Positions 1 to 64,000 of a DNA stretch of 64,000 nucleotides are shown here, piece by piece. How positions within the stretch are numbered: the first letter of the stretch is position 1; each line of letters opens with the position of its first letter. The position numbers and the translations under genes are program-made. The DNA comes from Escherichia phage Bf23, in the sequence record OR083247.1. One strand, given 5' to 3'. The notes beneath the pieces were generated by a model, which worked only from the letters and a program-made list of their open reading frames with translations, was not told the DNA's origin and ran no database searches.

Positions 1-1239
1 TTTGGTCTAGGAACTTCTTGGGAAGCACGTCTAGTACAGAAAGCAATACTGAAAGTACGTATGGATGGCCTAGGCATCAATAAACGTACAGCTATCTTTC
101 CGAAACTGGTGTTTGTTCTGCGTGATGGCGTAAATATGAAGCCAGGAGATGTTAATTATGACATCAAGAAGTTAGCTATGAAATGTACTGCTGAACGTAT
201 GTATCCCGACTATATCAGCTACGATAAGGTTGTGGAAGTTACTGGTGACTATAAAGTTTCTATGGGCTGCCGTTCATTCCTGGCTGCTACAGAGGATGGT
301 GAAACTGCCGGTCGTAATAACTTAGGTGTTGTTTCTGTAAACTTGCCTAGAATTGCTATCGAAGCTGAAGGGAATATTGATCTATTCTTTGATTTGCTTG
401 AGCTACGTGTGGATACAGCGTTAAAAGCATTGGAGTGGAGAGTTGATCGCTTAAAATACATTCAAGCTAAAGCTGCGCCTATCCTCTATATGTCAGGAGC
501 CTTTGGATTACGCTTAGGGCCTGATGAATATGTATTCGATCATTTCTATAACCGTGCTTCTGTATCTCTGGGGTATATTGGTTGCCATGAAATGCTACAG
601 TTCATGTTTGGCAAAGATGTAGATACAATGTCTGAGACCTGCATCAAGTTTGTTCAGCGTGTGCTGCAGTACATGCGGGATAGGGTCGATCAGAAGAAGG
701 AAGAGACTAAGTTAGGTTATAGCCTGTATGCTACACCATCAGAGTCCCTATGTGATCGCTTTTGTCGTCTAGACCGTGAATATTTCCCGGAGCATGAAGA
801 TATTCTGTCCAAAGGATACTACACTAACTCTCACCACCTTGATGTGGAACGTAAAGTTGCTCCTAACGTGAAATTTGATTATGAATCTAACTTTACTCCG
901 ATTGCTTCTGGTGGATGTATCTCTTATGTAGAACTACCAGATATGAAACGATTCCCGGATGCACTGGAATGGGTTATTAATTATGCTGCTAGTAAGGTTC
1001 ATTACTTCGGTATTAATACTCCAGTGGATTCCTGTGGTAAATGTGGATTCTTAGGTGAAACAGTAGCATCCGAAGATGGATTCAAGTGCCCTATCTGTGG
1101 TAATCATGACCCTGAAACTCTTGAAGTAACTCGTCGAGTTTGTGGGTATCTTGGAAATCCAGGTGCTCGTCCGTTTAACCCAGGAAAACAACATGAGGTT
1201 ATGGGCAGGGTGAAACATCAGGATATTCGAGCTAAATAA
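1..1239 (+). CDS. nrdD: Anaerobic (class III) ribonucleoside-triphosphate reductase, C-terminal part; 5' end lies upstream of the window
   Basis: Reading frame is open from base 1 (first ATG at 61 is internal). C-terminal Cys cluster CGKCG..CPICG and glycyl-radical motif RVCGYLG near the C-terminus are typical of NrdD. Confidence 0.85.
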   Translation, partial: FGLGTSWEARLVQKAILKVRMDGLGINKRTAIFPKLVFVLRDGVNMKPGDVNYDIKKLAMKCTAERMYPDYISYDKVVEVTGDYKVSMGCRSFLAATEDGETAGRNNLGVVSVNLPRIAIEAEGNIDLFFDLLELRVDTALKALEWRVDRLKYIQAKAAPILYMSGAFGLRLGPDEYVFDHFYNRASVSLGYIGCHEMLQFMFGKDVDTMSETCIKFVQRVLQYMRDRVDQKKEETKLGYSLYATPSESLCDRFCRLDREYFPEHEDILSKGYYTNSHHLDVERKVAPNVKFDYESNFTPIASGGCISYVELPDMKRFPDALEWVINYAASKVHYFGINTPVDSCGKCGFLGETVASEDGFKCPICGNHDPETLEVTRRVCGYLGNPGARPFNPGKQHEVMGRVKHQDIRAK

Positions 1240-1247
1240 GCTAAACA

Positions 1248-1280
1248 GCCAGGTTGCTAGTCGACCTGGCTTTTATTTTA
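1248..1280 (+). terminator. Rho-independent terminator after nrdD
   Basis: Stem GCCAGGT / ACCTGGC with 9-nt loop followed by TTTTATTTT. Confidence 0.6.
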
Positions 1281-1325
1281 TTTGCTTTCAGCTAAAAATA
1301 TATGTATAATAGATTTATAAATTTG
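1280..1325 (+). promoter_or_regulatory. Strong sigma70 early promoter (T5 early-promoter family)
   Basis: TTGCTT (1282-1287), 17-bp AT-rich spacer, TATAAT (1305-1310), then conserved leader ATAAATTTGAGAGGAG carrying the RBS. Confidence 0.7.
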
Positions 1326-1338
1326 AGAGGAGAAAGAT

Positions 1339-1620
1339 ATGAGCGAATTGCTTCCGAAAGTAGATATTTCTCATCTTGGAGAGCCTAGTGAAGAACGTAA
1401 GGCTCTTGATTGGCTAGGTTACTTTGATTATCGTCGTGTTGTTGCAACATGGAATGATAAGAAAGTTAAGAAGTTTCGGGTACATTATGTAGGTAAAGAC
1501 AAGTGGCTCTGGATTGATTATGAAGAATCGAAGGGGTCTACTAAGGCTGTGAAAATTTATTGTATGTATGGGTATTATTATGCTCACTGTGATAAGAATG
1601 AATTTACAGTACAGAACTAA
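1339..1620 (+). CDS. Hypothetical protein (93 aa)
   Basis: ORF directly downstream of the promoter and RBS; no recognisable motif (no CxxxCxxC, so not NrdG). Confidence 0.5.
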   Translation: MSELLPKVDISHLGEPSEERKALDWLGYFDYRRVVATWNDKKVKKFRVHYVGKDKWLWIDYEESKGSTKAVKIYCMYGYYYAHCDKNEFTVQN

Positions 1621-1629
1621 GGAACAAGA

Positions 1630-1833
1630 ATGAAAAACGTAAAACATCTTAAATATCGCTTAATCTATAATGGACGTATGGAAACTGAAGAGCTAGCTCA
1701 ATTAGCTATTAACTCTAATGAGGTTATGGTGCGTGCGCTAGCAATTGAAAAGTTGCGGGCTTCTTATGAAAGTCGTATTATGGAACTAGAGGAGAAACTT
1801 TATGGCATTCTCGAAGCCGATGCTACCCGATAA
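1630..1833 (+). CDS. Hypothetical protein (67 aa)
   Basis: ORF with RBS AAGGAA upstream, tightly packed in the + strand gene chain. Confidence 0.4.
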   Translation: MKNVKHLKYRLIYNGRMETEELAQLAINSNEVMVRALAIEKLRASYESRIMELEEKLYGILEADATR

Positions 1834-2023
1834 TGGCTTAAATGCTGCGCTGGAAAATGCATTGATGCAGCAGTGGGAGGCTGGATATAAGGATGGGGTT
1901 GAATCTTGTGCGAAAATAATGGATATAATGGCTAATTCTGTAGTTGGGAAAGCCCATCCAGAAGTATCTGATATACTCCATAACCTTAGTAAAAACTTCA
2001 GAGAGCAGGTGAAAAATGCGTAG
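1802..2023 (+). CDS. Hypothetical protein (73 aa)
   Basis: ORF overlapping both neighbours in the + strand chain. Confidence 0.4.
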   Translation: MAFSKPMLPDNGLNAALENALMQQWEAGYKDGVESCAKIMDIMANSVVGKAHPEVSDILHNLSKNFREQVKNA

Positions 2024-2852
2024 ATTAATTATTATTAGTGGTGCAGGTTTGAGTGTTGAAAGTGGTGTACGAGCCTTCCGTACTGATACTGCTAGTGGTA
2101 AAGCATTGTGGGATGATTATGACTTAGAAGAGGTATGTAATATTCATGCCTTTCGTGGTAATTTTTATCATAAAACCCACACGTTTTACAACAAACGTCG
2201 TGAAGAGTTAGAAACTGTTGAACCCAATCTTGCACACCTGCGTATTGGTGAATGGTATAAGAAATATCCGGGTCAAGTAGTAAACTTAACTACCAACGTT
2301 GATGACCTTATTGAGCGTGCTGGCGTTCCACATAGTGACATTCTGCACATTCATGGGTATTTAAAAGAGATTGTTGTAGCTGATAGCTACAATAGTAGCA
2401 ATAAACGAGTTATTGATGTTGGGTATAACTCTATTGACCCAGATGATTATAAATGGGTTAAACCTAATGTAGTCTTCTTCGGAGAACATGCTCCAGCATA
2501 TGCAGAAATGTACAATGTTTTTGATGGTATTACCAGTCAAGATATGATCATTGTGGTTGGTTGCTCTAACCAAGTAATTAACTTCTACTGGGAATTATTC
2601 CCTGTTCTTAATCTGACTGCTGCAAAACTTATGGTAGTTAACTACTACGATAGTGCCTTAGCGGCGGAACCAGGCTATCAAGGTATGACTCGTAGTGATA
2701 TGTACCAACTGGAAGATCGTGGTATTCCTTACTGGAGTAAAGGTGCGGTAGATGCTTTCAGTGACCCTGGTTTTATTGCTCGTGTGGAAGCTCATCTAGA
2801 GGGTAGGCCTTATGTGCCGGAGAGAAGGGGAAACAGATATGTCCATAGTTAA
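2016..2852 (+). CDS. Sir2-family (sirtuin-like) NAD-binding protein without the zinc-ribbon cysteines
   Basis: Sirtuin signature motifs read from the translation: GAGLSVESGVRAFR, TTNVDDLIERAG, HIHG, VVFFGE, VVGCS. No CxxC..CxxC Zn module between HG and VFFGE. Confidence 0.7.
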   Translation: MRRLIIISGAGLSVESGVRAFRTDTASGKALWDDYDLEEVCNIHAFRGNFYHKTHTFYNKRREELETVEPNLAHLRIGEWYKKYPGQVVNLTTNVDDLIERAGVPHSDILHIHGYLKEIVVADSYNSSNKRVIDVGYNSIDPDDYKWVKPNVVFFGEHAPAYAEMYNVFDGITSQDMIIVVGCSNQVINFYWELFPVLNLTAAKLMVVNYYDSALAAEPGYQGMTRSDMYQLEDRGIPYWSKGAVDAFSDPGFIARVEAHLEGRPYVPERRGNRYVHS

Positions 2853-3021
2853 ATCTGTATATACACATCCCGATGATATATTTGTATGGGCGGATGGTAG
2901 TTGGTGCTATCGATGTGAGCTATGGGAAATGGACTATAAATCCGATGACTATGGTGTCATATATGTTGATACAGTTGAGTATGATACGTTCTTAGAAAGG
3001 GACAAAAATGAAAATAAGTAA
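2839..3021 (+). CDS. Hypothetical protein (about 60 aa; start chosen at ATG 2839 after RBS GGGGAAACAG)
   Basis: ORF 2812-3021 in the track; the internal ATG with a better RBS is preferred. Confidence 0.4.
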   Translation: MSIVKSVYTHPDDIFVWADGSWCYRCELWEMDYKSDDYGVIYVDTVEYDTFLERDKNENK

Positions 3022-3514
3022 TACTCCAATTATTTTTCTAGATATTGATGGGGTGCTCAACTCGAGCATCTCCCATCACCATGCACCTGATGATGAAAAG
3101 ATTTTCTTTGGAAGTGACTGGGTCTTTAAACCGCTTCTCAAGGCTTTTCAGGACTTTATTCGTCCTTCTCCAATAATGATTGTTGGGGTATCTTCATGGT
3201 TCTCTGTTAGGAATGAGGTGGAGAACGTTCAGATTATGACCGGATTAGATCTTATCGATCGTTTTCTTGGTACAACGGATTTTACTGGTGGTGGATTATC
3301 TAGAGGTAATTCTGTTCTTCGCTTCGTTGAAAAGCATAAGCTCAAACATTGGTGTGTGCTGGATGACGCTGGTGCTATGATGTACCAGTATCCAACGGTT
3401 ATAGTCAACGGTAGAACTGGAATAAATCTTCAAGATTTAAGAGCTGTTAGCTATATGCTAGAATTTAGCCCAGATCTTGAAATGTGTAAATCCTTACAAC
3501 AATTTAAGGTGTAA
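3008..3514 (+). CDS. HAD-superfamily-like putative phosphatase/hydrolase
   Basis: N-terminal IIFLDIDGVLNS resembles HAD motif I (hhhhDxDGxh). Weak call. Confidence 0.45.
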   Translation: MKISNTPIIFLDIDGVLNSSISHHHAPDDEKIFFGSDWVFKPLLKAFQDFIRPSPIMIVGVSSWFSVRNEVENVQIMTGLDLIDRFLGTTDFTGGGLSRGNSVLRFVEKHKLKHWCVLDDAGAMMYQYPTVIVNGRTGINLQDLRAVSYMLEFSPDLEMCKSLQQFKV

Positions 3515-3516
3515 AT

Positions 3517-3945
3517 ATGTTCAATAATGTATTCTCTAAAGAAGCTAACCCAATTTTGGTTAATTTTTGGCGTACTCTTCCAGCCAACCTGTACAATGAG
3601 GCTATTAATGCTCTGAAAATATGGTGTGAGAATAATGAAATCTCCTTTGCTTTTAAGGGTGAGATTGAAGAAGCTCCCTGTATTGGTTTAATTGTGCAGG
3701 TAGAGGATGGTTTGGAAGAGATTGTCGGCTGGAAAGAGTTGGATGAAATGGGGTTGGTTTTTGCATTAAACTATAAGCTATTTATGCCCAATAAACACCG
3801 TATTGTTGTTAACTATAAAACCAGTGAATCTCCGGGCTTTCAAGTTAATGAACATTACGGTTGGTCTTACTCACCGGAAGAAGTAAATGATGGTATCCAA
3901 AAACTTCGTCGTTTTGGTTATCAAATTCCGGGTTTAACCGCCTAA
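3517..3945 (+). CDS. Hypothetical protein, tandem paralogue A (142 aa)
   Basis: Shares CIG..(E)L(D)..MGL(V/I)(F/V)ALN(Y/F)(K/S)LF(M/H)P and a C-terminal ..(I/Y)(Q/V)(I)PGL block with the next ORF. Confidence 0.55.
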   Translation: MFNNVFSKEANPILVNFWRTLPANLYNEAINALKIWCENNEISFAFKGEIEEAPCIGLIVQVEDGLEEIVGWKELDEMGLVFALNYKLFMPNKHRIVVNYKTSESPGFQVNEHYGWSYSPEEVNDGIQKLRRFGYQIPGLTA

Positions 3946-3954
3946 GGGGGCACA

Positions 3955-4347
3955 ATGGAACAAGTATATTGGCGTCAGATTGATCCTAGTTTGGTGAAGC
4001 GTGCGGAGAAGCTGCTACAACGTTGGTTGGGGGTAAGACAAGCCTCCTTCACTTTTCCGGAGCAGCAAATAGACGATCCCTGTATTGGTGTTTTCCTATC
4101 AGGCTACGCTAGGGAATGGGAATTGGATTGGAATGAGTTGTCTGCTATGGGTTTAATTGTTGCACTAAATTTCTCTTTGTTCCATCCACGTGGTTTGGCC
4201 CTATGTCGTGTGCCTGATGACGGTTGTTCGCCCCATCTTTTACAGGTGGAAGATGATATTTGGGAGTACACTCCAGATATTCTCAAAGAAGCTAAAGAAC
4301 AGTTAAACCATGTTGGGATCTATGTTCCAGGCTTGAATGATGAATGA
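3955..4347 (+). CDS. Hypothetical protein, tandem paralogue B (130 aa)
   Basis: Paralogue of 3517-3945 by eye; RBS AAGGGGG upstream. Confidence 0.55.
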   Translation: MEQVYWRQIDPSLVKRAEKLLQRWLGVRQASFTFPEQQIDDPCIGVFLSGYAREWELDWNELSAMGLIVALNFSLFHPRGLALCRVPDDGCSPHLLQVEDDIWEYTPDILKEAKEQLNHVGIYVPGLNDE

Positions 4348-4370
4348 TTTTTATTAGCTGAACTCTGATT

Positions 4371-4396
4371 ACCGAGTCATTTTGGCTCGGTTTTCT
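4371..4396 (+). terminator. Rho-independent terminator
   Basis: Stem ACCGAGTC / GGCTCGGT (one G-U pair), loop ATTTT, followed by TTTTCTCTGT. Confidence 0.55.
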
Positions 4397-4438
4397 CTGT
4401 GCTTAAAGACACTGATAGCACCTTTGGGAAAAATTTAC

Positions 4439-4480
4439 TTGCATGATGCCCAAAATCTTGATATAATATTTATATTGAAT
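4439..4480 (+). promoter_or_regulatory. sigma70 early promoter with extended -10, followed by an atypically long (about 490 nt) untranslated leader
   Basis: TTGCAT (4439-4444), 17-bp spacer, TGaTATAAT (-10 at 4462-4467), family leader TATTGAATTGAGAGA. Confidence 0.6.
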
Positions 4481-4964
4481 TGAGAGACATTAGTAAAAAT
4501 TGATTTTGCTAATTTTTCTTGTTTACAATCCGCGATACGGAACAGTTAGGCTGCCCCATTAAGGGTTGTTTTAACTATTACTAGTGTTTATATTGCATTA
4601 GTTAATCTTCAATTAAGTGATCTGTGTACCCTGAATTCGGAAAGGTAAATCCAAACCGTGCATATTTAGCTCGTTATATAGGCAGAGTTTTATATGGGGG
4701 TGCGAACGAAAAGAGCAGCGAATGGCGGCACGTACAGTAGTCACCTACCAATAGGATAGTGAGGACAAATAGAATCGGCTTAGCGGCCAATGACCTAGGT
4801 TCTATTCTGTATATGAGCGAAGAGAGCACAGCACTGAGATATGATAACTTATTCATATTGTTTGATGATAATTGATGTTTACGTAAATAGTAGTAATAGT
4901 TGTTCTATTCTTTCTGAATAGTCCTAAAGAAAAGATTTCGATTAACCAACATAGGAGTATTGTT

Positions 4965-7754
4965 GTGTTTTCTATCCTCCAAGGTCACGCCGGGTTTTCT
5001 CGTGATTTAGCAACAGGTATTTGGCGAGAAATCAAAGCGGAAGATTATACCTTTGCCAAGCGATTCTCGAAAGAGCATCCAGAAGGTAAACCAGCTTCTA
5101 TGCCCTTCAAATTTGATGTAATAGAAGAGCACGACCCACAAAGCCTTGCCGAAATGTTACCCCTTATGAGACGTTTAACGTCTGATCCTCATATCGTTGC
5201 GGTACGAGGTCGATGTCTTGCACCTAAAAATAATGTGCGGCGTAAGAAAGGTAACTTTAATGTATCTAATCCTAGTAATATTATTGCTATGGACGTGGAT
5301 GGTATCCTAGATACCGGTGGGTACGACAAATTTAATCTTGTTGGTATGGCTCGCCACATTATTAAGATGTTGAATAGTATTAGTGAGGATATGTTCCCTC
5401 TTGATGCAGGCTTTATAGCTCATGCATCGTCTTCGGCTGGGCTAAAACCAGGTATCCGAATGCACTTAATGCTAGAATCTAATGTCAAGGTAACTCAGGG
5501 TCAGCTAAAGTTCTTATTTACATCTATCAACGATAGTAGTAAGCAAAAATTTGGTTTTGATATTGCCGACCTAGCTTATTATTCATCTGTCCAGCTCCAC
5601 TATTTTGCCGACCCCTTATTTAGCGATGGTATTGTTGATCCGTTTAAAGCGGAGAGTAAGCCACGTCTGGTGTATGTTAAAGGTTCGAAAGTAAATTTGC
5701 CCAATAATCTGGTTGACTATGAAACAACTAGAGGGGAGTTTAAGGAAGAGTTTTATTCCTTACTTGATCAAATTAAAGGCAAAAAGATTGCTTCTGATAA
5801 AGTAGAAGAAACCATCAGCGAGTTAGAAGAGGCTGATGATGGGGTGTATTTGCGTATTATCCCCAAACTATACCATAGAGCATTAGAGGATGGGGTTGAT
5901 TTTGCATGGCTAGAACGTGAGATTAAACCAGCTTTATCTGAATATATTGCAACTAAAGATAACAGTCGTAATATTCAAGATTACTTTAATAACGGTCGTA
6001 AGCAGGCTCTCAAAGCGTTTGTTAATAATTCTAAACGTGAGATTCCATTAAATCTGAAAGGTGTTCCACTTAAGAAATTAGAAGTGGATTCTCCACCAGA
6101 AGTTCCATACCTGAAGATTAACATTGTGCCCCCCAAAGGCCATATAACATTTGTTAAGGCAAGTCTTGGTACTGGTAAAACTACGGCAGTAACTAAATGG
6201 CTGGACGCAGGTGTTCTTCCGGGCAACTTTTTAGCAGTTACAAATACTAGAGCACTGGTATCTTCAAATGCCAAGAAATTTAGTGCAGGACAATACGATA
6301 AGTCTGTAGATATGCTCAACTTTAAACGTGGAGCTATTGATCGTATGTCCACAACTATTCACTCTTTGCATAAGTTCAAAAGTTTTATTGGGCAAATAGA
6401 CACCATTTTTATTGATGAATGTGACGCTGTAATGAATGACCTATTATTCGCCCCTGTTGTTAAACAACGTCGCGAGTGTATTCAAGTTCTACGTGACATC
6501 CTCATGACAGCTAAGACTGTAATCTTATCCGATGGTGATATTAGCGCTGAGACGATTGAAGCATATGGTTCTCTAATTGATTTTGATAAACCAGTAGCAT
6601 TTTATAATCATCACCGTAAAATGCTGTCAAAAGCACACGCTTATGAGTTCCCTGATGAATCCAGTATTTGGGTTGCACTTCAGACTTCTCTAGAGATGGG
6701 TGAGAAATCTATTCTAGTATCTGATTGTGGTCCTGATGAGCTGAATGAGAAGGGTATGGCACTACGTCGTAATACTGGTGCGTTAGTTAAGGAAATCCAT
6801 TCAAACTCTACGTCAGATGTGGATATTCGACGTATTCTGGATTATACAACTAATGAGCTAATTGATCAACAAATTGATTGCTTATTATGTAGCCCATCCG
6901 TAACGAGTGGTGTTGACTTTAACTACTTTGATAACGTATTTGTTATTACTAGAACCAGTAATCAAGCGCCAAACATGCGTTTCCAAGCAATCAGGCGCGA
7001 CCGTGGTGCTCAGAATATCTATTATTTTATTGATAAATCCACTAGTGGGTTCTCCGCAGGTTCTGAACAATATAATATTGATGAAGGTTGGCTGGAGTTA
7101 GCACAGCAATTATACGCACGTCGCAGGGAACTGGAATCCAGGAACTATACTAGTACTTTACGTTATTACTTGCTTGATCAAGGTGCAACTATTGATATTT
7201 TCAGCGAAAGCTGGGGAACTATTGAAGGTGCTGGTAAAGAGTACACAGAAGAGCGAATCAAAGCTATTCTGCATTCAACTCCAGATTATTGTGCTCCACG
7301 TCATGCGGATGCGTATGAAGCTAAACTACTTCTTGTTCGCTATTATCATCTTGAGTCTATTAAAGATGTAACAGTTGAGCATGTTGAACAATATATCAAA
7401 GATAAACCGAATGATCGAGCTGCATTCTTCCATAAGATGCACGAGATGTTTTGGGAAGATATTAAGAAGTGTTCAAACGTCACTATCAAACCATTCATAG
7501 AAGCTCTGAAAGGTAAGAAGAAAGATTTCTTCCTTAAAACAGGTCAGAGTGCTAATGCAAAATATGCTAGAATGTATCTTGGTATGATGGGCATTGGTAA
7601 AGATATGAACACGGAGAATATTGTAGACTGGTATAGAACCTATTGTAAAATCGAGTGTATGCCAATTCCTTATAAGTTCATGACTGACGAGGAAAAACAT
7701 ATGCATGATGAAGCAATGTCAGAGCTAGGTGCTAGAAATGACAGTGAAGAATAA
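4965..7754 (+). CDS. Large P-loop ATPase, putative replication-initiation/origin-binding helicase-like protein (929 aa)
   Basis: GTG start with RBS AGGAG; Walker A SLGTGKTT, Walker B-like FIDECDAV. Function inferred from motifs and its position at the head of the replication module. Confidence 0.55.
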   Translation: MFSILQGHAGFSRDLATGIWREIKAEDYTFAKRFSKEHPEGKPASMPFKFDVIEEHDPQSLAEMLPLMRRLTSDPHIVAVRGRCLAPKNNVRRKKGNFNVSNPSNIIAMDVDGILDTGGYDKFNLVGMARHIIKMLNSISEDMFPLDAGFIAHASSSAGLKPGIRMHLMLESNVKVTQGQLKFLFTSINDSSKQKFGFDIADLAYYSSVQLHYFADPLFSDGIVDPFKAESKPRLVYVKGSKVNLPNNLVDYETTRGEFKEEFYSLLDQIKGKKIASDKVEETISELEEADDGVYLRIIPKLYHRALEDGVDFAWLEREIKPALSEYIATKDNSRNIQDYFNNGRKQALKAFVNNSKREIPLNLKGVPLKKLEVDSPPEVPYLKINIVPPKGHITFVKASLGTGKTTAVTKWLDAGVLPGNFLAVTNTRALVSSNAKKFSAGQYDKSVDMLNFKRGAIDRMSTTIHSLHKFKSFIGQIDTIFIDECDAVMNDLLFAPVVKQRRECIQVLRDILMTAKTVILSDGDISAETIEAYGSLIDFDKPVAFYNHHRKMLSKAHAYEFPDESSIWVALQTSLEMGEKSILVSDCGPDELNEKGMALRRNTGALVKEIHSNSTSDVDIRRILDYTTNELIDQQIDCLLCSPSVTSGVDFNYFDNVFVITRTSNQAPNMRFQAIRRDRGAQNIYYFIDKSTSGFSAGSEQYNIDEGWLELAQQLYARRRELESRNYTSTLRYYLLDQGATIDIFSESWGTIEGAGKEYTEERIKAILHSTPDYCAPRHADAYEAKLLLVRYYHLESIKDVTVEHVEQYIKDKPNDRAAFFHKMHEMFWEDIKKCSNVTIKPFIEALKGKKKDFFLKTGQSANAKYARMYLGMMGIGKDMNTENIVDWYRTYCKIECMPIPYKFMTDEEKHMHDEAMSELGARNDSEE

Positions 7755-7971
7755 AAAATGGGAAACAAGGAAGTTTCCAGTAAAGGAACGTAAAGTTCCT
7801 GTTTATGATACTTCGGAAAAGCTATGTAGGGTGGTACCACATAGATTAGCTGGTATCCCTAACATATCCGAGTGGTTACTTAAACAACGGAGGACTAACG
7901 TATCTCTTCGCATAGGGTTTGAGTTAGATAAAGTATATGCTGAACTTTCTTCTTTGCTCAAAGAATCATAA
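7729..7971 (+). CDS. Hypothetical protein (80 aa)
   Basis: ORF overlapping the 3' end of the upstream gene; no motif. Confidence 0.35.
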   Translation: MLEMTVKNKKWETRKFPVKERKVPVYDTSEKLCRVVPHRLAGIPNISEWLLKQRRTNVSLRIGFELDKVYAELSSLLKES

Positions 7972-7977
7972 AAAATT

Positions 7978-8030
7978 TATTTGCTTTCAGGAAAATTTTT
8001 CTGTATAATAGATTTATAAATTTGAGAGAG
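7978..8030 (+). promoter_or_regulatory. Strong sigma70 early promoter, near-identical to the classical T5 PN25 promoter as I recall it
   Basis: TTGCTT (7981-7986), 17-bp spacer, TATAAT (8004-8009), leader ATAAATTTGAGAGAGGAG; surrounding sequence TCATAAAAAATTTATTTGCTTTCAGGAAAATTTTTCTGTATAATAGATT. Confidence 0.75.
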
Positions 8031-8040
8031 GAGTTTAAAT

Positions 8041-8745
8041 ATGGCTGGTTCTCGCAGAAAGAAACATATCCATGAAATCCCGGATGAAGTCTTTAAAAAA
8101 GTTATAGAGCATCTGGAGAACGGTGGTACTAAGAAAGCAGCATGTGAAATGCTCGGGGTATCATCCAACCCAACTATGGAAAGGATGATAGAAGAATGGC
8201 AAGATCGCCAAATTCAAGTTGCCGAGATGAAGAAAAAGAAACGTGGTACACTCATTGAAGGTATTGAGTTGGCCAACGTTATTGAACAGTATCTATCTGG
8301 CGATTCTTTTGAAGAGATTGCCGATCGTAATTACCGCTCTGTAGCAATGGTTAAATCTGTTCTGGAACGATATGGTGCTCTACTTCGTTTGAACGATATT
8401 GTAGACCCATTGAATCCTCCAATTATCCCTGACGATGCTGTAGCAGAAGAATTTGAAGTTGGAGAACTAGTTTGGGTTCCTGGATACCAGTGTATCGGTG
8501 AAATCAAAAAAGCAATGGATAATCCTGTTGGTTGTTATCGAGTCTGGTTACTATCGGAAGGCAAACAACAGAACGTTCATTATATGAATTATGAGCTGGC
8601 TTCTGTTAAACATCTGGAAAAGTTAGGGGTTGACGTAAAATCTCTGGGGTACAAGTGGACTCGTGAAGAAGTTATTACGTTGATTAACGAAGCTGTTAAG
8701 GCTGCCCTGAAACTTGATAAAGAAAAAGGAAAACGCCGTGAGTAG
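8041..8745 (+). CDS. Putative DNA-binding protein with N-terminal HTH (234 aa)
   Basis: N-terminus ..GGTKKAACEMLGVSSNPTMERM.. looks like a helix-turn-helix; first gene after the PN25-like promoter. Confidence 0.5.
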   Translation: MAGSRRKKHIHEIPDEVFKKVIEHLENGGTKKAACEMLGVSSNPTMERMIEEWQDRQIQVAEMKKKKRGTLIEGIELANVIEQYLSGDSFEEIADRNYRSVAMVKSVLERYGALLRLNDIVDPLNPPIIPDDAVAEEFEVGELVWVPGYQCIGEIKKAMDNPVGCYRVWLLSEGKQQNVHYMNYELASVKHLEKLGVDVKSLGYKWTREEVITLINEAVKAALKLDKEKGKRRE

Positions 8746-8989
8746 ACTAACCGATTTACTTAAAGATGGGGAAGTAAAAACACTATATCGTAGAAGCTGG
8801 GATAACGATAATAACGGCTTAGTGTTATTAACTTTAGATGCTGACTCAGATGTAGCTACTCAGCATACCTGGGTAGCGGGTAACTATCCCTATAGCGAGA
8901 TTGTTCCATTAACAGTATGCGAAGCTATTGCGGACGATTGGGAGGTTGCCAGCATTGATGATATGCTCGCTGTTGGCCTGGTGGAGTAA
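8714..8989 (+). CDS. Hypothetical protein (91 aa; alternative GTG start near 8741)
   Basis: ORF overlapping the end of the upstream gene. Confidence 0.4.
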   Translation: MIKKKENAVSRLTDLLKDGEVKTLYRRSWDNDNNGLVLLTLDADSDVATQHTWVAGNYPYSEIVPLTVCEAIADDWEVASIDDMLAVGLVE

Positions 8990-9004
8990 CTACTTAAAAA
9001 TTTC

Positions 9005-9050
9005 AGTTGCTTAATCCTACAATTCTTGATATAATATTCTCATAGTTTGA
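9005..9050 (+). promoter_or_regulatory. sigma70 early promoter
   Basis: TTGCTT (9007-9012), 17-bp spacer, TATAAT (9030-9035). Confidence 0.6.
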
Positions 9051-9092
9051 AAGAACTATTCTGTTTAATTCTTAATTAAGGAAATATAAAAT

Positions 9093-9503
9093 ATGACTAC
9101 TCCAACTCAGTGGACTGATGAACTGTTCGAAAAAATGTCTTCCGAATACGTTGCTCGTATGGAGCAATTCCCAGAGGATGAACGTCCGGGTGTTAGCATG
9201 GAAATTGTTAGCGAAATTGCCCAGGAAAATGGTGTAACTCCGAACGGTTTTCGTATGAAGCTGACTAAAGCAGGTTTGTATATCAAGAAAGCTGCTGGCT
9301 CTGCTTCTAAATCTAGCGCATCTACTGGAGAAAAAGCTTCCGGTGGTTCTCGTACCTCCAAAGCTCAAGCCCATGCCGACCTTCGTTCAGCTTTCTCTGA
9401 TGCTGGCTTAGCACCAGATTTTCTGGATGATGCAATTATCGACAAACTGACCGGTAAAGCGGCTGCTCATCTGGCAGAAGCAATCCGAGCTATCACTAAG
9501 TAA
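9093..9503 (+). CDS. Hypothetical protein (136 aa), Ala/Ser-rich middle
   Basis: ORF with RBS AAGGAAAT; host-like codon usage (GCT, CGT, CTG, GGT). Confidence 0.5.
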   Translation: MTTPTQWTDELFEKMSSEYVARMEQFPEDERPGVSMEIVSEIAQENGVTPNGFRMKLTKAGLYIKKAAGSASKSSASTGEKASGGSRTSKAQAHADLRSAFSDAGLAPDFLDDAIIDKLTGKAAAHLAEAIRAITK

Positions 9504-9540
9504 TATTTAGATAAATCCACCAACAAAAGGAACTATAGCT

Positions 9541-9837
9541 ATGACTAAAGCTGAAATTATTGCACAGTGCGAAAAATTTGGTGAGTTTTATCTTCATTAC
9601 GAGAAACTTCGTCAGAAAGGAACCACGTACCTTCAGGGTACAATGGAATTTGATCCGGCCCAAGATAAATATCTGGCTGAGCGTATTAAACGTGAACGTA
9701 TTCGTAAAGCGAAAGATGATGAAATCCTTGTCTTCTCTCGTACTAATGATAGCTTCCGTTTTATTCCTGTCGAGAAAGTTCGTCGTGTGACTAGCCTCCA
9801 ATCAGAGTTAGATCGTGCTTCTCCAGTAGGCCGATAA
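9541..9837 (+). CDS. Hypothetical protein (98 aa)
   Basis: ORF with RBS AAAGGAAC; terminator immediately downstream. Confidence 0.5.
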   Translation: MTKAEIIAQCEKFGEFYLHYEKLRQKGTTYLQGTMEFDPAQDKYLAERIKRERIRKAKDDEILVFSRTNDSFRFIPVEKVRRVTSLQSELDRASPVGR

Positions 9838-9847
9838 GAAAACAATT

Positions 9848-9869
9848 AGCCCCTATATGGGGCTTTTTG
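9848..9869 (+). terminator. Rho-independent terminator
   Basis: AGCCCC-TATAT-GGGGCT followed by TTTTT. Confidence 0.7.
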
Positions 9870-9887
9870 TGTATTTGGGATATGTAA

Positions 9888-10196
9888 ATGAGCGAACAGG
9901 TAAATCAAAACTATGAAGGACACGTTGATGACCAGTCCATCATACTTTGGGAGAAGGAGGGGGAACAAGTAAGATTAACAGTATCTGAATTTCGTGGGAA
10001 TCTATACATGGGTATTCGTTACTGGCTTCTTGATATTAATGATGAATGGTTTCCAACGAAATCTGGCTTCTCTTTTCCTTACACCCTAGAAACAACATCA
10101 CAGCTTTTCTATGCGTTTACACAGATTCTTAGCGAATCTGAGGTTTTACATGAAGTACAGAAACGAGCTGAAGAACTCAAAGCCAAGAATGCCTAG
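9888..10196 (+). CDS. PC4/Sub1-like ssDNA-binding protein
   Basis: VRLTVSEFRGNLYMGIRYW and PTKSGFSFP resemble the PC4 C-terminal domain (..VSVRDFKGK.LIDIREYW..P.RKGISL). A PC4-like protein is known from T5-like phages. Confidence 0.55.
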   Translation: MSEQVNQNYEGHVDDQSIILWEKEGEQVRLTVSEFRGNLYMGIRYWLLDINDEWFPTKSGFSFPYTLETTSQLFYAFTQILSESEVLHEVQKRAEELKAKNA

Positions 10197-10210
10197 TTCT
10201 TGGCTTTTTC
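10182..10210 (+). terminator. Rho-independent terminator overlapping the stop of the PC4-like gene
   Basis: GCCAAGAA-TGCCTAG-TTCTTGGC followed by TTTTTCTTT. Confidence 0.65.
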
Positions 10211-10220
10211 TTTATAAATG

Positions 10221-10275
10221 TATTTGCTTTCAACTCAGTTTTGTTATATAATATTTATATAAATTAATGAGAGAT
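10221..10275 (+). promoter_or_regulatory. sigma70 early promoter
   Basis: TTGCTT (10224-10229), 17-bp spacer, TATAAT (10247-10252), leader ATAAATTAATGAGAGA. Confidence 0.65.
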
Positions 10276-10283
10276 ATAAATAA

Positions 10284-11255
10284 ATGACCAATGTAAAAGA
10301 ATTTATTAAACGCTGTCAAGAAGCATATTATCAAGGTATGTCTTTAATCTCTGATGAGGAGTATGATTGCCTAGTAAAACGCTTCCCGTTAGAGGAAGAG
10401 ATCGGGCCTAAGGGTGATATTCCACATCTGTATCGTATGTATTCTTTACAGAAAGTTTACTATAACCGTGGAGATAAACCACCATTCAATCCTTTAGGTC
10501 AGGTGGAAACCGATAAGTTAGATGGTTGTGCAATTTCTCTGCTATATATTAATGGCGAATTTGTTCAAGCACTAACTCGTGGTAATGGTATTCTGGGGAA
10601 TGATGTCACAAGCAACATAAGATTGCTGAACATCCCTAAAAAGATTTCCCAAAAAGTACCTACTCAAATCACTGGTGAAGTTCTAATTACAAAAGAAGTA
10701 GAAAATAAACGTAACTTTGCCTCTGGTGCTATTAACCTCAAAGATAGCGATGATTTCGTACAACGTATCGGGGAAGGTGGTTTAATCTTTGTTGCTTATG
10801 GTATCCAATGTTCTGCTGAATCTGTGGGTATTACAGAAGCATATTTAAAAGATATGCTTTGGCTAGAGAATGAGAACTTCTTAACAGTTGTTAATGTGCG
10901 TTCCTTCTTTAAATGGATTCCGACGGACGGTAAAGTTGTTCGTATTAATGACAACAACAAATTCTTCCGTGAAGGCTGGACTAATAAATTCCCTCGTGGA
11001 GCATTCGCCATTAAAGAGGATGAAGAAGGCGAGATTACAACTCTTACTAAGGTTGAATGGCAGGTAGGGGCTTCTGGTAAAGTAACTCCAGTTGGTTATT
11101 TCGAACCGGTAATTATTGATGATGCTACAATTGTTAAAGCGACTCTTAATAACGTTGATTATATTAACTCTCTCGATCTAGAGATCGGTTGCCAGATTCG
11201 AGTGATTCGTGCTGGTGGTGTAATCCCGTGCATAGTAGAGCGAGTATACGATTAA
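10284..11255 (+). CDS. ligA: NAD-dependent DNA ligase, adenylation (N-terminal) subunit
   Basis: Adenylation motif I KLDG in ETDKLDGCAISLLY; size and position fit a split ligase. Confidence 0.75.
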   Translation: MTNVKEFIKRCQEAYYQGMSLISDEEYDCLVKRFPLEEEIGPKGDIPHLYRMYSLQKVYYNRGDKPPFNPLGQVETDKLDGCAISLLYINGEFVQALTRGNGILGNDVTSNIRLLNIPKKISQKVPTQITGEVLITKEVENKRNFASGAINLKDSDDFVQRIGEGGLIFVAYGIQCSAESVGITEAYLKDMLWLENENFLTVVNVRSFFKWIPTDGKVVRINDNNKFFREGWTNKFPRGAFAIKEDEEGEITTLTKVEWQVGASGKVTPVGYFEPVIIDDATIVKATLNNVDYINSLDLEIGCQIRVIRAGGVIPCIVERVYD

Positions 11256-11395
11256 TACATAATCCTTTGCTACCCATCTACCATATCGGAATTATAAAGT
11301 GGTTATTGACATTTTCGCCGCTTAGGTATATACTATTATCATTCAGTTGAGGGATAGAAAGTTATGGCGAGGGTAAGCAAAGTTAGTTAAAATTG

Positions 11396-11445
11396 TAGTT
11401 GCTAAATGCTTAAATACTTGCTATAATATTTATATAAATTGATAA
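11396..11445 (+). promoter_or_regulatory. sigma70 early promoter inside the ligase split
   Basis: TTGCTA (11399-11404), 17-bp spacer, TATAAT (11422-11427), leader TATAAATTGATAAGGAAG. Confidence 0.6.
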
Positions 11446-11454
11446 GGAAGAAAT

Positions 11455-12237
11455 TTGATGAAAATCGAAATTCCAACACAATGTCCCTCTTGTGGTTCTA
11501 AGCTAGATCTTGTCAACGGACAATTATTTTGTCGTAATAAGTCCAACTGTCCAGCGCAATCAAGTAAGTTAATTGAGAACTTCTGTACAAAAATGAAGTT
11601 AAAGGGTTTTGGCCCGAAAACTATTGAGAAGCTGGAGCTGACGAAGATTTCAGAACTATTTTACCTAACCGAAGAAGATTTGGTTAGAGCCGTGGGTAGC
11701 AAGGTTGCCGCTAAGTTAATTAGCGAATTAAATACTAAAGTTCGCGGAGACATTGACTTTGGTTCAGTTCTCGGTTCTTTAGGAATCTCTCTAATTGGAG
11801 AGGTTGCAGCAAAGAAATTATCCCAAAATTGCACTAGCTTCCACGATGTGAAGGCTGACGGCAAGGCTGGAGAAAACTATAAAGCCTGGCTAAATTCCCC
11901 ACAAGGCAAGGATGTTATCGAATTACCGTGGAAATTCACAACTGGTATTAAAGGTGCTAAAGCTGACATCATCATTACTGATGGTCTAGTAGCCCAACCA
12001 AACGGAATAACGGTATGTATTACCGGATCTTTGCAAGATTTTGCAAATAGAACGGATGCAACAAACTATTTAGAAGGTCTAGGATATACGGTTAAGAAAT
12101 CCGTTACCAAAGACGTCAAATACCTAATCTGTGAGGATGAATCGAAGCGTTCTTCCTCATCTTATAAGAAAGCCGAAACGAATGGGATAGAAATCCTGTC
12201 GATTAAAGAACTATTGGAGAAAAATAATAATGTCTAA
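11455..12237 (+). CDS. ligB: NAD-dependent DNA ligase, C-terminal subunit (Zn finger / HhH / BRCT-like part)
   Basis: Cys4 zinc finger CPSCGSKLD..CRNKSNCP at the N-terminus, as in the C-terminal half of LigA-type ligases. Confidence 0.65.
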   Translation: MMKIEIPTQCPSCGSKLDLVNGQLFCRNKSNCPAQSSKLIENFCTKMKLKGFGPKTIEKLELTKISELFYLTEEDLVRAVGSKVAAKLISELNTKVRGDIDFGSVLGSLGISLIGEVAAKKLSQNCTSFHDVKADGKAGENYKAWLNSPQGKDVIELPWKFTTGIKGAKADIIITDGLVAQPNGITVCITGSLQDFANRTDATNYLEGLGYTVKKSVTKDVKYLICEDESKRSSSSYKKAETNGIEILSIKELLEKNNNV

Positions 12238-12997
12238 ACTGAACTGGAACGTAGAAGGTGTAACCGAGTCTCTGAAAGCAAAAGCCACTGCTCTGGGTGT
12301 TGATGTAATCTCTCAAGAACAAGTAGCTGCTATCGCCGCTGAACTGGCTGCTGAAACTGGCAAAGACGTTACCGCTCGCTCTGTTGGCTCTAAGCTGCGT
12401 AAAGAAGGTTTCGAAGTACAGAAAGCTAACGAAGTACAGAAATCCCCGTGGACTCCTGAGCAGGAAGCTGAACTGGTTGATTTCCTGAACGCTCACGCTG
12501 GTCAGTATACCTATGCTGAAATCGCTGCTGCTGTAGCTGGTGGTCAGTTCGGTGCTAAACAGGTACAGGGTAAGATCCTGAGTCTGGAAATGACCGCTTC
12601 TGTTAAACCAACTGAAAAAGCTGCTGCTGTTCGTTCCTTCACTCCGGATGAAGAAACTGATTTTGTTAATCAGGTTGTTGCTGGTGCTACTATTGAAGCT
12701 ATCGCTGCTCACTTCGGTCGTAATATCAAGCAGATCCGTGGTAAAGCTCTGAGCCTGCTTCGTGAAGGTCGTATCGCTGCTATGCCGGTACAGGAAACCT
12801 CAAGTGCTAAAACTCGTGAAGATCTGTTAGAAGGTCTGGATCTGGTTAACATGACTGTTGCTGAGATCGCTGAGAAAACTGGTAAATCTGAGCGCGGTGT
12901 TAAATCTATGCTGTCTCGTCGTGGTCTGGTTGCTAAGGACTATGATGGTGCCGCTAAGCGTGCTAAACTGGATGCAAAAGCTGCGGCTGCTGAATAA
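12230..12997 (+). CDS. Hypothetical, probably abundant Ala-rich protein with an internal duplication (255 aa); possibly a D5-like DNA-binding protein
   Basis: Strongly host-like codon usage (CTG, CGT, GGT, GCT); two similar segments by eye (..TPEQEAELVDFLNAHAG..AEIAAAV.. and ..TPDEETDFVNQVVAGAT..IAAHF..). Confidence 0.55.
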   Translation: MSKLNWNVEGVTESLKAKATALGVDVISQEQVAAIAAELAAETGKDVTARSVGSKLRKEGFEVQKANEVQKSPWTPEQEAELVDFLNAHAGQYTYAEIAAAVAGGQFGAKQVQGKILSLEMTASVKPTEKAAAVRSFTPDEETDFVNQVVAGATIEAIAAHFGRNIKQIRGKALSLLREGRIAAMPVQETSSAKTREDLLEGLDLVNMTVAEIAEKTGKSERGVKSMLSRRGLVAKDYDGAAKRAKLDAKAAAAE

Positions 12998-13028
12998 TCT
13001 GGTAAATTAAACCTAAGGGGAGGGGGCT

Positions 13029-14552
13029 ATGCTCCTTCCCCTTTTTGCATTTAGAAGGCACGAAAGCGTGCAAAGGAGAATGACCTTGTTTAACGTGCAA
13101 GCTGTAGTGTTGAAGATGCTTCTAGCTTCCGAACAGAAGCAAATAGCATTGGAAACATTCTCAAAACTGCATAAAGATCATTTTAATGACGCTTTCTCCT
13201 CAATTTACCAAGCCGTCCAGAATTATTATAAAAAATATAACACAATGCCGTCCATTGACGCACTTATGCTTGAAGCTAATAGGAACGCCCGCCTTTCTCA
13301 AGCTCTAGTCGTCTTAGCTAACACTCAAATTCCAGAAGTGAGCATGGAACAGGCACTTGAAGTCCTAGAGGCTGAATATACACAGGATTTATTCCTGAAG
13401 CTTCTAGAAACAGACGTGCTTCAAGATTTAACAATGCTGGATCAGGGAGAAATTCTCAACCGAGTTGCCTCCCTTCACTTAAAATTAGAAGAGAAAGTAA
13501 CGAATACTGGAAAAGTATTCAACGCAGATAACATGCGTATTTTCCAGAGAGAAGAAGATACCAAACTGAACTTAATCGCTCTTGGTATTTGTAATGAGTT
13601 CGACGCTCAAATTGGTTTAGCTCGCACAGAAACGTTACTGCTTGGTGGTTGGCGTGGTACTGGTAAATCCATTATCTGTTCAAACATACAGGTTCAGCAA
13701 TATTTGAATGGGGATATTGCTCCATACTTCTCAATTGAGATGAAAGAACATGAAGTATTTAGACGTAATCTAGCCATGTTAGCTGGTGTATCAGCACTAG
13801 CAATGCGTAATAATACTCTAGAAGGTGCGGCTCTGTTGAGATTAGCCAGAACTAGAGCTAGGATGTTTAACGGTGGTGAAGAGCTTTTCGATAACTTCGT
13901 TAAACAGTACACAATGGCTAAGATGAGTGATTTCTACGATATGGAAAGTAAGCTAATAGAAGGGTATGAGCTACATACTCCTATGATTATTGTTTATGAT
14001 CCTGAGCTGTCTATTACAACAGTTGACGTAGAATTAAATAAATTAGTTGCTAGATATGGGGATAAAGTTACAGTAGCTTTACTTGACTATATTAACCAAA
14101 CCCGACTTCCAGATTCTAAAACCATTGATATGTATGACTGGAAAGAACAGATGGTTGTTAGCTCGTCTTTCAAATCTATCTGTCAGAAACATAACGTGGC
14201 TGGTGTAGCTCCTTACCAGATCGATCAAGATGGTAGAACACGTATGTCAAAAGGGATTCTTGATTCCGCAGACATGGCTGCTAATCTTAACGCTGCAAAA
14301 GCTGATAATGGTCAAGGTGCTATTATGTTTGACTTCGTTAAGACTCGTTCTTCTGATAGCGTGAAGTTTATGCCTAAAATGAACTGGGAAACCCTGCGGA
14401 TGGATAACACTACCAACCTAGCAATGGAAGATATATCTCAAATGGAAGCTGAGTTCGTTATCCCTATTGAGAAGGATAAGCCGGCTCAATCTAAACGTGC
14501 TAAGAAAGACAAAGCTGAAAATTCAACAGGTGAACAGGCCAGCGATATATGA
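13029..14552 (+). CDS. Replicative DNA helicase (RecA-fold P-loop ATPase; alternative start at ATG 13080)
   Basis: Walker A GGWRGTGKS, Walker B-like MIIVYDPEL; 4-nt overlap with the downstream primase gene. Confidence 0.65.
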   Translation: MLLPLFAFRRHESVQRRMTLFNVQAVVLKMLLASEQKQIALETFSKLHKDHFNDAFSSIYQAVQNYYKKYNTMPSIDALMLEANRNARLSQALVVLANTQIPEVSMEQALEVLEAEYTQDLFLKLLETDVLQDLTMLDQGEILNRVASLHLKLEEKVTNTGKVFNADNMRIFQREEDTKLNLIALGICNEFDAQIGLARTETLLLGGWRGTGKSIICSNIQVQQYLNGDIAPYFSIEMKEHEVFRRNLAMLAGVSALAMRNNTLEGAALLRLARTRARMFNGGEELFDNFVKQYTMAKMSDFYDMESKLIEGYELHTPMIIVYDPELSITTVDVELNKLVARYGDKVTVALLDYINQTRLPDSKTIDMYDWKEQMVVSSSFKSICQKHNVAGVAPYQIDQDGRTRMSKGILDSADMAANLNAAKADNGQGAIMFDFVKTRSSDSVKFMPKMNWETLRMDNTTNLAMEDISQMEAEFVIPIEKDKPAQSKRAKKDKAENSTGEQASDI

Positions 14553-15439
14553 GTAGAATAACAGAACTACTTGATCTGAAAGGCATTGAATATAAAGACA
14601 CAGGTGGGGACATCCTCATCTGTTGTCTCAATCCAGATCATGACGATAAACACCCAAGTTTGCGTATTGACCCTGAAACAGGTATTATGCACTGCTTGAG
14701 TTGTGGCTTCGGTAAGGGTATACCGAGCATTTACCATTATTTTAATGAGACTCAGTACCGACAGTCCCCAAGGCTATCGCAAGTACGTAAAAAGATTTCA
14801 GAGATTAGGAATGGATCAACGAATCTTGCAATCCCTGAATCTGCTTACCTTTTCGAAGGTGATTTCCGAGGTATAAGTTCTAAGACCTTGAAGAAATATT
14901 TTGCTTTCCAACACCAAGCAGACTGGGAAGGCAGAATTGTATTCCCAATCACAGATGCTGTTGGACGCAATATCCTATTTTTGGGTCGTTCTATAAACAG
15001 TTCTGCCCCTCCTAAATACTTAGTAAAACCAAAACAAGTTTCACCACCAATTTTTCCTGTACGATATAATACTCCAGTCCTTATTCTAGTTGAAGGCATC
15101 TTTGATATGCTAAACCTAGAGGATAATGGTATAGACTATGCTTCTTGTTGCTTTGGTACACATCAGTTTACTTCGGATAACATTGCAGATAAGTTCAGTC
15201 CTTATATTATTGCCGGCGTAAAAGTTGTTGTTATCTTACTAGATAATGATGCTTCTGGTAATAAAGCTGCACAAGCATTGGCCAAGCTAATTCGTACAAA
15301 AACGCGTTTAACACCTATAGTTGCTAACTTTCTTCTGCCTGAAGGTAAAGACCCTGGTGACTTAAATAAAGAAGAGATTGATATGTTAGCAAAACGTATT
15401 GAAATTTTAGTTGCTGAATCGCTTAAAGATTTGGTATAA
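14549..15439 (+). CDS. DNA primase (DnaG-like: CHC2 zinc finger plus TOPRIM)
   Basis: Zinc finger CCLNPDHDDKHPSLRID..HCLSCGFGKG; TOPRIM-like LVEGIFDMLNL and LLDNDASGNKAA. Confidence 0.8.
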   Translation: MSRITELLDLKGIEYKDTGGDILICCLNPDHDDKHPSLRIDPETGIMHCLSCGFGKGIPSIYHYFNETQYRQSPRLSQVRKKISEIRNGSTNLAIPESAYLFEGDFRGISSKTLKKYFAFQHQADWEGRIVFPITDAVGRNILFLGRSINSSAPPKYLVKPKQVSPPIFPVRYNTPVLILVEGIFDMLNLEDNGIDYASCCFGTHQFTSDNIADKFSPYIIAGVKVVVILLDNDASGNKAAQALAKLIRTKTRLTPIVANFLLPEGKDPGDLNKEEIDMLAKRIEILVAESLKDLV

Positions 15440-15465
15440 TAGTCCTAAATAACTGAGGAGCTACT

Positions 15466-15795
15466 ATGGAATATGTATATATTTATGAGGATGTTCCAGT
15501 ATACGATAGTATAACACACGAAGAGGTTAAACTAGAGCTGTTTACAGTACTAGAGTCCCTTAATAAACGGAAGGATTTTCATTTATTTGGTGATCCTAAA
15601 TTACCTGCATCTTATATTTTCTTTAAAGTAAAAGATACAGGTCAAGAGGTGTATCTAACTTATGATTGGGCTGTTGTAGAAAATACTGAGCAATCTATGA
15701 AAGTGTTAGGCGCTTTTCTGCGTATAGATGAAGAATTTCAGGCACTAGAAAAGCAGCGCAATGAAATGCGTAAATTACTACATACCTATAAATAG
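15466..15795 (+). CDS. Hypothetical protein (109 aa)
   Basis: ORF with RBS GAGGAG upstream. Confidence 0.45.
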   Translation: MEYVYIYEDVPVYDSITHEEVKLELFTVLESLNKRKDFHLFGDPKLPASYIFFKVKDTGQEVYLTYDWAVVENTEQSMKVLGAFLRIDEEFQALEKQRNEMRKLLHTYK

Positions 15796-15804
15796 TATTT
15801 GCTA

Positions 15805-15850
15805 TTATCCCAATATTTTGATATAATATATTGGTAAGTTAGAGAAGAAA
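15805..15850 (+). promoter_or_regulatory. sigma70 promoter (extended -10, weak -35) upstream of the DNA polymerase gene, followed by a leader hairpin
   Basis: TGaTATAAT (-10 at 15832-15837); leader contains inverted repeat TGGTAAGT..ACTTACCA. Confidence 0.5.
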
Positions 15851-15888
15851 CACTGAAGTTATACTTACTTACCAAGAGGAGATTAAAT

Positions 15889-18456
15889 TTGAAAATCGCA
15901 GTAGTTGATAAAGCTCTAAACAACACTCGTTATGATAAACATTTCCAGCTATACGGCGAGGAAGTTGATGTATTCCATATGTGTAACGAGAAGTTATCCG
16001 GTCGTTTGCTCAAAAAGCATATTACCATCGGGACTCCGGAAAACCCATTTGACCCAAATGATTATGATTTTGTTATACTGGTAGGTGCCGAACCTTTCCT
16101 GTACTTTGCAGGTAAGAAAGGTATTGGTGATTATACCGGTAAACGTGTAGAGTATAATGGATATGCTAACTGGATTGCGAGTATCAGCCCAGCCCAGTTA
16201 CACTTTAAACCTGAAATGAAACCAGTTTTTGATGCAACAGTAGAGAATATCCACGATATTATCAACGGTCGTGAGAAGATTGCAAAAGCTGGTGATTACC
16301 GTCCTATTACTGACCCTGATGAGGCAGAAGAATATATCAAGATGGTGTATAATATGGTTATCGGACCTGTCGCATTCGACTCCGAAACCTCAGCACTATA
16401 CTGTCGAGATGGTTATCTGCTTGGTGTTTCTATGTCTCACCAAGAGTATCAGGGTGTATATATCGATTCTGATTGTCTCACAGAGGTTGCAGTATATTAT
16501 CTCCAGAAAATTCTGGATAGTGAAAACCACACTATTGTTTTTCACAACTTGAAGTTTGATATGCACTTTTATAAGTACCATCTGGGGCTTACTTTTGATA
16601 AAGCACATAAAGAACGCAGGCTCCATGATACCATGTTGCAGCACTATGTTCTAGATGAACGTCGTGGTACTCATGGCTTGAAGTCTCTAGCAATGAAGTA
16701 TACCGATATGGGTGACTATGACTTTGAACTGGATAAGTTCAAAGATGATTACTGCAAAGCACATAAAATCAAGAAAGAAGATTTCACCTATGATTTAATT
16801 CCGTTTGATATTATGTGGCCTTACGCTGCGAAAGATACAGATGCCACCATACGTTTGCACAACTTCTTCTTACCAAAGATTGAGAAGAATGAAAAACTTT
16901 GCAGTCTGTATTACGATGTTTTGATGCCTGGTTGCGTATTCTTGCAACGTGTTGAAGATCGTGGTGTACCTATTTCTATCGATCGTTTAAAAGAAGCTCA
17001 GTATCAGTTAACCCATAATCTGAATAAAGCCCGTGAGAAACTGTACACTTATCCAGAAGTTAAACAGCTAGAACAAGATCAGAATGAAGCGTTTAACCCG
17101 AACTCTGTTAAGCAACTTCGTGTTCTTCTGTTCGATTATGTTGGTTTGACTCCAACTGGTAAGTTAACAGATACTGGGGCAGATTCTACGGATGCAGAAG
17201 CTCTGAATGAACTGGCTACGCAGCATCCGATTGCTAAAACTCTTCTAGAGATTCGTAAGCTGACTAAGCTAATCTCTACTTATGTTGAGAAGATTCTTCT
17301 GAGTATTGATGCAGATGGTTGCATTCGTACTGGTTTTCATGAACATATGACTACTTCTGGTCGTCTGAGTTCTTCTGGCAAACTGAACCTGCAACAGTTA
17401 CCCCGTGATGAATCTATTATCAAAGGTTGTGTAGTAGCTCCTCCTGGGTATCGTGTAATCGCGTGGGACTTAACAACTGCGGAAGTTTATTATGCTGCTG
17501 TTCTATCTGGGGATAGAAATATGCAACAGGTATTTATCAACATGAGAAATGAACCTGATAAATACCCAGACTTCCACTCTAACATCGCACACATGGTGTT
17601 TAAGCTGCAATGCGAACCCCGTGATGTTAAGAAGTTGTTCCCAGCACTACGTCAGGCAGCTAAGGCAATTACCTTTGGTATTTTGTATGGTTCTGGCCCA
17701 GCTAAAGTAGCTCATTCTGTTAATGAGGCTCTTCTGGAACAGTCTGCTAAAACAGGCGAACCGTTTGTTGAATGTACTGTTGCGGATGCGAAGGACTATA
17801 TCGAAACTTACTTCGGTCAGTTCCCACAGCTTAAGCGTTGGATTGATAAGTGCCACGATCAGATCAAGAATCATGGATTTATCTATAGTCACTTTGGTCG
17901 TAAACGTCGTCTGCATAATATCCATTCCGAAGACCGTGGCGTTCAGGGTGAAGAAATTCGTTCTGGATTTAACGCAATCATTCAGTCTGCTTCTTCTGAT
18001 AGTCTCCTTTTAGGTGCTGTAGATGCAGATAATGAGATCATTTCTCTTGGCTTAGAACAAGAGATGAAGATTGTTATGCTGGTTCATGACTCCGTAGTTG
18101 CTATTGTTCGCGAGGATTTGATCGACCAGTACAATGAAATCCTGATTCGTAATATTCAGAAAGACCGTGGTATCAGTATTCCTGGCTGTCCTATTGGTAT
18201 TGATTCAGATTCTGAAGCTGGAGGTTCTCGTGACTATTCTTGTGGTAAGATGAAGAAACAGCACCCATCAATCGCTTGTATTGATGATGATGAATATACT
18301 CGTTATGTCAAGGGTGTATTACTTGATGCAGAGTTCGAGTATAAGAAACTAGCTGCAATGGATAAAGAGCATCCAGACCACAGCAAGTACAAGGATGATA
18401 AGTTTATTGCTGTATGTAAAGATCTGGATAACGTGAAAAGGATTCTCGGTGCTTAA
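15889..18456 (+). CDS. DNA polymerase, family A, with 3'-5' proofreading exonuclease domain (855 aa)
   Basis: TTG start with RBS AGAGGAG; exo motif VAFDSETSAL, pol motif B RQAAKAITFGILYGSG, motif C VHDSVV. Length equals that recalled for T5 DNA polymerase. Confidence 0.9.
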   Translation: MKIAVVDKALNNTRYDKHFQLYGEEVDVFHMCNEKLSGRLLKKHITIGTPENPFDPNDYDFVILVGAEPFLYFAGKKGIGDYTGKRVEYNGYANWIASISPAQLHFKPEMKPVFDATVENIHDIINGREKIAKAGDYRPITDPDEAEEYIKMVYNMVIGPVAFDSETSALYCRDGYLLGVSMSHQEYQGVYIDSDCLTEVAVYYLQKILDSENHTIVFHNLKFDMHFYKYHLGLTFDKAHKERRLHDTMLQHYVLDERRGTHGLKSLAMKYTDMGDYDFELDKFKDDYCKAHKIKKEDFTYDLIPFDIMWPYAAKDTDATIRLHNFFLPKIEKNEKLCSLYYDVLMPGCVFLQRVEDRGVPISIDRLKEAQYQLTHNLNKAREKLYTYPEVKQLEQDQNEAFNPNSVKQLRVLLFDYVGLTPTGKLTDTGADSTDAEALNELATQHPIAKTLLEIRKLTKLISTYVEKILLSIDADGCIRTGFHEHMTTSGRLSSSGKLNLQQLPRDESIIKGCVVAPPGYRVIAWDLTTAEVYYAAVLSGDRNMQQVFINMRNEPDKYPDFHSNIAHMVFKLQCEPRDVKKLFPALRQAAKAITFGILYGSGPAKVAHSVNEALLEQSAKTGEPFVECTVADAKDYIETYFGQFPQLKRWIDKCHDQIKNHGFIYSHFGRKRRLHNIHSEDRGVQGEEIRSGFNAIIQSASSDSLLLGAVDADNEIISLGLEQEMKIVMLVHDSVVAIVREDLIDQYNEILIRNIQKDRGISIPGCPIGIDSDSEAGGSRDYSCGKMKKQHPSIACIDDDEYTRYVKGVLLDAEFEYKKLAAMDKEHPDHSKYKDDKFIAVCKDLDNVKRILGA

Positions 18457-18946
18457 TTTCAATCTGCCCGTCTATGCGTTACGGGCGTTTGTATCAATTG
18501 AGCAAGAAGGTGATTATTCCGTAATTACAACAAGATATAATAAATATGTGCTAGATAACAGGAAGTTGCCTGGCACGTTTTCTCAACGTAGGCTTATTCT
18601 ATTTGAGAAACGGAAAGAATTACCATACAAGCTCTATCCTATTAGGGGCAGAATATCAATGTTGTCTCAATTAGTTGGGTCAAAGCGTAACCAATTTATA
18701 GATTCTGATGGAAATCTTATTAATTGGAAGAAAACTACGTTCTATGATGTTGTCACCTCTAAAGTTTTACATTCAGCTAGAATTTATAATGGAAAATACC
18801 AATGCTATGTGGCTAAAGTCCCTTATCCATTTGTATTATCCTATGTTCCAGCTTATATAAGCTATATTCTGGTAAATAATAGCCCTGTTATTTATCAAGT
18901 CCATCAAGAGGAGCCTGAAATTCCTAGACTTAGAATAAAATTATGA
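18449..18946 (+). CDS. Hypothetical protein (165 aa)
   Basis: ORF overlapping both the polymerase and the downstream helicase gene. Confidence 0.45.
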   Translation: MLNFNLPVYALRAFVSIEQEGDYSVITTRYNKYVLDNRKLPGTFSQRRLILFEKRKELPYKLYPIRGRISMLSQLVGSKRNQFIDSDGNLINWKKTTFYDVVTSKVLHSARIYNGKYQCYVAKVPYPFVLSYVPAYISYILVNNSPVIYQVHQEEPEIPRLRIKL

Positions 18947-20295
18947 AGGTTGTTATATCTAATAAAGCCTATTTCAAGCCCGATGATGAACTTTGGGATT
19001 ATTGTAGTAAGCAAACCACTTATCACATAGAGACAATGACTAGTAAATACCCTATCATGTATAAGAATAGTGGTGTTGTTGCCAAAGAGATTAAGTGGAT
19101 TCCTATTACGCGTCTGGACTTACTAGATGCTAAAGGAGTAAAATACGAATTAGTCGATAAACGCACATTAGCTCCGGTAGATATACCAAAACCTAAGTTC
19201 AAGCTGCGTGAAGAAGATCAGCTTCCAATATACGAAGAATGCGATGATACCTGTATTATTAATGGTAAGCCTGGATTTGGTAAAACTATCCTAGCCCTTG
19301 CACTTGCGTATAAATTTGGCCAGAAAACTTTGGTAATCTGTACGAATACATCCATTCGTGAAATGTGGGCGGCAGAAGTTCGTAAATGGTTTGGGTTTGA
19401 ACCAGGCATCATAGGTTCTGGGAAATACAATATTGATCCACCAATTGTAGTCAGTAATATTCAAACAGTGAATAAACATGCGAATAATCTTTCTAAAGTA
19501 TTCGGTACTGTTATAGTTGATGAAGTTCACCATTGTGTGGCTACAACTTTCACTAACTTCCTAGAAATATCATGTGCTCGCTATAAAATTGGACTATCTG
19601 GTACACTAAAACGAAAAGATGGTTTACAAGTTATGTTCAAAGATTTCTTTGGATATAAGATATTTAGCCCACCGGTTAATAATACTGTTGCACCTACAAT
19701 CCATAGGTACTCCGTGCCTGTTGAGCTATCAGGAAACCAAAACGTACCGTGGGCATTACGTGCTAACGATGTGTATAACCATCCTGAATATCGAGAGACT
19801 ATTATAAACCTAGCACATTTATATGTGAATATGGGACATAAAGTACTCATTGTAAGTGATAGAACAGAGTTAATCCAAACAGTACTAGAAGCACTATCTC
19901 AGCGAGGAGTCACAACCTATGAGATTATTGGCGCAACCCACTTAGATGACCGATTAAAAATTCAGGAAGATATAGCAAAAGGTGGGCCTTGTGTGCTTGC
20001 AGCAGCTCAAAGTATCTTCTCGGAAGGTATTTCCCTTAATGAGCTATCTTGTTTAATAATGGGAAGCCTCATTAATAATGAATCTCTCATTGAACAGCTT
20101 GCAGGCCGTGTTCAACGTATTGTTGATGGTAAACTCGACCCTATTGTTGTAGATCTAATTATGAAAGGTGGCACTGGGCTAAGACAGGCTTCTGGACGTA
20201 TGGCAGTATATCGTAACAATGGGTGGAAAACTATTACTATGACTCCGGAGAAAGCAGTTCAATTAGCTAAAATTGCATTTGGCAACAGCTCATAA
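18943..20295 (+). CDS. SF2 DNA helicase (DExH box), T5 D10-like
   Basis: Walker A GKPGFGKT, Walker B VIVDEVHH. Confidence 0.75.
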   Translation: MKVVISNKAYFKPDDELWDYCSKQTTYHIETMTSKYPIMYKNSGVVAKEIKWIPITRLDLLDAKGVKYELVDKRTLAPVDIPKPKFKLREEDQLPIYEECDDTCIINGKPGFGKTILALALAYKFGQKTLVICTNTSIREMWAAEVRKWFGFEPGIIGSGKYNIDPPIVVSNIQTVNKHANNLSKVFGTVIVDEVHHCVATTFTNFLEISCARYKIGLSGTLKRKDGLQVMFKDFFGYKIFSPPVNNTVAPTIHRYSVPVELSGNQNVPWALRANDVYNHPEYRETIINLAHLYVNMGHKVLIVSDRTELIQTVLEALSQRGVTTYEIIGATHLDDRLKIQEDIAKGGPCVLAAAQSIFSEGISLNELSCLIMGSLINNESLIEQLAGRVQRIVDGKLDPIVVDLIMKGGTGLRQASGRMAVYRNNGWKTITMTPEKAVQLAKIAFGNSS

Positions 20296-20325
20296 ATGAT
20301 GTATAATATATACATAAATTTGAGA
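20279..20325 (+). promoter_or_regulatory. sigma70 early promoter (first of a tandem pair)
   Basis: TTGGCA (20279-20284), 17-bp spacer, TATAAT (20302-20307), leader ACATAAATTTGAGAGAGAAAG. Confidence 0.55.
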
Positions 20326-20378
20326 GAGAAAGTTTCGGATTGATAAGAAAGTCCGAAGCAGAAAAATAAAAATTTTAG

Positions 20379-20425
20379 TTGCTAAATTCTCTCGAAATCT
20401 AGTATAATATATACATAAATTCGAG
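20379..20425 (+). promoter_or_regulatory. sigma70 early promoter (second of the tandem pair)
   Basis: TTGCTA (20379-20384), 18-bp spacer, TATAAT (20403-20408), leader ACATAAATTCGAGGAGAAAAC. Confidence 0.6.
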
Positions 20426-20515
20426 GAGAAAACAAAAATTAAATTCTTCGATTATGAAAAGCTATACTTACTAGCTAGAGGAAATTCCGACCTAATTATT
20501 AAGCTCTTTAAAAGA

Positions 20516-20800
20516 ATGCTTACAGAGCCTGATGCTCACCAATTATTGGTCGGTTCCTCATTCATTTTGAATGAATCAACAATAGTTGATAATACAAATA
20601 AATTGTCTAATAGACAACTGGCAGAATATCTAGGAATTTTAAGTCTACGAAATTATGCCGAATACAAGTTTACAAACGATCCTAGCTTGGACATACAATA
20701 TGTTCCAGTATGGATACCACGTTTAGTAATCGACACTAACCCACTAATCGCAATTAACAAATCGAAATTAATCTTTAAAGAGGAAATAAAATATGGCTAA
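20516..20800 (+). CDS. Hypothetical protein (94 aa)
   Basis: ORF between the tandem promoters and the next gene; no motif. Confidence 0.35.
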   Translation: MLTEPDAHQLLVGSSFILNESTIVDNTNKLSNRQLAEYLGILSLRNYAEYKFTNDPSLDIQYVPVWIPRLVIDTNPLIAINKSKLIFKEEIKYG

Positions 20801-21566
20801 GTCTTGGGGCGAAACTACTGGCGGTTCTAACGATAAAATCGAATTCCTGAAGTTCAACAACGGTATCACTCGTGTTCGTATCGTTTCTGGTGTTCTTCCA
20901 CGTTATGTCTATTGGCTGACTAATAAAGAAGGTAGCGTAGCTCCTTTCGAATGTCTCCGTTTTAACCGCGACAAAGAGAGCTTTGTTCGTGGTAAAGCTG
21001 ATCCGGTTCATGAGATGGGCTTCTTTGAGAAAGAGCTAGATAAAGATGGTAATCGCGTTCCGCTGAAACCAAAGAAAAACTATATCGCTTTTGTTATCGA
21101 CCGTTCTGATAACAAACTGAAAGTAATGGAAGTCAAAGCTACTATTCTGAAAGGCATCCAGTCTATCATGAAGCAGTTGAATCTGGCAACTCCGTTTGAT
21201 ATTGATATTTCTATCGAGAAAAAAGGCAAAGGTTTCGATACTGAGTATGATGTACAACAGATTGCTGCTATGCAGTTCCAGATTAAGCTGCAAGATCCTA
21301 ATAGTGCAGAATCTAAGCAATATGCTGCTGATGTAGATCTGATCGGTGAAGCTATGTGTGACGAAGATGGCGACATCATTAAGTTCGAAAAAGTTCCTTC
21401 TCTGGAACAAACCTATCCGGTTCCTACCTATGAAGAGCAGAAAGAAGCAATTCAAGCCTTCATGGAAGGTCGCGAGAATAAAGATGATGATGCCAAATCT
21501 GGTAACAGCAATGCTGGTTCCCAGAAAGGTATTGATCACGAAGCTGCAAGCGATCTGGATGACTAA
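20793..21566 (+). CDS. Putative ssDNA-binding protein with acidic C-terminal tail (257 aa)
   Basis: Host-like codon usage; acidic C-terminus ..HEAASDLDD as in SSB/gp32-type proteins. Speculative call. Confidence 0.45.
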   Translation: MAKSWGETTGGSNDKIEFLKFNNGITRVRIVSGVLPRYVYWLTNKEGSVAPFECLRFNRDKESFVRGKADPVHEMGFFEKELDKDGNRVPLKPKKNYIAFVIDRSDNKLKVMEVKATILKGIQSIMKQLNLATPFDIDISIEKKGKGFDTEYDVQQIAAMQFQIKLQDPNSAESKQYAADVDLIGEAMCDEDGDIIKFEKVPSLEQTYPVPTYEEQKEAIQAFMEGRENKDDDAKSGNSNAGSQKGIDHEAASDLDD

Positions 21567-21572
21567 TAGATA

Positions 21573-21597
21573 GAGGGGCTTCGGCCCCTTTCTTTTT
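21573..21597 (+). terminator. Rho-independent terminator
   Basis: GGGGC-TTCG-GCCCC tetraloop hairpin followed by TTTCTTTTT. Confidence 0.75.
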
Positions 21598-21602
21598 AAC
21601 TT

Positions 21603-22580
21603 ATGAGAATATTATTTAGTGCTGATCATCATATCAAACTAGGACAAGATAAAGTTCCAAAGGAATGGCAGAAGCGTCGCTTCCTGATGCTAGGAGAACG
21701 GTTAAATGATATATTCCATAATCATAACTGTGATCTTCATATTGCTGGTGGTGATATACTTGATGTTGCCGACCCGTCGTCAGAAGAAATAGAACTGCTT
21801 GAACAGTTCATGTCAAGACTTGACCATCCAGGCAAAATCTTTACTGGAAATCATGAAATGTTAACTAAAACCATTTCGTGTCTGTATCATTACGCGGGGG
21901 TTATTAATAAAGTAACTAGTGGGAAGTGGGAAGTAATTACCAAACCATATCGTTCCCCTGAATTTGATATTGTTCCATATGATGAGATCCATAAATCTAA
22001 GTGGAAACCTCCTGTATCAAAACTATGTTTCACGCATGTTCGTGGTGAAATCCCTCCACATGTAAAACCAGAAATTGATCTAACTAAGTACAACTGTTAT
22101 GATACTGTAATTGCTGGCGATTTACATTCTTATACTAATAGCCAGACTATCGGATCTACTAGACTTCTCTACCCAGGATCTCCATTAACTACATCGTTCC
22201 ATAGAGAACGCACAAAAGGTACAAATGGTTGTTTTATCGTTGATACCGACACATTAAAAGTAGAATGGATTGAACTAGGTGATTTACCACAACTGATTCG
22301 TAAAACAATCGGAGCAGGTGAAGAGATGGAACCTAGTGATTATGATCGTGTAGTCTACGAAGTTACTGGTGACGTTGTTCAATTAAAGTCTATTAAAGAC
22401 TCTGATTTATTAGATAAGAAGATTAACCATCGAGTTACTAAAGATGCTAAGTTAAATCTTGTTGATCTTGATATGTTGGGCGAACTTGAACTTTACTTCC
22501 GTGAAGTCGAGAAGCTATCTCAAGGCGACATTGATAGAATCTTGGCTAGAGCTGCGAAATATGTCAAAGATTACAATTAA
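21603..22580 (+). CDS. sbcD: SbcD/Mre11-like nuclease subunit
   Basis: Calcineurin-like phosphoesterase motifs LFSADHH and FTGNHEM. Confidence 0.85.
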   Translation: MRILFSADHHIKLGQDKVPKEWQKRRFLMLGERLNDIFHNHNCDLHIAGGDILDVADPSSEEIELLEQFMSRLDHPGKIFTGNHEMLTKTISCLYHYAGVINKVTSGKWEVITKPYRSPEFDIVPYDEIHKSKWKPPVSKLCFTHVRGEIPPHVKPEIDLTKYNCYDTVIAGDLHSYTNSQTIGSTRLLYPGSPLTTSFHRERTKGTNGCFIVDTDTLKVEWIELGDLPQLIRKTIGAGEEMEPSDYDRVVYEVTGDVVQLKSIKDSDLLDKKINHRVTKDAKLNLVDLDMLGELELYFREVEKLSQGDIDRILARAAKYVKDYN

Positions 22581-24399
22581 GACACTAAAATTTAGTAACG
22601 TTATGTCTTACGGTAAGGACATCGTAATTCATTTCGATAAGAATCCAGTTACTCAATTAATTGGTGGCAATGGGCTAGGGAAGTCCACCATCGCCACGGT
22701 TATCGAGGAATTGTTTTATAACAAGAACTCTCGAGGTATCAAGAAGGATGCTCTATTCTCCTGGGCTTCTCCGAAGAAAGAGTATGATATGCACGCTTAC
22801 TTCTCAAAAGATGAAGATGAGTATGAATTGCATAAAGTAGTTAAATCAACTGCTAAGATTACACTCATTAAGAATGGGGAAGATATTAGCGGACATACGG
22901 CAACCCAAACATATAAGATGATTGAAGAAATTATGGGTGGTGACTTTCAAACATTCACCAAACTGATTTATCAATCAGTGGGTTCCAACCTAGATTTTCT
23001 AAAAGCAACAGATGCAACACGTAAGGCTTTTCTTGTTAATTTGTTCAATCAAGAACAGTACAAAGAAATGTCGGAAACTATTAAGGCTGACCGTAAAGAA
23101 ATAGCAAATACCTTAAATAATTTGCAGGGCCAAATGGCTGTAATTACAAAAATCCTTAATGGAAAAAATAATCTAGGAACTTTGCAGGAACCTGTAGAAG
23201 TACCGGAGTTTGATGAAGAGCCATTAGCACAAGAACTTACTGAATCGAAAATTAAGGCGGCATTAGCCAAGTCTCAAGAGGCTAATATTACTAAGTTGCG
23301 TAATTTGGACAAAGCTGTACAAGTTGCCGAACAATCTTTCGAACCTTTCAAAAATTTGCCCGCGCCCACCGACCTAAATGAAGAGATCTCGAGTGTTACG
23401 CGTGACCTAACGATTGTGACCTCACGTGCGAGCGAAGTTAAGAAACGTTATCAGAAGTTCAAGCAAGAGGCTTCAAATACTGAATGTCCTACTTGTGGTA
23501 CTCATCTGGATACAACTGCTGCTCAAAAAGCAATGGATATGGCTAGAGTAGAATATGATCCTCTGTTCAAAGAGAAGCAATCTCTTGAAGCTAAGCTAGA
23601 ACAGTTGAAGAAAGAACAACTTGAGTACGTTGCGTATACTAGAGCAAAGGATGCTTTGGATAAAGCAGTGGTAGCTAGAGACGAGTTCAAAAATTCAATG
23701 AGTGATGCTTCTTTTGAAGAACTCAATGTGCAAATCCTACAGGTGCAAATCCGACAACTAGAACAGGAAATCGCTGATGGCCGCTCTAAGGTTGCAATTG
23801 CCAAAGAGCATAATGCAAATGTCGAATTAGCCAATGCAAAATATAAAGCAAAGTTAGAGCAGATTGAGAAAGCAGAAGCAGAAATGACTGAGATTACTTC
23901 CAAACTTGATGGAGTAGCCGAAGCTGTAGCTGATCTCGATATTCTAATTGCTGCATTGAAAAATCTGGTGGGGTATAAACTAGAGCATAGTGTGAAAGTA
24001 TTTGAAGAGCTAATTAATAAATACCTTTCTATTATGACTGGCGGTAAATTCGCACTTGGATTTGAACTAGATGAAACTAAATTACAAGTAGTAATCTTCA
24101 ATGATGGAAATCGTACCAGTATGGAGAACTGCTCTACTGGTCAGCAAAGTCGAATCAACCTAGCAACTCTGTTAGCGATTCGTATGCTGTTAACATCTAT
24201 TAGTAAAGTTAATATTAATCTTCTATTCCTTGATGAAGTAATTAGCTTTATTGATACGAAAGGGCTTGATACTCTCGTTGAACTATTAAATGAGGAAGAA
24301 AGTCTAAATTCTATCATTGTTTCTCATGGGCATACGCATCCATTAGCTCATAAGATTACTGTCAAAAAAGATGCAGAAGGATTTTCCTACTTAGAATAA
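22561..24399 (+). CDS. sbcC: SbcC/Rad50-like ATPase subunit (start moved to ATG 22561, MSKITIKTL..)
   Basis: Walker A GGNGLGKST, long coiled-coil middle with zinc hook CPTCGT, Walker B LLFLDEVISFID. The upstream in-frame stretch from 22459 overlaps sbcD and is probably not translated. Confidence 0.85.
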   Translation: MSKITIKTLKFSNVMSYGKDIVIHFDKNPVTQLIGGNGLGKSTIATVIEELFYNKNSRGIKKDALFSWASPKKEYDMHAYFSKDEDEYELHKVVKSTAKITLIKNGEDISGHTATQTYKMIEEIMGGDFQTFTKLIYQSVGSNLDFLKATDATRKAFLVNLFNQEQYKEMSETIKADRKEIANTLNNLQGQMAVITKILNGKNNLGTLQEPVEVPEFDEEPLAQELTESKIKAALAKSQEANITKLRNLDKAVQVAEQSFEPFKNLPAPTDLNEEISSVTRDLTIVTSRASEVKKRYQKFKQEASNTECPTCGTHLDTTAAQKAMDMARVEYDPLFKEKQSLEAKLEQLKKEQLEYVAYTRAKDALDKAVVARDEFKNSMSDASFEELNVQILQVQIRQLEQEIADGRSKVAIAKEHNANVELANAKYKAKLEQIEKAEAEMTEITSKLDGVAEAVADLDILIAALKNLVGYKLEHSVKVFEELINKYLSIMTGGKFALGFELDETKLQVVIFNDGNRTSMENCSTGQQSRINLATLLAIRMLLTSISKVNINLLFLDEVISFIDTKGLDTLVELLNEEESLNSIIVSHGHTHPLAHKITVKKDAEGFSYLE

Positions 24400-24402
24400 A
24401 AC

Positions 24403-24885
24403 ATGGCTGTAGATAGTAGAGATAAAGGTAAACGTGGTGAATATCAGGTAAGAGATATTCTACGTGAGCGTACAGGTCTTGAGTGGGAACGTGTTCCTGG
24501 CTCTGGTGCTTTTGGCCAGAGCCACGGACTGAAAGGTGACATCTACCTTCCACCACAAAGTGGACACATTAGTAAATACTGCTTCGAAGTTAAGTGGTAT
24601 AAAGATGATAATATATCAAGTAATTTATTTAATGTTGGTGAATCCACTCTAGAGAAGTGGTGGCAGCAGTGCTCACGTGAAGGTGAGCAGATGAACTCCA
24701 AACCTGCATTAATATTCAAAAAAGACAGAGGACAGTGGTTAATAGCTTTGGATAGCTCAGACCCGATGGTTGACAACTTAATGAGTCGTACCCATATGGT
24801 GTTAAATAAGAAAGGCATGGAAATCGTAATCGGTTTATTTGAGCCGTGGCTACATAATGCATCTGTTGAGGACTTAATTAAATAA
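24403..24885 (+). CDS. PD-(D/E)xK-type putative nuclease (160 aa)
   Basis: ..GDIYL.. followed by FEVKW fits the D..(D/E)xK core. Weak call. Confidence 0.45.
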   Translation: MAVDSRDKGKRGEYQVRDILRERTGLEWERVPGSGAFGQSHGLKGDIYLPPQSGHISKYCFEVKWYKDDNISSNLFNVGESTLEKWWQQCSREGEQMNSKPALIFKKDRGQWLIALDSSDPMVDNLMSRTHMVLNKKGMEIVIGLFEPWLHNASVEDLIK

Positions 24886-25760
24886 TGAGTAAATCCTGGG
24901 GAAAATTTATTGAAGAAGAGGAAGCTGAAATGGCTTCCCGTCGTAACCTAATGATTGTCGATGGAACTAACTTAGGCTTTCGCTTCAAACATAACAACAG
25001 TAAAAAACCATTTGCCTCAAGTTATGTTTCCACTATCCAGTCTCTAGCAAAATCTTATTCTGCTAGAACTACAATAGTTTTAGGGGATAAAGGGAAGTCT
25101 GCATTCCGCTTAGAGCATCTTCCTGAGTATAAGGGGAATCGAGATGAGAAATACTCGCAGCGTACGGAAGAGGAGAAAGCACTAGATGAGCAGTTCTTCG
25201 AGTATTTGAGAGATGCTTTCGAATTATGTGAAACTACATTCCCAACTTTCACTATTCGTGGTGTAGAAGCAGATGATATGGCGGCTTATATTGTTAAACT
25301 CATTGGGCATCTATATGATCATGTTTGGTTAATCTCTACAGACGGTGACTGGGATACTTTACTAACAGATAAAGTTTCTCGTTTTTCTTTCACAACACGT
25401 CGTGAATATCATCTTCGTGATATGTATGAGCATCATAATGTTGACAATGTAGAGCAGTTTATCTCTCTAAAAGCAATTATGGGGGATCTAGGAGATAATA
25501 TTCGTGGTGTTGAAGGTATTGGGGCAAAACGCGGATATAATATTATTCGTGAGTTTGGCAACGTACTGGATATTATTGATCAGCTCCCACTACCTGGAAA
25601 ACAGAAATATATACAGAATTTAAATGCTTCGGAAGAATTGCTTTACCGAAACCTAATTCTGGTTGATTTACCTACCTACTGTGTGGATGCTATTGCTGCT
25701 GTAGGTCAAGACGTATTAGATAAGTTTACAAAAGATATTTTGGAGATTGCAGGACAATGA
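24885..25760 (+). CDS. 5'-3' exonuclease / flap endonuclease (T5 D15-like)
   Basis: N-terminal MIVDGTNLGFRF and H3TH motif GDLGDNIRGVEGIGAKRG; 291 aa as recalled for T5 flap endonuclease. Confidence 0.9.
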   Translation: MSKSWGKFIEEEEAEMASRRNLMIVDGTNLGFRFKHNNSKKPFASSYVSTIQSLAKSYSARTTIVLGDKGKSAFRLEHLPEYKGNRDEKYSQRTEEEKALDEQFFEYLRDAFELCETTFPTFTIRGVEADDMAAYIVKLIGHLYDHVWLISTDGDWDTLLTDKVSRFSFTTRREYHLRDMYEHHNVDNVEQFISLKAIMGDLGDNIRGVEGIGAKRGYNIIREFGNVLDIIDQLPLPGKQKYIQNLNASEELLYRNLILVDLPTYCVDAIAAVGQDVLDKFTKDILEIAGQ

Positions 25761-26203
25761 TTAAAATTAAATTAACTCATCCAGATTGTATGCCTAAGAT
25801 TGGTTCCGAAGATGCCGCAGGTATGGATCTGCGGGCATTCTTTGGTACTAACCCTGCAGCGGATTTACGTGCTATTGCACCAGGCAAATCCCTAATGATT
25901 GACACCGGTGTTGCGGTAGAAATTCCGCGAGGTTGGTTCGGTTTAGTGGTTCCGCGTAGTTCTTTAGGAAAGCGCCATTTGATGATCGCAAACACCGCAG
26001 GAGTGATCGACTCAGACTATCGTGGAACTATTAAGATGAACCTGTTCAACTACGGTTCTGAAATTCAAACTCTGGAGAATTTCGAGAGACTTTGTCAACT
26101 AGTGGTACTACCACATTACTCAACCCATAATTTTAAAATCGTTGACGAACTAGAGGAGACTATTCGTGGAGAAGGTGGATTTGGAAGCTCAGGAAGCAAG
26201 TAA
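25757..26203 (+). CDS. dut: dUTP diphosphatase
   Basis: dUTPase motifs AAGMDLRA, PRSSLGKRH, GVIDSDYRG, RGEGGFGSSG. Confidence 0.85.
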   Translation: MIKIKLTHPDCMPKIGSEDAAGMDLRAFFGTNPAADLRAIAPGKSLMIDTGVAVEIPRGWFGLVVPRSSLGKRHLMIANTAGVIDSDYRGTIKMNLFNYGSEIQTLENFERLCQLVVLPHYSTHNFKIVDELEETIRGEGGFGSSGSK

Positions 26204-26429
26204 TTTTGTTGATCCTAGTATGATAGGTATTGATACTAATATGTCAACTTATCGAACTAAAACTACAGAACCAGAAACATTTGTACTAAAAACAGACAAA
26301 GAAGGTAATGTTACTTTCTGGGATCCTGAAGGTTTTGTAGAGCTTTGTAATAATACAGATAATGAGCAGTTAAAATTACTACTAACTATTTATAATCTTG
26401 GTATTATAGAAGGTTGTAGAAGCAAATAA
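26166..26429 (+). CDS. Hypothetical protein (87 aa from GTG 26166; alternative ATG 26220)
   Basis: ORF overlapping the 3' end of dut; start uncertain. Confidence 0.35.
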   Translation: MEKVDLEAQEASNFVDPSMIGIDTNMSTYRTKTTEPETFVLKTDKEGNVTFWDPEGFVELCNNTDNEQLKLLLTIYNLGIIEGCRSK

Positions 26430-26435
26430 TAGAAA

Positions 26436-26471
26436 AACCCCAGTGGACAAAATCCACTGGGGTTTCTTTTT
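26436..26471. terminator. Bidirectional rho-independent terminator between the convergent early (+) and late (-) modules
   Basis: 12-bp stem AACCCCAGTGGA / TCCACTGGGGTT with A-run on one side and T-run on the other. Confidence 0.75.
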
Positions 26472-26475
26472 ATAT

Positions 26476-29400
26476 TTAACTATTTTTCATAGTAGTCAAC
26501 AAGTGCTCTACTACAGTTTTCAAATCTTCCACATCTTTCTCAAGTTTATTAATACGTTCGGTTTTCTCCTCATCCCGTTGTGCTAATACTTTTATAGCAC
26601 ATAGCGCGTCTAGTAAAAGAACGTTATTATCTAGAACGATCCTTTCCTTCGTATCAGTATACCCTTGAACAACCCCATCATCATCAACAATGGGTTCCCC
26701 ACATGGTTCATATGTGTGCTTGACGTATGTAGGATCTATCTCCTCAATCTGTTGAGCAATGACCCCTCTGCGAGTACGTTTTTTCTCATCATCCTTAAAT
26801 ACAAAAGTAACAAGATCCATAGCCTTAATATTTTCTATGGAACGAATACCATCATATTCTTCTATGTTAGTCTTGTAGTTAATGTCAGATGTTCCACTTA
26901 ATGCAAGTGTACCCGCCGCTGTAGGAAAGTTAATGATCCATTGTCCAGTATTGTTAGCATTATTACGACGTGCTACATATAATGCACCATCGGGAGATAC
27001 TTCAAATAAGTTACGTGTACCAACTGTCGCATCACCTTTAGCAGTAGTAGTAATAGCAATGCCACTATATCTTGTAGTAGTTACATCTACAGAACCTTTA
27101 GACGTCCATCCCTGCTCAAACCTAGTATTTAGAGTAAAGTAAGAACTTACCCCCAATTTAAGCTCGTTCTGAGTACGACTATAGTTGAATAGTTCAGCTC
27201 CAGCAGTGCTATCTCTATTAAGTCTAAACCCACCACCATCTGCTACAAACATGTAAGTAGAGTTATCTGCGTCAGACTCCACAAATGATAGCGTTGGATT
27301 ACCAGACTTAAGAGTAAGCGGATTGGCAGCACTACATAGAATATCTCCAAGAAAAGTATTACTTCCTGTGAATCTATTATCCAGCTCTAGCATCGCAGCA
27401 CTTTTCCAAGGAACATCCGTTTTTGAGGTTGTAGGCTGATTAGTTGTTAGAAATCTGCTGTAGAGTCTTCCAGCACCATCAATCCAGCTCTGCATAATGC
27501 GGTTTTCAGCATAACTAGACTGAAAACCACCACCGTTGCTAGGTGCCCAGGAAGGGTCCCCCGCGTTATCACTGATGAAACCATCTCGTGCATCCGTAGG
27601 AATTTTAGGGGCTAATGTAGCAGTAATAAGTTTTAACCATTCACCTACAGTACCCCCTTCAATACTTCTAGCAAAGAATTTTGAGTTACGTCCGGCAAAT
27701 TGGGTTGCGTATGTGCCGCTAAATCCAACATGAAAACCACCATAAGTTATGCTGCTTTCAGGTGTGTTAAGATTCCCGGCAATAGCTTTAAATTTGTTTA
27801 CGCCGTCTGACTGCTGAGCGTTCCAGTCCTGGTCTGAATACGTTCCCAATCCGTTTGGTGGCTGTATAATTCCGTTTGCTTGTACAACCTGGTAAGAGTC
27901 ACCATACTTATTGCGGTATGTATCGCTGCAATAAAATCCTGTTGCACCCGATGTAAAATCAAGTAAATTTCCGTATATACCTAGACCACCGTCAATGCCG
28001 TCACTTGCATCTGAGATACCCCATTTATAAACAGGAGCATCACTTGCAGTTGCTGGCGACCAATCTGCTGTAGGAATGGTGATAGTAGATCCTACTGTTG
28101 CAGCAAGTCTAATTGGGAAAGCGTCACCGCGAACATAGATCGCGTTATGTGGATAGTATGCCTTGTCAGTACCACGCACGCAAAGTATAGCTACCTCACC
28201 AGAATCATAGCAATGGTAGTGCCCAAAAGCTCCCTGACCCATATCAGACCAACCAGCATCACGAATCCACATATGTATCATGTTACAGTTTGGCTCCTGT
28301 GATCCACTAAGAGATCGTGTACGCATTGATACTTCTACAAATGCATCGCCATTCCATCCTGCCGGATGACTAATAATTACTGGGTAATACTTTTTAGCTT
28401 CAGCTCCTGCGGGGGCATTATAGTCATACCAACGAGATAATCCAGTATTAGGAATTAATAGACTATCTTTTGTTTGTTGCAATTTTGCTTTGGGAACGGA
28501 TAGAAGAGCAGCCTGTACATTTGGTAAATCAATCTGGTCATTTTTATAGCTATAACCTATTACGTATTCACCATTATACCCGTCTCCATCTTTTTGTATA
28601 CGCCAGTTACCACCATCAAAAATGAAGTTGTAGTAAGGGGCATTAGCTGGGCGATCAGTTTCATTGAATTGGATCGTAGGATGCTGGCTTGTCAGAGTTA
28701 GTGGGTTACTTACATTAGATCTTAATTCAGCACTAGAACCAATAAATTTTCCATTAGTGGCTACGTTGCCATCTTCGTCCATTCCAAGATACTGATTTTT
28801 ATCGCCAGTTTGTAGATGCAAGGTAGCCCATCCGCGGTTATCTCCTCGAAATTCTGGGTATAAGCGAAGCCTCGTTCTTTGTGTACCGGCACCATTATTT
28901 AGAATGCACTGTAATATACCACCAGCCACCTGATTTGCATCGGAAGATCTTACAAGATTAAGAGCGTAGAATTGTGGAGTACTTGTCCAATCATATGACT
29001 GAAAAATCTTCCACTCGGTCCACTCCCAGCCAGTTGTCGAGGATTGCTTGATATATTGGCGCATATAGAACGAACCATTAATGGAGTTGTAAGGAAAGTA
29101 TAGCTGAGTACCTCCTTGCGGGCCATTAGCGTTATTCTGCATTACAAGAAGTGCACCAGCACTAGTTACAGGGAAGTGGTTCGCCGACGTAGCACCAGCA
29201 TTGGCACCTTGATGATAAAAACCTGCCCTAGTACCATCAAGCGTGTTAAGATCAGTACCATTAAGATCTGCTTTTTGGTCTCTCATTGCATTAAGATTGG
29301 TTAACGCAGAATTATAGTCACGTGCACCAGTACCACCCTGCTCTATTGCTAATGGCTTCCAATTTTGATCAGCTGGACTGTAATATCCCCATCTTCCACT

Positions 29401-30273
29401 AGCATCAAGCTGTAAATAACACCCTGTACTTTTATCGTCAGATGAAAATATAACTGTTCTTTCGCTGGAGCTATGACTGAATCTCGAAACCTCATCTTTA
29501 CGTGCATGACGTGTCCACTGTGGGCCTAGATTGCTTGCCCAACGATAGGTGTATAATGAGCGACTACTCCATCCCTGAAAAATACCAGTATAAGAAGGAG
29601 AGCCATCATTAATAGATATAAAACCTGTTAAGTAGGCTTCTCCCGATGCAATAGAAGGCCACCCAGGCACACCCTCACGAATACGCATAAAACCAATATA
29701 CGCAGAAGGATTACCGGAAATATCCGGGCAATCACGAACTGAATTACCAAGGCCTATAGAAGCTTTCATACCAGAAGCTACATTTTCAGCTTTAGTAGCA
29801 GATGCCGCCGCATTAGTTTCTGAGGTCTTAGCATTGGTTTCTGATGCTTTAGCAGCATTAGCACTGTTAGCAGCAGCAGTTTTACTATTATTAGCATTAG
29901 TTTCTGAAGTTTTAGCAGCCGTCTCACTAGCTTTTGCGTTAGTCTCAGAAGTCTTAGCAGCTTTAGCACTATTAGCAGAAGCAGTAGCAGAAGAAGCAGA
30001 CTGAGTTGCAGACTGCTGGGAAGATGCCGCAGAAATTTCTGCTTCATTCTCAGAATCTTTGGCATTTAGCTCTGACTGTTTTGCATTAATTTCAGATTGT
30101 TTAGCTGCTGCTGCAGAAGTCTTAGAGGATTCTATTGCAGTAGTTAGCTCACCAGCAGTGATAGAACTAATAGAATTAGAAAGCACAACTGTATACTTAG
30201 GATATTTACTTGCAGTTATACTATTCTGGTCCATAGTGACCATTTGCTGTAGAATTATTTTAGTTATAGCCAT
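26476..30273 (-). CDS. ltf: L-shaped tail fibre protein with C-terminal intramolecular-chaperone (peptidase S74-like) domain
   Basis: 1265 aa; low-complexity coiled N-terminal region; C-terminal ..SDINYKTNIEEYDG.. chaperone-type motif; position at the distal end of the tail module. Confidence 0.8.
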   Translation of the reverse strand: MAITKIILQQMVTMDQNSITASKYPKYTVVLSNSISSITAGELTTAIESSKTSAAAAKQSEINAKQSELNAKDSENEAEISAASSQQSATQSASSATASANSAKAAKTSETNAKASETAAKTSETNANNSKTAAANSANAAKASETNAKTSETNAAASATKAENVASGMKASIGLGNSVRDCPDISGNPSAYIGFMRIREGVPGWPSIASGEAYLTGFISINDGSPSYTGIFQGWSSRSLYTYRWASNLGPQWTRHARKDEVSRFSHSSSERTVIFSSDDKSTGCYLQLDASGRWGYYSPADQNWKPLAIEQGGTGARDYNSALTNLNAMRDQKADLNGTDLNTLDGTRAGFYHQGANAGATSANHFPVTSAGALLVMQNNANGPQGGTQLYFPYNSINGSFYMRQYIKQSSTTGWEWTEWKIFQSYDWTSTPQFYALNLVRSSDANQVAGGILQCILNNGAGTQRTRLRLYPEFRGDNRGWATLHLQTGDKNQYLGMDEDGNVATNGKFIGSSAELRSNVSNPLTLTSQHPTIQFNETDRPANAPYYNFIFDGGNWRIQKDGDGYNGEYVIGYSYKNDQIDLPNVQAALLSVPKAKLQQTKDSLLIPNTGLSRWYDYNAPAGAEAKKYYPVIISHPAGWNGDAFVEVSMRTRSLSGSQEPNCNMIHMWIRDAGWSDMGQGAFGHYHCYDSGEVAILCVRGTDKAYYPHNAIYVRGDAFPIRLAATVGSTITIPTADWSPATASDAPVYKWGISDASDGIDGGLGIYGNLLDFTSGATGFYCSDTYRNKYGDSYQVVQANGIIQPPNGLGTYSDQDWNAQQSDGVNKFKAIAGNLNTPESSITYGGFHVGFSGTYATQFAGRNSKFFARSIEGGTVGEWLKLITATLAPKIPTDARDGFISDNAGDPSWAPSNGGGFQSSYAENRIMQSWIDGAGRLYSRFLTTNQPTTSKTDVPWKSAAMLELDNRFTGSNTFLGDILCSAANPLTLKSGNPTLSFVESDADNSTYMFVADGGGFRLNRDSTAGAELFNYSRTQNELKLGVSSYFTLNTRFEQGWTSKGSVDVTTTRYSGIAITTTAKGDATVGTRNLFEVSPDGALYVARRNNANNTGQWIINFPTAAGTLALSGTSDINYKTNIEEYDGIRSIENIKAMDLVTFVFKDDEKKRTRRGVIAQQIEEIDPTYVKHTYEPCGEPIVDDDGVVQGYTDTKERIVLDNNVLLLDALCAIKVLAQRDEEKTERINKLEKDVEDLKTVVEHLLTTMKNS

Positions 30274-30695
30274 TATTGAGTTACTCCATCACTAATATAA
30301 ACCTTGCCTTCCATAATACGGAAAGAACTAGCAGCACTACCAACAGCTGTTCTAGTAATAATTACATCATAGTATCCAGCCAATCTCTGTCTAGGGTTAT
30401 ATCTATCTCTTTCTTTGGATGCTTTGGAAGCAATAGTAGTTACAGCACTAACAGGTAGACTTATAGAGGCTACTCCTTGTGCAGCATCAACAATAGATGT
30501 AGTAAAAGATGCTAAAGTTTCAGCCCCGTCTTCTAAGCTACTTTTAATACTTCCTCTAAGAGAAAAGCCAGTAAGATCTACCGGCTTAGATGTAGCAGGA
30601 TAAACACTATCATCTACATCCATAAATTGCATAAGTAAACCATAAGGTACGTTCTCATCTACTACTAAATCAATAACTCTATTTTCTGTACTCAT
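30273..30695 (-). CDS. Small tail protein, T5 p132-like (collar) candidate (140 aa)
   Basis: Size and position between the tail fibre and pb4-like genes. Confidence 0.5.
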
Positions 30696-30699
30696 TATT

Positions 30700-32820
30700 T
30701 TACCTTATATGGATATACCCGTTTTGCAGGTCTATCTTCATTTTGTAAGATCCCTCTGGATTAGAGGATAGTGCTGCTGCACGATCATATATAATATTTA
30801 CACCAATTTGTGATAAGAAAGCATTGTTAGCAACAATTTTACTGGCAGTTACCGTACCATTAACTATCATATCTCCATGTAAAACCATTGCAGGGCTAGT
30901 CCATGCTGAACCATTCCACTGCCTAGTAAACGCTGTTCCTGGTGCCCCACTTTTATACTCAGTTAATACATCATATTTAACAGGACCAGTACCAAAGTTA
31001 GATGTAAAAAACGCATTAGCCTGAGAATCGTTCCATGCCGTTAAATTAGCAATAGCAAGAGAGTACATTCCAGGACCACGTTGTCCATTATCACCTGGTC
31101 GTCCATCTGCTCCTGGTTTACCATCAGCTCCTGGTTTACCATCCGCTCCGGGTCTACCATCAACACCTTCTGTACCACTCCATTGAACTACGTCTGACCA
31201 GCTAGTTCCAGATACTAATTGATTAGTAACAGGATCTAAAGTACCTGTAGAACAGTAAATATTTTGAGTATTAGATGTTCTATTGGGTGGAGTTTTTGAC
31301 CAGCCTGAAGGCGGATATGCAGGGCTTGTAGGCTTAGCAGGTAGTGAGGTTCCTAGAGTATAGATAAATACTGTTTGCTTACCTTGTATACCTGTTGCTA
31401 TATCGATGTCACCGTTAGGTGTACCAATTACAACCCCACTAGAGATTCTTAATGTATCACCGTCATAACGAATGTACTGGGTAGCATTGCCAATATCCAG
31501 TTTTGGTTTAGCAGTAGCATTATCCATACCCATCCAGATACCAGATCTTGTATCACCCCAAGTTTTGCCTTGAGTATAAATTGCTGGGTTATCTTGACCG
31601 GTTAAATTAGTCATGACAAAGTTAGCAGCGTTAATAGTTTTAGTTATTACACTTCCATCAACGTTAACTATCTTTTTAATAGGGTCAAAGGATATTGGAG
31701 CTTTTCCTTCCGCATCTAGAAGACCTATATTAATAGCACCAGTAGCAGCATCTATCAGGAAAGTTTGTTTCCAAGTAGAACCATCTTTGATCTTACCTTT
31801 AATATACGCGTAGTTTACCTCAATACCAGTTTCATTTACAAAACTATTATCTAGTGGAGTATCCTCCTTTAGTATAAAAGTTTGTACAGCAGAGTCGGTA
31901 ATATCCTGCTTACTTGGCCCCCAGGCAATAGACGACACTTTAAATTTATGCTCTACTTTCCACGGGAATGATATAATTGTTGCTGATTGGGCAGCACCCA
32001 CGTTAATTTTTTGTGCTTTAGTCCATCCAGTTCTTGCAAACTCTGCTGAATCTATATAGGATAGAACAAACTCACGAACATTAGCCCCTGCACCTCTATT
32101 CCAATCCCACTGAACACGCAAATCATAGCGTTCTTTACCGTCGGCTATACGTGCTGCTTTAAACTCAATATTAGTAGGTGCGGTAGGAGGAACAAAATTA
32201 TAGTTAACTTCAAAGACAGTAGGATACTCATAGTATCCAGATGAATCAATAGTAACACCGTCTGGTAGGCTTATTTGACCAGAAATTCTTACTTTATAGA
32301 ATCCGATTGGCACGCCCCCAAACATAATAGTTGGCATTAGTGCACCAACGTAATATTTAACCCACGGATTATTAGCATTAGAATTGTTTTTTAACTCTAT
32401 AGTACAATAATCAGCTTCTCCAGTAGTATCGATAAAAACTATGGGTGCTCCAACACCAACATCTACTGGTTCTGACTCACATCGAGCGCCAGTGATTCTG
32501 GGTGCTGATTTCATTTTAAGAGTTTGTTTGTCAGATAAATTAATACCTATCTGAGCATTAAGTAGTTCAGAGTCTATTATAGAATCATAAAATGCACCCT
32601 GAACTTCATAAGTTGTTGTAGGTTTTAGGTTATTAATAGTTACAGAGAAGGTATCAACTCCAGTAAAATCTCTACGAGTAACGTTGCTACCTTCTTTAAG
32701 CCAAAAAGATCTGCCTATAACGTCATAATCAGAATAGATAGAATGCTGGATATACGCCAACGTATATCCAGTTAAGACGCTATTTAGGACCATTTTAGCT
32801 GGTGCATTATTTGAAATCAT
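30700..32820 (-). CDS. Tail tip/central fibre protein, T5 pb4-like, with a collagen-like Gly-X-Y stretch
   Basis: 706 aa; [30 protein letters not shown]; gene order. Confidence 0.6.
31085..31178 (-). repeat. Collagen-like triplet (Gly-X-Y) tandem repeat inside the pb4-like gene
   Basis: DNA repeats of CCTGGTTTACCATC(A/C)GCTCC on the + strand encoding [13 protein letters not shown]. Confidence 0.7.
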
Positions 32821-35670
32821 TTAAATAGTAGCCCAACCAACAGATTGCTCACCATTTTCCCCTTCTGCTCTAATCCTAAATCGTAGTTTACGATTAATTC
32901 CTAAAGCACCAGAGTTTAATAGTGCAAAATCCGCCTTATTATATGTTAATAGATAGTCATAAGTACAGGCATCCTCTATCCTAATACTACGAAGCATTCT
33001 ATCCTGAGAATCATGTATTTCTAGAGTATAATAAATTTCTGGAATTATTTCTTCCTCAGGTATCTTATCCCAAGCAAGTTTCACGTCTGGTCCAACAAAT
33101 TCAGTCACGTCTCCAGAAGCTGTATTAGTTACTCTAAAGTTACTAACTACACTTAAGTTTCTAGCAGAATTAAGATCCACGGAAAGAGTAACAGGAGAAC
33201 TACGTCTACCATTAATATCAACGGCACGTAATTCAAAAATAGCTAAACCAGCAGGCTCACCTATAATCTCCTGAATCATCCTTTCATTAGGATTATTCTC
33301 TAATTGCTGAATTATGTAAGGATCTACATGACCTGAATGAGCTATAGAGTAATATACTACGTTATTAGTAAAACTAGGTAGCCAAGATAGTTCCCCATTT
33401 TTACCTATAGCACCTATCGTACCACCAGGAGTTGGTGTATACTTAAAGTCTCTAGGAGGAAGAACATTATTACTAATATCTGGAATATCATTACCACTAT
33501 TATCTACTTGATCAGAGTTGATAAATACATCTTCACCATACTCTTGTAGTGTTAAGTTAATCCTACCATCACGAGTATTTTCTACTTCATCTACTAGGAA
33601 GAACTTGTCTTTCCACCCATAACGCTCATAAGTAAACGCAATCGGATCATTTGGCTCTATACCAATGAATTTATAAGGTACTGAGAAGCTAAGCGTACGT
33701 GAGTATCTAGATTTTTTAAGCTCCCTATCTGCATAACTACGAGCAGTGTAGTAGTTAGTAATATTTGCAAAAGATAGCTGAAGTTTTTTATCCAAGCCCT
33801 TGTCTTGTTCTTTAAACTTAGAGTTATAGAATGTAATAGAGTTTGTTTTCCAACTTAGCGCAGGGTCTACTAGGGATGCTTGTACTGAGTTAAACTTATT
33901 TCTACCAGTAGTATCAGATAAGTCTAAGTCCCCATAAGTATCTAGAAAACTTATATTCAAAGGAGTTGTAGAGTGCTTCTCTACAGTTATTCTATACTCA
34001 CCAGATAAGTTATTTATAGCTCCTCCAAAAGAATCCAGTACTCCTTGAACATTTTTAAATACTGATTCGGAGGTATCTAATATAGTGTTTAACTGAACTA
34101 CTTGGCGATGTTCAGAAATAGAATCACTCCAACCAACATATCTCCAATATGGTTGCCAGCTAATCTGATAAGATTCATCAATTATATCTAGAATTTTTGC
34201 TTCTGATATAATCTTTTGTAGGGGGAACTGATCTAGAGTTATATTAGCTCCATAACGTTCAGAGGTTAGATAGTCCATAAGCTGCCAGATACCGTTAAGG
34301 CTAGTTTTATCAGCTTTAACAGACCCATCAGAACTATATACTTTGACTTTCTTACCTTGTACTTCAGCACTAATTTCTGGAATTTCAGTTCTATTCTCAT
34401 TAATAGTAAATCTAACTACAGCGTAGGCTGTGTCTAAGAGCTTATAACGAGAATCCCAGTATTCAGGTCCATTGCCGTTTTGATTCTGTAAATAGAAACC
34501 TTTTCTTTTAGCAATATCCACTAATACTTGAGCTGCTGTCTGGTCTGGTTTGCCATGAAAGGTCCATATTCTTATGTCACCATTACCATCATTATACTTA
34601 TACTCCTGACCATGAACAGAAGGTTGAGAAGTACTTGTACCCGCAGCTAGTCTATGCATTGTATCACCCACTAGTTTCTTACGACCGAAGCAGGTTCTAG
34701 TATTGGAATCCGTTTCATCGAAACAGATCATTGGGCTGTCCCCAATATAGAAATCCAGGAATCCGTCTATTTCTCCTTCCGAAAAAGCATAGACTACATA
34801 CACTATATTAGGGTTATTTAGCTCAGTATCTGCAAAAATAGGGATACCAGGAATTTTCTGAACCCCATATACAACAGGTATAAATTTAGCTGCTAAGTTA
34901 AAGTCCAGGTCCACTTCTTTAGTTACAGTCTCATAATACTTTTTAAGACTGTAACTTCTTGATAGACCAAAGAGCTTCTTCTTGGACTGAAGTTTATAGC
35001 GTTCTTCTTTTACTTGATACTTAGCTAAGATAGTGGTACTTTTATTAGAGTGGAAGAATCCATAGTCTTCTTGATATTCAGGACGTTTAGCACCATTAGA
35101 AGGTTGTAATTGTCCATTAACAACTTCAAGTCCTCGGTGGGAAGCATCATCGGTATAACGACCATTCACCCTATCAAAGTCATAGAACTGGTTGGAACAG
35201 TTCCATGTGATAACAGAAGTTCCTATTCCTGAAGTAGTAACATTATCTTTTATTCCGCCTCCGGTAATTCTACCACGGAAGAATAATAAAGGGCCGTCTG
35301 TACTAGGATCTACTGGAAGAATATTTCCTTCTTCATCAATTATCGCTTGATGTATAGTAATAGTTCTATCTAAGAAAGATACCCCATTTTGAACTAGTTT
35401 TAATACTTCATCTTCTGCTGTACCAGTTATAGTGAAAGATAAACTACCAATAGATAATTGACGGTTCTGCTTATGGGAGCTTATACTTTTTACTTTACCT
35501 GATCTATATAAGATTCCGCTATAAGTAACATCTCTAAAATAGTCTGTCAGGTAGATATAAGTAGCTGCGGAACCAGATGAACTAGGAAGCTCTAAAGCTA
35601 TAAGACAAGCTGTTTTTAGCTTGTCATGAGTATTAAGATATGTTTTAGCACTATCGAGTATCTGCTTCAT
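32821..35670 (-). CDS. Baseplate hub / tail-associated lysin-like protein, T5 pb3-like (949 aa)
   Basis: Size equals that recalled for T5 pb3; position between Dit-like and pb4-like genes. Confidence 0.65.
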   Translation of the reverse strand: MKQILDSAKTYLNTHDKLKTACLIALELPSSSGSAATYIYLTDYFRDVTYSGILYRSGKVKSISSHKQNRQLSIGSLSFTITGTAEDEVLKLVQNGVSFLDRTITIHQAIIDEEGNILPVDPSTDGPLLFFRGRITGGGIKDNVTTSGIGTSVITWNCSNQFYDFDRVNGRYTDDASHRGLEVVNGQLQPSNGAKRPEYQEDYGFFHSNKSTTILAKYQVKEERYKLQSKKKLFGLSRSYSLKKYYETVTKEVDLDFNLAAKFIPVVYGVQKIPGIPIFADTELNNPNIVYVVYAFSEGEIDGFLDFYIGDSPMICFDETDSNTRTCFGRKKLVGDTMHRLAAGTSTSQPSVHGQEYKYNDGNGDIRIWTFHGKPDQTAAQVLVDIAKRKGFYLQNQNGNGPEYWDSRYKLLDTAYAVVRFTINENRTEIPEISAEVQGKKVKVYSSDGSVKADKTSLNGIWQLMDYLTSERYGANITLDQFPLQKIISEAKILDIIDESYQISWQPYWRYVGWSDSISEHRQVVQLNTILDTSESVFKNVQGVLDSFGGAINNLSGEYRITVEKHSTTPLNISFLDTYGDLDLSDTTGRNKFNSVQASLVDPALSWKTNSITFYNSKFKEQDKGLDKKLQLSFANITNYYTARSYADRELKKSRYSRTLSFSVPYKFIGIEPNDPIAFTYERYGWKDKFFLVDEVENTRDGRINLTLQEYGEDVFINSDQVDNSGNDIPDISNNVLPPRDFKYTPTPGGTIGAIGKNGELSWLPSFTNNVVYYSIAHSGHVDPYIIQQLENNPNERMIQEIIGEPAGLAIFELRAVDINGRRSSPVTLSVDLNSARNLSVVSNFRVTNTASGDVTEFVGPDVKLAWDKIPEEEIIPEIYYTLEIHDSQDRMLRSIRIEDACTYDYLLTYNKADFALLNSGALGINRKLRFRIRAEGENGEQSVGWATI

Positions 35671-36281
35671 AGACTTTCCCTCAAGGAAAGTGAAATACCA
35701 GAATAAGTACCATTGTTATTTAGGGTAGAACCGAAGGAATCTCCGTTCATTAGCTTAGTTCTAAATAAGATACCATTAAAAACTGGTTTTTCACTACCCG
35801 TAGTAGTAATAAATAGATCAGGATATAGGGAAATATTCCATACGTTTCCTGAGCTACTAAAATTTGTTATTTTATAAACTTTAGGATGATTAGATAACTT
35901 AAATAAATCCCCAGCTTTTGGCTGCCCAGTCAAGGTTCCATTAGTATTTAGTATAATTTGAGAACCTTTTTGACCGGCAGGTATGGTAACACTCTTAGTA
36001 TCACCACGTACTCTAAATGCTTCATACTGAGGCAGGAGTACATCTAAATAATCTCCAGTTCTTTTATATTCTAAAAGCCTAGAGTCTAGAAATGCATATT
36101 CATCCGGGAAAAGTTCCGGGTATGAGATATTAATTCCCCAGTATTGAGCAGATATTTTAACCTCTTTGACTTTACCATTAGGTAATTCATCACGAATCAT
36201 AGGGTCGTTATCTACTAAATTGACGCTTTCAAAACCTAACCCTGGGTACTCTGGGTTCGTGTATGGATCTGGTAGTCTCAT
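35667..36281 (-). CDS. Distal tail protein (Dit), T5 pb9-like (204 aa)
   Basis: Size and position immediately downstream of the tape measure gene; 4-nt overlap with the pb3-like gene. Confidence 0.6.
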   Translation of the reverse strand: MRLPDPYTNPEYPGLGFESVNLVDNDPMIRDELPNGKVKEVKISAQYWGINISYPELFPDEYAFLDSRLLEYKRTGDYLDVLLPQYEAFRVRGDTKSVTIPAGQKGSQIILNTNGTLTGQPKAGDLFKLSNHPKVYKITNFSSSGNVWNISLYPDLFITTTGSEKPVFNGILFRTKLMNGDSFGSTLNNNGTYSGISLSLRESL

Positions 36282-36390
36282 AGTTAATTTCTCCTCTTTA
36301 ATAACAATATTATAATAGTATTGGAAAATTTTATCAAGAAATTTTTATTTTTCCATAAAGAAAAGGAGGACATAAAGTCCTCCTCCAATA

Positions 36391-39300
36391 TTAAGAATTA
36401 CCAAGAGATTTCAGGGTGGTTCCATTCTCATTAAGAGCCAGTTCCACGGCATCCCTGAAAGCAGTACTATTATTCGATGCAAAATCTCTGAAGCTTGCTG
36501 CATCCATAGTGCTGATATTCAGGATAATAGGTCTACCAGAAGAGGACCTTGATCCTTCGGAAAGCTGATCATTAGGCGTAGCTTTCATAGGAACCATAGG
36601 AGTAATTACCTCGGTACCATGCTCACCCATTTGATAGCTTACTCCAGGATACATCATACCGCCTTCCGCACGTGGAACAAAGGAGTTAGCATTACCGATA
36701 CCTTTATCACCACGTAGATAGGATAATTCTCCTGAGCTAGCTTGCATAGATACATCAACGTTCTTCTGTCGTTCACCTAGAGTTAAGTACTGAGTAGTAT
36801 CTGCCCCAGAATCCGCAATAGAAGACATGCCAGATGCAGAAGATGCTTGAGCAAGAGCTAACGCACCTGCTAAACCTGCCGCCACCATCAAAGGAATAGA
36901 GAACGGATATGGTACAGCTGTTGCTGCTTGCATTACTGCTACTGCTGTCTGGATGATGATCTGTTTCTTAGCTGCATCTTGCTGAATCTTCAGCTTTTCA
37001 GCTTCTAATTTTTTCAGCTTAGCTTTAGATGCCTCAGATTTGCCATCACGCTTCTGCTCTGCTGCAATAGCCTGATCAATTGCACTAACCTGCTGACTAG
37101 TACTGTATTGAATCATAGAAGCCACAGTCTGCATACCAGAAGCAATCATAGATGTAGTATCTAAAGACCCCTGGGAGAACTGAATCATAGAGTTGGTTAA
37201 ATTACCCATACTCTGAGCCACCGCGGTTGCTTCAGAATTTAATTCAGATAGCTTAGAGATCGCCTGGTCATAGGAGGCCATTCTATTCTGCATATCAGCA
37301 AAATCTTTATCCTCTCCAGATAGCCCAGTTGTAGGAGTATACGTAGCTCCCACAGAAGATCCTACTTGTTGCTGCATCTGACTTTCTCTCTGCTTTCTAA
37401 GTTGCTCTAAAGCGGCAGCAGTTTTATAAATCTCATTACGATACTTAAGCTCTTCTTCTGTATTACCCTTAGATAGCTCCAGCTGTTGCTGCAGAATGGA
37501 TAATCTTTCCGTAAGAATTTGGGATTGGCCAGTAACATTTCTTTGTGTTTGGCTGACTTCTAGTGCATCCATGAGAGCTGATACATGTGAGGCAGTTGCC
37601 TGCTTTTCTGCTTCCCATAGCTCTCTACTTATCTGTGCCTGAGCACGTCTTGACTGTTCTACCTTAGCTTGACCATCCGCTTGTTTAGAGTATAACTTCG
37701 CTTTTTCCTGCTCTAACTGCAGCTCTAGTCTTAACTGCGCCAAACGATACTGAGTACTCGTCATAGTGCGGTCATTCAGAAGAGCTATTTCTCTGTCAAC
37801 ACCAAGAATCTTATCAGTATAGTCTTTAACTTTCTTCTGAGCTTCCATACCCTGATTGGTAAGTTTAAGTTTCTCTAGCTGAATTTTTTCAATTTCTTTC
37901 TCAACAGCTTTATTCCCCTGGTTTGTTTGAAGAACACGGCGTAAAGCAGCTTCTTGCTCTTCTAACTGTTGCAACTCTAAACGTCTACCAGCTTCCTGAG
38001 CTTTTTCCTTATCCTTAGTTTGATTATATACATCAGCTATCTTCTGTTGAACTGCTAACTGATTTTTAGTCTCATTACCTGTTAATTTAACATATTCAGA
38101 TAGAGCTTGAGAAGCAGTTTTCATTTCAGATAGGGTATTAAACCCTAAGTTAAGATTTTTAACATACTCATCCGCACTCTTACCAGTTCCTGCGGAGAGA
38201 GATTCTACATTTCTAATTACCTCTTCAAAAGTTGCACTAGTTTTAGCAGCGGTATCTGTACTACTAGCTATATTTTGAAAGTCATTAGCTAAATCACTAG
38301 ACGTTTTCTTAGTTTGGTTATATGCTTTTTGTTGCTCTGTCAGACCTTTTAGAGCAGCAGAATTAAAGTCATATACAGCATCTGGGTCATATATATCTTT
38401 CTGTAGGTTAATCTGTTTCTGGAACTCTGGGTTAGCTTTTGTAGCAGCAGCCCCCGCGGTTTGAAATGCAGATTTCCAGGCATTGAGGTTCTCGGTAGAA
38501 TCAGTAACTTCTTTATCCAAGCGTGCTACTTGTAGACCCATAGCTGCAGTTTCTGCTACAAATTGCTTATTGGCCTCCGAAGCACCTGCTGCTGCAAGAC
38601 CAACAGGAATACCTTCACCAACTTGACGTATAGCTAATTTTGTATAGAAATCTGCTTGTTCCATTCGTTTATCGAACTCAGATTTTAGCTTATTACGCTT
38701 ATCAAGGGATTCCCTATACATATCTAGAGCTTTATTATATCCTTCCTCAGAAGCAGCCAAACTTAAAGCAACAGCACCAACGTTGGTAGGATCTATCTGT
38801 TTATTAGTTTTTTCTTGAGCTCTAGCTGCCTCAGCAGATACAGAAGCCTGAGATATATAGAATACCGTATTGATGGCATCGACTACTGGCCCTAAATACT
38901 TAGCAGCAGCTTGTTGTATTGTTCTTAGTGCAGCATCTGCGTTAGCAGCAAACTGCTCCCACGGAGTAGCACGCAGAACTTCATCTAGATATCCGAATTG
39001 TTTAGTAGATTCTGCTATAGCAGCCTTAGCGTATGCCTGCTGTTTCTGGAAAGTAGTAAGACTATTAATGTTATAAGTTATACCCGTGTTAGCAGCATTT
39101 AGCTGTTTAACATAGTCAGCATAAGCATCGTTAAGACGAATAGTAATACCAAGTTCATCCATAAGTTCGATTTCTTGTTTAGATATACCCTTAATTACAC
39201 GGTTAAGTGCATCAGTCATATCAACACCAAGAACAGCAGCTGCACGACGTGCTATCAAACCAAACTGCTCCAGTTGTTCCCTGTCAAATCCATAAGCGGA

Positions 39301-40071
39301 GGCAGTAGATGCTTGCCTCATAGCTTCTTCAAAAGAGATTGCATAGCCAGCTGCCTCTTGTAGTGATCTAGCAAGGGACTGAACAGGAGTACCTGTTATG
39401 GTGCCAACAATAGTACCAAACTGTTCTAACCTGTTTAGCTGATCACCTACTTTTAGGCTCTCAAAAGCAGTCTGTAGGACGAATACGTTAGAAGCAATAG
39501 CAGCGTATAATATTGGTAAACCACCACCAACTTTAGCCATTGCAGCAAAGTCACGAGTAGCTCCGCGTGCGGAACCGGAAGTATTACCTAAAGCTCTAGA
39601 AGCCCTACCAGCAGCACCAGCAGTGTCATTAAAACCTCTAGTTGTACCGCCTAAAACTCTATTGGTGTCATACAATCTATCTTGAACTTTCTCTGTTGCA
39701 GCTGCAACATCATTACCCATTGCTTTAACAGATCTAGAAACTCCATCAAATCCAATTTCTAGTTTATCTGTTACTTCAATAAGTTGGATAGCCAGGTAAT
39801 CTAGCTTATCACCAATACCATCAATGGATTTAGTGATGCCAGCCATACCCCTACTAGCTTGCATTTTAGTAAGACTTTTTGCTGCCCTGTCTGCTGCCCT
39901 CTCAATGGAGTATAGAGTTTTGGGCATTTTACCTAACTGTTCATTTGTCAGTTCGGAAGCAGCAGCAGCATTTTCTAATGCATCAGATACGTTTTCAATA
40001 GACTTTGCAGTACGGGTTGCCCCCTTCTGTTTAACGTCTATCAGTAATTCTCGTATTAGCTTATCAGTCAT
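36391..40071 (-). CDS. Tail tape measure protein, T5 pb2-like (1226 aa)
   Basis: Very long, Ala/Gln/Leu-rich, largely coiled-coil protein with hydrophobic segments near the C-terminus; canonical position. Confidence 0.85.
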   Translation of the reverse strand: MTDKLIRELLIDVKQKGATRTAKSIENVSDALENAAAASELTNEQLGKMPKTLYSIERAADRAAKSLTKMQASRGMAGITKSIDGIGDKLDYLAIQLIEVTDKLEIGFDGVSRSVKAMGNDVAAATEKVQDRLYDTNRVLGGTTRGFNDTAGAAGRASRALGNTSGSARGATRDFAAMAKVGGGLPILYAAIASNVFVLQTAFESLKVGDQLNRLEQFGTIVGTITGTPVQSLARSLQEAAGYAISFEEAMRQASTASAYGFDREQLEQFGLIARRAAAVLGVDMTDALNRVIKGISKQEIELMDELGITIRLNDAYADYVKQLNAANTGITYNINSLTTFQKQQAYAKAAIAESTKQFGYLDEVLRATPWEQFAANADAALRTIQQAAAKYLGPVVDAINTVFYISQASVSAEAARAQEKTNKQIDPTNVGAVALSLAASEEGYNKALDMYRESLDKRNKLKSEFDKRMEQADFYTKLAIRQVGEGIPVGLAAAGASEANKQFVAETAAMGLQVARLDKEVTDSTENLNAWKSAFQTAGAAATKANPEFQKQINLQKDIYDPDAVYDFNSAALKGLTEQQKAYNQTKKTSSDLANDFQNIASSTDTAAKTSATFEEVIRNVESLSAGTGKSADEYVKNLNLGFNTLSEMKTASQALSEYVKLTGNETKNQLAVQQKIADVYNQTKDKEKAQEAGRRLELQQLEEQEAALRRVLQTNQGNKAVEKEIEKIQLEKLKLTNQGMEAQKKVKDYTDKILGVDREIALLNDRTMTSTQYRLAQLRLELQLEQEKAKLYSKQADGQAKVEQSRRAQAQISRELWEAEKQATASHVSALMDALEVSQTQRNVTGQSQILTERLSILQQQLELSKGNTEEELKYRNEIYKTAAALEQLRKQRESQMQQQVGSSVGATYTPTTGLSGEDKDFADMQNRMASYDQAISKLSELNSEATAVAQSMGNLTNSMIQFSQGSLDTTSMIASGMQTVASMIQYSTSQQVSAIDQAIAAEQKRDGKSEASKAKLKKLEAEKLKIQQDAAKKQIIIQTAVAVMQAATAVPYPFSIPLMVAAGLAGALALAQASSASGMSSIADSGADTTQYLTLGERQKNVDVSMQASSGELSYLRGDKGIGNANSFVPRAEGGMMYPGVSYQMGEHGTEVITPMVPMKATPNDQLSEGSRSSSGRPIILNISTMDAASFRDFASNNSTAFRDAVELALNENGTTLKSLGNS

Positions 40072-40085
40072 AATTTATTTTTCCC

Positions 40086-40118
40086 AATAAAAAAGGCTCT
40101 GGGCAAATCACCCAGAGC
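40086..40118 (-). terminator. Rho-independent terminator upstream of the tape measure gene
   Basis: On the - strand: GGCTCTGGG-loop-CCCAGAGCC followed by TTTTTTATT; shares the module TTTTTTATTGGGAAAAATAAAT with 45079-45100. Confidence 0.65.
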
Positions 40119-40154
40119 CAAGCCTCATCGTGGAACGCCCATTGGAGGAAACTT

Positions 40155-40523
40155 TTACCGTGCGCGAGATCTAGCATGTGGCTTAACGTTAGGAATCCTT
40201 CCGTTTTGCGGTTTATGCTTCTCAGCACGTTTACGTGCAGCATCTACAGCTTTAGCATCAAATATATTGATAATGTGTAGAACAAATTCTTTTTCTATGG
40301 GATCAGTAATCCCATAAATATCAAATAAAACACCTAAAGCAGCCTTGTCTTTACCTATAAAAATAGGGAAGTCACCAGGTATGAAACAGTCAACTAGACT
40401 ATTATAAATATTCATACTAATAGCTACAATAGGTGGAAAGTCTTCAAGTTCAACAGGCATAGCTTTAGGATCAGGCTCTATACCCATTGATTCACAAAGT
40501 ATTAAATATTGTTGTTTAGTCAT
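40155..40523 (-). CDS. Putative tail assembly chaperone (122 aa)
   Basis: Position immediately upstream of the tape measure gene; weak own RBS; its frame is open for 9 codons into the 3' end of the upstream gene. Confidence 0.45.
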   Translation of the reverse strand: MTKQQYLILCESMGIEPDPKAMPVELEDFPPIVAISMNIYNSLVDCFIPGDFPIFIGKDKAALGVLFDIYGITDPIEKEFVLHIINIFDAKAVDAARKRAEKHKPQNGRIPNVKPHARSRAR

Positions 40524-40584
40524 TTTAGATGCTGAGCTTTTAATACACTTATCTGCAAAATCAGCAACAGCATCTAGTAATTCT

Positions 40585-40989
40585 TTACGCTTTTGAGCTA
40601 CGAAAAGTATCTAAGTGGAACACTGTCTGGTTGATCCAAGAATCAAACGCAGCAGAGTTCTGCATAAGCATTACAGCATTATCACGACTAAATGGAACTT
40701 CAGTAGCAGGATCAGCATCTGTTTCAATCAGCATGAGTTTTTCAACGTCACCTACAGTCAAACCAGTCCAACCTTTAATCGCAGCATCAACGAAAGCTTC
40801 AATGAACTTATCATCATCCTGTACCTGAATCAAAGTACCATTAACCCACTCATCACGCTTAGCAGAGGTGATAACTCGTTTAGAAGTAGCACGAGACATA
40901 TAATTAAGCTCTAGCTTAAAGTTTGGCATACCTGGGTATGCAAGAGTGACAGTACGAGTTTCTAAAGTAATATCTTTTAAGTTAATCAT
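40585..40989 (-). CDS. Putative tail assembly chaperone (134 aa)
   Basis: Position between tail tube-side genes and the tape measure gene. Confidence 0.45.
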   Translation of the reverse strand: MINLKDITLETRTVTLAYPGMPNFKLELNYMSRATSKRVITSAKRDEWVNGTLIQVQDDDKFIEAFVDAAIKGWTGLTVGDVEKLMLIETDADPATEVPFSRDNAVMLMQNSAAFDSWINQTVFHLDTFRSSKA

Positions 40990-41885
40990 TATTTTCTTTC
41001 TCCAAAGAAGTTTATTTCTACAGGATCTGAATCAGCAGTAGGAATTACATCATACTCTACCTGATACAAATCTGAGAATTTTAGGCGTTTTGAAATACGT
41101 GCTAAAGGAAATGTTACAGAAACATATTTATTTTTAATAATTAGTGGAGTTCTTGTTTCAGGATCTAGATTCAAGAACTTATCTCCTACCAATCTCTTAA
41201 CGTAATAGAAAGCTAACGTTGCAGAAGCATTCATTTCATTGACATAAGCTCGTTTATTAGTATAAACTTTATTTATATCAAATATACTTCTATCTTCTCT
41301 CCAAGAACATTGTTGCTGGAAGGACATAGATGCTGAAACTAATGCAGGCAATGGTGCGCTATTAGTATACACAGCTGGAGGACTATATGGGAGTACTTCA
41401 CCTTGTGTAATCGTATATCCATCACGGAAAGTAGATACTTCAGAGAATTTTCCAGACTCAATACCAACATTTAGGATCGGTATACTCTTATCTAGAGAAA
41501 AGTCAACTGTTGATACATAACAGTTTTCAAAGTAAATACAGCTATTATTACGGTTAATAATATACATATTGAACATAATAGGTTCAATATTGGGAGTATT
41601 TCTTGGCAAAAATAAAGAATTTCCCTCACGCGTGAATCCCATCCAATCAAAGAAGTTAGATTCAATAAGCGTAGTACTGAAATTTATTGCCAATGAAATA
41701 GATGAAGGATCTTGAGCATTAATAATAGAGTCTGCATAGTTTGTACGATTATGAATAGTACGTCTAAGAGTTTTAAACTCTTGAAAAGACGTACTAGCGT
41801 CATAGTTAGAGAGGGCATCGAAATGATACCCTCTACCGTCGTACTCAATAACTATTTTAGACTCTCGCATGAGAGAATAAAACAT
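40989..41885 (-). CDS. Minor tail protein, T5 p140-like candidate (298 aa)
   Basis: Gene order directly downstream of the tail tube gene; no motif. Confidence 0.5.
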   Translation of the reverse strand: MFYSLMRESKIVIEYDGRGYHFDALSNYDASTSFQEFKTLRRTIHNRTNYADSIINAQDPSSISLAINFSTTLIESNFFDWMGFTREGNSLFLPRNTPNIEPIMFNMYIINRNNSCIYFENCYVSTVDFSLDKSIPILNVGIESGKFSEVSTFRDGYTITQGEVLPYSPPAVYTNSAPLPALVSASMSFQQQCSWREDRSIFDINKVYTNKRAYVNEMNASATLAFYYVKRLVGDKFLNLDPETRTPLIIKNKYVSVTFPLARISKRLKFSDLYQVEYDVIPTADSDPVEINFFGERK

Positions 41886-41889
41886 TTAA

Positions 41890-43284
41890 TTAACCACCTG
41901 CTGTTACAGTAATAACTTTAGTGCCTTTAACACCAGAGCCATCTTTAGCCGTAGCTTCAACAGTTACCGCACCTGTTTTACTAGCATCTGCTGTTAACAG
42001 TCCTGTTGCATTGATAGTAGCTGCATCACCGGCAGTGATAGCCCAAGTAACTTCCTTATTCTTTGCGGAAGAAGGAGTAACTTCAACACTCATCTGAAGA
42101 GTAGCTGATCTATTTAATGTAGCAACATTTCCAGCAGACTTAACAGTAATTGCGGTTACAGCTTCAGAAGCACCGTCACCATTAACAATTAGATTATTAA
42201 TAGTTGTTCTAGTATACTTACTAGAGAAGCCTAAGTAACCTTCGTCACCAGCATCCAGATCTGACGGAATAGCCTTAAATTCTACTGAAGTACCAAGCAC
42301 ATCATCAGTCTCAATAGTAGGAATATTAACGTGCGCCTGTTTAGCTACCAGAATGGCAGCAGGACGTTCCTCGTCATATTCGCCACCAAGTACTAGAGCA
42401 ATTTCGAAGCGGTTAACTACCTTCAGAGTTTTGATAAGATCTTTATATAGTTCCATAGAACCAAGAGATTTATCATTCAGGTAAGCAGTTAATGAACCAG
42501 TTAACTCAAAAGCACCAGTAAATGAGCCGATCGGAATAGTAACACGAGACATTACGTTAGGTGTTAGGTAAGTAATGTTGTTGTTAATAGTAAAAGTACC
42601 ACCGGTAATCGGTATATCATAAGACTTATCGGTATCCATGTCCTTGATCTTCAAGATCGTTAGTTTGTTCTTAATGTAAGAACCCTGGATAGTCATATAA
42701 GTTTCGTCATCAATACCTATTTGATCTGGATCAAATGGTTGCTCATCCAGTGGGATTAGCTGGTTACCATTACCAGACCAAGTTACACGACCAATATCTT
42801 CAATATCAACGTTAACTTCTGCCTGATTAATCTGACAGGAATCGATATAACTCCATGTTTTATCAGTCAGAATGTAAATATGTAACATTGCTAACTCATG
42901 ATAGGAGTTATCTTTAAAGTTAACCATGAAGTTAGTAGCATTATTATGTGCTCCAGTAGTTCCTTCAAGATTAATAGCTCTACCACTAGAAAGTGCATGC
43001 CATAACATATAGTCAGGAACAATTTGTTTGCTAGTAGTTTTATCTTTATACGGCAGGATGTAAGTAGAGAAACTCCACTCAGCTGCGTTTAAAGAGTCGT
43101 TAAAACGTTTAGAACCACGAGTTGGACGCGGACCAGCTTCATTAACAGTAATATCTGTTGAGTTACTGTCCTGACCCCAAGAAATATCATCCTGAACTAG
43201 AATCTCTTGCGTGTTGGTCTTATTGTGACCAGTCTTAACCGTAGACACGAAGATTCGAGTATTACGTAATAGTTGTAAAGACAT
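41890..43284 (-). CDS. Major tail tube protein, T5 pb6-like, with C-terminal Ig-like (Big_2-type) domain
   Basis: 464 aa as recalled for T5 pb6; C-terminal ..VTWAITAGDAATINATGLLTA..VTVEATAKDG.. Ig-like pattern. Confidence 0.75.
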   Translation of the reverse strand: MSLQLLRNTRIFVSTVKTGHNKTNTQEILVQDDISWGQDSNSTDITVNEAGPRPTRGSKRFNDSLNAAEWSFSTYILPYKDKTTSKQIVPDYMLWHALSSGRAINLEGTTGAHNNATNFMVNFKDNSYHELAMLHIYILTDKTWSYIDSCQINQAEVNVDIEDIGRVTWSGNGNQLIPLDEQPFDPDQIGIDDETYMTIQGSYIKNKLTILKIKDMDTDKSYDIPITGGTFTINNNITYLTPNVMSRVTIPIGSFTGAFELTGSLTAYLNDKSLGSMELYKDLIKTLKVVNRFEIALVLGGEYDEERPAAILVAKQAHVNIPTIETDDVLGTSVEFKAIPSDLDAGDEGYLGFSSKYTRTTINNLIVNGDGASEAVTAITVKSAGNVATLNRSATLQMSVEVTPSSAKNKEVTWAITAGDAATINATGLLTADASKTGAVTVEATAKDGSGVKGTKVITVTAGG

Positions 43285-43310
43285 TTAATTATTTTCTCCT
43301 AATCTGTAAC

Positions 43311-43796
43311 TTATCTGCGAAGTGACCTACGTGGAGGCTGATACCTCACTGTTACATTTATTTCTGCTAAACCATATGGGGCCAGTAGACCCTCATCTGT
43401 ACTAACTGATGTAATGATCATATCAGTTGCCTCACATGGGAAGGTCGATCCATTAGGTTTACTAACAGTATATTCTAAATTTCCACCTGTGTCAATAACG
43501 GTTTTTATATCCGCTACGAGTTTTTCAAGTTGCTCTTGAATGTCTGTTTTCTCTTTATCGTACACCAGGATTGGAAGTTCTAAAAACATCCACTGTTGGC
43601 CTGAAGGAAGATACTGCCCAGTTTCAGTTCCGATATGAACTGCTACATAAGGAAACTCTCGTATTTCCTCAAATTTATAAGTTTGACGAGAAACGTTTCC
43701 ATATAGGTTATTAAAATATTCGTCAGGTTGAGAACCATCCATTTGTTTAGAGATTCGGTCAACCATAGCTTGTGCAATACTTGTTCTATGGTCCAT
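43311..43796 (-). CDS. Tail terminator-like protein (161 aa)
   Basis: Position just upstream of the tail tube gene; size. Confidence 0.5.
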   Translation of the reverse strand: MDHRTSIAQAMVDRISKQMDGSQPDEYFNNLYGNVSRQTYKFEEIREFPYVAVHIGTETGQYLPSGQQWMFLELPILVYDKEKTDIQEQLEKLVADIKTVIDTGGNLEYTVSKPNGSTFPCEATDMIITSVSTDEGLLAPYGLAEINVTVRYQPPRRSLRR

Positions 43797-43799
43797 TTA

Positions 43800-44567
43800 T
43801 TAGGTTCCTTGATTAACCTTAATTTTATATCTGGAGTGAATCAGGTCTCTTGCAGCTTTTGCTATAGCCTCACCAATAAGTTTTTGTGGGTTTCTAGCGC
43901 CAGGATAAGGTCGTAGAGATAATCTTCTATATGTAGATACTGCTGGGTTGAATACAGAATATGGACGAGTCATATAATTATATGTTACGTTTAATTCAGG
44001 AGAGCCTTTACTAATTTCAGAATCACGAAGCATAACATCTTTAATTTTTAAAGAGTTTGCAAAGCGACCAGTTCTAAATTTTAACGGTGCTCCAGCTTTT
44101 TTCATATCCTTTATTAAGTATTCTTTAGCAACTATCTCTAATATAATTTTCATATTGCTGTTAGACACGAAACGTCCAGAAGCACCTGTTACTGCACCAG
44201 AATATCCATCTTCAACATCACTAGGATCACCAAAGTTTACCTGCACTCTACCAGTAGAACGTTTTTTACCTACTGAGGATTTTTTACCAGCGGTTGCTTG
44301 TATTAGGCTCTCCAGAGCACCTAAATCTCCAGAAAGATCTAAACTAGAGGATATAGCCTTTAATATAGAAGCTGTTCTAATGTTAAGGAGATCTTGTGAT
44401 ACAGGTTTTGAAAACTTAAAAGATACTTGAGCAACAGTACCATCTCTAGTAGGATCTTTTAATCCTGTTTCAACAGAGTATACAACAGTATTCTTATTGT
44501 TCTCAGATCGGCTTGCAGTATCTAGCTGCTCTTTAATAATTTGTCTAGCTAGATCAGAAAGAGACAT
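43800..44567 (-). CDS. Putative tail completion / neck protein (255 aa)
   Basis: Gene order between head and tail genes only. Confidence 0.45.
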   Translation of the reverse strand: MSLSDLARQIIKEQLDTASRSENNKNTVVYSVETGLKDPTRDGTVAQVSFKFSKPVSQDLLNIRTASILKAISSSLDLSGDLGALESLIQATAGKKSSVGKKRSTGRVQVNFGDPSDVEDGYSGAVTGASGRFVSNSNMKIILEIVAKEYLIKDMKKAGAPLKFRTGRFANSLKIKDVMLRDSEISKGSPELNVTYNYMTRPYSVFNPAVSTYRRLSLRPYPGARNPQKLIGEAIAKAARDLIHSRYKIKVNQGT

Positions 44568-45079
44568 TATACTCTCCTATATACTTCAATAATAGTACGA
44601 ATATGCTCTGGAATACCAGATTTAGTATTATTGAATGTTACTGTTTCACCACCAATTGTTTTAGCTTGGCGATAATCTTGTTTGTGCCAATGATCTACTA
44701 GCATACATGCTGCAAGTTTGAGATCTTCAGGCATTGGATTAAATCCACCTTGTGTATATTCTACGTCCATATAACCTTCCGGAGGGTTAAATTTAAGAAG
44801 TATAACCCCATCAGAATACAGCTTATACTGTTCGGGATCTATCTCCTTATCATTAATAGTCATTTTGGTTACTGAAGTAGCTGAGGGAGAACTTAAAAAG
44901 TATTTTTTTCGAGCAGGTTTTGTATTGATTAACTGGTCTACCGCATCAGCATCATCCATACCTAAAAGGCTAGTAATCAGCGCATTGGCAGCAGTAATCA
45001 TCACCTCTACTCCAGATTCTAGTTCCGGTCGTTTTAACCCGCCGTATAATCTATAGTCTTCAGCTGTGATTATTTGCAT
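44567..45079 (-). CDS. Putative head completion / head-tail adaptor protein (170 aa)
   Basis: Gene order directly downstream of the major capsid gene and terminator. Confidence 0.45.
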   Translation of the reverse strand: MQIITAEDYRLYGGLKRPELESGVEVMITAANALITSLLGMDDADAVDQLINTKPARKKYFLSSPSATSVTKMTINDKEIDPEQYKLYSDGVILLKFNPPEGYMDVEYTQGGFNPMPEDLKLAACMLVDHWHKQDYRQAKTIGGETVTFNNTKSGIPEHIRTIIEVYRRV

Positions 45080-45089
45080 TTATTTTTCC

Positions 45090-45118
45090 CAATAAAAAAG
45101 GAGAGCCGAAGCTCTCCT
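45090..45118 (-). terminator. Rho-independent terminator downstream of the major capsid gene
   Basis: On the - strand: GGAGAGC-TTCG-GCTCTCC followed by TTTTTTATT; same flanking module as 40086-40118. Confidence 0.7.
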
Positions 45119-45138
45119 TATCGGCTGAAAAGCCTGTA

Positions 45139-46515
45139 TTAAGATGCAGCGTAAGTACCAGATACAACGCCATTATTAAAGTAACGTTGCAGGTTAACAC
45201 GCTGAGTAACGTAGTATGCATCACGCTGTTTACCAGCTTGGCGCTCACGTTCAACAGTAACAGCACGCTGACGCGGCATTACGAAGTTATCTTTATAAAC
45301 AATAACTGCGAACTCTGCTGAGTTAGCTTTAGCTGGGAAGAATTCAGAAACTACAACCGGCAGACCATAAATACGACCAACCTGACCTTGCAGTTTAACA
45401 GCATCGTTACCAACCTGTGCAACATCCTGCCATTCTTCATCTTCCAGCAGATCGTAGTAAGCATCCATAGATACGATCAGTACCAGCTTACTCAGTTTCA
45501 GACCATGACGGCCCAGTTTACGACGCAGTTTAGAGATAGTCTTAGCAGTTACTTTTATGGAACCATCAGCTTTAGCTTCTGTAACAACCTTAGCACTATC
45601 TTCACTAGCAAGGGTCAACAGACCTTTCGGCTTACCAGAACCATCACCAGTCATAAACGCTTCTTCGATAGAAACAGCGTGTGCTTCAATCAGACGCTTA
45701 CGCAGCAGCGGCAGCAGGGAGAAGATTGCATCTTCTTCAGTTTCATCAGTAATGAAGGATTTAGCAGCCAGTTTGTAGGTTTTAAAACTAATTTCAGTTA
45801 ATGTACCTTTAACTTCGTTACCAGTAGTAGTATCAGTACCATAAGCGGAAGCATCTACCCAAGTAGCTTTACCAGCTTCTGGTTCAACCAGCATAGTAAG
45901 AATCTTACTAGACATCGGCAGCTCTTCGAACAGTGCGCCAACTACCAGTTCTTTCTGCAGGTCACGAATGATACGGGTAGAGAAAATAGTTTCGTAGTTT
46001 TCGCTAGAAACCTGAACTGAGGAAGAAGTGTTTACAGCTTTAAGGTGATTCTGACCATGTTCAGTTTCGAATACGCCTTTTTCCATTACATAAGATAACA
46101 GAACCAGTTTTTCAACTTCATCTTCAAAGGCTTCCTGAGTACCGTACAGTGCTTTAGCAACACTATCACCAACGAAGGAACGACCTTCACGAGCTGTTAG
46201 CAGAGATTTGATTTCGTCCTGAAGACCAACAATAGTTTCCTGCTGTTTTTCTACGGTTTGTGCAAACAGTTCTGCACTCTTCTTAGATTTCTCATCCAGC
46301 GACTTAACCAGTTCCAGAGCCTCTTCCAGACGCTTACGGTCTTCGCCAACTGCTTTAGAAACCAGGTCATTCATACGAGCCAGTTCTTTTTCTTCCTGCT
46401 CTTTACGCATACGTTCAGCTTCCTGAGCTTTCTGAGCAGCGGTCAGACCTTCCAGAGATTTAGCCAGATCACCCAGACCAAGTTCTTCTTTCAGCTTATT
46501 AATATCAATAGTCAT
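45139..46515 (-). CDS. Major capsid protein precursor, T5 pb8-like (458 aa)
   Basis: N-terminal coiled-coil scaffolding-like region (MTIDINKLKEELGLG..KEQEEKELARM..), size equals that recalled for T5 pb8; followed by a terminator. Confidence 0.8.
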   Translation of the reverse strand: MTIDINKLKEELGLGDLAKSLEGLTAAQKAQEAERMRKEQEEKELARMNDLVSKAVGEDRKRLEEALELVKSLDEKSKKSAELFAQTVEKQQETIVGLQDEIKSLLTAREGRSFVGDSVAKALYGTQEAFEDEVEKLVLLSYVMEKGVFETEHGQNHLKAVNTSSSVQVSSENYETIFSTRIIRDLQKELVVGALFEELPMSSKILTMLVEPEAGKATWVDASAYGTDTTTGNEVKGTLTEISFKTYKLAAKSFITDETEEDAIFSLLPLLRKRLIEAHAVSIEEAFMTGDGSGKPKGLLTLASEDSAKVVTEAKADGSIKVTAKTISKLRRKLGRHGLKLSKLVLIVSMDAYYDLLEDEEWQDVAQVGNDAVKLQGQVGRIYGLPVVVSEFFPAKANSAEFAVIVYKDNFVMPRQRAVTVERERQAGKQRDAYYVTQRVNLQRYFNNGVVSGTYAAS

Positions 46516-46532
46516 TTTTAAATAATTCTCCG

Positions 46533-47165
46533 TTATTCTTTAACGTAGCCTAAAGCTATCGCAAGTTTTTCTAGTTCAGAAAGATTACGTTCTTGAGCTG
46601 GGACAGCTTTAGAACTTATTGCAGTAAAAGATTTACGCCATTCAGTATAATCATGACCATTCATGCTCTTAGCGAGATTGAACGTTGAGTCTTGATTACA
46701 AGGTACAGAAACTACCGAAACTTCGTATAGTTCTAAATCTTTAATAATAAATATATCAGTAGCTTCATCCCACTCTGCATCTAGGCAGCGGAATCCGATA
46801 CTAAAAGTTTTCAGTACACCGTTCTTAATTAGTGAAAAGATAGCCGGATCAGAACTTTCATAGATCTCGCATTCTATTTCGAGACCCATTTCAGTAGGGT
46901 TAAGATCAATACACTTACCGATTGGACGACGATGATCGTGTCCGAAAAGAATAATCGGGTTTTTCATGTAGTTAGTAAGTGCATTAGACGTTTTCCACGC
47001 AGAAGCAGGAATTACATCACCAGCGCGATCTTTACTAATTGTATTAGCGAATCCACGGATTTTTACAACACCTTCTTTGGATTCGCTATCAATAGATTTA
47101 ATATAAGCATCTAAATGAACGGGTGCTGATTTTAACTTGTTATAGTCAATAGCAGCTTGTGTCAT
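46533..47165 (-). CDS. Prohead protease, T5 pb11-like (210 aa)
   Basis: Position immediately upstream of the major capsid gene; size. Call by synteny. Confidence 0.6.
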   Translation of the reverse strand: MTQAAIDYNKLKSAPVHLDAYIKSIDSESKEGVVKIRGFANTISKDRAGDVIPASAWKTSNALTNYMKNPIILFGHDHRRPIGKCIDLNPTEMGLEIECEIYESSDPAIFSLIKNGVLKTFSIGFRCLDAEWDEATDIFIIKDLELYEVSVVSVPCNQDSTFNLAKSMNGHDYTEWRKSFTAISSKAVPAQERNLSELEKLAIALGYVKE

Positions 47166-47168
47166 TTA

Positions 47169-47660
47169 TTAGCCTCCAACACCAGGGTTAACTGTCACAG
47201 TACACGCAGTAGAGTCCTTACTTACTCGCTTACTATCTGTTACAGTTACTTTATAAGAGCCGGCATCCTCAGCTGCTGCTGCAGGCTTAGTATATGTAGC
47301 TCCTGAAGCTTCCGGAATAGGGGAACCATCTTTAGTCCATGCATAAGTATATGGACCAGTACCACCAGTTGCAGTAACAGAAAGAGTTAACGTTGCTCCA
47401 GTATCAACTGACATGCTAGCAGTTAAATCTTTAGAAAGAGTTAACGGTGGGGCCGGTGGAGCAGGAGGAACTGCTTTACCATAAGCCTCTACAAATTTCT
47501 TCCATACTTTACGGTTAGTATGCGCAGATGAAAGCCCTAGTTCTCTACGCAGAAAAGCATAGCTAGGAACATATTTATGCGCAGCAACCGTAGCAAAGAA
47601 GATATGAGATTCTGGCAGTTTTTCACCAAAAATGGTCTTTAGACCATTATAATCAATCAT
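47169..47660 (-). CDS. Capsid decoration protein with Ig-like C-terminal domain, T5 pb10-like
   Basis: C-terminal ..LTLSVTATGGTGPYTYAWTKDGSPIPEASGATYTKPAAAAEDAGSYKVTVTD.. Ig-like pattern. Confidence 0.6.
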   Translation of the reverse strand: MIDYNGLKTIFGEKLPESHIFFATVAAHKYVPSYAFLRRELGLSSAHTNRKVWKKFVEAYGKAVPPAPPAPPLTLSKDLTASMSVDTGATLTLSVTATGGTGPYTYAWTKDGSPIPEASGATYTKPAAAAEDAGSYKVTVTDSKRVSKDSTACTVTVNPGVGG

Positions 47661-48874
47661 TCTTTATCTCCCTCGGTGGAACCTTGAGGTCTACCACCTT
47701 CTTGACCAGATACACCTGTTGCAGAACCAGCAACGTTAGCAGGAATACGAATCCTATCCATCTGCTCATCATCTAAAGGTTCAAGGTTCAGCTCTAAACG
47801 AGCTTCGTTACCAGTCATAATACCATTATTAACCAATGAGGTTAAATGTTTAGCCTCAGCTTCTTTATCTGGTGTTAATGCAGCTACCTCCTTAGTATTA
47901 GGGGTAATCTTATAACCAAAAAAGAAAGTAAGAGAACTAGTCAGTTTGTTCAGCATAGGAATGATAGTCATATAATAGAACAATTCGATGTTTGGTCGAA
48001 TATTCGCATTATTACCACCATCAAGCAGTACTTGCGGAACTCCAAAGGCTAGACAAATAGATTTATTAAATCCTTCGATGTCTTCCTTAAAGTCTAGATC
48101 TTTAAAAGAGGATATTTGGGAGTACGGTTTAGCTTTCATACCACCATCTAGAATCAGGACAGAAGACTGACCCGTACTAGGATTATAATCGAGTTGTAAT
48201 TCTTCTTGTTTACGCTCACGCAATTTCTTGTTCAGGATTTCATCCGTTTCAAGAATAAGACCAATCACGGTTCCGTTATCGAGGAATTTCTCTTTAAAGT
48301 TAAGCATTTTAGAACGCTTTTCAAGGGAATCAATAACAGTAGCAACACGAGATTGTCCAGAAATTTGAGAGTTTGTGCCACACACGTAACTGTTATCCTT
48401 TATAAAGATAATCTCATCTACGCGATAGTTTATCTGATTATTAAATATAAATTTTTTGATAAACTTATTGGCATCTGCCTCGACCTGCATAAGAGCAGCC
48501 GGGACATGGTAAAGCGATGTGCCATCCCAATAGATGTATGCACAACCTTCAAAAAGTAGGTCAGTGACTACAAGTCTACGGAATGTGCTTATATCCATGA
48601 ATGGATTAGGTCGTACATTTAAGAGAGTGTCTAGAGTCTTTGTCTTGACGCCATTGGCATACGTGACAATATTATATTTATCTCCGACAGTATAAGAACA
48701 CTCCGCCGCACTATCTATAACCATATTAGCAGTTCGATTGAGAATCTCAATCTTGCTATAGGCTTGTCCAGTGGTAAAAGGCTTACGGTTAGTGCGATGA
48801 CTAACTGGTTCCATGTCTCTTATAATACGTTGACCCGGATTTAGCTTTTCAGTAATCCAGCTTTTAAAACCCAT
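47657..48874 (-). CDS. Portal protein, T5 pb7-like (405 aa)
   Basis: Size and position between the terminase-side genes and the head genes. Confidence 0.7.
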   Translation of the reverse strand: MGFKSWITEKLNPGQRIIRDMEPVSHRTNRKPFTTGQAYSKIEILNRTANMVIDSAAECSYTVGDKYNIVTYANGVKTKTLDTLLNVRPNPFMDISTFRRLVVTDLLFEGCAYIYWDGTSLYHVPAALMQVEADANKFIKKFIFNNQINYRVDEIIFIKDNSYVCGTNSQISGQSRVATVIDSLEKRSKMLNFKEKFLDNGTVIGLILETDEILNKKLRERKQEELQLDYNPSTGQSSVLILDGGMKAKPYSQISSFKDLDFKEDIEGFNKSICLAFGVPQVLLDGGNNANIRPNIELFYYMTIIPMLNKLTSSLTFFFGYKITPNTKEVAALTPDKEAEAKHLTSLVNNGIMTGNEARLELNLEPLDDEQMDRIRIPANVAGSATGVSGQEGGRPQGSTEGDKE

Positions 48875-49311
48875 TATAAGAACCTTGAGAATCCTGATTT
48901 TGTTTCAGTCTTGACTTGTGTCTTTTCTTGAGGATTCTGTATTTTGTCTTTCTGCTTTTGAACCCATGCTTTCTGTTTATTAGCAGAAAATAATGGAGGT
49001 TCTTTTGTGTAAACCTTATGTAGTAGTTGGTGATGGTGTACACAAAGGGTAACAGTGTCTTCTACTAGCTCATGCCTATATCGATCATAGAATGCCGTCC
49101 TATTTGAAAGGACTGTTTCTTCGTCAGTGAAATCCAATTGGAGTTCTTTAGCAAATTTTTTAACTAGTAGAGACACCGTATGGTAATGATGAAGCTCTAA
49201 TTCTTCAGCACAACCGCAGATAGCACATTGAGAGTCTTTTTTATATTGACTTTTTATTCCGTCTCTCATAAGGGATATAGCATCGCGTTTATATTTTATA
49301 TTGCTTGCCAT
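48874..49311 (-). CDS. HNH endonuclease-like protein (145 aa from ATG 49311 after RBS GAGGAG)
   Basis: CAICGC..ELHHYH..N..CVHHHQLLH fits the HNH zinc-finger nuclease pattern. Confidence 0.6.
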   Translation of the reverse strand: MASNIKYKRDAISLMRDGIKSQYKKDSQCAICGCAEELELHHYHTVSLLVKKFAKELQLDFTDEETVLSNRTAFYDRYRHELVEDTVTLCVHHHQLLHKVYTKEPPLFSANKQKAWVQKQKDKIQNPQEKTQVKTETKSGFSRFL

Positions 49312-49425
49312 AGTGTTCTCCTCAACTGTATGAATATAGTATACATAATCGTATCGAATTTGTAAAGGGGATTTTAAAATGCAGGAATGGGATACCAACT
49401 GAGTAGTATCCCATCCTATACTTAT

Positions 49426-50742
49426 TTATTTACCACGGGAAATAGAGTAAATTCCATAGCGGAGCGCATCACAAAGGTGAGAGTTAGCATCATGACGTGG
49501 TTTTTCACGCGATAATTTCTCTTCACCTTCTTGGAAGTCCCACTTATAGTTCTGCAATGCATGAATTAAGGAAGAACATGAGGCATCCACAATAATCTTA
49601 CCCTGCTGGAATAACGCTTGCAAACATGCTAGGCCATCTAGGACAGATTTTTTAGCTGGAGCTGATGCAATTTCGTGCTCGTAAGCTAAGTCCTGGCGGA
49701 ACTGAGCGGCGGCAGAGTCAACAAAAATACGATCAACTTTATAACGATCTATACAGTGCTGAATATAAGCAGCATGCTGAGCTGTAGTTTTCTCCGCCTG
49801 CTGGTATTCTTCTAGTACATAGTAGGTATCCGTATCGTAATGATATTTAATAGTAAGAACTGCTGTAGGATCACGATAACCAACGTCAATACCAAGCAAT
49901 GTTTCGAATGCTTCATCATCTTTAAAGAAGTGACGCATACCTTTGAGGTCTTTAACATGATCGATAGCATTAAAGGTATCAAAGATCTGACCTTCGAATA
50001 CAGAGAAGTCAGCCTCGTATTCCTGGCGGAAGTAGTTTTTACTAACTGTACGCCGTGCTTCCTCAATGTCATTCAGGTCAGCACGTGGGTTATCACGGTA
50101 TGTACCATGAATAGATACCCAGTTAGGTAACGTATCATCAAATCCGTAGGCGTAAAATTCTTTAAACCAGTTACCTCCACGAGGTGTGGAAATAAATAGA
50201 GCCTTAGAGTTAGGTTTATCTAGAGTAGGACGCAGCTGAACCCTGAAGGCATCACCACCCACATCGGAAATTGCCGCTTCGTCAAAGATGATAAAATCAT
50301 ATGAACGTCCAACTGCGGAGTCAGCCTGGGCCGCGGAAGCTAGTTTAAATAGAGAACCATTAGCTAACTCAATCTCTTTATCTTTAGCGTTCTCACGTTC
50401 TGTTTGCAACCCATACTTCTTAATAAGACCACGAATCTGAGACCATCCGATATTGGCCAGTGAGTAGTTCGGGGCAACTACTAGTACCTTCACATTAGGT
50501 TCCAGCAATTTTAGGAACCCAAGTGTATATGCTATAAAAGATTTACCTACACGGCGTGATACACACGCCGTTACAAAACGATGTCTAGGGTCTTCTAGGG
50601 CATTGATAATTGCTATTTGAGGGCCGTTAGGTGTAATACCCTCTTGTGCTAATATTCCAGAAACAGGTAGACGGAAGAAACGTTTGTCTATTCCGAAATC
50701 AATAACGTCTACTGTATTAACATAGGGTCTTGATACTTCCAT
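49426..50742 (-). CDS. Terminase large subunit
   Basis: Walker A-like ACVSRRVGKS, Walker B FIIFDEAA, C-terminal nuclease-like region; canonical position. Confidence 0.85.
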   Translation of the reverse strand: MEVSRPYVNTVDVIDFGIDKRFFRLPVSGILAQEGITPNGPQIAIINALEDPRHRFVTACVSRRVGKSFIAYTLGFLKLLEPNVKVLVVAPNYSLANIGWSQIRGLIKKYGLQTERENAKDKEIELANGSLFKLASAAQADSAVGRSYDFIIFDEAAISDVGGDAFRVQLRPTLDKPNSKALFISTPRGGNWFKEFYAYGFDDTLPNWVSIHGTYRDNPRADLNDIEEARRTVSKNYFRQEYEADFSVFEGQIFDTFNAIDHVKDLKGMRHFFKDDEAFETLLGIDVGYRDPTAVLTIKYHYDTDTYYVLEEYQQAEKTTAQHAAYIQHCIDRYKVDRIFVDSAAAQFRQDLAYEHEIASAPAKKSVLDGLACLQALFQQGKIIVDASCSSLIHALQNYKWDFQEGEEKLSREKPRHDANSHLCDALRYGIYSISRGK

Positions 50743-51224
50743 TACTTTTTACCTCCAGTAGCTAGGGAAGTAATTAAGTCCATGTAGTTTTGGTCCCCAG
50801 CTCCAGCAATAATGTTATTCTGAATATTGGTCTGATTAGCAGGAGCACGGACAGCAGCTTTAGCTTTTTCTAACTCCACCATCATTTTCATCTCTTCCAT
50901 CTTCATTTTGTGTGCTTTCCAGAGAATATCCATAATATCCTGGTCAGAACCCATGCCAGTTTCTTCTAGCTCCTCTAGTTTACGTTTAATAACTTCATCT
51001 AGAACACCAAACAAACGATCCCTATTACGGAATCCACTTTCCATAAAAATATCATTTAAGTAGTTCTTAACTTCACTACGATTCATAATATCTCGGAAAG
51101 CAATTTCGGACATTCCAAGACTCCGTGCGGCAGAAGGCACATCACTGCCGCACTGTAAATAAGCTTCAATCACATCCATCCCTTCAGGGGACATAAGATC
51201 TGGTACTAATACATCATTTGCCAT
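50742..51224 (-). CDS. Putative terminase small subunit / HTH DNA-binding protein (160 aa)
   Basis: HTH-like segment [19 protein letters not shown]; directly upstream of and overlapping the terminase large subunit gene. Confidence 0.5.
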
Positions 51225-51234
51225 ATTTCCTCCT

Positions 51235-53022
51235 TTAGGTAAGGCGTTGAATTGTTACTCTTAATCTAGGTAAGAAGACGGCGGCGGATTCATTTGCATG
51301 TATAACCACACCTAGCTCAGCATTACCATTACCCAGATTTTTAATAGTATAAATAAACCCACTTCTACGAAATGTTAAATCATCTGGTCGGCTAGCCCAC
51401 CGTTGTGTATAACTATAGGAAGCTGTAGTATGAAATGGCACCAAATGGTTAGGAGGTAGGGTTAATATTTGATGAAATATCCCATCACCTCCTGTATAAC
51501 TTTGCTGCCTTCTCCCCTGCACTTGCCATGCAGTGCCACCATATGTTCGTATAGGACCTCCTGCTGTATTAAGATTTCCAGCAACCACCTCAGTAGTTAG
51601 GATTACTGTAGAGTTTGCATTTGGTAGCCCAAGACTTACTGTGGATAAGGCTACATACTTATTACCTGTACCCGGGTAAGAAGGGTTTATATCATCGCCT
51701 ATGTAAGTACTGGCTACGTTATTTGGTAGTAATCGTAAAGGCACTGACGAAGGTCCCCAAACAACCCCGTGCTCATTACCTATAGTATTATTGTTGGAAT
51801 TAACGTACCATTGTTTACCGGCGGAGAACTTGTAAATACTTATCTGAGACTTAGAACCCCCATAATTTACGGGAGACCATAGAGACCCCTTATTAGACCC
51901 CACAATTTCGCATCTTGCTGTAGTATCTCCAAATACTCCAGTATAAGCAACGTTATTTCCAATATATTCCATATCAGGCCTATACCCTAAGTTACCAAAA
52001 GCATTCTGATTAATAAATTTGTAGCTAGTATTTGGAAGACTAACACCTTTTATAGTAAAGTTAGAGGGGCTTATACGAATATCGGATCCAGTAAATGGAT
52101 TACTAGCAACGCTCATACCACCATTAGAGTACCTAAGATTCAGCACATACCAGATAACTTTGGTTGGAGTAATATTATAACTATCCTGCACATACTGCTT
52201 CTTTGCTGCTTGTGATGCTAAGTTAGATGTTGAGCCTCTACATACATAAACCTTATCTGGGTAGGTTGAAGAGTTGTATAGTACACTAACATTACTTGGC
52301 GTAGTACCTTTTTTACCAGCGTATCCACGTATATTGGAGTTACAAACATAAAACCAAGTATGCCCCCTTTTCCCCGCCCCTATAGGAGCCTGCCAGTTAG
52401 GGTGCCAGAAGTCAACATTACCACTATTTATCGATACTTTAGATGCTCCGGCTGGAAATCCTGCTAAAGTCCACGCTCTGCCCATAGCTTCAGCAGCGTA
52501 CGCCCCTCCTGGTCCGTATAAGTTAAACCCAGAAGCCTGTGATATAGTACCACCAGTACCTTGTCTAGCTATTGACTCCTCATGGCCTAGACTAGAGCTA
52601 TACGTATAGGTACCATGTGCTAAACTATTACCAGATGCAAAAGCTGATGTAAGACCTACTTCAGCACCAGCCCTACCAATAGGGGGGTCTTCAAAAAATG
52701 CAAGAAATTGTCCAACTTGGGATTGAGTACCATTCAAAAAACCACGATGAGTACCATTAATTTCAACAGCGGTTAGTATAACTCTACCAGGATCATTGCT
52801 CTTTAGATTAGCTATTACAGAAGGCATTTGGCATACAAAGAACCCATTACCCGCGTTACTTAACGCACTCTCATATGTACTCTCGACTAGAACAAATGGC
52901 ATATCAGAATGAAATATAGTATTGGCGTTAGGAGTTTTGTGAGCATTAATATCCCCACCATTCACCTTGTTTAGTGATAATACAGTTTTACCATCACTAT
53001 ATTTTCCAGCGAAAAAACCCAT
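51235..53022 (-). CDS. Receptor-binding tail protein, T5 pb5-like (595 aa)
   Basis: First gene of the late strand, divergent from llp; N-terminus MGFFAGK..TIFHSDM resembles my recollection of pb5. Receptor specificity cannot be read from sequence. Confidence 0.6.
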
Positions 53023-53047
53023 ATAATCTCCTATTATAAAAATGTAT

Positions 53048-53095
53048 TTGCTTTTATCTCTCTATTTTGCTATAATAGACTCATAAATTAGAAAT
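53048..53095 (+). promoter_or_regulatory. sigma70 early promoter for llp
   Basis: TTGCTT (53048-53053), 17-bp spacer, TATAAT (53071-53076), leader TCATAAATTAGAAATGGAGAG. Confidence 0.65.
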
Positions 53096-53107
53096 GGAGA
53101 GATAAAT

Positions 53108-53374
53108 ATGAAAAAGTTTGTGATTGCACTAGTTGCCGCAGTTATGTTATCTGGTTGTGCACCTGCTCCCAAACCATTTTGTACGGGATTTGTAAAATCT
53201 TTTGGTGGTGCGGGAGAGGAACATTACGGTCTCAAGGTTCAGAAAGTTCGTATTAAGGGAGATCGCTTTCCAGTAGTACAGCTCCGTACTAAGTTTGGGT
53301 GGTGGGATCTCAGTCAGTTTGACCTTAAATACGGTGATTGTAAATTTAAACTAGAGCAATCTAATTACCTGTAA
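53108..53374 (+). CDS. llp: Lipoprotein, Llp-like superinfection-exclusion (receptor-blocking) protein
   Basis: Signal peptide with lipobox MLSGCAP; small size; divergent from the pb5-like gene. Confidence 0.7.
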   Translation: MKKFVIALVAAVMLSGCAPAPKPFCTGFVKSFGGAGEEHYGLKVQKVRIKGDRFPVVQLRTKFGWWDLSQFDLKYGDCKFKLEQSNYL

Positions 53375-53550
53375 TTAGTATAAAGCAAAAAGACATCCAA
53401 GTAAACTAAATTTTTTATTTCTTGGACGGTATACTGGCAGAAACCACTATATAAGAAAAGTAGAAGTCCTTCTAGGAGTTCACAGGCATGGTTGGTTGTG
53501 CACAAATTATAGACTATTTTAAATATCACAGTTATAGGAGCATGAAAGAT

Positions 53551-53679
53551 ATGTCAAACAAAAGAAAGAGCAGACGCGGAGAAGTGTATGATAGCTGGAT
53601 TAATAGTTTTGGACTTGGGACTATCCTATTCTTTATTTTCGTAGGTTTTTGGTTAGCAGCTATGGCGGGGTGGATTTAA
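53551..53679 (+). CDS. Small membrane protein (42 aa; start at ATG 53551 after RBS AGGAG)
   Basis: Basic N-terminus KRKSRRGE then hydrophobic helix GTILFFIFVGFWLAAMAGWI; first of four overlapping small ORFs. Confidence 0.4.
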   Translation: MSNKRKSRRGEVYDSWINSFGLGTILFFIFVGFWLAAMAGWI

Positions 53680-53786
53680 TGGAATGGGTAATTATTGCAT
53701 TGCTAGGGATTGTGATTATCGGGCAATGTATTTTAGATAATCACTTAGCTAGAATTGAAACTTTATTAACGGAGAAACGTAAATGA
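53679..53786 (+). CDS. Small membrane protein (35 aa; not in the ORF track)
   Basis: ATG overlaps the upstream stop (TAATG); MEWVIIALLGIVIIGQCIL.. hydrophobic helix. Confidence 0.35.
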   Translation: MEWVIIALLGIVIIGQCILDNHLARIETLLTEKRK

Positions 53787-53977
53787 TAGAAGTAGTAGCT
53801 ACACTAATAGTAATACTAGTCTGGGCAACTTTCATTGTTTCTTATAACGCGTATGTTCGCCTAAAAACTCTAGAAGCTCAAGTAAAACAACAACAATTTG
53901 CGCTAGAAAAATTAGTAGAACTGCAACGTTGTGATAGTACCCGCATTCTACAAATTGAGAGGGAATTAGATGTTTAG
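53783..53977 (+). CDS. Small membrane protein with coiled-coil tail (64 aa)
   Basis: ATGA overlap with the upstream ORF; N-terminal helix ATLIVILVWATFIV, then ..LKTLEAQVKQQQFALEKLVEL.. Confidence 0.45.
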   Translation: MIEVVATLIVILVWATFIVSYNAYVRLKTLEAQVKQQQFALEKLVELQRCDSTRILQIERELDV

Positions 53978-54215
53978 TATTATAGTTGCTTTTATTATCG
54001 GGATAATCGCGGGAGTTTTCGGAATGACTGCGGCTATTAACAAGCATCGTAAGTATACTGCGGAAGTATCGCGGGAGATTGCGGAGAGGGAGCGGAAGTT
54101 TGATGAGAAACGTGCGGAGTTTGAGCGGGAGTGGTCGGATGGATCTCGGGCGTCGCGGAAGAGATTTCGTGAGTTTAGACCTGAACATCGGTTTGATGAC
54201 CCTTCTATGCGCTAA
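53970..54215 (+). CDS. Small membrane protein with highly charged E/R/K-rich C-terminal helix (81 aa)
   Basis: 8-nt overlap with the upstream ORF; N-terminal helix IIVAFIIGIIAGVFGMTAAI, tail REIAERERKFDEKRAEFEREW; GAG/CGG-rich codons. Confidence 0.45.
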   Translation: MFSIIVAFIIGIIAGVFGMTAAINKHRKYTAEVSREIAERERKFDEKRAEFEREWSDGSRASRKRFREFRPEHRFDDPSMR

Positions 54216-54379
54216 TTAACTTTTTGCCAAATTTCATAAGATTACACATGAGGATGTGCTCACTGCCTCCGGCGAAAATACTTAGTCTGCTAACCGCCAC
54301 ACCCGTTATTATTACCATGCTAACTGTTTCACCCTGCAACCATTTTAATTGCAAGGTGAAACAATTTCAACCTTAATTA

Positions 54380-55114
54380 TTATGCGACTTTTAGTTTTTC
54401 AATATATTGTTGCGGGCTGCAACTATATTCTGCGCGTTCTTCCTCGGTCATACTTTCCCAACATAATTGCAAGCGATCGGCTAGGAACTGATAATCATTA
54501 TCATCGTCGAGCGATTCATCGATAAAGGTTTCACCTATCAATGTCACGCCGATTGATAGAATATCATTAATAGCTTGTGCGTCCAGCGTTTTAAACCCGT
54601 ATGATGCCGCCGCCGATAGCACGCCCTTATGATCATCAATCATCGTGAAATCAGCGTTTGGATATAGCTGTTTAAATAACTCAAAGTAATGGCTTTTATA
54701 TATAGCATCTTTACTGTGGTATATTTCGCTAACTTTATCAGCCTCAAAATATTTGTGTAGTGTGTCGCGGGAAAATACACGGATATTACTATCCCCACGC
54801 CCTCGCAGTCCTTGTTTGCGTAGGTAATAATAATCTGACTTACTCATCAGTCGAGCGGTACAAATAATGTTTAACGTGTTAACGTCATTCATACATTGGC
54901 GCATATATGTAACAAGCGGCAATAGTGTGTCCTGCATTATTAAATCATGTTTACATGCTTCATTCTTATATTTATTTAAATCTAAATTACCATCGTTATC
55001 AAAGCAAGGCGCTACGCGATGGAATGAGTTAACGATAGTGCCGTCCAGATCCCAGATCATGACGCGGGAAATATGCGGGAAATTACGGGTAATATTCGTT
55101 TTAACTTGATTCAT
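54380..55114 (-). CDS. dmp: 5'-deoxyribonucleotidase, HAD family, T5 Dmp-like (244 aa)
   Basis: HAD motif I in VMIWDLDGTIVNS; size and position among pre-early-type genes. Confidence 0.65.
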   Translation of the reverse strand: MNQVKTNITRNFPHISRVMIWDLDGTIVNSFHRVAPCFDNDGNLDLNKYKNEACKHDLIMQDTLLPLVTYMRQCMNDVNTLNIICTARLMSKSDYYYLRKQGLRGRGDSNIRVFSRDTLHKYFEADKVSEIYHSKDAIYKSHYFELFKQLYPNADFTMIDDHKGVLSAAASYGFKTLDAQAINDILSIGVTLIGETFIDESLDDDNDYQFLADRLQLCWESMTEEERAEYSCSPQQYIEKLKVA

Positions 55115-55188
55115 TTTGTTACGTTCTCCATTAAAGGGATTAAATTAAATTAATCCAGCCCACTGGATGGGCTGGGCTATTCCAGCTA

Positions 55189-55584
55189 TTAAAGACCATA
55201 AGCCAACGCATCAGCGATGACGGTAATATCTTCACCCGATACATCGGAACGGATGCCCGCGCATGTAAATACTTTTGCGCTCATTAGCTGATCATCAAGG
55301 CAAGCGGGACAAGGGGCAACTACTGCGAAAGCTAAACCTGATTTTACGGCATCGATGATAATCGTTTCTTGTTTCACCGTGTCAATATAAACGCCTTTCG
55401 CCTTGATGCGGCTGGATAACTTGCCCGTGGTATAGGCGAAAGTAGTGATCTGTAGCGCCTCGTTAAACTCGATTAAATCATCGACAACGTGACCGGCCTC
55501 AACGTGATACCGCTCACCATTAGAATAAACTAGGACGATAGAAGACTGAGCGCGATCGAATGGAATACGGTTAGAAATAGCCAT
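55189..55584 (-). CDS. Hypothetical protein (131 aa)
   Basis: ORF in the - strand pre-early chain; GC-richer codons. Confidence 0.5.
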   Translation of the reverse strand: MAISNRIPFDRAQSSIVLVYSNGERYHVEAGHVVDDLIEFNEALQITTFAYTTGKLSSRIKAKGVYIDTVKQETIIIDAVKSGLAFAVVAPCPACLDDQLMSAKVFTCAGIRSDVSGEDITVIADALAYGL

Positions 55585-55653
55585 GTTTATAACTCCAATT
55601 AATTTAATAAACTTTTATAGCGGCGGTATATTTCAACCGCCAACCTGATTTAT

Positions 55654-57318
55654 TTACGCAAAAAATTTACCATTCTTAAAGTCAATCAAGGTGCGCTGAC
55701 CGTTTGCATAGGTAATAACATGCGTTTGTGTCCAGCTTGACGCGCCAACGTTGTAACCCATGTCCAGACTACCAGACACGCCAGCGGTGTATACGCCGCC
55801 GTAAATACTGGCGGTATGAGTGTGCCCCGTGTTCAGTTTACCCAATTTCTTAAATTGCTTCGGATTGCCACGGCTCCCGTTAATGCCATTGTGACCGTGT
55901 ACGCCGCATTCAATGCCTGCAATCTTGAAAGATTGGTCAGTCGTTAGGAAAATGGCGTTAAACTCGCAACCTGCAACCTTGCGCAACGCATAATCTAGCA
56001 CGTTGAAAGTATCGTCTTTTTCTGCAATAGCTCCATAAATCGCGGCATTAAGGCGGTGATATAGTTCGGCGTTGGCTGGATCGTCTTTGATGTTAGCATT
56101 ACGATCATCCAGCCAACGGGATAGCGCCAGATCGTGGTTTGATTCTACGATGATCGTTTGAGAAAAATCGCGCTCCATTGATTCCAACACGCGACCGGTA
56201 TCGATAAGATCATCCAGAACTTTATCACGTCCGGCGGCGTATTGTTTTGCTAGGAATACACCCGAAGCGCGATTGTGATGGTTGCGTGATGTAAAATCAT
56301 GCACGTCATGGACAAATTGATATTTTGGTTTAAGAATATCAAGCAAGCTATTTTCGCCAGCCCATGACGCAGCGGCGCAATCATCATCCAGTTTTTCAGC
56401 GTGGACGTCGCCATATTGTAAACCTAAAACGTGCCCCGTTGTTTCATAGCATCCGGCGGGAGTAGCGCAAACATTCAGATCGTAAAAAACGCCGCTTTCG
56501 TCCATAGTTTCAAGCTGGCGCACAAAAAACTCACCGTCCTCGTCGAACTCGACAACAAGCGCACCGAAATTATGCAACGCTTCCGCTTTCTGTCCTGCTT
56601 TCTGCTGGATGTAGTTTTTTAGCGTTGCCGTGCCGGTTGAATACATACGGCGCACTACTTCACCTTTTAAAGCTGGGACGCTCTCGGCGGTGATTTTAGC
56701 CGCTCCAATTGCCAGACCTTCAAGGTTGAGCGCGGTTGCAGTTTCAGCAAATCCAGAAAGCGGATAATCTGCGGTAGGTAAAACGTTAATTTCAGCCATG
56801 AAAGCAAAGCGGCGATTATTCAAAAACACGTTTTTATTGCAGATATATTTGTCAAATGCGGAATCATATTTGATTCCTTCGGCGCCCTCGCCATTTTGAA
56901 AACCGTTTTTGTTATAAATAAACTTGCTAACCAGCAAATCAGCGCCGATATATTTAGCAAATTGCTCCAGTGAGGCTAAAAAGTTTTTATGCGGGAAAGT
57001 ATTATTCTGAATCGACGTAATAATAAAGCGTTTACCCTGCTTTACTTCCCAGCTTTCAACCGTGCTAGAAACAATCCCCGCCGCTTCTGGGCGCTCATCG
57101 TTTTTAATGGCTTTTGCTACTTTCGCCGCTTTCGGTTTAGCTGGTTTATTTGCTTCCAACCAATCACAAATCGCGGTCGAGTGTTTTGTAGTATCATAGA
57201 CCGCCTTTGATATATCGTCGCAGACTTCCAGTTTAGTGGCGCGCAGACGTTTACCATAGAAATTAAAGTCAGCGGCCATTTTCAGGATAACGGTTTGTTT
57301 TTCTGCGGAAATAATCAT
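55654..57318 (-). CDS. A1: Pre-early protein A1-like (554 aa), putative metallophosphoesterase-type nuclease
   Basis: Size close to that recalled for T5 A1; metallophosphatase-like His clusters (..GVHGHNGINGSRG.., ..GHTHTASIYGG..); neighbours dmp and A2-like genes. Confidence 0.65.
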   Translation of the reverse strand: MIISAEKQTVILKMAADFNFYGKRLRATKLEVCDDISKAVYDTTKHSTAICDWLEANKPAKPKAAKVAKAIKNDERPEAAGIVSSTVESWEVKQGKRFIITSIQNNTFPHKNFLASLEQFAKYIGADLLVSKFIYNKNGFQNGEGAEGIKYDSAFDKYICNKNVFLNNRRFAFMAEINVLPTADYPLSGFAETATALNLEGLAIGAAKITAESVPALKGEVVRRMYSTGTATLKNYIQQKAGQKAEALHNFGALVVEFDEDGEFFVRQLETMDESGVFYDLNVCATPAGCYETTGHVLGLQYGDVHAEKLDDDCAAASWAGENSLLDILKPKYQFVHDVHDFTSRNHHNRASGVFLAKQYAAGRDKVLDDLIDTGRVLESMERDFSQTIIVESNHDLALSRWLDDRNANIKDDPANAELYHRLNAAIYGAIAEKDDTFNVLDYALRKVAGCEFNAIFLTTDQSFKIAGIECGVHGHNGINGSRGNPKQFKKLGKLNTGHTHTASIYGGVYTAGVSGSLDMGYNVGASSWTQTHVITYANGQRTLIDFKNGKFFA

Positions 57319-57414
57319 AGTAATAAAGCTCCATTAAAGGGATTAAAAACGTTTGTTATTGGCAAATATTGCCAAATATAACGCCTTGAATAATAGGCGT
57401 TATAATTTGCAACA

Positions 57415-57612
57415 TTAATTTAAAGGCATAAGGCTAGAACTAACACCACAAGCAACGGCGGCAATAAAACAAATCAGACCTAAACGCTTTGCCAATTTAG
57501 ACTTACGCTTAAAATAATATGAATCTAAATCATTTTGAAAGTATGCAAATAATAATGAGGCCGCCATAATAAATAAGCCTAGAATTAACGATTCAGTGGG
57601 GTAAAAGATCAT
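57415..57612 (-). CDS. Small membrane protein (65 aa; start moved to ATG 57612 with RBS GGAG)
   Basis: Two hydrophobic helices; the upstream in-frame extension to 57660 would read through a perfect 20-bp palindrome. Confidence 0.4.
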   Translation of the reverse strand: MIFYPTESLILGLFIMAASLLFAYFQNDLDSYYFKRKSKLAKRLGLICFIAAVACGVSSSLMPLN

Positions 57613-57669
57613 TTTAATAACTCCAGTCAAAGGGAAATTATAGTGGGGAATATTCCCCACTAATTAAAT

Positions 57670-58086
57670 TTATTCACCTGCGGCTTGTTTTACTTCATCG
57701 GCAACGCCTAACAGTTGCGCCACGGCGTCCAGCGTTTCTAACTTTGCGCTTTCCAGACTTGCCAAATCGTCGGCGTCTTTGATAATGCCGGAATCAATAG
57801 CATGTTTAGCGATAACGCGTACATAATGAGCTTTGCGAATTGAACTACCGCCGCCAACTTTGCGCGGCTTATCGCTTTTCTGATACGCTTTCGCGCTGGT
57901 CAATTTTGAGCGAACAGACACGGGAGAAGCCGCGCCAACTGTTTTAGCAATCTCTTTCAGGCCGTCGCTGTTGGCGAACTCCAAGCCGTTTTCGTTGATC
58001 AACTGTTGATACATGGTAACAGCCTGTTGGGTGTTTTCTTCATTCCAAGCAAATTTTGCGGATTTTTCGGTTTTAACGTTAGCCAT
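57670..58086 (-). CDS. A2: Pre-early protein A2-like, putative DNA-binding protein (138 aa)
   Basis: Size and position relative to the A1-like gene; Lys/Ala-rich. Confidence 0.55.
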   Translation of the reverse strand: MANVKTEKSAKFAWNEENTQQAVTMYQQLINENGLEFANSDGLKEIAKTVGAASPVSVRSKLTSAKAYQKSDKPRKVGGGSSIRKAHYVRVIAKHAIDSGIIKDADDLASLESAKLETLDAVAQLLGVADEVKQAAGE

Positions 58087-58184
58087 GATTATAACTCCTA
58101 TTGAATTAATTTAAGGGATAAGATTAACATAATGTTAATCGTTATATACCCCAAACTACTGGGGTATATAAAGTTAACACTAAG

Positions 58185-58436
58185 TTATAAAACAGCTTCC
58201 CATTTTTCGTTGCGTTGAACAACCTTTACAACGTCGCCGGATTTAACGCGAACGCTAAAAACGGTTTTGCCGTTGTTACTACGTTCATTTTCAGCGTATA
58301 CCGCGTCGATTGTATCAAACGGCATAAGCGCCACACCTTTAATGCGTTCGGTTTTTCCGGTTAATTCGTCCGTTTTAGTAACGAAAGGAATAAAAACGGA
58401 TTGACCAATTTTAGGCGCGGTAATAACGTTTTTCAT
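58185..58436 (-). CDS. Hypothetical protein (83 aa)
   Basis: ORF with RBS AGGAG; leader contains a 10-bp-stem hairpin. Confidence 0.45.
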   Translation of the reverse strand: MKNVITAPKIGQSVFIPFVTKTDELTGKTERIKGVALMPFDTIDAVYAENERSNNGKTVFSVRVKSGDVVKVVQRNEKWEAVL

Positions 58437-58663
58437 AGTATAAACTCCTAGTTATTTGGGGATTGTTCCGCATTACCTGCTAGAAAGTAGCAGGTAATAA
58501 GAAAAAATCCGCTCGCCAATATAATCAATTTAAAGAACTCCACTCAGGCCGCTATATCCCAGTTAGGGGGCGGGACACATTATGGTAAGTGCCGACCGTC
58601 AAATTGTATCAAGTTATCGCTCTTATCGAACTGGGTACATCTTAAAGCCTATCGGCTAGGGTG

Positions 58664-58867
58664 TCAAACAATTTTTTGCAGTTTTTTATGATTTTCTTTC
58701 AGGTCAATCATAATATTTCGCCAGATCATTTCCAGACCTTGCTGGCGGCCTTTCTTGTACTGCGTGAATCTATATCTTACGGATTGTTGAGCTACTGTCA
58801 ACAATTTTTTAGTAGTAACATCTAATTTTTTAGCTGGTTTACCAGTGATCAAAAGCGTTTGTTTCAT
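58664..58867 (-). CDS. Small basic protein (67 aa) bracketed by 24-bp inverted repeats
   Basis: Lys/Arg/Gln-rich ORF with RBS AAGGA; inverted repeats at 58633-58654 and 58904-58927. Confidence 0.4.
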   Translation of the reverse strand: MKQTLLITGKPAKKLDVTTKKLLTVAQQSVRYRFTQYKKGRQQGLEMIWRNIMIDLKENHKKLQKIV

Positions 58868-59320
58868 ATCTGCGATTCCTTATATAATTGATAAGTTTAC
58901 CGCCGATAGACTTTAAGATGTACCCAATTTTTAAAGAGCGTGGCGGTAAACTTCCCGCCGTGTAGTTCGTCATTGCCGCCCTACGAGATAAATAATAGGG
59001 GATTCCCAAAAATGGCGCAACCTTATTTTTGTAAAGAAACGTAAAGAAAGCAAATACTCGCAAGGTGTCCGGCGATTGCCCAAGTTTAAAGGAAACGGGC
59101 GCACGAATACCATAAAACCCAGCAGGTTGGCAAGTAATTTTTTCATTTATATTTGCCTTACCCTACTTGACAAAATCTAAAAAGCTCGTGGTAGCGATAA
59201 ACGAGGGTAGGCAATGCAATGGCCTGGCTAAAACTTTCATCGCGTTCTAGGGCGTTTTAGGCGCATTCTAGCCTTGTTGATAACTTATCCCCAGAAGCAA
59301 AAATGAAATTTTCCTAGTTA

Positions 59321-59351
59321 TCCACTTGACTTTTATTTTCCAGTGGATAAC
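59321..59351. promoter_or_regulatory. Inverted pair of DnaA-box-like sequences
   Basis: AGTTATCCACT..AGTGGATAACT around a 14-bp AT-rich centre. Confidence 0.5.
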
Positions 59352-59494
59352 TACTTATTTTATGAAATAAATTAATTGACTTTTATTTGTTAGTATGCAT
59401 CGGAAAGATAGCAGACTAATAATTGCTAGGATGATAATCATGCTGGTGGATTGTAACGGCTTAAACTATCAGCGGACTATTAATCACGGAAAAT

Positions 59495-59545
59495 CTCGTT
59501 AGCTAACTAACTATTTCATGATGTATAATATACATATAAATTAAT
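59495..59545 (+). promoter_or_regulatory. Early-family sigma70 promoter facing the + strand cassette
   Basis: TATAAT (59524-59529) with the family leader ATATAAATTAATGAGAAATAA; -35 is weak (AGCTAA). Confidence 0.5.
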
Positions 59546-59633
59546 GAGAAATAATAATTATAATAAATAATAACTACAGTAAATAATAACTATAAGAAAC
59601 TATCGGCCTAAGTGAGAACCACTATCATTTAAG

Positions 59634-59741
59634 TTATCCACAAGTTTATTAACAGCACAAAATGATTTGACACGATAGGCGGCGATATAAAGACTTATCC
59701 ACAGACTTATCCACAGGTTATCCTACTGTATAAATATACAG
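59634..59741. promoter_or_regulatory. Cluster of three consensus DnaA boxes plus a LexA-box-like palindrome
   Basis: TTATCCACA at 59634-59642, 59695-59703 and 59707-59715; CTGTATAAATATACAG (CTGT-N8-ACAG) at 59726-59741. Confidence 0.6.
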
Positions 59742-60007
59742 GGTAAATGGGTAGTGTTAACAACTGCAATCAATTTTAAGCGGCCTAAAACGCTTTCTAA
59801 CGAGCTAAATGCGGTGGGGTAATATTAAAGTAAAGCCTTCACCCGTCGCCCTGGTGGCTTCGCCGTGTTTTGCTCTTTACTATACCGCTGCGCGGTTAAC
59901 ATAAAAATAAGCGTTAGGCAAGGAAAATAAAAAGGTAAAATAATATTTGCCCCTAGAAAGAAAATACCTTTATCATTCACTCACCGATTAACGAGGGAGG
60001 CCAACAA

Positions 60008-61000
60008 ATGAGGCTATATAAACCAGATAACGCAACCGTCTTAAAAGGTGCGCTGCGTAACCTGCTGGACGGTAGCAGAACAACCAGCATTAAACACTTT
60101 GTTAACAAGGCCGAAGATATTCACCAAAACTTTTTTGATGATTTCGATGCCTATGATATGAGTAGTTTTTTACAACTGTATAAGCAAGGGGCAACGCTTG
60201 TTTTGTATAATCGAGATAATCACCTGCTTACTAGTAGGGGGCCGGATACCGATTTCATAATTGTAAAAGGTAGCACAGTAAAAGCCTATGACACTGGAGC
60301 GGGCTTAGAAGTTTTTTCAATAGAAAACTATGAAGCCAACCCCAATGATCTTTATGACGTTGAAAACTTTCTTGATTCATTTTGGCGTTATTTATCCGTT
60401 GGCTGGAATCGGTCAATTGGTGACGGGTATCGTCTGGCGGCTGTAATGACCTTTGATGATGATGGCAATTTTTTGCTACCGTCGGAAGTATACCCATACG
60501 TATATGATGGGGATATAGAAAGCGCGGGCTTTTCTTTCTGGAAAGAGGGGAATCAGCCTATTGACAACACGGAAAAACATGCTGTAAATTCTAACACTCA
60601 AAGCGTTAATACTCAAATCACTGAAAACAAAGGAAAAAACACCATGACCAAGATCGCTAATATTGTTGCCGCTAATAAATCCGCTGTTGTAAACGCTGCA
60701 AAACTGGAAGCGGGTAAAATTGCACTGACTCAAATTACGAAAGTAGCGGCTAAAAAAGCGCCGTTCATGATCAAAGGCTATATTGATACGCCGATTGGTC
60801 GAGTAGTGATTGCCAACCTGCTTAGCGTAGCGGTTGACCAGTACGCCCCGAGTAACCAGAAAGCGAAAGCGGTAGCAGGGGCAGCTATGGAAGCGGCAAT
60901 GCTAGAAATGGTGCAAAGTTTTAACATCGCTGAGATGATCGATGAAATGGTAAAAGGTATCGATATTTCTACTTTCACCGTTAACAACGAAAGCGAGTAA
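60008..61000 (+). CDS. Hypothetical protein (330 aa)
   Basis: ORF with RBS GAGGGAGG; Ala/Lys-rich C-terminal half; no motif. Confidence 0.5.
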   Translation: MRLYKPDNATVLKGALRNLLDGSRTTSIKHFVNKAEDIHQNFFDDFDAYDMSSFLQLYKQGATLVLYNRDNHLLTSRGPDTDFIIVKGSTVKAYDTGAGLEVFSIENYEANPNDLYDVENFLDSFWRYLSVGWNRSIGDGYRLAAVMTFDDDGNFLLPSEVYPYVYDGDIESAGFSFWKEGNQPIDNTEKHAVNSNTQSVNTQITENKGKNTMTKIANIVAANKSAVVNAAKLEAGKIALTQITKVAAKKAPFMIKGYIDTPIGRVVIANLLSVAVDQYAPSNQKAKAVAGAAMEAAMLEMVQSFNIAEMIDEMVKGIDISTFTVNNESE

Positions 61001-61065
61001 TAATATTAAGCGGGGATTGTTACCCCGCTTTAATGTTCCCTTGTTAATTAATAGGAGGCTAATTA

Positions 61066-61560
61066 ATGGCTGAAGAAAAATATGGCTTCTCACTGGGAGA
61101 AGTGAGCACGGCAAAACATGATATGATCATTTTGGTCGATTGCCATACTGGCTATTGCGGAGAAGGTTGGACGGAGGAACATTTTGTTCCAGCTGGCTGT
61201 AATCTGGACGCTTTCGCTCAGGAAATGGCTATTGATAATGCTTCTCGTTTTGGTAGCGATGGTTACGAAGACGAAGAAACTGGCGAATGGTATGAAAATG
61301 AAAACGTATATGCAAGCCTTTATCATTATCAGCTAAGTAAATCCGGCACATATGTAAACGGCGGCGATCCTATTAATTCCGTCATGAAATTAATTATTAA
61401 ATATGGCGGAGTAGAGATAGTTGGTAACAAAGCGGTAATATACGCAAACCGATTAAAACAGCTTGTTTATATTCCTGATAGTACCCGATGGGATGAATAT
61501 GCTGTTTTGCATGACGAATTGAAACGATGTTTCAATATTGAAACCTTACAAGTAGTCTAA
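61066..61560 (+). CDS. Hypothetical acidic protein (164 aa)
   Basis: ORF with RBS AGGAGG; no motif. Confidence 0.5.
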   Translation: MAEEKYGFSLGEVSTAKHDMIILVDCHTGYCGEGWTEEHFVPAGCNLDAFAQEMAIDNASRFGSDGYEDEETGEWYENENVYASLYHYQLSKSGTYVNGGDPINSVMKLIIKYGGVEIVGNKAVIYANRLKQLVYIPDSTRWDEYAVLHDELKRCFNIETLQVV

Positions 61561-61664
61561 TGTAAAGTTTTGTAAAGGTCGCCTTTTATGGTGGCCTTTT
61601 TTGTTATAATGCTTTTACACCAAAACGGTGGATTGAAAATTTCCCAAAAATTTGGAGGCTTAAA

Positions 61665-61895
61665 ATGGTTGCATATTCTTCTTCTGACGCTCTTTTCACT
61701 GGAAAAGGCTGGGTATCAAATCGCTGGATCATTCATGAAATGGTGCAAGAATACGGCATTGCTAAAACTTACACTACCATCCAGGCGCTTTATGATAATG
61801 ATCAAATTGATCAGCAAACGGCTGGTTTTTTGCTGGATACCCTGAAAGCGGAGCACTGTACTAAAAAACAAGCCGCCAAAATTGTTTTAATGTAA
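61665..61895 (+). CDS. Hypothetical protein (76 aa)
   Basis: ORF with RBS GGAGG upstream. Confidence 0.4.
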   Translation: MVAYSSSDALFTGKGWVSNRWIIHEMVQEYGIAKTYTTIQALYDNDQIDQQTAGFLLDTLKAEHCTKKQAAKIVLM

Positions 61896-61941
61896 TTAAT
61901 AACGGGGCGTTACTTTCGCCCCGCTAACTAGGAGAATGAAA

Positions 61942-62091
61942 ATGGTTATTTTTCGAGCTATTCTAGCAGGTATCTTGGGCGCTATTTTATCCCTTTTTGC
62001 TATAGCTTTTGGCGTTCACGCGGTTACTATTGGTGCTGGCATTGCTGTATTTTCTTATCTGCTGGGCTGCATGACTAGTAAAGGAGAATAA
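61942..62091 (+). CDS. Small hydrophobic membrane peptide (49 aa; not in the ORF track)
   Basis: RBS AGGAGAA then ATG; MVIFRAILAGILGAILSLFAIAFGVHAVTIGAGIAVFSYLLGCM.. Confidence 0.35.
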   Translation: MVIFRAILAGILGAILSLFAIAFGVHAVTIGAGIAVFSYLLGCMTSKGE

Positions 62092-62093
62092 AA

Positions 62094-62306
62094 ATGATCC
62101 GCAACGTTTCTCTTGCACGTTCGAAAGGCTTTAAGCTGGTGGATGTTAACACGTTCGAGCGGGAAGATTGTAAAATCGAATATGTAGCACGTAATAAAAA
62201 TGCCTTTCGTGTTACCGAGAAAAAATTCGATAAGCGGGGCAACGTGATAGCTGAAACGGTTAAACATTTTGCCACCTTTTACGCTGCATTTCGTGGGGTA
62301 CTATGA
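62094..62306 (+). CDS. Hypothetical basic protein (70 aa)
   Basis: ORF with RBS AGGAGAA upstream. Confidence 0.4.
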   Translation: MIRNVSLARSKGFKLVDVNTFEREDCKIEYVARNKNAFRVTEKKFDKRGNVIAETVKHFATFYAAFRGVL

Positions 62307-62427
62307 AAAGCGTTATTGTTGTTATCCTTGCAATGGTTGGAGGTTTTACCGCCACCTTATTTAAGAATGACCCCCTTTTACTGGGGGTTTTTATGCTTTT
62401 ATCTGGATACCTGATTGGGAGGTTATA
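62303..62427 (+). CDS. Small membrane peptide (41 aa; not in the ORF track)
   Basis: ATGA overlap with the upstream ORF; MKSVIVVILAMVGGFTATLF..LLGVFMLLSGYLIG. Confidence 0.3.
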
Positions 62428-62429
62428 AA

Positions 62430-62774
62430 ATGGTTATTTATGAAGGCAACCGCTTTGTTACTAATTGCCGTCCGGCATTACTAGCAAACTACTTAAATCA
62501 GCTTTCCCCAGCTTATAAGGGCGTCATTAATATTTATGAAGGCAAGGCGCATTATAAAATTAATGCGGTCGTTGCCCGTGAACTAGCGTTTCAATTTTTG
62601 ACCTTTGCATCTTGTGATATTCAGGTCATGGGTGAGGCGTTAATTGCAGAAAATGAAGATGATTTTATTAATATTTTTCGCAAAGTATGCACCGAGCGCC
62701 TGATAATGAAAGGCGCATATATTCAATCCACTGCGGATAGTATTGAAACAGCGTTTCGAAAGGTGGCACAATGA
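62430..62774 (+). CDS. Hypothetical protein (114 aa; start at ATG 62430 after RBS GGGAGG)
   Basis: ORF 62415-62774 in the track, trimmed to the ATG with a proper RBS. Confidence 0.45.
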   Translation: MVIYEGNRFVTNCRPALLANYLNQLSPAYKGVINIYEGKAHYKINAVVARELAFQFLTFASCDIQVMGEALIAENEDDFINIFRKVCTERLIMKGAYIQSTADSIETAFRKVAQ

Positions 62775-62874
62775 AATTATATATTTTCGCGGGTAATGTT
62801 GAGGCTGCAAATGATTCCGCTGGTGGCGATAACGTTCGCCACTATTGGCAAAAATATATTTACTAGGCGTTATT

Positions 62875-63069
62875 ATGAGCAATAAAATTATTATAACTAA
62901 AACTACCACAATGGTTGACGTTTTTTATGTGCCCGATACGCTGGAAAACCGGCGAGCGGTCGAGCGGGGCGAATATGATAGCGTTATTTATGATGCCGAT
63001 GGTTACTACCGGCATTTGGTCGATTCCTATGGGGAGGAGGAGAAGATCACGCATCAATTACCGGACTGA
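62875..63069 (+). CDS. Hypothetical protein (64 aa from ATG 62875)
   Basis: ORF 62845-63069 in the track begins at a TTG; the internal ATG is preferred. Confidence 0.4.
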   Translation: MSNKIIITKTTTMVDVFYVPDTLENRRAVERGEYDSVIYDADGYYRHLVDSYGEEEKITHQLPD

Positions 63070-63210
63070 TAACAAGCGGGGAGCAGATCCCCGTTTTTCA
63101 CGCCTCCAGTTAAATACCCCTTTGTTTTAGTATCCCCACCAAAATTAAACGCGTTAGAATGCGATTCAGGACGTTTTAGGCGTATATTAGAATTATTCAC
63201 TACGTAGGAA

Positions 63211-63320
63211 TACTGTATAAATATACAGTAGAATAACTTGGGGATAAGTCTGTGGATAACGCCTCAAAATGGCTGGGATTCTGTCAAGTCAAATCGTGCT
63301 GTTAATAAGTCTGTGGATAA
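63211..63320. promoter_or_regulatory. LexA-box-like palindrome plus two consensus DnaA boxes, in inverted orientation relative to 59634-59741
   Basis: TACTGTATAAATATACAGTA at 63211-63230; TGTGGATAA (reverse complement of TTATCCACA) at 63251-63259 and 63312-63320. Confidence 0.6.
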
Positions 63321-63351
63321 CTTAAATAACAGTGTTTCTCACTTCCGTTTT

Positions 63352-63507
63352 TAAATGCGAATCATTATCATTCGCATTTCACTATCTAACCGATAATCAT
63401 TCCACTTTTTAAATGAGATTGATTCTCATTTCACTTTCTAAATGCGAATTATTATCATTCTCATTCCGCTTTTTAAATGAGAATGATTCTTATTATCATT
63501 CTCATTT
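63352..63507. repeat. Cluster of four related palindromic repeats (AAATG(C/A)GAAT..ATTC(G/T)CATTT units)
   Basis: Four units, each an inverted repeat with 10-13-bp arms around a short AT spacer, at about 63352-63380, 63411-63432, 63440-63468 and 63474-63507. Confidence 0.7.
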
Positions 63508-63531
63508 AGCGCAGGGCAATTGCCCTGCGCT
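63508..63531. repeat. Perfect 24-bp GC-rich palindrome containing two GCGC tetramers
   Basis: AGCGCAGGGCAATTGCCCTGCGCT, followed by TTTTG on the + strand. Confidence 0.7.
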
Positions 63532-63533
63532 TT

Positions 63534-63756
63534 TGTGCAAATCCGACATTTGCTCCAAGGGTTACGTGCTGGCGTATATGTGCAAATCCGACAATTTTTG
63601 GTAGTGTGCAAATCCGACCCGAAAAATTTTTATAGTGTGCGAATCCGACAATGAATTTTCCTAAAAACTCCAGCAATCACGAACTGCGTTCGAATCCTGT
63701 GGGATATGTGCAAATCCGACACGGTTTTTCTAGGGTTAAGATGTGCGAATCCGACA
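63534..63756 (+). repeat. Iteron-like array: six direct copies of TGTGC(A/G)AATCCGAC(A) with irregular AT-rich spacers
   Basis: Copies at 63534, 63579, 63605, 63636, 63707 and 63742, plus one degenerate copy near 63688; spacers 11-56 bp, usually ending in a T-run. Confidence 0.75.
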
Positions 63757-64000
63757 AGATTTTTGTGACTTCGATGGGAGGGTGTGTGATTGTATAGGTT
63801 TGAGGGGAAGATGAGAGAGCGAGAAAAATTTGAGGGGATAGAAGGATGTGGGCGCAGGATTGGTGCGGAGCACCTGATTTGCGGGGATTTTGGGGAAGAG
63901 TTGAGATAATTTGGGAAGATTTGAGATAGGTGCAGAAAAAGTAAAATTTTATTAGCAAAATGGGGCAAAATAGCTTGACAAGTGAAAATTCTTGTGGATC

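Follow-up and report, generated by a model that had tools for sequence, protein, structure and literature searches.

Two neighbouring plus-strand genes of Escherichia phage Bf23, ligA and ligB, very probably code for the subunits of a single heterodimeric NAD+-dependent DNA ligase, which is the LigA/LigB enzyme known from phage T5. Both genes lie in the window, that is, the whole stretch of 64,000 nucleotides analysed here (record OR083247.1), which comes from a T5-like phage and is 98% identical to T5 at the ligase locus. The ligA gene (10284-11255, frame 0) codes for a catalytic subunit of 323 amino acids ending in the OB-Zn linker, and ligB (11458-12237, frame 1) codes for a DNA-binding subunit of 259 amino acids. 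They are separated on the same strand by a non-coding spacer of 202 bp with 31% GC (11256-11457).

The split NAD+-dependent ligase of T5 and its relatives, with two promoters between ligA and ligB, has already been described. Both genes are given as subunits in PMC3632103, and the T5 GenBank record confirms the statement, in a first-pass annotation of this DNA, that T5 annotates ligase subunits A and B. The T5 genes T5.116 and T5.117 (AY543070, AY692264, NC_005859) agree with the window in the two ORFs, in the 202-bp spacer, in its promoters P-K28b and P-K28a and in the overlap between ligB and D5; apart from a few substitutions, synonymous and, rarely, non-synonymous, nothing of substance distinguishes them from the window. 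The split ligase itself adds very little, being a T5 feature of textbook annotation, for the assembly of which an orthologue structure has now been deposited. Our additions are the occurrence of the split in every sampled genus of Demerecviridae together with unsplit metagenomic forms, the presence of promoters in all 15 gaps inspected, and a GIY-YIG gene in rare relatives.

Positions of T5 features were transferred to the window with a coordinate offset of 8599. Upstream, a PC4-like gene (9888-10196) is followed by a terminator-like hairpin (10179..10207, plus strand), a 12-bp stem and then a T run, which ends the upstream transcription unit. The ligA promoter region (10204..10278, plus strand) corresponds to a 'promoter' feature at the homologous position of the T5 GenBank record and contains a member of the 19-mer family discussed below. 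Downstream, the ATG of the D5 gene (12230..12997, plus strand) overlaps the ligB stop codon (ATGTCTAA), so that ligB heads a ligB-D5-helicase transcription unit; the order ligB-D5-DnaB is common to all relatives examined.

Domain content and probable assembly of the two subunits

Searches against Pfam divided the domains of one NAD+-dependent ligase between the two ORFs, as the first-pass annotation had proposed when it placed a KLDG adenylation domain on one ORF and a zinc-finger/HhH/BRCT-like part on another. LigA comprises domain Ia, an adenylation/nucleotidyltransferase domain (DNA_ligase_aden, E 2.7e-23) and, after the latter, an OB fold (DNA_ligase_OB, E 3.8e-22, residues 252-321); its KLDG motif begins at K78. 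Residues Y15, D24, Y27 and D28 align to the NAD+-specific domain Ia residues Y22, D32, Y35 and D36 of E. coli LigA, and a tyrosine takes the place of E. coli H23, as it also does in the orthologue from phage PR1. The nucleotidyltransferase motif residues K78, D80, G81, R99, E132, R143, D215 and K244 are conserved, their E. coli counterparts being K115, D117, G118, R136, E173, R200, D285 and K314. Three E. coli residues differ in LigA (K290 to R, R208 to N and R277 to L), and all three are replaced in the same way in the crystallised PR1 enzyme.

LigB carries a Cys4 zinc finger (C9, C12, C25 and C31, invariant in 82 diverse homologues), a weak Pfam match to HHH_2 and a BRCT domain (E 1.6e-8), with a disordered linker at about residues 163-180 between the HhH domain and BRCT. 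The zinc cysteines and the HhH glycines are conserved between E. coli LigA and LigB. An AF2 model of LigB (mean pLDDT 81) has 9hu3_B as its top PDB fold match and also matches the fold of 2OWO. Translation of ligB would start at the ATG at 11458, seven nucleotides after a Shine-Dalgarno sequence read as AAGGAAG (11444..11450, plus strand). An in-frame TTG at 11455 is used neither in the T5 annotation nor in the PR1 crystal chain.

E. coli LigA (2OWO) shares with the window enzyme the order of domains (Ia, NTase, OB, Zn, HhH, BRCT), the catalytic lysine motif and the NAD+ residues of domain Ia. It is, however, a single chain of 671 residues, whereas the window enzyme totals 582 residues in two chains and shows deletions in the NTase and HhH regions. 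The break falls in the OB-Zn linker, at about residues 393-399 of E. coli LigA (alignment junction 398/399), with no residue missing and none added. A split intein was considered and rejected, the junction (ERVYD / MKIEIPTQC) containing no extra residues when aligned with E. coli LigA and with unsplit ligases of phages.

The closest structural counterparts are PDB entries 9HU3 and 9I5I, each of which contains both chains (9hu3_A against LigA, E 2.6e-103; 9hu3_B against LigB, E 1.3e-78). Entry 9HU3, released on 2026-01-14 under the title 'PR1 phage heterodimeric DNA ligase in complex with 21-mer nicked DNA containing phage nick sequence', is a crystal structure in which both subunits are assembled on the nicked DNA. 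Its chain B is 100% identical to that of Providencia phages vB_PreS_PR1 and PSTCR5 (Demerecviridae), in which the layout is ligA-spacer-ligB-D5 with tandem spacer promoters, as in the window. The two enzymes are 54-56% identical in amino acid sequence, and the break point is aligned between the window and PSTCR5. The PR1 subunits count 333 and 249 residues, against 323 and 259 in the window, and the PR1 linker before BRCT is shorter. The first-pass annotation had asked whether the two polypeptides assemble, and for a close relative the heterodimer on nicked DNA provides the answer. For the window's own pair, we infer assembly, activity and subunit stoichiometry by analogy.

By that analogy, LigA would react with NAD+ through K78 and perform the chemistry, and LigB would supply the DNA-binding half, which bacterial LigA carries further along its single chain. 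Since the interruption lies in a flexible linker and no residues are lost or gained, the two proteins would rebuild the usual clamp around the nick by non-covalent association, as in the crystal of the PR1 orthologue.

All known cellular LigA enzymes are single chains, and this is the sole motive for supposing that the two genes yield a single polypeptide, whether by stop-codon read-through, by frameshifting or by ribosomal bypass of the spacer. Such a product, which the first-pass annotation had set against its own proposal, has practically no probability left: the spacer contains 7-8 stop codons in each of the three frames over its 202 nt, ligB is in a different frame from ligA and has its own Shine-Dalgarno sequence and ATG, two whole genes intervene between ligA and ligB in Vibrio relatives, and the crystals of the PR1 orthologue contain two chains, chain B beginning at its own methionine. 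With two ORFs in place of the single polypeptide of the LigA family, the window enzyme is a two-chain variant of that family. It is also highly improbable that the two pieces are a decaying pseudogene in a phage dependent on host LigA. Relative to E. coli, the adenylation domain does carry deletions that shorten it (near residues 178-195 and 216-245), as is also true of the length of the HhH region, but dN/dS values among close relatives range from 0.02 to 0.16 over both halves (0.02-0.05 for ligA, 0.08-0.16 for ligB), indicating purifying selection. Moreover, the catalytic residues are conserved, neither gene is disrupted and the break point is unchanged in phages from T5 to those of Vibrio and in some 100 metagenomic homologue clusters (50% identity level), and the orthologue forms a DNA-bound complex.

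An alternative to which we give somewhat more room, while still judging it unlikely, is that LigB functions independently of LigA, for instance by binding nicks or DNA as a factor overproduced from its two strong promoters, so that the pair would not be an obligate 1:1 enzyme. Two promoters serve ligB but not ligA, ligB shares its transcript with the gene of the DNA-binding protein D5, the gene immediately 5' of ligB in one metagenomic contig (L019) is not ligA, and T5-like genomes bear specific nicks (PMC10644984), the PR1 structure having itself been solved on a 'phage nick sequence'. Against this, no evidence was found of LigB working by itself, the two genes occur together and side by side in nearly every genome inspected, and 9HU3 is described as a heterodimer. 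The heterodimeric ligase thus remains our preferred explanation.

Promoters in the spacer

The first-pass annotation had credited the spacer with a promoter of its own; the promoter is there, but the number has to be corrected, two tandem sigma-70 promoters being recognised. The upstream one (11306-11334, plus strand) reads TTGACA-17-TATACT and matches the consensus at 11 of 12 positions; the downstream one (11399-11427, plus strand) reads TTGCTA-17-TATAAT, with an extended TG, and matches at 10 of 12. At the same places the T5 GenBank record has its features 'promoter P-K 28b' and 'P-K 28a', respectively, and the hexamers of both promoters are kept across genera while the flanking sequence diverges. 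Identical copies of the 19-mer TATAATATTTATATAAATT are found upstream of ligA (10247-10265) and of ligB (11422), and nine plus-strand matches with up to three mismatches occur in the window against 0.24 expected. This enrichment supports the label of early-family promoter given in the first-pass annotation.

Transcription from P-K28a is predicted to start near 11434, which would give ligB a leader of about 24 nt. Judging from the sequence and the T5 GenBank annotation, the two promoters would be used in vivo and would launch a ligB-D5-helicase-primase unit; ligB is probably transcribed both from them and by read-through from the ligA promoter.

The spacer was also described as lacking an intron or an endonuclease gene, and our searches agree. 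No structured or intron RNA was matched in Rfam at E<=1, the spacer RNA folds no better than shuffled sequences (z = -0.94), and no endonuclease ORF, domain or remnant was found in 11256-11457. A group I or group II intron or a ribozyme was discarded on the Rfam and folding results. A mini-ORF (MARVSKVS, 11365-11391) behind a GAGG was likewise dropped, its ATG not being conserved in Klebsiella phages, My1 and PSTCR5.

Split, unsplit and invaded forms among relatives

The split between ligA and ligB was present in all Demerecviridae sampled (Tequintavirus, Klebsiella T5-likes, Myunavirus, Priunavirus, Vipunavirus, Jesfedecavirus and Vibrio D23), and across the family 955 phage records matched LigB and 1195 matched LigA. 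Further related loci were looked for by scanning with a degenerate DNA pattern. At the same locus, T5-like contigs from metagenomes that are more distant carry compact unsplit ligases of 555-578 amino acids. Five of these (P0152, P0174, P0203, P0208 and P0227; 556-568 amino acids) are 32-42% identical to both window halves and share the compact architecture and the genomic slot (D3, T5.114, PC4-like gene, ligase, D5, DnaB helicase), but consist of one ORF with a linker of 13-22 residues where the window has a stop codon, a spacer and a start codon. No relatives of P0139 were found in IMG/VR. The proposal that the split is probably ancestral holds for all sampled Demerecviridae isolates; deeper in the group, where unsplit forms with the same synteny occur in distant contigs, either polarity may apply. 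A neighbour-joining tree of LigB regions was star-like and too poorly resolved for a count of fission and fusion events, with the unsplit forms scattered and ten parsimony changes.

Gap length in 15 split lineages ranged from 49 to 1374 bp, and all 15 gaps contained a near-consensus sigma-70 promoter just upstream of ligB, at most 160 nt away (0.8 expected by chance); in the shortest gaps, of 49-63 bp, the promoter is the sole content. In one unsplit ligase (L015), the unusually long OB-Zn linker contains a perfect TTGACA-17-TATAAT in frame, which looks like what would result from reading through and re-fusing a gap that held a promoter alone. The two ORFs in the gap of the Vibrio relatives were considered as endonucleases and proved instead to be phrog_23191 and phrog_768, the latter labelled 'DprA-like'.

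Homing endonuclease genes do occur in the gap of some relatives. In Salmonella phages SP3 and vB_Sen_SG_WM_RUS_R2, a GIY-YIG gene (Pfam E 1.1e-5) sits exactly between ligA and P-K28b, and the last 160 nt or so of SP3 ligA are only 69% identical to the window, compared with 93-98% in mid-gene, a divergence that looks like a co-conversion or immunity tract. Genes of the T5orf172 type, related to GIY-YIG, may occupy the gap in three distant T5-like contigs (L033, L037 and L049), an assignment that is tentative since both Pfam matches score under the family's curated cut-off of 20 bits (17.7 and 18.5 bits). A precedent exists in phage Aeh1, in which mobE turned nrdA into genes in pieces (nrdA-a / mobE / nrdA-b), an essential replication enzyme whose two products reassemble (PMC3045599). 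The split could accordingly be the scar of a free-standing homing endonuclease gene inserted in the OB-Zn linker, the window representing an endonuclease-free allele. This origin is compatible with the heterodimer, yet we regard it as rather doubtful: the GIY-YIG gene was present in only 3 of about 480 close records (two phages), as though it had recently entered a gap already in place, the shortest gaps contain a promoter alone, and the window spacer retains no detectable remnant. Whereas the Aeh1 break contains an endonuclease gene, that of the window contains promoters alone, and the endonuclease appears only in rare relatives such as SP3.

A different reading, which we put forward tentatively though with more conviction than the scar, is that the promoter and not the split may be the conserved and selected feature. 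The OB-Zn linker would then be the place where the ligB-D5-helicase-primase unit starts, and the state of one or two ORFs would be secondary and reversible. Its support is that a promoter was found in all 15 gaps, that L015 carries one in frame, and that the gap may double as a landing site for homing endonucleases, represented by GIY-YIG in SP3 and, tentatively, by the T5orf172 type elsewhere.

At this single locus the enzyme exists as unsplit, split and endonuclease-invaded alleles, a natural series that, together with the operon promoter embedded in an interdomain linker, could interest specialists of phage evolution. With such a series one could test by what routes genes split and fuse, as well as whether a two-chain ligase offers a regulatory advantage, for instance with respect to the specific nicks of T5-type genomes. 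Insertions of about 200-270 bp in phages SP15, IrisVonRoten and HdH2 are sited upstream of ligA and not in the spacer; they encode small proteins annotated without function (phrog_35018 and phrog_8267).

The ligA-ligB locus

The locus is that of the LigA/LigB two-subunit NAD+-dependent DNA ligase of phage T5, with promoters P-K28b and P-K28a lying between the genes. Its 2.3-kb stretch is 98% identical to T5 and matches 483 phage records, nearly all of them T5-like phages of Salmonella, Escherichia and Klebsiella. ORF A (ligA, 10284-11255, plus strand, 323 aa) carries the Pfam adenylation domain of NAD ligases (E 2.7e-23) and the ligase OB fold (E 3.8e-22), and ORF B (ligB, 11458-12237, plus strand, 259 aa) carries BRCT (E 1.6e-8) and a weak HhH match. 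A TTG at 11455 is in frame with ORF B and is not the annotated start. The two ORFs are separated by a spacer of 202 bp (11256-11457, 31% GC). The first-pass annotation, which had described a ligase encoded as two spaced genes and noted that T5 is annotated with subunits A and B, reported a real finding and interpreted it correctly; the earlier literature names the feature, and PMC3632103 lists the ligA and ligB subunits. The two-gene ligase is thus already known; worth recording as modest additions are the conserved linker promoter, the relatives with an unsplit gene and the alleles that bear an endonuclease.

A single polypeptide produced by read-through or frameshifting, the outcome named beforehand as contrary to this interpretation, is excluded by 7-8 stop codons in each of the three frames of the spacer, by the change of reading frame between ORF A and ORF B and by the Shine-Dalgarno sequence of ligB itself (AAGGAAG, 7 nt from its ATG). 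Such recoding is further contradicted by Vibrio phages, where ligA and ligB have entire genes between them, and by a two-chain crystal structure. A decaying pseudogene is excluded by the dN/dS values obtained with close relatives (0.02-0.05 for ligA and 0.08-0.16 for ligB), and the very wide conservation of both halves argues further against it. No intein signature was found at the LigA/LigB junction in the alignment to E. coli LigA. An intron or endonuclease gene in the spacer had been denied from the outset; this held: Rfam gave nothing at E<=1, the RNA folding was not unusual (z = -0.94) and the window spacer has no endonuclease.

Assembly and domain structure

A PDB sequence search identified entries 9HU3 and 9I5I, in which chain A (339 aa) matches LigA at E 2.6e-103 and chain B (248 aa, 'DNA ligase subunit B') matches LigB at E 1.3e-78. 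The entry title retrieved by fold search is 'PR1 phage heterodimeric DNA ligase in complex with 21-mer nicked DNA containing phage nick sequence' (release date 2026-01-14). The ligB product of two Providencia phages, vB_PreS_PR1 and PSTCR5 (Demerecviridae, genus Priunavirus), matches chain B at 100% identity. These phages have the same ligA-spacer-ligB-D5 layout as the window, and their proteins are 54-56% identical to those of the window. Since the two chains occur together on nicked DNA, the question of assembly is answered structurally, for an orthologue. Earlier literature reports that LigN cut back to the equivalent of the A subunit can still form enzyme-adenylate.

Alignment of LigA+LigB to E. 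coli LigA places the junction at residues 398/399, in the linker from the OB fold to the zinc finger, with 0 residues missing and 0 added (LigA ends in ...IPCIVERVYD and a stop; LigB opens with MKIEIPTQCPSC...). Conservation covers the residues of domain Ia that contact NAD+, the catalytic lysine K78 of KLDG together with further NTase residues, the cysteines of the zinc finger and the glycines of the HhH domain. The phage subunits total 582 aa compared with 671 aa in E. coli LigA, and both the NTase domain and the HhH domain carry deletions. The AF2 model of LigB (mean pLDDT 81) comprises a zinc ribbon, a helical HhH domain and a BRCT fold, residues 163-180 being disordered. E. coli K290, R208 and R277 correspond to R220, N151 and L194 of the window LigA. 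The crystallised PR1 enzyme has R, N and L there too, so these positions set the compact phage clade apart from bacterial LigA.

Promoters in the gap and extent of the split

The spacer had been credited with one promoter of its own; a promoter is indeed present, but there are two, TTGACA-17-TATACT (11306-11334) and TTGCTA-17-TATAAT with an extended TG (11399-11427), both of sigma-70 type. Their positions coincide with those of 'promoter P-K 28b' and 'promoter P-K 28a' in the T5 annotation. No terminator-like site was found after ligA, and the predicted ligB leader of about 24 nt includes the Shine-Dalgarno sequence. The 19-mer TATAATATTTATATAAATT, spanning the -10 hexamer and the initial transcribed region, occurs in identical copies upstream of ligA (10247-10265) and ligB (11422-11440). 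With up to 3 mismatches it has 9 sites in the window versus 0.24 expected, all on the plus strand (the others at 1305, 4462, 8004, 20302, 20403, 30790 and 59524), which by sequence form a family of promoters whose downstream region is conserved.

The two genes are separate in every group sampled, namely Tequintavirus, Klebsiella T5-like phages, Myunavirus My1, Priunavirus, Vipunavirus pVp-1, Jesfedecavirus JSF12 and Vibrio phage D23. The best 120 LigB homologues in the database, down to 50% identity, are about 250-260 aa long, except for two entries, of 190 and 214 aa, that are truncated. Searching the representatives of 50%-identity clusters exhaustively added some 100 stand-alone LigB-type clusters, in all of which the protein starts only a few residues before the first cysteine of the zinc finger. 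Scattered among them are about 10 ligases that are compact and unsplit (555-578 aa). All five of the unsplit genes located on contigs lie in the T5 syntenic block (D3, T5.114, PC4-like gene, ligase, D5, DnaB helicase), so the wider T5-like group has both split and unsplit forms at a single locus; the neighbour-joining tree resolves too poorly to count fission or fusion events.

A degenerate-pattern scan of IMG/VR yielded 55 loci. The genes are split in every one, and the gaps, 32 of them distinct, range from about 60 to 1374 bp once two lower values, artefacts of start-codon calling, are set aside. At a criterion of at least 10/12 consensus matches, 15/15 representative lineages have a promoter no more than 160 nt from the ligB start (0.8/15 in shuffled sequences). 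The hexamers of both promoters are conserved in enterobacterial relatives while the flanking spacer diverges, and the gaps of two distant metagenomic split loci (60 and 49 bp) are essentially one promoter each. The best reading of the gap is that a replication-gene unit, ligB-D5-helicase-primase, starts there, given that ligB and D5 overlap or abut and that helicase and primase come next. In one unsplit 563-aa T5-like ligase (L015, Logan SRR17165187 contig), a perfect TTGACA-17-TATAAT at 1708-1736 is read in frame as VDNLSSDEYNN within an unusually long OB-Zn linker, and looks like a promoter-only gap that was re-fused.

In the window, the ligB stop overlaps the D5 start (12230-12237, ATGTCTAA), which suggests translational coupling; the genes also abut or overlap in My1, PSTCR5, JSF12 and metagenomic loci. 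In three IMG/VR metagenomic T5-like contigs (L027, L063, L065) just 6-7 nt separate the -10 hexamer from the ligB ATG, implying a leaderless or near-leaderless ligB mRNA.

Mobile and variable genes around the locus

A variable slot directly upstream of ligA (homologous to window ~10200-10283) holds a small extra ORF, lacking in the window and T5, in the close relatives SP15 (L002 684-956) and IrisVonRoten (L003 683-883); it belongs to phrog_35018 or phrog_8267, proteins of unassigned function. A phrog_768 gene ('DprA-like'), absent from the window's locus, lies upstream of ligA in Pectobacterium phage My1 (L004 833-1342) and between ligA and ligB in Vibrio phages pVp-1 (L005 1817-2341) and JSF12 (L009 1831-2400), so gene order around ligA has been rearranged. 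Vibrio phages carry two unrelated genes in the gap.

In several distant contigs the gap is occupied by T5orf172-type genes, with Pfam matches of 17.7 and 18.5 bits, both below the family cut-off of 20 bits. One of them (L033 755-1082, IMG/VR 3300021594_000032) extends into the start of ligB, whose frame, at about 1035, offers no start codon (ATG, GTG or TTG) ahead of the zinc finger; this ligB may therefore be damaged or use an unusual start.

A GIY-YIG homing endonuclease gene (about 213 aa, Pfam E 1.1e-5) was found in Salmonella phages SP3 (MG387042; L075 7735-8391) and vB_Sen_SG_WM_RUS_R2 only. Lying between the ligA stop and P-K28b, it replaces about 17 nt of the window spacer (~11256-11272). 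Identity of SP3 ligA to the window falls from 93-98% mid-gene to 69% over the final ~160 nt, as is expected beside a homing endonuclease; the 3' end of the window ligA may accordingly be the target site. The likeness to the 'genes-in-pieces' NrdA of Aeh1 (PMC3045599) is apt for these rare endonuclease-bearing relatives and, the window having no such gene, is limited to them.

Follow-up and report, generated by a model that had tools for sequence, protein, structure and literature searches.

Two conserved junctions of putative intrinsic terminators with ribosome-binding sites as probable read-through attenuators in the late block of a T5-like phage

Phage T7 carries an incomplete intrinsic terminator, T-phi, downstream of its major capsid gene 10, and the rplL-rpoB intercistronic attenuator of E. 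coli is the classical case of stoichiometry tuning by read-through. Here, we describe two sites on the late (minus) strand of a 64,000-nucleotide stretch of Escherichia phage Bf23 (OR083247.1; hereafter the window), a T5-like phage (Tequintavirus), that can be compared with both. Site 2 resembles T-phi in that a putatively leaky terminator stands right after the gene of the most abundant virion protein, leaving downstream structural genes with what would be read-through transcripts only. However, T-phi acts on T7 RNA polymerase, whereas T5 uses the host sigma-70 RNA polymerase, and in T7 the ribosome-binding site of the next gene does not adjoin the U-tract and the sequences are unrelated. The likeness to rplL-rpoB lies in a partial intrinsic terminator within an operon and a lower transcript level for the distal genes, but rplL-rpoB belongs to the host, has a long intercistronic region, undergoes RNase III processing, and does not fuse terminator and ribosome-binding site. 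The T5 record AY543070 lists putative rho-independent terminators at 96553-96587 and 101563-101586, which match the two elements here in identity and location, one following the major head gene and the other preceding pb2, and hairpins are likewise annotated as putative rho-independent terminators in HASG4, AKFV33, PR1, Slocum, and Sugarland (site 1 in all five, site 2 in HASG4). The type of element is ordinary and already annotated, and no new kind of mechanism is revealed. These records annotate the hairpins, and those of Slocum and Sugarland also a ribosome-binding site directly after the terminator; the identity of the junctions, their family-wide conservation, and the absence of promoters are apparently not remarked on there.

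The earlier note on this DNA had pointed to the same 22 nucleotides following a GC-rich hairpin and leading into a start codon at both sites, and a DNA search recovers exactly this: TTTTTTATTGGGAAAAATAAAT occurs in exactly two copies in the window, both on the minus strand, at 40073-40094 (site 1) and 45078-45099 (site 2). Its coordinates were right to within a few bases, and its assignment of the neighboring genes as tape measure and major capsid was correct. The 22-mer is absent from all 100 of 100 dinucleotide-preserving shuffles, even with three mismatches allowed. A repeat search (family D5) extends the exact identity to 24 nt, CCTTTTTTATTGGGAAAAATAAAT on the late strand, at 40073-40096 and 45078-45101, and finds a third, diverged copy (79%) at 36343-36366. 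Directly 5' of each 22-mer lies a hairpin, GGCTCTGGGTGATTTGCCCAGAGCC at 40119-40095 and AAGGAGAGCTTCGGCTCTCCTT at 45119-45098, and hairpin plus module fold far more stably than shuffled sequence (z of -4.8 at site 1 and -4.1 at site 2). The 22-mer is composite: its first 9 nt in the late-strand RNA, UUUUUUAUU, are the U-tract of the terminator, and the remaining 13 nt, GGGAAAAAUAAAU, comprise a weak Shine-Dalgarno (SD) element, GGGA, and an A-rich spacer. At site 1, a single U separates the 22-mer from the AUG of the tape measure gene, while at site 2 the final two bases are themselves the AU of the AUG of a 170-aa open reading frame, so that the spacing to the start differs by 3 nt between the sites; the hairpin-to-ATG distance is 22-25 nt at both. 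T5 itself carries an inserted gene of 753 nt behind TTTTTTATT at site 1, with the U-tract half remaining beside the hairpin and GGAAAACATTAG-ATG remaining with pb2. Thus, the two halves of the module are separable.

All four genes around the two sites are on the minus strand. Upstream of site 2 is the major capsid protein gene (45139..46515; T5 pb8/D20-21 homolog, with 95.5% DNA identity to the T5 gene annotated as major head protein), and the first gene after it is the 170-aa frame (44567..45079), a T5.148 homolog named head completion or head-tail adaptor in relatives. The last gene before site 1 is a T5.142 homolog (40155..40523), annotated as tail assembly chaperone in DU_PP_V, and site 1 leads into the tape measure protein gene (36391..40071; 1226 aa, T5 pb2/D18-19 homolog). 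The T5.142 homolog has no SD (-0.1 kcal/mol), its frame is open for 29 codons upstream of the ATG, overlapping the end of the T5.143 homolog, and it is probably the 'T' part of a G/GT pair.

Both GC-rich stems directly adjoin T6ATT. The predicted site 1 hairpin, GGCUCUGGGU-GAUUU-GCCCAGAGCC (40095..40119, minus strand), has 10 bp, a 5-nt loop, and a folding energy of -19.1 kcal/mol; that of site 2, AAGGAGAGC-UUCG-GCUCUCCUU (45098..45119, minus strand), has 7-9 bp, a UUCG loop, and -12 to -14.5 kcal/mol. On a rough d'Aubenton-Carafa-type scale, they score 43 and 15, respectively, the top two among five late-strand candidates. Comparison of relatives revealed five distinct stem sequences at site 1 among nine lineages and three distinct stems at site 2 among the lineages compared, all of them fully paired (e.g., GGCUCUGGG/CCCAGAGCC, GGCCUAGGG/CCCUAGGCC, GCUCUAGGCG/CGUCUAGAGC, GCCUUGG/CCAAGGC, and GGGCAGGGC/GCCUUGCCC). 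The site 2 core GGAGAGCUUCGGCUCUCC is invariant in most genera, and the relatives L029 and L043 carry other, fully paired stems. These comparisons support the view that both hairpins behave as genuine intrinsic terminators whose stems compensatory changes have preserved throughout the family. Between the capsid stop codon and the site 2 terminator, a further small hairpin, GGCUUUUCAGCC, is predicted (45123..45134, minus strand); this GGC..GCC element is found in most relatives with varying loops and is absent in L045, L029, and L043.

On the 3' side of the module, GGGA precedes the AUG by 7 nt at site 2 and by 10 nt at site 1. Its predicted anti-SD duplex (-4.2 kcal/mol) is the fifth weakest among 21 late-strand genes, whose median is -6.6. 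Relatives have a G-rich element in the same position, 7-10 nt before the ATG, in the forms GGGA, GGGT, GGA, GGAG, GAGG, AGAGG, AAGGA, and AGGTGA. This pattern of substitution supports the 3' half of the module behaving as a ribosome-binding site. No sigma-70-like -35/-10 pair with a 16-18 nt spacer was found on the minus strand in 40072-40135 or 45080-45140. T5 late genes have sigma-70 promoters (PMC7472727), and a promoter of this type has neither room nor a match between hairpin and ATG; therefore, the downstream genes must be reached by read-through.

The earlier note had proposed conservation in related phages as a check, and both sites are kept in all sampled Demerecviridae, with hairpin, T5-7, AT(T/A), G-rich element, A-rich spacer, and ATG, down to 53% capsid protein identity and 31% identity of the tape measure N-terminus. 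The elements are 62-100% identical to the window, compared with 50-77% for flanking coding DNA, and T5-like phages share a 43-nt element at site 2 with Providencia phage PR1 at 100% identity, the flanks having 55-66%. The latter identity exceeds the obvious need of a generic terminator and ribosome-binding site, and L029 and L043 manage with other stems. Each T5-like genome has an exact 21-mer of the module twice, always at these junctions and not dispersed; outside Tequintavirus, a genome's two copies show 2-6 nt differences. A variant that appears at one site has no counterpart at the other, i.e., the two sites change independently. Such orthologous conservation and independent change speak against a recent duplication. 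Thus, of the earlier proposal of a duplicated pairing of terminator and initiation region with partial termination, the word 'duplicated' is misleading, while the remainder is partly supported by the intrinsic-terminator anatomy, the SD variants, the absence of promoters, and the RNA steps described below.

Transcript levels were assessed in the congeneric phage Bas33 (MZ501074.1), which carries both elements, using public RNA-seq data (TPM, gene-level and steady-state, two replicates, one time point; PMC13250531 Dataset S1). At site 2, Bas33 has an insertion of ~650 nt upstream with an inserted gene, and a weaker stem variant. For replicates 1/2, TPM values were 5136/3009 for the capsid gene, 1971/1267 for the inserted gene, and 221/122 for the head-completion gene, and at site 1 they were 373/211 for the T5.142 homolog and 169/96 for the tape measure gene; the distal tail gene after the promoter P-G25 had 327/199 (PMC13250531). 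Transcripts therefore do drop at both sites, the absence of a drop being what the earlier note took as refuting: at gene-level resolution, TPM falls 23-25-fold from capsid to head-completion gene, in a phage with an insertion there, and 2.2-fold from chaperone to tape measure gene. Downstream of both sites, RNA is reduced, not zero. The site 1 step is just 2.2-fold although site 1 is the stronger predicted terminator, and two tiny open reading frames in the ~650-nt insertion have near-zero counts. RNA rises 3.4-3.5-fold at the position of the promoter P-J5 and falls 2.9-fold from the tail tube gene to the next gene, where no terminator is predicted, indicating that not every step reflects a terminator.

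P-J5 is a sigma-70 promoter (TTGACA-17-TATACT, 43467..43495, minus strand; 11/12 consensus positions) inside the T5.146 homolog and upstream of the tail tube gene; in T5, promoter P-J 5 is annotated at the corresponding position. After the tape measure gene lies a third late-strand terminator, annotated as such in T5 (36343..36386, minus strand; hairpin 36386-36362), which contains the 79% partial module copy; no start codon follows this copy, and its GG element is not conserved. It is followed by P-G25 (TTGATA-17-TATAAT, 36309..36337, minus strand; 11/12; promoter P-G 25 in AY543070), which restarts transcription after the third terminator. In all lineages checked, the third terminator is followed by P-G25 and a strong SD, and the terminator-promoter order is kept in Slocum, PR1, and DU_PP_V. 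In its apparent layout, the late block opens with a promoter and the head genes, passes a leaky terminator into the low-copy connector genes, resumes at P-J5 with the tail tube and the chaperones, passes a second leaky terminator into the tape measure gene, and continues after the third terminator and P-G25 with the tail tip genes.

At site 1, conservation extends beyond the terminator. Conservation of the ~85-nt leader reaches from T5 to relatives whose tape measure identity is as low as 31%, and upstream of the terminator, directly behind the stop codon of the chaperone gene, a second hairpin is predicted (hairpin A; 40120..40154, minus strand), in which an invariant, anti-SD-like UUUCCUCCA pairs with GAGG or GGAGG. 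Its segment TTCCTCCA, a single occurrence in the window, is invariant in 12 of 13 distinct sequences, with TTTCTCCA in DU_PP_V, and this invariance holds even among relatives with no more than 31-51% identity at the tape measure N-terminus. It is conceivable, though unlikely, that site 1 is a translation-sensing switch, in which ribosomes ending the chaperone gene would open hairpin A and alter read-through or the translation of the tape measure gene, so that the supply of tape measure protein would be coupled to that of the chaperone; with equally little confidence, the near-invariant site 2 element may be recognized sequence-specifically by some factor. The two tandem hairpins after a stop codon, with an upstream segment that can be drawn pairing with the 5' arm of the terminator, also recall a trp-type leader-peptide attenuator. 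This alternative pairing can be drawn in 5-6 of nine lineages, but its energy beats that of shuffled arms at p<=0.05 in only one of the nine, it is far weaker than the terminator (-6 to -11 versus -18 to -28 kcal/mol), and there is no leader peptide with regulatory codons; we did not assign the site to this class.

The exact identity of the two sites, the conservation of the elements above their flanks, and the 43-nt element shared unchanged with PR1 would also be expected if the shared sequence were an operator through which a trans-acting phage or host factor (a translational repressor, an antiterminator, or a small RNA) co-regulates the head-completion and tape measure genes, with the terminator and ribosome-binding features secondary. 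UUUAUU and AAUAAA can even pair as a 6-bp hairpin with GGGAAA in its loop; however, this hairpin is very weak and is expected of any U-tract followed by an A-rich spacer. T5 is viable without a contiguous module at site 1, copies within a genome diverge outside Tequintavirus, variants of one site are not mirrored at the other, and the G-rich element drifts among SD variants without approaching a fixed motif, which makes an operator improbable. The same independence of site-specific variants weighs against a repeat without its own function that arose by recent duplication or gene conversion or was left behind by a mobile element. Such an origin would account for exact identity over 24 nt and would fit the insertion, in different phages, of one accessory ('putative homing endonuclease') gene family at both intergenic regions, but the insertion point with respect to the hairpin differs (at site 1 it follows the U-tract, at site 2 it precedes the small hairpin), both sites are orthologously placed in every Demerecviridae genome examined, and the exact 21-mer is not dispersed. 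We therefore judge it very improbable. A dispersed repeat or mobile footprint is contradicted by the comparative data, the copies being always at the same two junctions, and no flanking terminal repeats or target duplications were found at them.

RNase E prefers AU-rich single-stranded RNA adjoining a stable hairpin, and the hairpins might accordingly be mainly stability or processing elements, i.e., protective 3' stem-loops left by endonucleolytic cleavage in the AU-rich module, with the RNA steps reflecting differential decay. Because TPM values report steady-state RNA, which does not separate termination from decay, a 3' hairpin that stabilizes the upstream RNA would yield the same steps. 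However, a stabilizer would not need a U-tract, whereas a GC-rich stem adjoining an unbroken U6, the defining anatomy of an intrinsic terminator, is kept in every lineage. We consider this unlikely as the main role of the hairpins, and the two roles are not mutually exclusive. That the module instead contains a late promoter restarting transcription for the downstream gene is extremely unlikely: the module is AT-rich and its partial third copy overlaps sequence 5' of the P-G25 -35 element, but the merely 22-25 nt between hairpin and ATG hold no -35/-10 pair of the sigma-70 type that T5 late promoters have (PMC7472727), and a start inside the module would produce an mRNA without an SD.

We consider it probable, with good confidence, that at each copy of the repeat an ancient Rho-independent terminator, present family-wide, meets the ribosome-binding site of the gene that follows, and that the sites act as read-through attenuators which, with the weak SD, hold down low-copy virion proteins. 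This reading builds on what is directly established, namely the sequence anatomy, conservation, hairpin covariation, promoter absence, and gene-level RNA steps in a congeneric phage; from these we infer the position of termination to the exact nucleotide, the fractions read through, and a stoichiometric purpose. At each site, the GC-rich hairpin and the UUUUUUAUU U-tract would terminate part of the late transcripts, and GGGAAAAAUAAAU, with its GGGA and A-rich spacer reaching the AUG, would serve initiation of the next gene. Polymerases reading through site 2 would be the only source of expression for the head-completion, tail-completion, and tail-terminator genes that follow the capsid gene, and those reading through site 1 the only source for the tape measure gene, which follows the chaperone genes. 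Since terminator and ribosome-binding site fill the entire 22-25 nt and leave almost no neutral sequence, the junctions are identical in Tequintavirus and nearly so elsewhere.

A T5 virion contains roughly 775 copies of the capsid protein, 120 of the tail-tube protein, and 3 of the tape measure protein. Leaky termination together with a weak SD would lower the output of low-copy virion proteins compared with that of capsid and tail tube, and partial termination may in this way set structural-protein stoichiometry, as the earlier note had suggested. The attenuator reading is of use for the annotation of Demerecviridae and for the engineering of T5-like phages, in which cargo inserted at these junctions, as by the natural accessory genes, would change downstream dosage. 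Leaky sites of this kind would explain part of how a phage wholly dependent on host RNA polymerase makes virion proteins in very unequal amounts from one co-oriented block.

The 22-nt sequence described in an earlier note as repeated behind two GC-rich hairpins, each time leading into a start codon, occurs exactly twice in the window, both times on the minus strand (40073-40094 and 45078-45099), and is absent from every shuffle, even with 3 mismatches allowed. A hairpin lies directly 5' of each exact copy, at 40119-40095 before the tape measure gene (site 1) and at 45119-45098 after the capsid gene (site 2). Copy 1 plus one base is followed by the tape measure ATG, and the last two bases of copy 2 are part of the ATG of the T5.148 homolog, so that the note's observation is confirmed. 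Hairpin and module together have folding z-scores of -4.8 (site 1) and -4.1 (site 2), and the two sites are the best late-strand terminators by a rough d'Aubenton-Carafa-type score; an Rfam search over 34000-54000 gave no credible match. An independent repeat finder gave 24 identical nt, made up of CC and the 22-mer, and returned a third copy, 79% identical, at 36343-36366. On the early strand, the junction at 9840-9890 (plus strand) carries the hairpin GCCCCTATATGGGGC followed by TTTTTGTGTATTTGGGATATGTAAATG, so that a terminator with an adjoining UUGGGA-type ribosome-binding site (RBS) is not unique to the late strand.

The late structural genes, all on the minus strand, run in the order capsid (45139-46515), T5.148 homolog (44567-45079), T5.147 and T5.146 homologs, tail tube (41890-43284), T5.144 homolog, chaperones (40585-40989 and 40155-40523) and tape measure (36391-40071). 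A megablast search of phage genomes with 39000-46000 as the query matched 548 records, of which T5 itself and T5-like phages of Salmonella and Escherichia are the best, at ~95% identity; Escherichia phage Gostya9 is identical to the window over 84 nt around site 1. The T5.142 homolog (40155-40610 region, minus strand) is without a Shine-Dalgarno (SD) sequence (-0.1 kcal/mol), and its frame is open for 29 codons 5' of its own ATG, overlapping the end of the T5.143 homolog; this arrangement is what a lambda G/GT-type programmed frameshift in the tail assembly chaperones would predict. Elsewhere, GCATTAGTTTCTGA-like direct repeats with 21-nt (7-codon) spacing at 29789-30126 (plus-strand coordinates; repeat search families D1-D4) lie inside a 1265-aa ORF (26476-30273, minus strand) and probably represent heptad or collagen-like repeats of the long tail fibre.

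In T5, the late genes have sigma-70 promoters and are read by the host's sigma-70 RNA polymerase (PMC7472727). Our sigma-70 scan placed good promoter matches, all on the minus strand, before the head genes (49366-49338), before the tail tube gene (T5 P-J5, 43495-43467) and at P-G25 (36337-36309), and found none in the 22-25-nt gap that separates each hairpin from its ATG. A promoter within the module was therefore rejected, as there is neither a sigma-70 match nor room for one, and the genes after sites 1 and 2 depend on read-through. By contrast, the third terminator (hairpin 36386-36362), after the tape measure gene and upstream of P-G25, is a stop followed by a restart.

If termination is partial, as the earlier note suggested, RNA should fall across both sites, and such a drop is seen in Tequintavirus Bas33 (HildyBeyeler, MZ501074.1), which carries both elements and P-G25 and whose record coordinates match a published table of per-gene TPM at 20 min after infection (2026 PNAS paper, PMC13250531). 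These values are gene-level, steady-state RNA from one time point and two replicates of a relative of the window's phage, and Bas33 site 2 differs in having a weaker stem and an upstream insertion. TPM (replicate 1/replicate 2) is 225/133 for the terminase large subunit (gene 0002), 2766-5136/1416-3009 from nicking endonuclease to capsid (0003-0007; capsid itself, 0007, 5136/3009) and 1971/1267 for the inserted gene (0008). After site 2, it is 221/122 for head completion (0011), 377/231 for tail completion (0012) and 211/117 for the tail terminator protein (0013). P-J5 follows, with 718/408 for tail tube (0014), 247/143 for the minor tail protein (0015), 205/121 for the T5.143 homolog (0016) and 373/211 for the T5.142 homolog (0017); then come site 1, tape measure (0018, 169/96), the third terminator with P-G25, and distal tail (0019, 327/199). 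Thus, TPM falls 23-25-fold from capsid to head completion (9-10-fold from the inserted gene) and, in each replicate, 2.2-fold at the tape measure gene, and rises again at each known promoter. Two tiny ORFs in the insertion have near-zero counts. A 2.9-fold TPM drop from tail tube to the next gene, where no terminator is predicted, spans a 4-nt intergenic gap (Bas33 contig L220:9963-9968, window 41885-41890) and points to differences in mRNA stability or processing.

Among 30 Tequintavirus loci (IMG/VR), the two junctions hardly vary: they share the core TTTTTTATTGGGAAAAATAAA and differ only in the few bases that immediately precede the tape measure ATG. Of the 47 viral contig stretches that contain the exact 21-mer, only three are not from T5-like genomes with two copies ~5 kb apart; T5 itself has one copy. 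The layout of GC-rich hairpin, T5-7, AT(T/A), G-rich element, A-rich spacer and ATG is kept at both orthologous positions in distant Demerecviridae (Serratia phage Slocum, Klebsiella phages, Pectobacterium phage DU_PP_V, Providencia phages PR1 and PSTCR5 and several metagenomic lineages), with capsid protein identity of 53-70% and tape measure N-terminus identity of 31-51%. The stems vary by lineage yet are always fully paired (five sequences at site 1, three at site 2), indicating compensatory evolution of an RNA hairpin; this comparison used per-sequence folding in register in place of MAFFT and RNAalifold, which failed to align the 3' arms of 13 site 1 sequences correctly and did not recover the terminator. 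The G-rich element, 7-10 nt before the ATG, takes only the SD variants GGGA, GGGT, GGA, GGAG, GAGG, AGAGG, AAGGA and AGGTGA.

Gene conversion between the two copies was rejected, since no Tequintavirus variant at one site has a counterpart at the other. The elements are 62-100% identical to the window, compared with 50-77% for 300 nt of flanking coding DNA. The identity of the copies thus reflects shared constraint rather than ongoing copying. At site 2, the core GGAGAGCUUCGGCUCUCC is sequence-invariant across most genera. T5-like phages and PR1 (contigs L038/L047) have 100% identity over the 43-nt element (window 45077-45119, minus strand), against 55-66% in the adjacent 300 nt of coding DNA. 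A simple explanation for the invariance would be a stable C(UUCG)G hairpin from which single mutations offer little escape, although a sequence-specific reader may also be involved. In PSTCR5, the sole megablast match to the 7-kb query is the site 2 element (H65).

The two halves of the module can be separated: in T5, the 753-nt gene T5.141 lies between TTTTTTATT and the start of pb2, the tape measure protein, the U-tract remaining with the hairpin and the RBS-like cAGGAAAACATTAG-ATG with pb2. The third, partial copy adjoins the terminator after the tape measure gene and is followed by P-G25 and a strong SD, with no start codon, which raised the alternative that the 3' half is part of the terminator rather than an RBS. 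At this third site in Slocum, PR1 and DU_PP_V, hairpin, T-run, AT-rich stretch, sigma-70 promoter and SD are kept and the GG element is not; the alternative was rejected on this ground and because the third-site A-rich tract lies upstream of the P-G25 -35. The GG element is thus kept only at sites that lead into a start codon, which supports the SD reading. Its predicted anti-SD pairing in the window (-4.2 kcal/mol) is the fifth weakest of 21 late-strand genes (median -6.6). The region 3' of the third terminator (36281-36343, minus strand) holds P-G25 and a leader, ATTAAAGAGGAGAAATTAACTATG, which probably matches 'RBSII' of pDS/pQE expression vectors.

One accessory gene family, labelled 'putative homing endonuclease' in some records, has entered both terminator regions, in different phages. 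Its members combine a CapR homology domain (2e-24) with a treble-clef zinc finger and share the motifs GSRCPKC, FYIQKL, LKYGIT and LPDGYTETC. At site 1 it follows the U-tract (T5.141, T5 L001:2565-3317; also IrisVonRoten); at site 2 it separates the capsid stop codon from the small hairpin (L003, L012 and L034, about 9400-10050; Bas33 L220:6148-6718, where it is broken into three ORFs).

Outside T5-like phages, an unrelated ~42-kb siphophage contig (L176:7592-9531, minus strand; L204 is identical at this locus) with no detectable similarity to T5 late proteins carries a hairpin unlike that of T5, GCCGCTTTTAAGCGGC, and then the identical 21-mer, which leads into the ATG of a 639-aa tape measure-like gene of its own. 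This suggests either convergence of the junction sequence on a generic optimum or its exchange. A loose structural pattern scan of viral contigs gave mostly chance matches before filtering and, once filtered, nothing but known T5-like loci and a single unrelated look-alike (L120).

Site 1 is a non-coding leader of ~85 nt; its length of 83-87 nt among the loci compared differs by non-multiples of 3, and a coding role was rejected. Its first part forms a second hairpin (40120-40154, minus strand) immediately upstream of the terminator. The 5' arm, UUUCCUCCA, resembles an anti-SD sequence, is paired to GAGG or GGAGG, occurs once within the 64-kb window and is invariant in 12 of 13 distinct sequences, even with 31% tape measure identity. 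Antiterminator pairing with the terminator 5' arm, suggested by the RNAalifold attempt, did not exceed that of shuffled arms in most lineages.

The hairpins are already in public records: both are annotated as putative rho-independent terminators in T5 (AY543070) and HASG4, and one or both in PR1, Slocum, AKFV33 and Sugarland, with an RBS annotated right after the terminator in Slocum and Sugarland. In the BF23, phiR2-01 and gpT5.026 papers, transcripts are not mapped at the two sites. The principle is textbook, with T7 T-phi and the rplL-rpoB attenuator as parallels; what is modestly new is a design that lacks promoters throughout the family, together with the second hairpin at site 1. The feature is real, looks functional and shows deep conservation. 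It is best read as an intrinsic terminator fused to a weak RBS, which probably serves as an attenuator at two places among the T5 late genes.

Follow-up and report, generated by a model that had tools for sequence, protein, structure and literature searches.

In the 64,000-nucleotide stretch of phage DNA analysed here (the window), a gene for a homologue of pb5, the receptor-binding protein of phage T5, and a gene for a small lipoprotein are read in opposite directions from a common spacer. This arrangement raises the question of which host receptor the pair serves and whether it represents a host-range module that had not been seen before. A sequence-only reading had proposed a T5-family host-range cassette made of a pb5-like protein of 595 aa and an Llp-like lipoprotein of 88 aa. 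From the lengths of the pb5-like protein and the tail fibre as compared with T5, it had suggested a host-range variant, and it had held that the receptor cannot be read from sequence. The two divergent open reading frames were present as described, the smaller one with a lipobox and a match to the Pfam motif LPAM_1. Judged by their protein families, they are real genes (hereafter hrs and llp) and not chance ORFs, since Hrs matched PHROG 4815 ('receptor binding tail protein') over residues 1-595 with an E-value of 4.6e-266, and Llp matched PHROG 1119 over its full length with an E-value of 1.8e-26.

The locus is almost certainly the already known, BtuB-specific hrs-llp host-range module of phage BF23. 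By megablast against annotated phage records, DQ097178, the BF23 hrs/llp sequence of Mondigler, Ayoub & Heller (2006), aligned without gaps to window positions 51161-54285 and differed at 7 of 3125 nt (99.8% identity), and its promoter, gene order and small downstream ORFs 1-4 are all as in the window. At the protein level, Llp was identical to BF23 Llp (AAZ03643) at 88 of 88 residues and Hrs to BF23 Hrs (AAZ03642) at 592 of 595 (99.5%). In an exact-sequence look-up of the protein, Hrs was 100% identical to WLW40759.1, "receptor-binding protein [Escherichia phage Bf23]", which is encoded in the full BF23 sequence OR083247 published by Skutel et al. 2023 (PMC10644984). That paper states that the BF23 genome aligns 'perfectly' with DQ097178, which is slightly inexact in view of the differences in Hrs and ORF4 described below. 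Two further, independent BF23 fragments, D12824 (tail proteins gp24/gp25) and X54455 (genes 17/18), were respectively 99.8% and 100% identical to the window; the best other complete genomes in the annotated phage collection reached only about 92% identity over 24 kb. The start of the right terminal repeat in DQ097178 mapped to window position 54256, from which a repeat of the published 9743 bp reaches the window end. That the window might come from a BF23-like relative was considered and rejected, given three BF23 fragments matching at 99.8-100% and no other genome above about 92%. The window is the right-hand 64 kb of BF23 (Tequintavirus BF23), and we found nothing that contradicts the identification of the locus as BF23 hrs-llp.

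As a general rule the receptor indeed cannot be deduced from sequence, but here it can be assigned as BtuB, because Hrs and Llp are the characterised BF23 proteins. BF23 adsorbs irreversibly to BtuB, and Hrs is its receptor-binding protein, which can functionally replace T5 pb5 (PMC10644984). The T5 oad/pb5 module is specific for FhuA (PDB 8B14, 8A8C, 8A60, 7QJF), so that the idea of a host-range variant relative to T5 was borne out by the literature: BtuB is used in place of FhuA. The novelty that this idea implied is gone, as the locus is BF23 hrs-llp. Hrs is essentially identical to a characterised pb5 homologue of known receptor, and the annotation proposed for it is still right. Sequencing and functional work on the locus date from 1996 to 2006, and the full genome appeared in 2023; it has little value as a discovery. 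In the account given here, the identity of the BF23 genes, the homology of Hrs with pb5, the lipoprotein signal, the promoter elements and the predicted small beta-barrel of Llp were computed, and the BtuB receptor, the replacement of pb5 by Hrs and the blocking by Llp are taken from the literature.

The features of the locus are collected in Table 1. The terminase gene terS, on the strand of hrs, follows it after 10 nt, and hrs opens the series of late genes, with terS, terL and others behind it. T5 also carries terS, the receptor-binding protein gene and a divergent llp just before its right terminal repeat, in the same order and at the same position as BF23.

Table 1. Features of the BF23 hrs-llp locus and of the tail fibre gene, in window coordinates.
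Feature	Position	Strand	Details
L-shaped tail fibre Ltf	26476..30273	-	1265 aa
Terminase small subunit (terS)	50742..51224	-	ORF and annotation of homologous records
hrs	51235..53022	-	595 aa pb5 homologue, receptor-binding tail-tip protein, BtuB-specific (BtuB from the literature)
Exchanged host-range cassette versus T5	51275..53509		about 2.2 kb; blastn, window 50000-55000 versus T5 104000-113000
Three non-synonymous differences from DQ097178	52491, 52506, 52515	-	Hrs residues 178, 173, 170
Divergent intergenic spacer hrs/llp	53023..53107		85 bp
Shine-Dalgarno of hrs, AGGAG	53028..53032	-	5 nt upstream of hrs ATG; read from sequence
llp sigma-70 promoter	53048..53076	+	-35 TTGCTT 53048-53053, 17-nt spacer, TG 53068-53069, -10 TATAAT 53071-53076
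Shine-Dalgarno of llp, GGAGAG	53096..53101	+	read from sequence
llp	53108..53374	+	receptor-blocking lipoprotein precursor, 88 aa
Llp signal peptide (predicted)	53108-53155	+	residues 1-16
Llp mature part (predicted)	53156-53371	+	72 aa, from lipidated Cys17

The position of hrs, between terS and the divergent llp and near the right terminal repeat, fits that of the pb5/Hrs family. Hrs aligned with the T5 pb5 structures 8b14_B and 8a8c_B at E-values of about 3e-49 (2.8e-49 for 8b14_B) over residues 1-200 and 281-595; together with the gene order shared with T5 and the functions annotated in the matching phage records, this bears out the T5-family arrangement that had been recognized. A profile search of Pfam and NCBIfam with Hrs gave no match, and no solved Hrs-BtuB structure was found by a PDB sequence search. 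With tblastn, Hrs was found in 523 phage records at a query coverage of at least 80%. T5 pb5 is about 35% identical to Hrs overall, with the best conservation at the N-terminus (residues 1-100) and in the C-terminal half. At 640 aa (PDB 8b14_B; NC_005859 oad), it exceeds Hrs by 45 aa, and T5 Ltf has 1396 aa versus 1265 aa in BF23, so that the T5 sizes assumed in the sequence-only reading were right. Gaps in Hrs lie opposite T5 pb5 residues of about 245-255, 268-280 and 562-573. The last of these covers the residues just before loop L4 and the first residues of this loop, which comprises residues 570-590 and inserts into FhuA (PMC9586334).

The DNA comparison with T5 showed where the module is delimited. 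Identity of at least 90% to T5 ends at position 51274, leaving the last 40 nt of hrs within the conserved flank, and is regained at 53510, some 135 nt beyond the llp gene. The cassette DNA between these points could not be aligned to T5, except for the promoter spacer, the only part with residual T5 similarity (70% over 53003-53118). The tail fibre, the third host-range element named in the sequence-only reading, also differs from its T5 counterpart: residues 1-159 of BF23 Ltf resemble T5 Ltf (82%), the remainder is unrelated, and a Peptidase_S74 chaperone domain occupies residues 1129-1184. The receptor-binding protein family and Llp of BF23 are shared by DT57C/DT571-2, EPS7, SPC35, phiR2-01, NBSal005 and BASEL isolates, BtuB dependence having been shown for DT57C and phiR2-01 (PMC4728585, PMC8624392). 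Although Llp is nearly invariant among these phages, their receptor-binding proteins share only 65-98% identity with BF23 Hrs. Golomidova et al. 2016 (PMC4728585) had already reported this mosaic, in which the recombination point falls between the two genes.

The spacer had been described as a promoter region shared by the two genes. The part concerning llp stood: the llp promoter corresponds to the minus_35 and minus_10 signals annotated in DQ097178, which we mapped to the window and recovered with a relaxed scan. A stricter promoter scan missed it, because just 3 of the 6 bases of its -35 hexamer fit the consensus; no terminator was found. The T5 spacer carries the same type of llp promoter, TTGCTT-N17-TATAAT, the BF23 copy having in addition a TG before the -10 (extended -10). 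For hrs, the spacer offered on the minus strand a weak consensus match, TCTCCA-17-TATTAT (53100 to 53072), whose -10 shares bases with the oppositely oriented llp -10. In the T5 annotation (NC_005859), this spacer carries two divergent promoters that overlap. A promoter region shared by hrs and llp is thus plausible, the promoter being established for llp and a candidate for hrs. A perfect TATAAT on the minus strand (53038-53033) was rejected as an hrs promoter, because it abuts the hrs Shine-Dalgarno and a transcript starting from there would lack this element. The host-type promoter of llp fits early expression of this gene, while hrs heads the late genes.

The N-terminus of Llp reads MKKFVIALVAAVMLSG, followed after the predicted cleavage site by Cys-Ala. 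As a lipoprotein signal peptide it is of textbook form, residues 14-17 making up the lipobox L-S-G-C, and it scored 23.9 bits against LPAM_1 (cut-off 20; E-value 5e-5); this signal-peptide motif was the only match of Llp in Pfam and NCBIfam. The alanine at position +2, in place of an aspartate, predicts sorting to the outer membrane. In an alignment of 12 Llp sequences, C17, C25 and C78 were invariant; the latter two, at positions 9 and 62 of the mature protein, probably form a disulfide. AlphaFold2 modelled Llp (pLDDT 83) as a predicted small five-stranded beta-barrel with a short C-terminal helix, for which Foldseek gave no match in the PDB. Llp was 95-100% identical across about 180 phage records, and its exact sequence occurred on 281 contigs, where it is named receptor-blocking protein.

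BF23 Llp blocks the receptor after infection (PMC10644984), and expression of BF23 llp is cited as causing a drop of more than 6 orders of magnitude in plating efficiency (Mondigler 2006, as cited in PMC4728585); BF23 Llp is likewise reported to protect against BtuB-dependent phages but not against T5 (Mondigler 2006, as cited). The Llp of DT57C inhibited phages of the DT57C series by about two orders of magnitude and left T5 unaffected (Golomidova et al. 2016, PMC4728585). The authors concluded that BF23-type Llp also binds the receptor of the DT57C series, BtuB (PMC4728585). Resistance to BF23 was also seen in btuB mutants that had been selected with a DT571/2 ltfA mutant (PMC4728585). The most probable course of events is as follows. 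Hrs, which forms the tip of the straight fibre of the tail, binds irreversibly to the TonB-dependent vitamin B12 transporter BtuB, and this binding triggers opening of the tail and ejection of the DNA. llp, read in the direction opposite to hrs from a strong host-type extended -10 promoter, could be expressed early. After cleavage and lipid attachment at Cys17, its product would be directed to the outer membrane, where its Ala at +2 predicts a place in the inner leaflet, and it is probably stabilized by the Cys25-Cys78 disulfide. There it inactivates BtuB as a phage receptor, which would exclude BtuB-dependent phages from superinfection and keep the progeny from adsorbing to cell debris. By analogy with the crystal structure of T5 Llp bound to FhuA (PMC9586334), Llp may attach to BtuB from the periplasm, at its face or plug, and close the extracellular loops allosterically.

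How far this analogy reaches depends on the relationship between the two lipoproteins. T5 Llp has 77 aa and a mature part of 62 aa, versus 72 aa in BF23, and the mature parts are without significant sequence similarity. The full-length proteins were matched by BLASTP with an E-value of 1e-4, mostly via the signal peptide. When alignments of the mature parts were compared with hhalign, the outcome was negative (P 0.18 over 9 columns). A profile of mature BF23 Llp returned only its own cluster from 1.84 billion representative proteins, and phmmer with Llp gave no Llp match among PDB sequences. PHROG 1119 was also matched by T5 Llp over its full length (E-value 1.1e-19), and Cor is grouped with both Llp types in it, but this remote-homology cluster may simply hold both types. 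Both are nevertheless small outer-membrane lipoproteins with a pair of cysteines, one shortly after the lipidated Cys and one near the C terminus, which in T5 Llp form the disulfide Cys11-Cys58 (PMC9586334). The Cor proteins of T1/phi80-like phages, which block FhuA, are likewise small phage outer-membrane lipoproteins that inactivate a TonB-dependent transporter against superinfection; Drexlerviridae Cor proteins are 28-34% identical to BF23 Llp (E-value about 2e-3) and have a different target receptor. In our reading, BF23 Llp and T5 Llp may have the same kind of fold. Their mode of action is probably the same, and they may have a very remote common ancestry, short of proven homology.

These observations are compatible with BF23 Llp, T5 Llp and Cor being highly diverged members of one superfamily of small beta-barrel lipoproteins, retargeted from FhuA to BtuB, in which case BF23 Llp would jam the BtuB plug from the periplasm as T5 Llp does that of FhuA. 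This would run against the repeated description of the two as non-homologous. We hold this reading tentatively, as a real possibility that stops short of being probable. Jamming of the plug from the periplasm is an analogy and not a demonstrated homology, because mature Llp has no sequence similarity to T5 Llp and its model no Foldseek match. Extension of the Cor/Llp mechanism to BtuB has been suggested in a 2026 paper on T1-like phages (PMC13164509).

We considered the possibility that Llp blocks BtuB in a manner unlike that of T5 Llp, by masking the extracellular face of the transporter or by disturbing its insertion or abundance, and not by plug binding with reverse allostery. The same absence of detectable similarity between the mature domains and of a Foldseek match speaks for it, as does the fact that BF23 Llp and T5 Llp have been called non-homologous (PMC10644984, PMC4728585). 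Moreover, an early in vitro study, as cited in PMC9586334, placed T5 Llp outside the cell. Even so, we regard such a distinct mechanism as unlikely.

The three residues at which Hrs departs from AAZ03642 could be thought to make it a new receptor-specificity variant, in which G170, or G173 and E178, shifts the receptor or the BtuB allele that is recognized as compared with classical BF23 Hrs. The window has G170, G173 and E178, and DQ097178 has R, R and K; all three are G-to-A differences on the coding strand and fall within 25 nt. These three non-synonymous differences, clustered within 9 codons, lie 4-12 residues C-terminal of F166 of Hrs, which aligns with Phe170 of T5 pb5, the tip of the FhuA-contacting loop L2 (PMC9586334). 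The variable residues would thus follow directly on the presumed equivalent of L2. G170 is, furthermore, missing from the four close relatives examined, all of which have R at this position. These relatives read R, G and E at residues 170, 173 and 178, and therefore G170 is private to the window stock, whereas R173 and K178 are private to DQ097178. At residues 173 and 178 the window accordingly matches all the relatives, and the difference is peculiar to DQ097178 or an error in it. In the latter record the 3' end of ORF4 is evidently wrong as well: this ORF encodes 76 aa there versus 81 aa in the window as a result of 3 nucleotide differences at 54197-54200. As 81 aa is the length of T5.162, this suggests that some of the differences are errors in the older sequence DQ097178. 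The exact Hrs protein, WLW40759.1, comes from a BF23 stock that is treated as BtuB-dependent in PMC10644984, and overall identity to AAZ03642 is 99.5%. A change of specificity is on these grounds very improbable. It might still be that G170, G173 and E178 reflect adaptation of BtuB binding in a laboratory stock and not sequencing noise.

It is scarcely credible that Llp is a generic FhuA-blocking Cor protein, as the RefSeq name 'Cor superinfection exclusion protein', given to orthologues of both BF23 Llp and T5 Llp, and the match to PHROG 1119 'Cor' might suggest, since the NCBIfam Cor equivalog NF047972 scored 15.8 bits (cut-off 31) on the signal-peptide region only (residues 1-35), DT57C Llp, which differs at 1 residue, is without effect on the FhuA-using T5 (PMC4728585), and llp was always paired with BF23-type receptor-binding proteins in more than 400 phage records.

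The BF23 Hrs/Llp pair is the prototype of a BtuB-specific host-range cassette, and many T5-like phages are under development against Salmonella and E. coli. From its boundaries with respect to T5 (51275-53509) one can see which segment is exchangeable as a whole. If the resemblance in fold of the two types of Llp were confirmed, this would support the idea that periplasmic lipoproteins act generally by jamming the plug of TonB-dependent transporters, as has already been proposed by Van den Berg et al. 2022 and in the 2026 paper on T1-like phages.

Three clustered non-synonymous differences separate Hrs, the receptor-binding protein, in the window from its counterpart in DQ097178, the older (2006) GenBank record of BF23 hrs and llp (Table). 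Residues 170, 173 and 178 are Gly, Gly and Glu in the window vs. Arg, Arg and Lys in DQ097178. The paper publishing the complete genome (PMC10644984) states that it aligns 'perfectly' to DQ097178, which, given these three differences, is not quite so. The four relatives examined all carry Arg, Gly and Glu at these positions, indicating that G170 is private to the stock from which the window derives, and R173 and K178 to DQ097178. The variable positions lie 4 to 12 residues past F166, which aligned with the tip of loop L2 in T5 pb5.

The same two records differ at 54197, 54198 and 54200 in ORF4, a small membrane protein encoded downstream of llp. Because 3 nt differ at its stop codon, ORF4 has 76 residues in DQ097178, as compared to 81 in the window, the latter being also the length of T5.162 in T5. 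The shorter version is probably an artefact, the older record being in error at its 3' end.

The start of the right terminal repeat, as annotated in DQ097178, maps to position 54256, and the published repeat length of 9743 bp extends from there to the end of the window. The last ~9.7 kb (54256-64000), including dmp and A1, is therefore the right-hand copy of the pre-early, first-step-transfer region.

Table. Features of the BF23 window considered in this analysis
Feature	Position	Strand
Ltf, L-shaped tail fibre, 1265 aa	26476-30273	-
ORF of 174 aa, flanked by portal and large terminase genes	48874-49398	-
hrs	51235-53022	-
Hrs residue 178	52491	
Hrs residue 173	52506	
Hrs residue 170	52515	
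llp	53108-53374	+
ORF4	53970-54215	+
dmp	54380-55114	
A1	55654-57318	

Similarity of Ltf to the T5 protein (1396 aa, vs. the shorter BF23 fibre) was confined to residues 1-159 (82% identity), and BLASTP found none in the remainder, which includes a Peptidase_S74 intramolecular chaperone domain (residues 1129-1184). It therefore appears that the figure of '82.5% identity' given in PMC10644984 applies to the N-terminal attachment part alone.

By its Cys/His motifs (CAICGC...HHYH...CVHHHQLLH), the product of the 174-aa ORF looks like an HNH-type homing endonuclease; no Pfam match was found at E ≤ 0.01. In T5, the corresponding position is occupied by two other ORFs, T5.153 and T5.154 'endonuclease'.

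The -10 element of llp lies within a near-palindrome, CTATAATAG (53070-53078), in which the plus-strand sequence is TATAAT and the minus-strand sequence TATTAT. At the level of consensus matching only, this single AT-rich element could thus serve as the -10 of both divergent genes, hrs and llp.

Across ~180 phage records, Llp, the receptor-blocking lipoprotein, was 95 to 100% identical (100% in 75 of them), whereas the adjoining receptor-binding protein ranged from 65% to 99% identity. Such a near-constant Llp beside a variable partner means that recombination between hrs and llp, already noted for DT57C by Golomidova et al. (2016), is frequent, and that Llp is constrained by BtuB as a common target.

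What the first reader, a model, noticed from the sequence alone, without database searches (positions are those of the whole stretch)
53551..54215. Translationally coupled micro-operon of four tiny membrane proteins next to llp
Four consecutive ORFs (42, 35, 64 and 81 aa) overlap by TAATG, ATGA and 8-nt overlaps. Each has one hydrophobic helix; two carry coiled-coil or highly charged E/R/K-rich tails. Two are below the ORF-track size cut-off. The last ORF uses GAG/CGG-rich codons unlike the AT-rich flanks. Sitting beside the receptor-blocking lipoprotein at the start of the pre-early-like region, this could be an unrecognised membrane-acting module (exclusion, channel formation or host envelope manipulation).
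Basis: seen in the sequence. Interest (0 to 1): 0.55.

Follow-up and report, generated by a model that had tools for sequence, protein, structure and literature searches.

The report
Conserved small membrane-protein cassette in BF23
Four tiny, back-to-back genes next to the receptor-blocking gene of phage BF23 are real and conserved, but they were already annotated as membrane-protein genes of unknown function; the odd codon usage of the last one comes from a regularly spaced CGG pattern in the DNA that does not seem to have been described.

Summary
The window is the right 64 kb of phage BF23, a T5 relative. The four ORFs (53551-54215) exist as described: overlaps TAATG, ATGA and 8 nt, and one strong hydrophobic helix each. 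They are intact in all 25 related loci, keep their coupled junctions, and are under purifying selection (dN/dS 0.12-0.36). They are not unrecognised: the 2006 BF23 record lists them as Orf1-4, T5 has T5p157/158, and each has its own PHROG family. They lie just outside the right terminal repeat, so they are not pre-early genes. Published Bas33 RNA-seq shows transcription only after second-step DNA transfer. All four families are confined to T5-like phages, and no curated family matches, so function is inferred only. The likeliest reading is a small inner-membrane complex with cytoplasmic tails, co-expressed with llp. The cassette is modular: ORF1, then 1-3 ORF2/ORF3-type paralogues, then ORF4. 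ORF4's codon bias is real and conserved. It reflects 13 CGG triplets on a 10.5-nt lattice, in alternating reading frames, unique in the genome. The opposite strand is one of the two strongest C-rich, G-poor tracts in the window and lies downstream of the convergent dmp gene, so I favour a Rho-type terminator. Overall: ordinary genes, with an interesting embedded DNA signal.

The parts
53048..53076 (+). llp promoter (-35 TTGCTT, -10 TATAAT), the probable source of rightward transcription through llp and ORF1-4 in BF23
   Evidence: Annotated in DQ097178; sequence read. No terminator-like site and no stable structure lie between llp and ORF1 (z = 0.17).
53108..53374 (+). llp, receptor-blocking lipoprotein (88 aa)
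   Evidence: 100% identical to the DQ097178 llp; PHROG 1119 Cor-type exclusion protein; Pfam lipobox.
53551..53679 (+). ORF1, 42 aa: basic N-terminus (5 K/R) and a C-terminal TM helix, predicted tail-anchored with the N-terminus in the cytoplasm
   Evidence: PHROG 8596 full length, E = 3.8e-32; dN/dS 0.12; found in 447 phage records; AGGAG 10 nt upstream; topology.
53679..53786 (+). ORF2, 35 aa: N-terminal TM helix and an amphipathic tail ending in KRK; starts at the TAATG junction and has no SD of its own
   Evidence: PHROG 6369, E = 2.8e-26; dN/dS 0.21; no SD in 24 of 26 loci; an extra paralogue (ORF2b) is present in L003 and L016.
53783..53977 (+). ORF3, 64 aa: N-terminal TM helix and a coiled-coil tail with an invariant C-terminal ...RI.Q.ERELDV; optional member and probable paralogue of ORF2
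   Evidence: PHROG 5851, E = 2.4e-34; absent from 7 of 25 loci; found in 312 records; hhalign ORF2 versus ORF3 gives 71% probability, E = 3.6e-5.
53970..54215 (+). ORF4, 81 aa: glycine-zipper TM helix (G11, G15, G18) running into a long charged helix, with invariant INKHR-Y and E-EW-D-S--SR-RF motifs and a variable tail after residue 67
   Evidence: PHROG 6447, E = 1.5e-46; found in 443 records; AlphaFold model is a single helix over residues 2-68, pLDDT 71; invariant columns; an exhaustive profile search finds only T5-like members.
53999..54158 (.). Phased CGG array inside ORF4: 13 CGG on a 10.5-nt lattice (consensus K-CGG-R-A-G), in alternating reading frames, with A/T triplets roughly in antiphase
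   Evidence: Rayleigh power is 11.8 of a maximum 14; none of 20,000 synonymous-codon permutations reaches it. Window codon usage predicts 2.0 +/- 1.3 CGG against 14 observed. The array is unique in the roughly 114 kb scanned. It is conserved in all 26 distinct ORF4 sequences.
53884..54235 (-). C-rich, G-poor ('C>G bubble') tract on the strand opposite ORF4: candidate Rho-utilisation zone for leftward transcripts leaving the terminal repeat
   Evidence: Second-largest of 1,547 bubbles in the window (area 4869, peak 38.5%, (YC)N9-13 chain of 11). The antisense RNA is unstructured. The antisense 118-aa ORF is not conserved.
54257..64000 (.). Right terminal repeat (pre-early region); ORF4 ends 41 nt to its left
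   Evidence: rTR annotated from the position equal to window 54256 in DQ097178. BF23's repeat is 9,743 bp (PMC10644984). DT57C's left end lies 123 nt beyond the dmp stop.
54322..54366 (-). Stable 18-20 bp hairpin without a U-tract, immediately after the dmp stop codon
   Evidence: Inverted repeat I1; it forms in both the MFE and the centroid fold of the - strand RNA.
54380..55114 (-). dmp (5'-deoxyribonucleotidase), the last gene of the leftward pre-early unit, convergent with ORF1-4
   Evidence: ORF list; annotated as dmp in relatives.

Best explanation
ORF1-ORF4 are four genuine genes for very small single-pass inner-membrane proteins. They form an accessory cassette specific to T5-like phages (Markadamsvirinae), at the right end of the unique region between llp and the right terminal repeat. 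SHOWN: the ORFs are intact, translationally coupled and under purifying selection in all relatives. The cassette is modular: ORF1, then one to three ORF2/ORF3-type paralogues, then ORF4. It is independent of which receptor/llp type precedes it. It lies outside the terminal repeat, and in a close relative it is transcribed only after second-step DNA transfer. INFERRED: in BF23 it is transcribed mainly by read-through from the strong llp promoter, and ribosomes pass from ORF to ORF by termination-reinitiation. By the positive-inside rule, ORF1 is tail-anchored (N-terminus in) and ORF2-4 are N-out/C-in, so nearly all non-membrane mass faces the cytoplasm. The products probably assemble into a small hetero-oligomer through their TM helices (glycine zipper in ORF4) and coiled or charged tails. 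This complex would act on a receptor-independent inner-membrane process. My best guess is a companion to Llp in 'lytic conversion': blocking or resealing the inner-membrane step of DNA entry, or stabilising the infected cell's membrane. Separately, ORF4's G-ending codons are not a protein feature. They build a conserved, 10.5-nt-phased CGG array that makes the opposite strand one of the two strongest C-rich, G-poor tracts in the window. I interpret this as a Rho-dependent termination zone. It would stop leftward pre-early (dmp) transcripts in the right-repeat or concatemer copy from running antisense through the cassette and llp into the late receptor-binding and terminase genes.
For: Coding and coupling. 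Prior annotation and family membership. Lineage restriction. Modularity and paralogy. Topology and helices. Independence from llp type: homology with T5-type loci starts only about 50 nt before ORF1. No terminator or structure between llp and ORF1. Position outside the repeat. Expression: Bas33 RNA-seq at 20 min gives ORF2b 162/137, ORF3 462/408 and llp 219/127 TPM, all about 0 when infection stops after first-step transfer, while dmp stays on (PMC13250531). Not the lysis cassette. DNA layer: codon bias; lattice statistics; conservation of the lattice through amino-acid changes; genome-wide uniqueness. There is no CGG-reading tRNA-Arg among the phage tRNAs annotated in the first 50 kb of DT57C, which includes its tRNA cluster. 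The antisense C>G bubble ranks second of 1,547 and contains a (YC)N9-13 chain of 11. In PMC6144790, all tested bubbles longer than 78 nt terminated in vitro. The order dmp stop, U-less hairpin, then bubble is shown. No conserved overlapping ORF exists. An equivalent G>C peak lies 298 nt from dmp inside an unrelated ORF in Klebsiella phage IME260.
Against: No experiment or homology links the proteins to any function, so the exclusion/membrane role rests on position and architecture only. With 0-3 periplasmic residues they could not contact an incoming tail tip the way known exclusion proteins do. The RNA-seq was counted without strand specificity. It gives implausibly low counts for ORF1 and ORF2 (1-2 reads) and a dip at ORF4 (13-22 TPM), so per-gene expression and the sense/antisense split are unresolved. 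For the terminator reading: natural rut sites are not this regular. CC start-to-start spacing of 10-11 nt gives 8-9-nt linkers, at the low edge of the 9-13-nt range. The third-ranked 80-nt C-over-G window lies inside an ordinary gene, so the signature is not specific. The synonymous-site conservation test is only a trend (p = 0.06). Where genes are inserted between ORF4 and the repeat, the tract stays in ORF4, 470-865 nt from dmp. Vibrio phage phi 3 has no such tract.
Confidence: 0.5

Rival explanations
1. The CGG array is a protein-wrapping or recognition site in DNA, not an RNA signal. A phased, anisotropically bendable segment at the junction between the unique region and the terminal repeat would be bound by the small terminase (a pac-like site that helps define the repeat's left boundary), by DNA gyrase (a strong gyrase site), or by another phage DNA-binding protein.
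For: The period is exactly 10.5 nt, with A/T triplets also periodic (power 6.9) and about 143 degrees out of phase with CGG. This is the pattern described for the 130-bp gyrase wrapping motif and the Mu strong gyrase site (PMC6379681). The array is unique in the genome. It lies 100-260 nt left of the repeat boundary. The only comparably G-rich tract lies 70-270 nt left of the repeat's other boundary. Natural ORF4 deletions of exactly 7 aa (21 nt, two periods) preserve the phase.
Against: The distance to the repeat boundary is not fixed: 41 nt to more than 600 nt from the ORF4 stop, because of insertions. The two G-rich tracts share no sequence similarity, and the second has no CGG lattice. No T5 terminase or gyrase site has been mapped here, and I found nothing on it in the literature. 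Alpha-helical periodicity (3.5 aa = 10.5 nt) contributes part of the signal: the permutation null has mean power 4.2, against 1 expected for random positions.
Confidence: 0.2
2. The G-ending, rare-codon and SD-like content of ORF4 is a translational device. Slow codons (CGG has no phage tRNA) and internal GGAG motifs would pause ribosomes while the N-terminal TM helix emerges, giving this very short protein time to be targeted to the membrane before termination.
For: Six CGG codons and no phage tRNA-Arg(CCG) among the tRNAs annotated in the first 50 kb of DT57C. SD-like 4-mers occur at 4.1 per 100 nt, against 0.83 in the background. The biased stretch (codons 31-67) is where a TM helix at residues 1-23 would be leaving the exit tunnel (inference).
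Against: More than half of the lattice CGGs are not codons: they straddle two codons in frames 1 and 2. The lattice starts inside the TM-coding part, at codon 10. SD-like density is high but not unique: 7 per 170 nt, against a maximum of 8 elsewhere. ORF1-3, which face the same targeting problem, lack the bias (third-position G 0.11-0.24). Pausing does not predict a 10.5-nt period.
Confidence: 0.12
3. The cassette regulates lysis timing, for example as antiholin-like partners of the T4-T-type holin of T5-like phages, rather than taking part in exclusion or membrane maintenance.
For: T5-like phages carry a T-type holin. In T4, by my own knowledge, that holin class is controlled by small proteins: RI, which is membrane-tethered, and RIII, an 82-aa cytoplasmic protein. 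ORF2-4 have small cytoplasmic helical domains on a membrane anchor.
Against: The cassette is about 80 kb from the holin, endolysin and spanin genes. There is no similarity to any holin, antiholin or spanin profile in PHROGs, Pfam or NCBIfam. As far as I know, lysis inhibition has not been described for T5.
Confidence: 0.1
4. The ORFs are not translated; the region is non-coding DNA or RNA with chance ORFs.
For: Two ORFs are under 45 aa. The Bas33 RNA-seq table assigns only 1-2 reads to ORF1 and ORF2.
Against: The frames are intact and the junctions conserved in 25 loci across two genera. dN/dS is 0.12-0.36. The third-position excess of variation is typical of coding sequence. SD motifs sit at correct spacing. 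There is no RNA structure signal and no Rfam match. The neighbouring ORF2b and ORF3 have hundreds of TPM.
Confidence: 0.02

Closest known systems
BF23 Orf1-Orf4 (DQ097178, 2006); T5 T5p157/T5p158; PHROGs 8596, 6369, 5851, 6447
   Same: They are the same genes: 100% identity for Orf1-3 and 97.5% for Orf4, with full-length PHROG matches.
   Different: Nothing beyond 'hypothetical' or 'membrane protein' is recorded. Orf1 is annotated 21 codons too long. The Orf4 C-terminus differs in the old record (76 aa versus 81 aa). Some records mislabel ORF3 as 'tail assembly protein'.
Small phage inner-membrane superinfection-exclusion proteins (T4 Imm, P22 SieA, HK97 gp15; named from my own knowledge)
   Same: They are small, phage-encoded inner-membrane proteins expressed during infection. 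Here the genes sit beside a known exclusion gene (llp).
   Different: There is no sequence similarity to any annotated exclusion family. ORF1-4 are predicted to expose 0-3 residues to the periplasm, so any effect would have to work through TM helices or from the cytoplasmic face. The function is untested.
Bitopic TM + coiled-coil proteins (FtsL, FtsB/DivIC, ZapG/YhcB, LapA)
   Same: The architecture is the same: an N-terminal TM helix followed directly by a long helix. There are weak sub-threshold profile hits (LapA_dom 20.4 bits, ZapG 17.8, DivIC 13.4, FtsL 14.1).
   Different: All scores are well below the curated cut-offs. The proteins here are much shorter. The predicted orientation (tails in the cytoplasm) differs from FtsL and FtsB. 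The resemblance is compositional.
Rho-dependent terminators defined by C>G bubbles and (YC)N9-13 arrays (PMC6144790)
   Same: The antisense strand of ORF4 has a bubble of 275 window positions, against a criterion of more than 78. It has a peak C-minus-G of 38.5% and a YC chain of 11. It is unstructured and untranslated, and it lies downstream of a gene that ends in a U-less hairpin.
   Different: It is far more regular than described rut sites (a strict 10.5-nt lattice). It is embedded antisense in a conserved coding sequence. Rho dependence has not been tested.
Phased G/C wrapping motifs (130-bp gyrase motif, Mu strong gyrase site; PMC6379681)
   Same: There is a 10.5-nt periodic alternation of G/C-rich and A/T-rich triplets over about 160 bp, at a unique location in a phage genome.
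   Different: No gyrase cleavage core was identified. The periodic element is the specific trinucleotide CGG on one strand, not general G/C content. Binding has not been tested.

Membership tests
PHROG 8596 / 6369 / 5851 / 6447 (T5-like small proteins, unknown function) | Full-length match to the family profile | tested here: met
   E = 3.8e-32, 2.8e-26, 2.4e-34 and 1.5e-46, each covering the whole profile.
T5 pre-early (first-step-transfer) genes | Located inside the terminal repeat | tested here: not met
   ORF4 ends at 54215 and the repeat starts at about 54257.
T5 pre-early (first-step-transfer) genes | Expressed when only the first-step DNA has entered the cell | tested here: not met
   In Bas33, the cassette orthologues have about 0 TPM under daunorubicin arrest, while dmp remains expressed (PMC13250531 Dataset S1).
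Holin | Profile similarity to a holin family and a position in the lysis cassette next to the endolysin | tested here: not met
   No holin hit in PHROGs, Pfam or NCBIfam. The T-type holin and the endolysin lie at 18-19 kb in DT57C.
Spanin (i-spanin / o-spanin) | N-terminal TM helix with a long periplasmic coiled coil, paired with an outer-membrane lipoprotein gene in the lysis region | tested here: not met
   The tails are 16-57 aa and predicted to be cytoplasmic. Rz-like spanins are annotated elsewhere. There are no profile hits.
Known superinfection-exclusion protein families | Profile similarity to an annotated exclusion family | tested here: not met
   Only llp matches one (PHROG 1119). 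ORF1-4 match none.
Known superinfection-exclusion protein families | Expression reduces plating or DNA entry of the same or related phages | not testable with these tools
   This needs plasmid expression and plating assays. One lead: an llp-only clone gave about 100-fold protection, against more than 10^6-fold reported earlier for BF23 llp by Mondigler et al.; the authors give no reason (PMC4728585). I could not check what the earlier clone contained.
Pfam LapA_dom / ZapG-like / DivIC | Score at or above the Pfam gathering threshold | tested here: not met
   20.4 versus 28; 17.8 versus 33.5; 13.4 versus 28.9 bits.
Rho-dependent terminator (antisense of ORF4) | C>G bubble longer than 78 nt containing at least four YC dimers spaced by 9-13 nt | tested here: met
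   Bubble at 53884-54235, area 4869, peak 38.5%, chain of 11; second of 1,547 bubbles. Criteria from PMC6144790.
Rho-dependent terminator (antisense of ORF4) | The RNA is untranslated and unstructured on that strand | tested here: met
   The antisense ORF is broken by stops in nearly all relatives. The centroid fold leaves the tract unpaired; z = -0.88.
Rho-dependent terminator (antisense of ORF4) | Transcript 3' ends that depend on Rho | not testable with these tools
   The available RNA-seq was counted without strand specificity. This needs 3'-end mapping with and without bicyclomycin.
Phased protein-wrapping DNA site (gyrase or terminase type) | About 10.5-bp alternation of G/C-rich and A/T-rich elements over 100 bp or more | tested here: met
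   CGG power is 11.1 and WWW power 6.9 at 10.5 nt, with a phase difference of 2.5 rad.
Phased protein-wrapping DNA site (gyrase or terminase type) | Specific binding or cleavage by the protein | not testable with these tools
   No data were found for T5-like phages.
T5 nick site (5'-R/GCGCRGG-3') | Exact consensus on the nicked strand | tested here: not met
   No consensus site lies in 53551-54215. The sites are at 23359(-), 55256(-) and 63509/63524, among others. Consensus from PMC3517423.

The most novel reading that the evidence does not exclude
ORF4 is dual-use DNA. Across Tequintavirus and Epseptimavirus, selection has kept a 13-unit CGG array with a helical (10.5-nt) period, unique in the genome, written through two reading frames and through both the TM and the charged parts of a conserved protein. 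It uses codons the phage otherwise avoids and has no tRNA for. The array would be a cis-acting element at the junction of the unique region and the terminal repeat. It could be an unusually regular Rho-loading site that insulates late genes from pre-early transcription in the right-repeat or concatemer copy. Or it could be a protein-wrapping site that helps define the repeat boundary during replication or packaging. An equally G-rich, but non-homologous, tract just inside the repeat's other boundary hints at a paired arrangement.
Probability: 0.4. Interest if true: 0.6.

Novelty: already known. Interest (0 to 1): 0.35.

Why it matters
The cassette itself adds little. It is one of many uncharacterised small membrane-protein gene sets in T5-like phages, and it has been in the databases since 2006. 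It is still a clean target for deletion or expression tests: it is core to about 450 sequenced phages used in therapy and biocontrol research, it sits beside the only known exclusion gene of the family, and it is independent of receptor type. The embedded CGG array is the more useful lead. How T5-like phages insulate the two copies of their 10-kb terminal repeat transcriptionally is poorly understood, and so is how the repeat boundaries are recognised during replication and packaging. A conserved, genome-unique, strand-asymmetric element 100-260 nt from a boundary gives a specific sequence that can be recoded synonymously without touching the protein. It also warns that codon-usage anomalies in tiny phage genes can report overlapping nucleic-acid signals rather than foreign origin.

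Tried and rejected
(1) Nick site: the T5 major-nick consensus R/GCGCRGG does not occur in the cassette. Exact sites fall where the known 64.8% and 99.5% nicks are expected.

(2) Hidden overlapping gene as the cause of synonymous constraint: the 118-aa antisense ORF and the 46-aa alternative-frame ORF are interrupted in most relatives.

(3) Structured RNA: there is no fold signal for the llp-ORF1 spacer (z = 0.17), the ORF4 sense strand (z = 0.23) or the antisense strand (z = -0.88), and no Rfam hit.

(4) Tandem repeat or recent duplication: TRF finds nothing. The 25-nt direct repeats are only 68-80% alike.

(5) G-quadruplex: the GGG runs are too far apart (12-59 nt loops; read).

(6) Homology between the ORF4 tract and the G-rich tract at the repeat's right end: the alignment score equals the shuffle mean.

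(7) Specificity of the C-over-G signature for operon ends: the third-ranked window lies inside an ordinary gene.

(8) Distant protein homologues: three word-indexed searches and one exhaustive profile search found only T5-like phages. There were no PADLOC or NCBIfam hits. I did not run a fold search, because a single helix is uninformative.

(9) Sequence homology between ORF3/ORF4 and the Klebsiella IME260 TM ORFs at the same position: none.

(10) Gene-essentiality data: HIDEN-SEQ does not cover T5-like phages. The CRISPRi-ART paper could not be queried for 'T5' because the term is too short. No supplement is held for the BF23 genome paper.

(11) Lysis cassette: rejected on location.
Full report
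IDENTITY OF THE WINDOW. The stretch 53000-54400 is 99.8% identical to GenBank DQ097178 (phage BF23 hrs-llp region) and 91-94% identical to many Tequintavirus genomes. BF23 has a 114,544-bp genome with 9,743-bp terminal repeats (PMC10644984). The old record marks the right terminal repeat (rTR) from the position equal to window 54256. The left end of the DT57C genome lies 123 nt beyond the dmp stop, which corresponds to window 54257. The window is therefore the right 64 kb of BF23, ending at the genome end. The gene order is hrs (receptor-binding protein, - strand), llp (+), ORF1-4 (+), the rTR boundary, then dmp, A2-like and A1 (- strand).

THE OBSERVATION. The four ORFs and their overlaps are exactly as described. 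Each protein has one strongly hydrophobic 17-mer (mean Kyte-Doolittle 2.3-2.8). ORF1 has a basic N-terminus and a C-terminal TM helix. ORF2-4 start with the TM helix after 0-3 residues and carry K/R just after it. The positive-inside rule therefore predicts that all soluble parts are cytoplasmic. The ORF3 tail fits a heptad register. ORF4 is modelled as one continuous helix over residues 2-68 with a disordered end (pLDDT 71).

ARE THEY GENES? Yes. In 25 loci from the viral contig collection, plus DT57C and the old BF23 record, every copy present is intact. The junctions are the same (-1, -4 and -8 nt). Where ORF3 is missing (7 loci), ORF2 couples directly to ORF4 by TAATG. Pairwise dN/dS is 0.12 (ORF1), 0.21 (ORF2), 0.36 (ORF3) and 0.35 (ORF4, inflated by its mosaic tail). 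Third codon positions vary most in all four. ORF1, ORF3 and ORF4 have SD motifs at 7-10 nt. ORF2 has none in 24 of 26 loci, so it must be reached by termination-reinitiation. The 42-aa ORF1 start is the conserved one.

ARE THEY UNRECOGNISED? No. They are Orf1-Orf4 in DQ097178. ORF3 and ORF4 are T5p157 and T5p158. Each ORF matches its own PHROG family end to end, and only ORF4's carries a label, 'membrane protein'. tblastn finds ORF1 in 447 phage records, ORF4 in 443, ORF3 in 312 and ORF2 in 190; the last count is limited by the 35-aa query.

HOW FAR DO THE FAMILIES REACH? Only to T5-like phages. This holds for word-indexed searches of 5.8 billion proteins with ORF4, ORF1 and an ORF3 profile. 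It also holds for an exhaustive HMM search of 1.84 billion cluster representatives with an ORF4 profile, which returned 5 hits. Pfam, NCBIfam and PADLOC give nothing above threshold. The weak LapA, ZapG, DivIC and FtsL hits reflect 'TM helix + charged helix' composition.

ANATOMY OF THE CASSETTE. Homology between BF23-type and T5-type loci, whose llp genes are unrelated, begins only about 50 nt upstream of ORF1. The cassette is therefore a backbone element, independent of receptor type. It is modular.
- L003 and L016 (and Bas33) carry an extra 51-aa paralogue of ORF2, joined by TAATG on both sides.
- ORF2 and ORF3 profiles align with 71% probability, E = 3.6e-5.
- phiR2-01 has ORF1, an ORF3-type gene and ORF4 only.
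- ORF4 has invariant G11/G15/G18, a juxtamembrane INKHR-Y motif and a C-terminal E-EW-D-S--SR-RF motif. After residue 67 at least four alternative tails occur, and two natural deletions are exactly 7 aa.
- In Klebsiella phage IME260 (Sugarlandvirus) the same position holds a 74-aa and an unannotated 151-aa TM + coiled-coil ORF with no detectable similarity to ORF3 or ORF4.
- Vibrio phage phi 3 has nothing comparable.

EXPRESSION. In BF23 the annotated llp promoter (TTGCTT-17-TATAAT, 53048-53076) is followed by no terminator-like site and no stable structure before ORF1, so read-through is the simplest model. T5 has a candidate extended -10 promoter (TTTACA-17-TG-TAGAGT) just before ORF1. Published RNA-seq of Bas33/HildyBeyeler at 20 min (PMC13250531, Dataset S1) gives, for the two replicates, llp 219/127 TPM, ORF2b 162/137, ORF3 462/408 and ORF4 22/13. 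All fall to about 0 when daunorubicin arrests infection after first-step transfer, while dmp remains expressed. That places the cassette outside the pre-early class. The counts were not strand-specific. The 1-2 reads for the 108-129-nt ORF1 and ORF2 are probably an assignment artefact, so I do not over-read the individual values.

WHAT IT IS NOT. It is not the lysis cassette: the T-type holin, endolysin and Rz-like spanins lie at 18-21 kb in DT57C. It is not pre-early. It is not a nick site.

MOST LIKELY ROLE OF THE PROTEINS (inference). A set of bitopic proteins made in fixed proportion by coupling, with a glycine-zipper helix and coiled or charged cytoplasmic tails, most plausibly forms a small hetero-oligomer on the cytoplasmic face of the inner membrane. 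It follows llp in both receptor types and is conserved across hosts. I therefore favour a receptor-independent companion function to Llp: blocking or resealing the inner-membrane step of DNA entry, or stabilising the infected membrane. An antiholin-like role for the T-type holin is a weaker alternative. None of this has been tested. One loose lead: an llp-only clone protected about 100-fold, against more than 10^6-fold reported earlier, and the authors could not explain the difference (PMC4728585). I could not establish what the earlier clone contained.

THE CODON ANOMALY. This is the most interesting part. ORF4 uses CGG for 6 of 13 Arg (1% elsewhere), GCG for 6 of 8 Ala and TCG for 3 of 6 Ser. 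Third-position G is 62% in codons 31-67, against 16% in the background. Among the phage tRNAs annotated in the first 50 kb of DT57C, which holds the tRNA cluster, there are Arg(ACG) and Arg(UCU) but no CGG reader.

The bias resolves into a lattice. CGG occurs at 53999, 54010, 54020, 54031, 54061, 54072, 54082, 54093, 54115, 54126, 54136, 54147 and 54156, which fills 13 of 16 points of a 10.5-nt lattice. The reading frames alternate (GCG-GAG for Ala-Glu, CGG-GAG for Arg-Glu, ATC-GGG, TTC-GGA), and the lattice spans both the TM and the charged parts.
- Rayleigh power at 10.5 nt is 11.8 of a possible 14.
- None of 20,000 permutations of synonymous codons within ORF4 reaches it. The null mean is 4.2, which shows that helix periodicity contributes only part of the signal.
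- Window codon usage predicts 2.0 +/- 1.3 CGG, against 14 observed.
- No other 170-nt window in the BF23 window or in the other 50 kb of DT57C has more than 7 CGG or CCG, or a power above 4.1.

The lattice is present in all 26 distinct ORF4 sequences (10-15 CGG, 0-1 CCG, best period 10.5-10.6). It survives amino-acid changes (Ala to Thr via GCG to ACG, Ala to Ser via GCG to TCG, Glu to Gly, and Thr-Ala to Leu-Gly). Deep-pair synonymous divergence is about half that of the other ORFs (0.28 versus 0.47-0.63). Lattice codons have lower synonymous entropy than other degenerate codons (0.26 versus 0.47), but only at p = 0.06. No conserved overlapping ORF exists.

WHAT THE ARRAY MIGHT DO. On the opposite strand the tract reads CU(U/C)CCGC every 10-11 nt, with 39% C and 15% G, and it is unstructured. 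By the published C>G-bubble definition, it is the second-largest of 1,547 bubbles in the window and holds a chain of 11 suitably spaced YC dimers. The largest bubble is at the repeat's right end, on the same strand. In the reference study, all tested bubbles longer than 78 nt terminated in vitro (PMC6144790). The layout is dmp stop, then a 20-bp U-less hairpin (54366-54322), then the repeat boundary, then the bubble. This is what one expects of a Rho-dependent terminator, but the need for it exists only in the right-repeat or concatemer copy, because in the left copy the DNA ends 65 nt past the hairpin. The G>C peak lies 260-285 nt from the dmp 3' end in the basic layout. An equivalent peak lies 298 nt from dmp in IME260, inside an unrelated ORF.

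Against this reading: the regularity is unlike known rut sites, the signature is not specific, and the tract stays in ORF4 when insertions move it 470-865 nt away. The strict helical period, with A/T triplets in near-antiphase, fits equally well a DNA segment that wraps a protein, as in gyrase sites (PMC6379681) or terminase recognition sites. A translational-pausing role fits worst, because most lattice CGGs are not codons.

VERDICT. The genes are ordinary for this phage family. As far as my searches show, it is undescribed and deserves a simple recoding experiment.

Noticed in passing
window 63730-63930: This is the G-richest, C-poorest tract of the whole window (G 0.44, C 0.07), built from TTTGAGGGGA / TTTGGGGAAGA-type repeats, 70-270 nt from the right genome end. 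On the - strand it is the largest C>G bubble of the window (area 6803, YC chain of 20). It has no sequence similarity to the ORF4 tract and no CGG lattice.
   Followed up: partly
window 63300-63760: Dense repeat field near the end of the terminal repeat: six or more copies of GTGCRAATCCGACA, several AAATGMGAAT...ATTCKCATTT palindromes, a DnaA-box-like TGTGGATAA at 63312, and a palindrome (63509-63530) carrying the T5 nick consensus GCGCAGG on both strands. It matches the published description of the injection-stop-signal region.
   Followed up: partly
window 54322-54366: An 18-20 bp near-perfect inverted repeat lies directly after the dmp stop, inside the first 110 nt of the terminal repeat. 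It is followed by no U-tract on either strand. A promoter-like site pointing left (TTGAAA-17-TAAAAT, 54370 to 54342) overlaps it and is conserved in T5 (L015 3401 to 3373).
   Followed up: partly
L003:2555-2710, L016:2555-2710 (and bas33_0190): An extra 51-aa paralogue of ORF2 (MEWVIIGIFVLL...RIETLLEERK) is inserted between ORF1 and ORF2, with TAATG junctions on both sides. The cassette therefore expands by duplicating its middle unit.
   Followed up: yes
L029:3719-4174 and 4162-4641 (Klebsiella phage IME260): There is an unannotated 1-kb gap before the right terminal repeat. It holds a 151-aa TM + coiled-coil ORF with a Ser/Gly-rich tail, containing a CGG run (spacing 10, 11, 31, 11, 11, 32...) and the repeated unit CTCGGGAAGTTCTCGG. 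It also holds a 159-aa HNH-like ORF that carries the locus's strongest G>C peak, 298 nt from dmp.
   Followed up: partly
L028:2537-2671 (Yersinia phage phiR2-01): The ORF1 homologue (44 aa) is not annotated in the RefSeq record. This phage has no separate ORF2, and ORF1 couples directly to an ORF3-type gene that begins MEWV...
   Followed up: yes
window 54180-54215 versus L001:3020-3040: The 2006 BF23 record gives Orf4 as 76 aa with a different end (97.5% identity over 81 aa), presumably a sequencing difference near the 3' end. Across phages, the ORF4 tail after residue 67 exists in at least four unrelated versions, and the stretch from ORF4 to the repeat is a hotspot for inserted genes (HNH endonucleases and others).
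   Followed up: partly
database annotations of ORF3 and ORF4 homologues: ORF3 is labelled 'tail assembly protein' in many records and UniRef clusters. Truncated ORF4 homologues are labelled 'tail fiber protein' or 'H-N-H endonuclease'. Nothing in the sequences supports these names; they look like propagated annotation errors.
   Followed up: partly
Bas33 RNA-seq, PMC13250531 Dataset S1 (bas33_0187-0191): Within one apparent operon, the TPM values are ORF1 0.8/1.0, ORF2b 162/137, ORF2 0.5/1.2, ORF3 462/408, ORF4 22/13, and the downstream HNH gene 525/444. The near-zeros are probably read-assignment artefacts for genes of 108-129 nt. The 20-fold dip over the 246-nt ORF4 is unexplained; it could be G-rich coverage bias or a real transcript boundary.
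   Followed up: no
window 53580-53760: ORF1's 3' end and ORF2 also show a strong G>C skew (0.51-0.52). The antisense of ORF1-3 (53398-53866) is the fifth-largest C>G bubble on the - strand. The whole cassette is therefore strand-asymmetric, not just ORF4.
   Followed up: partly
PMC4728585 (Golomidova et al. 2016), section 3.2.1: A clone carrying only DT57C llp reduced plating about 100-fold, whereas more than 10^6-fold was reported earlier for BF23 llp. The authors give no reason. Whether the earlier construct included Orf1-4 could not be checked here.
   Followed up: no
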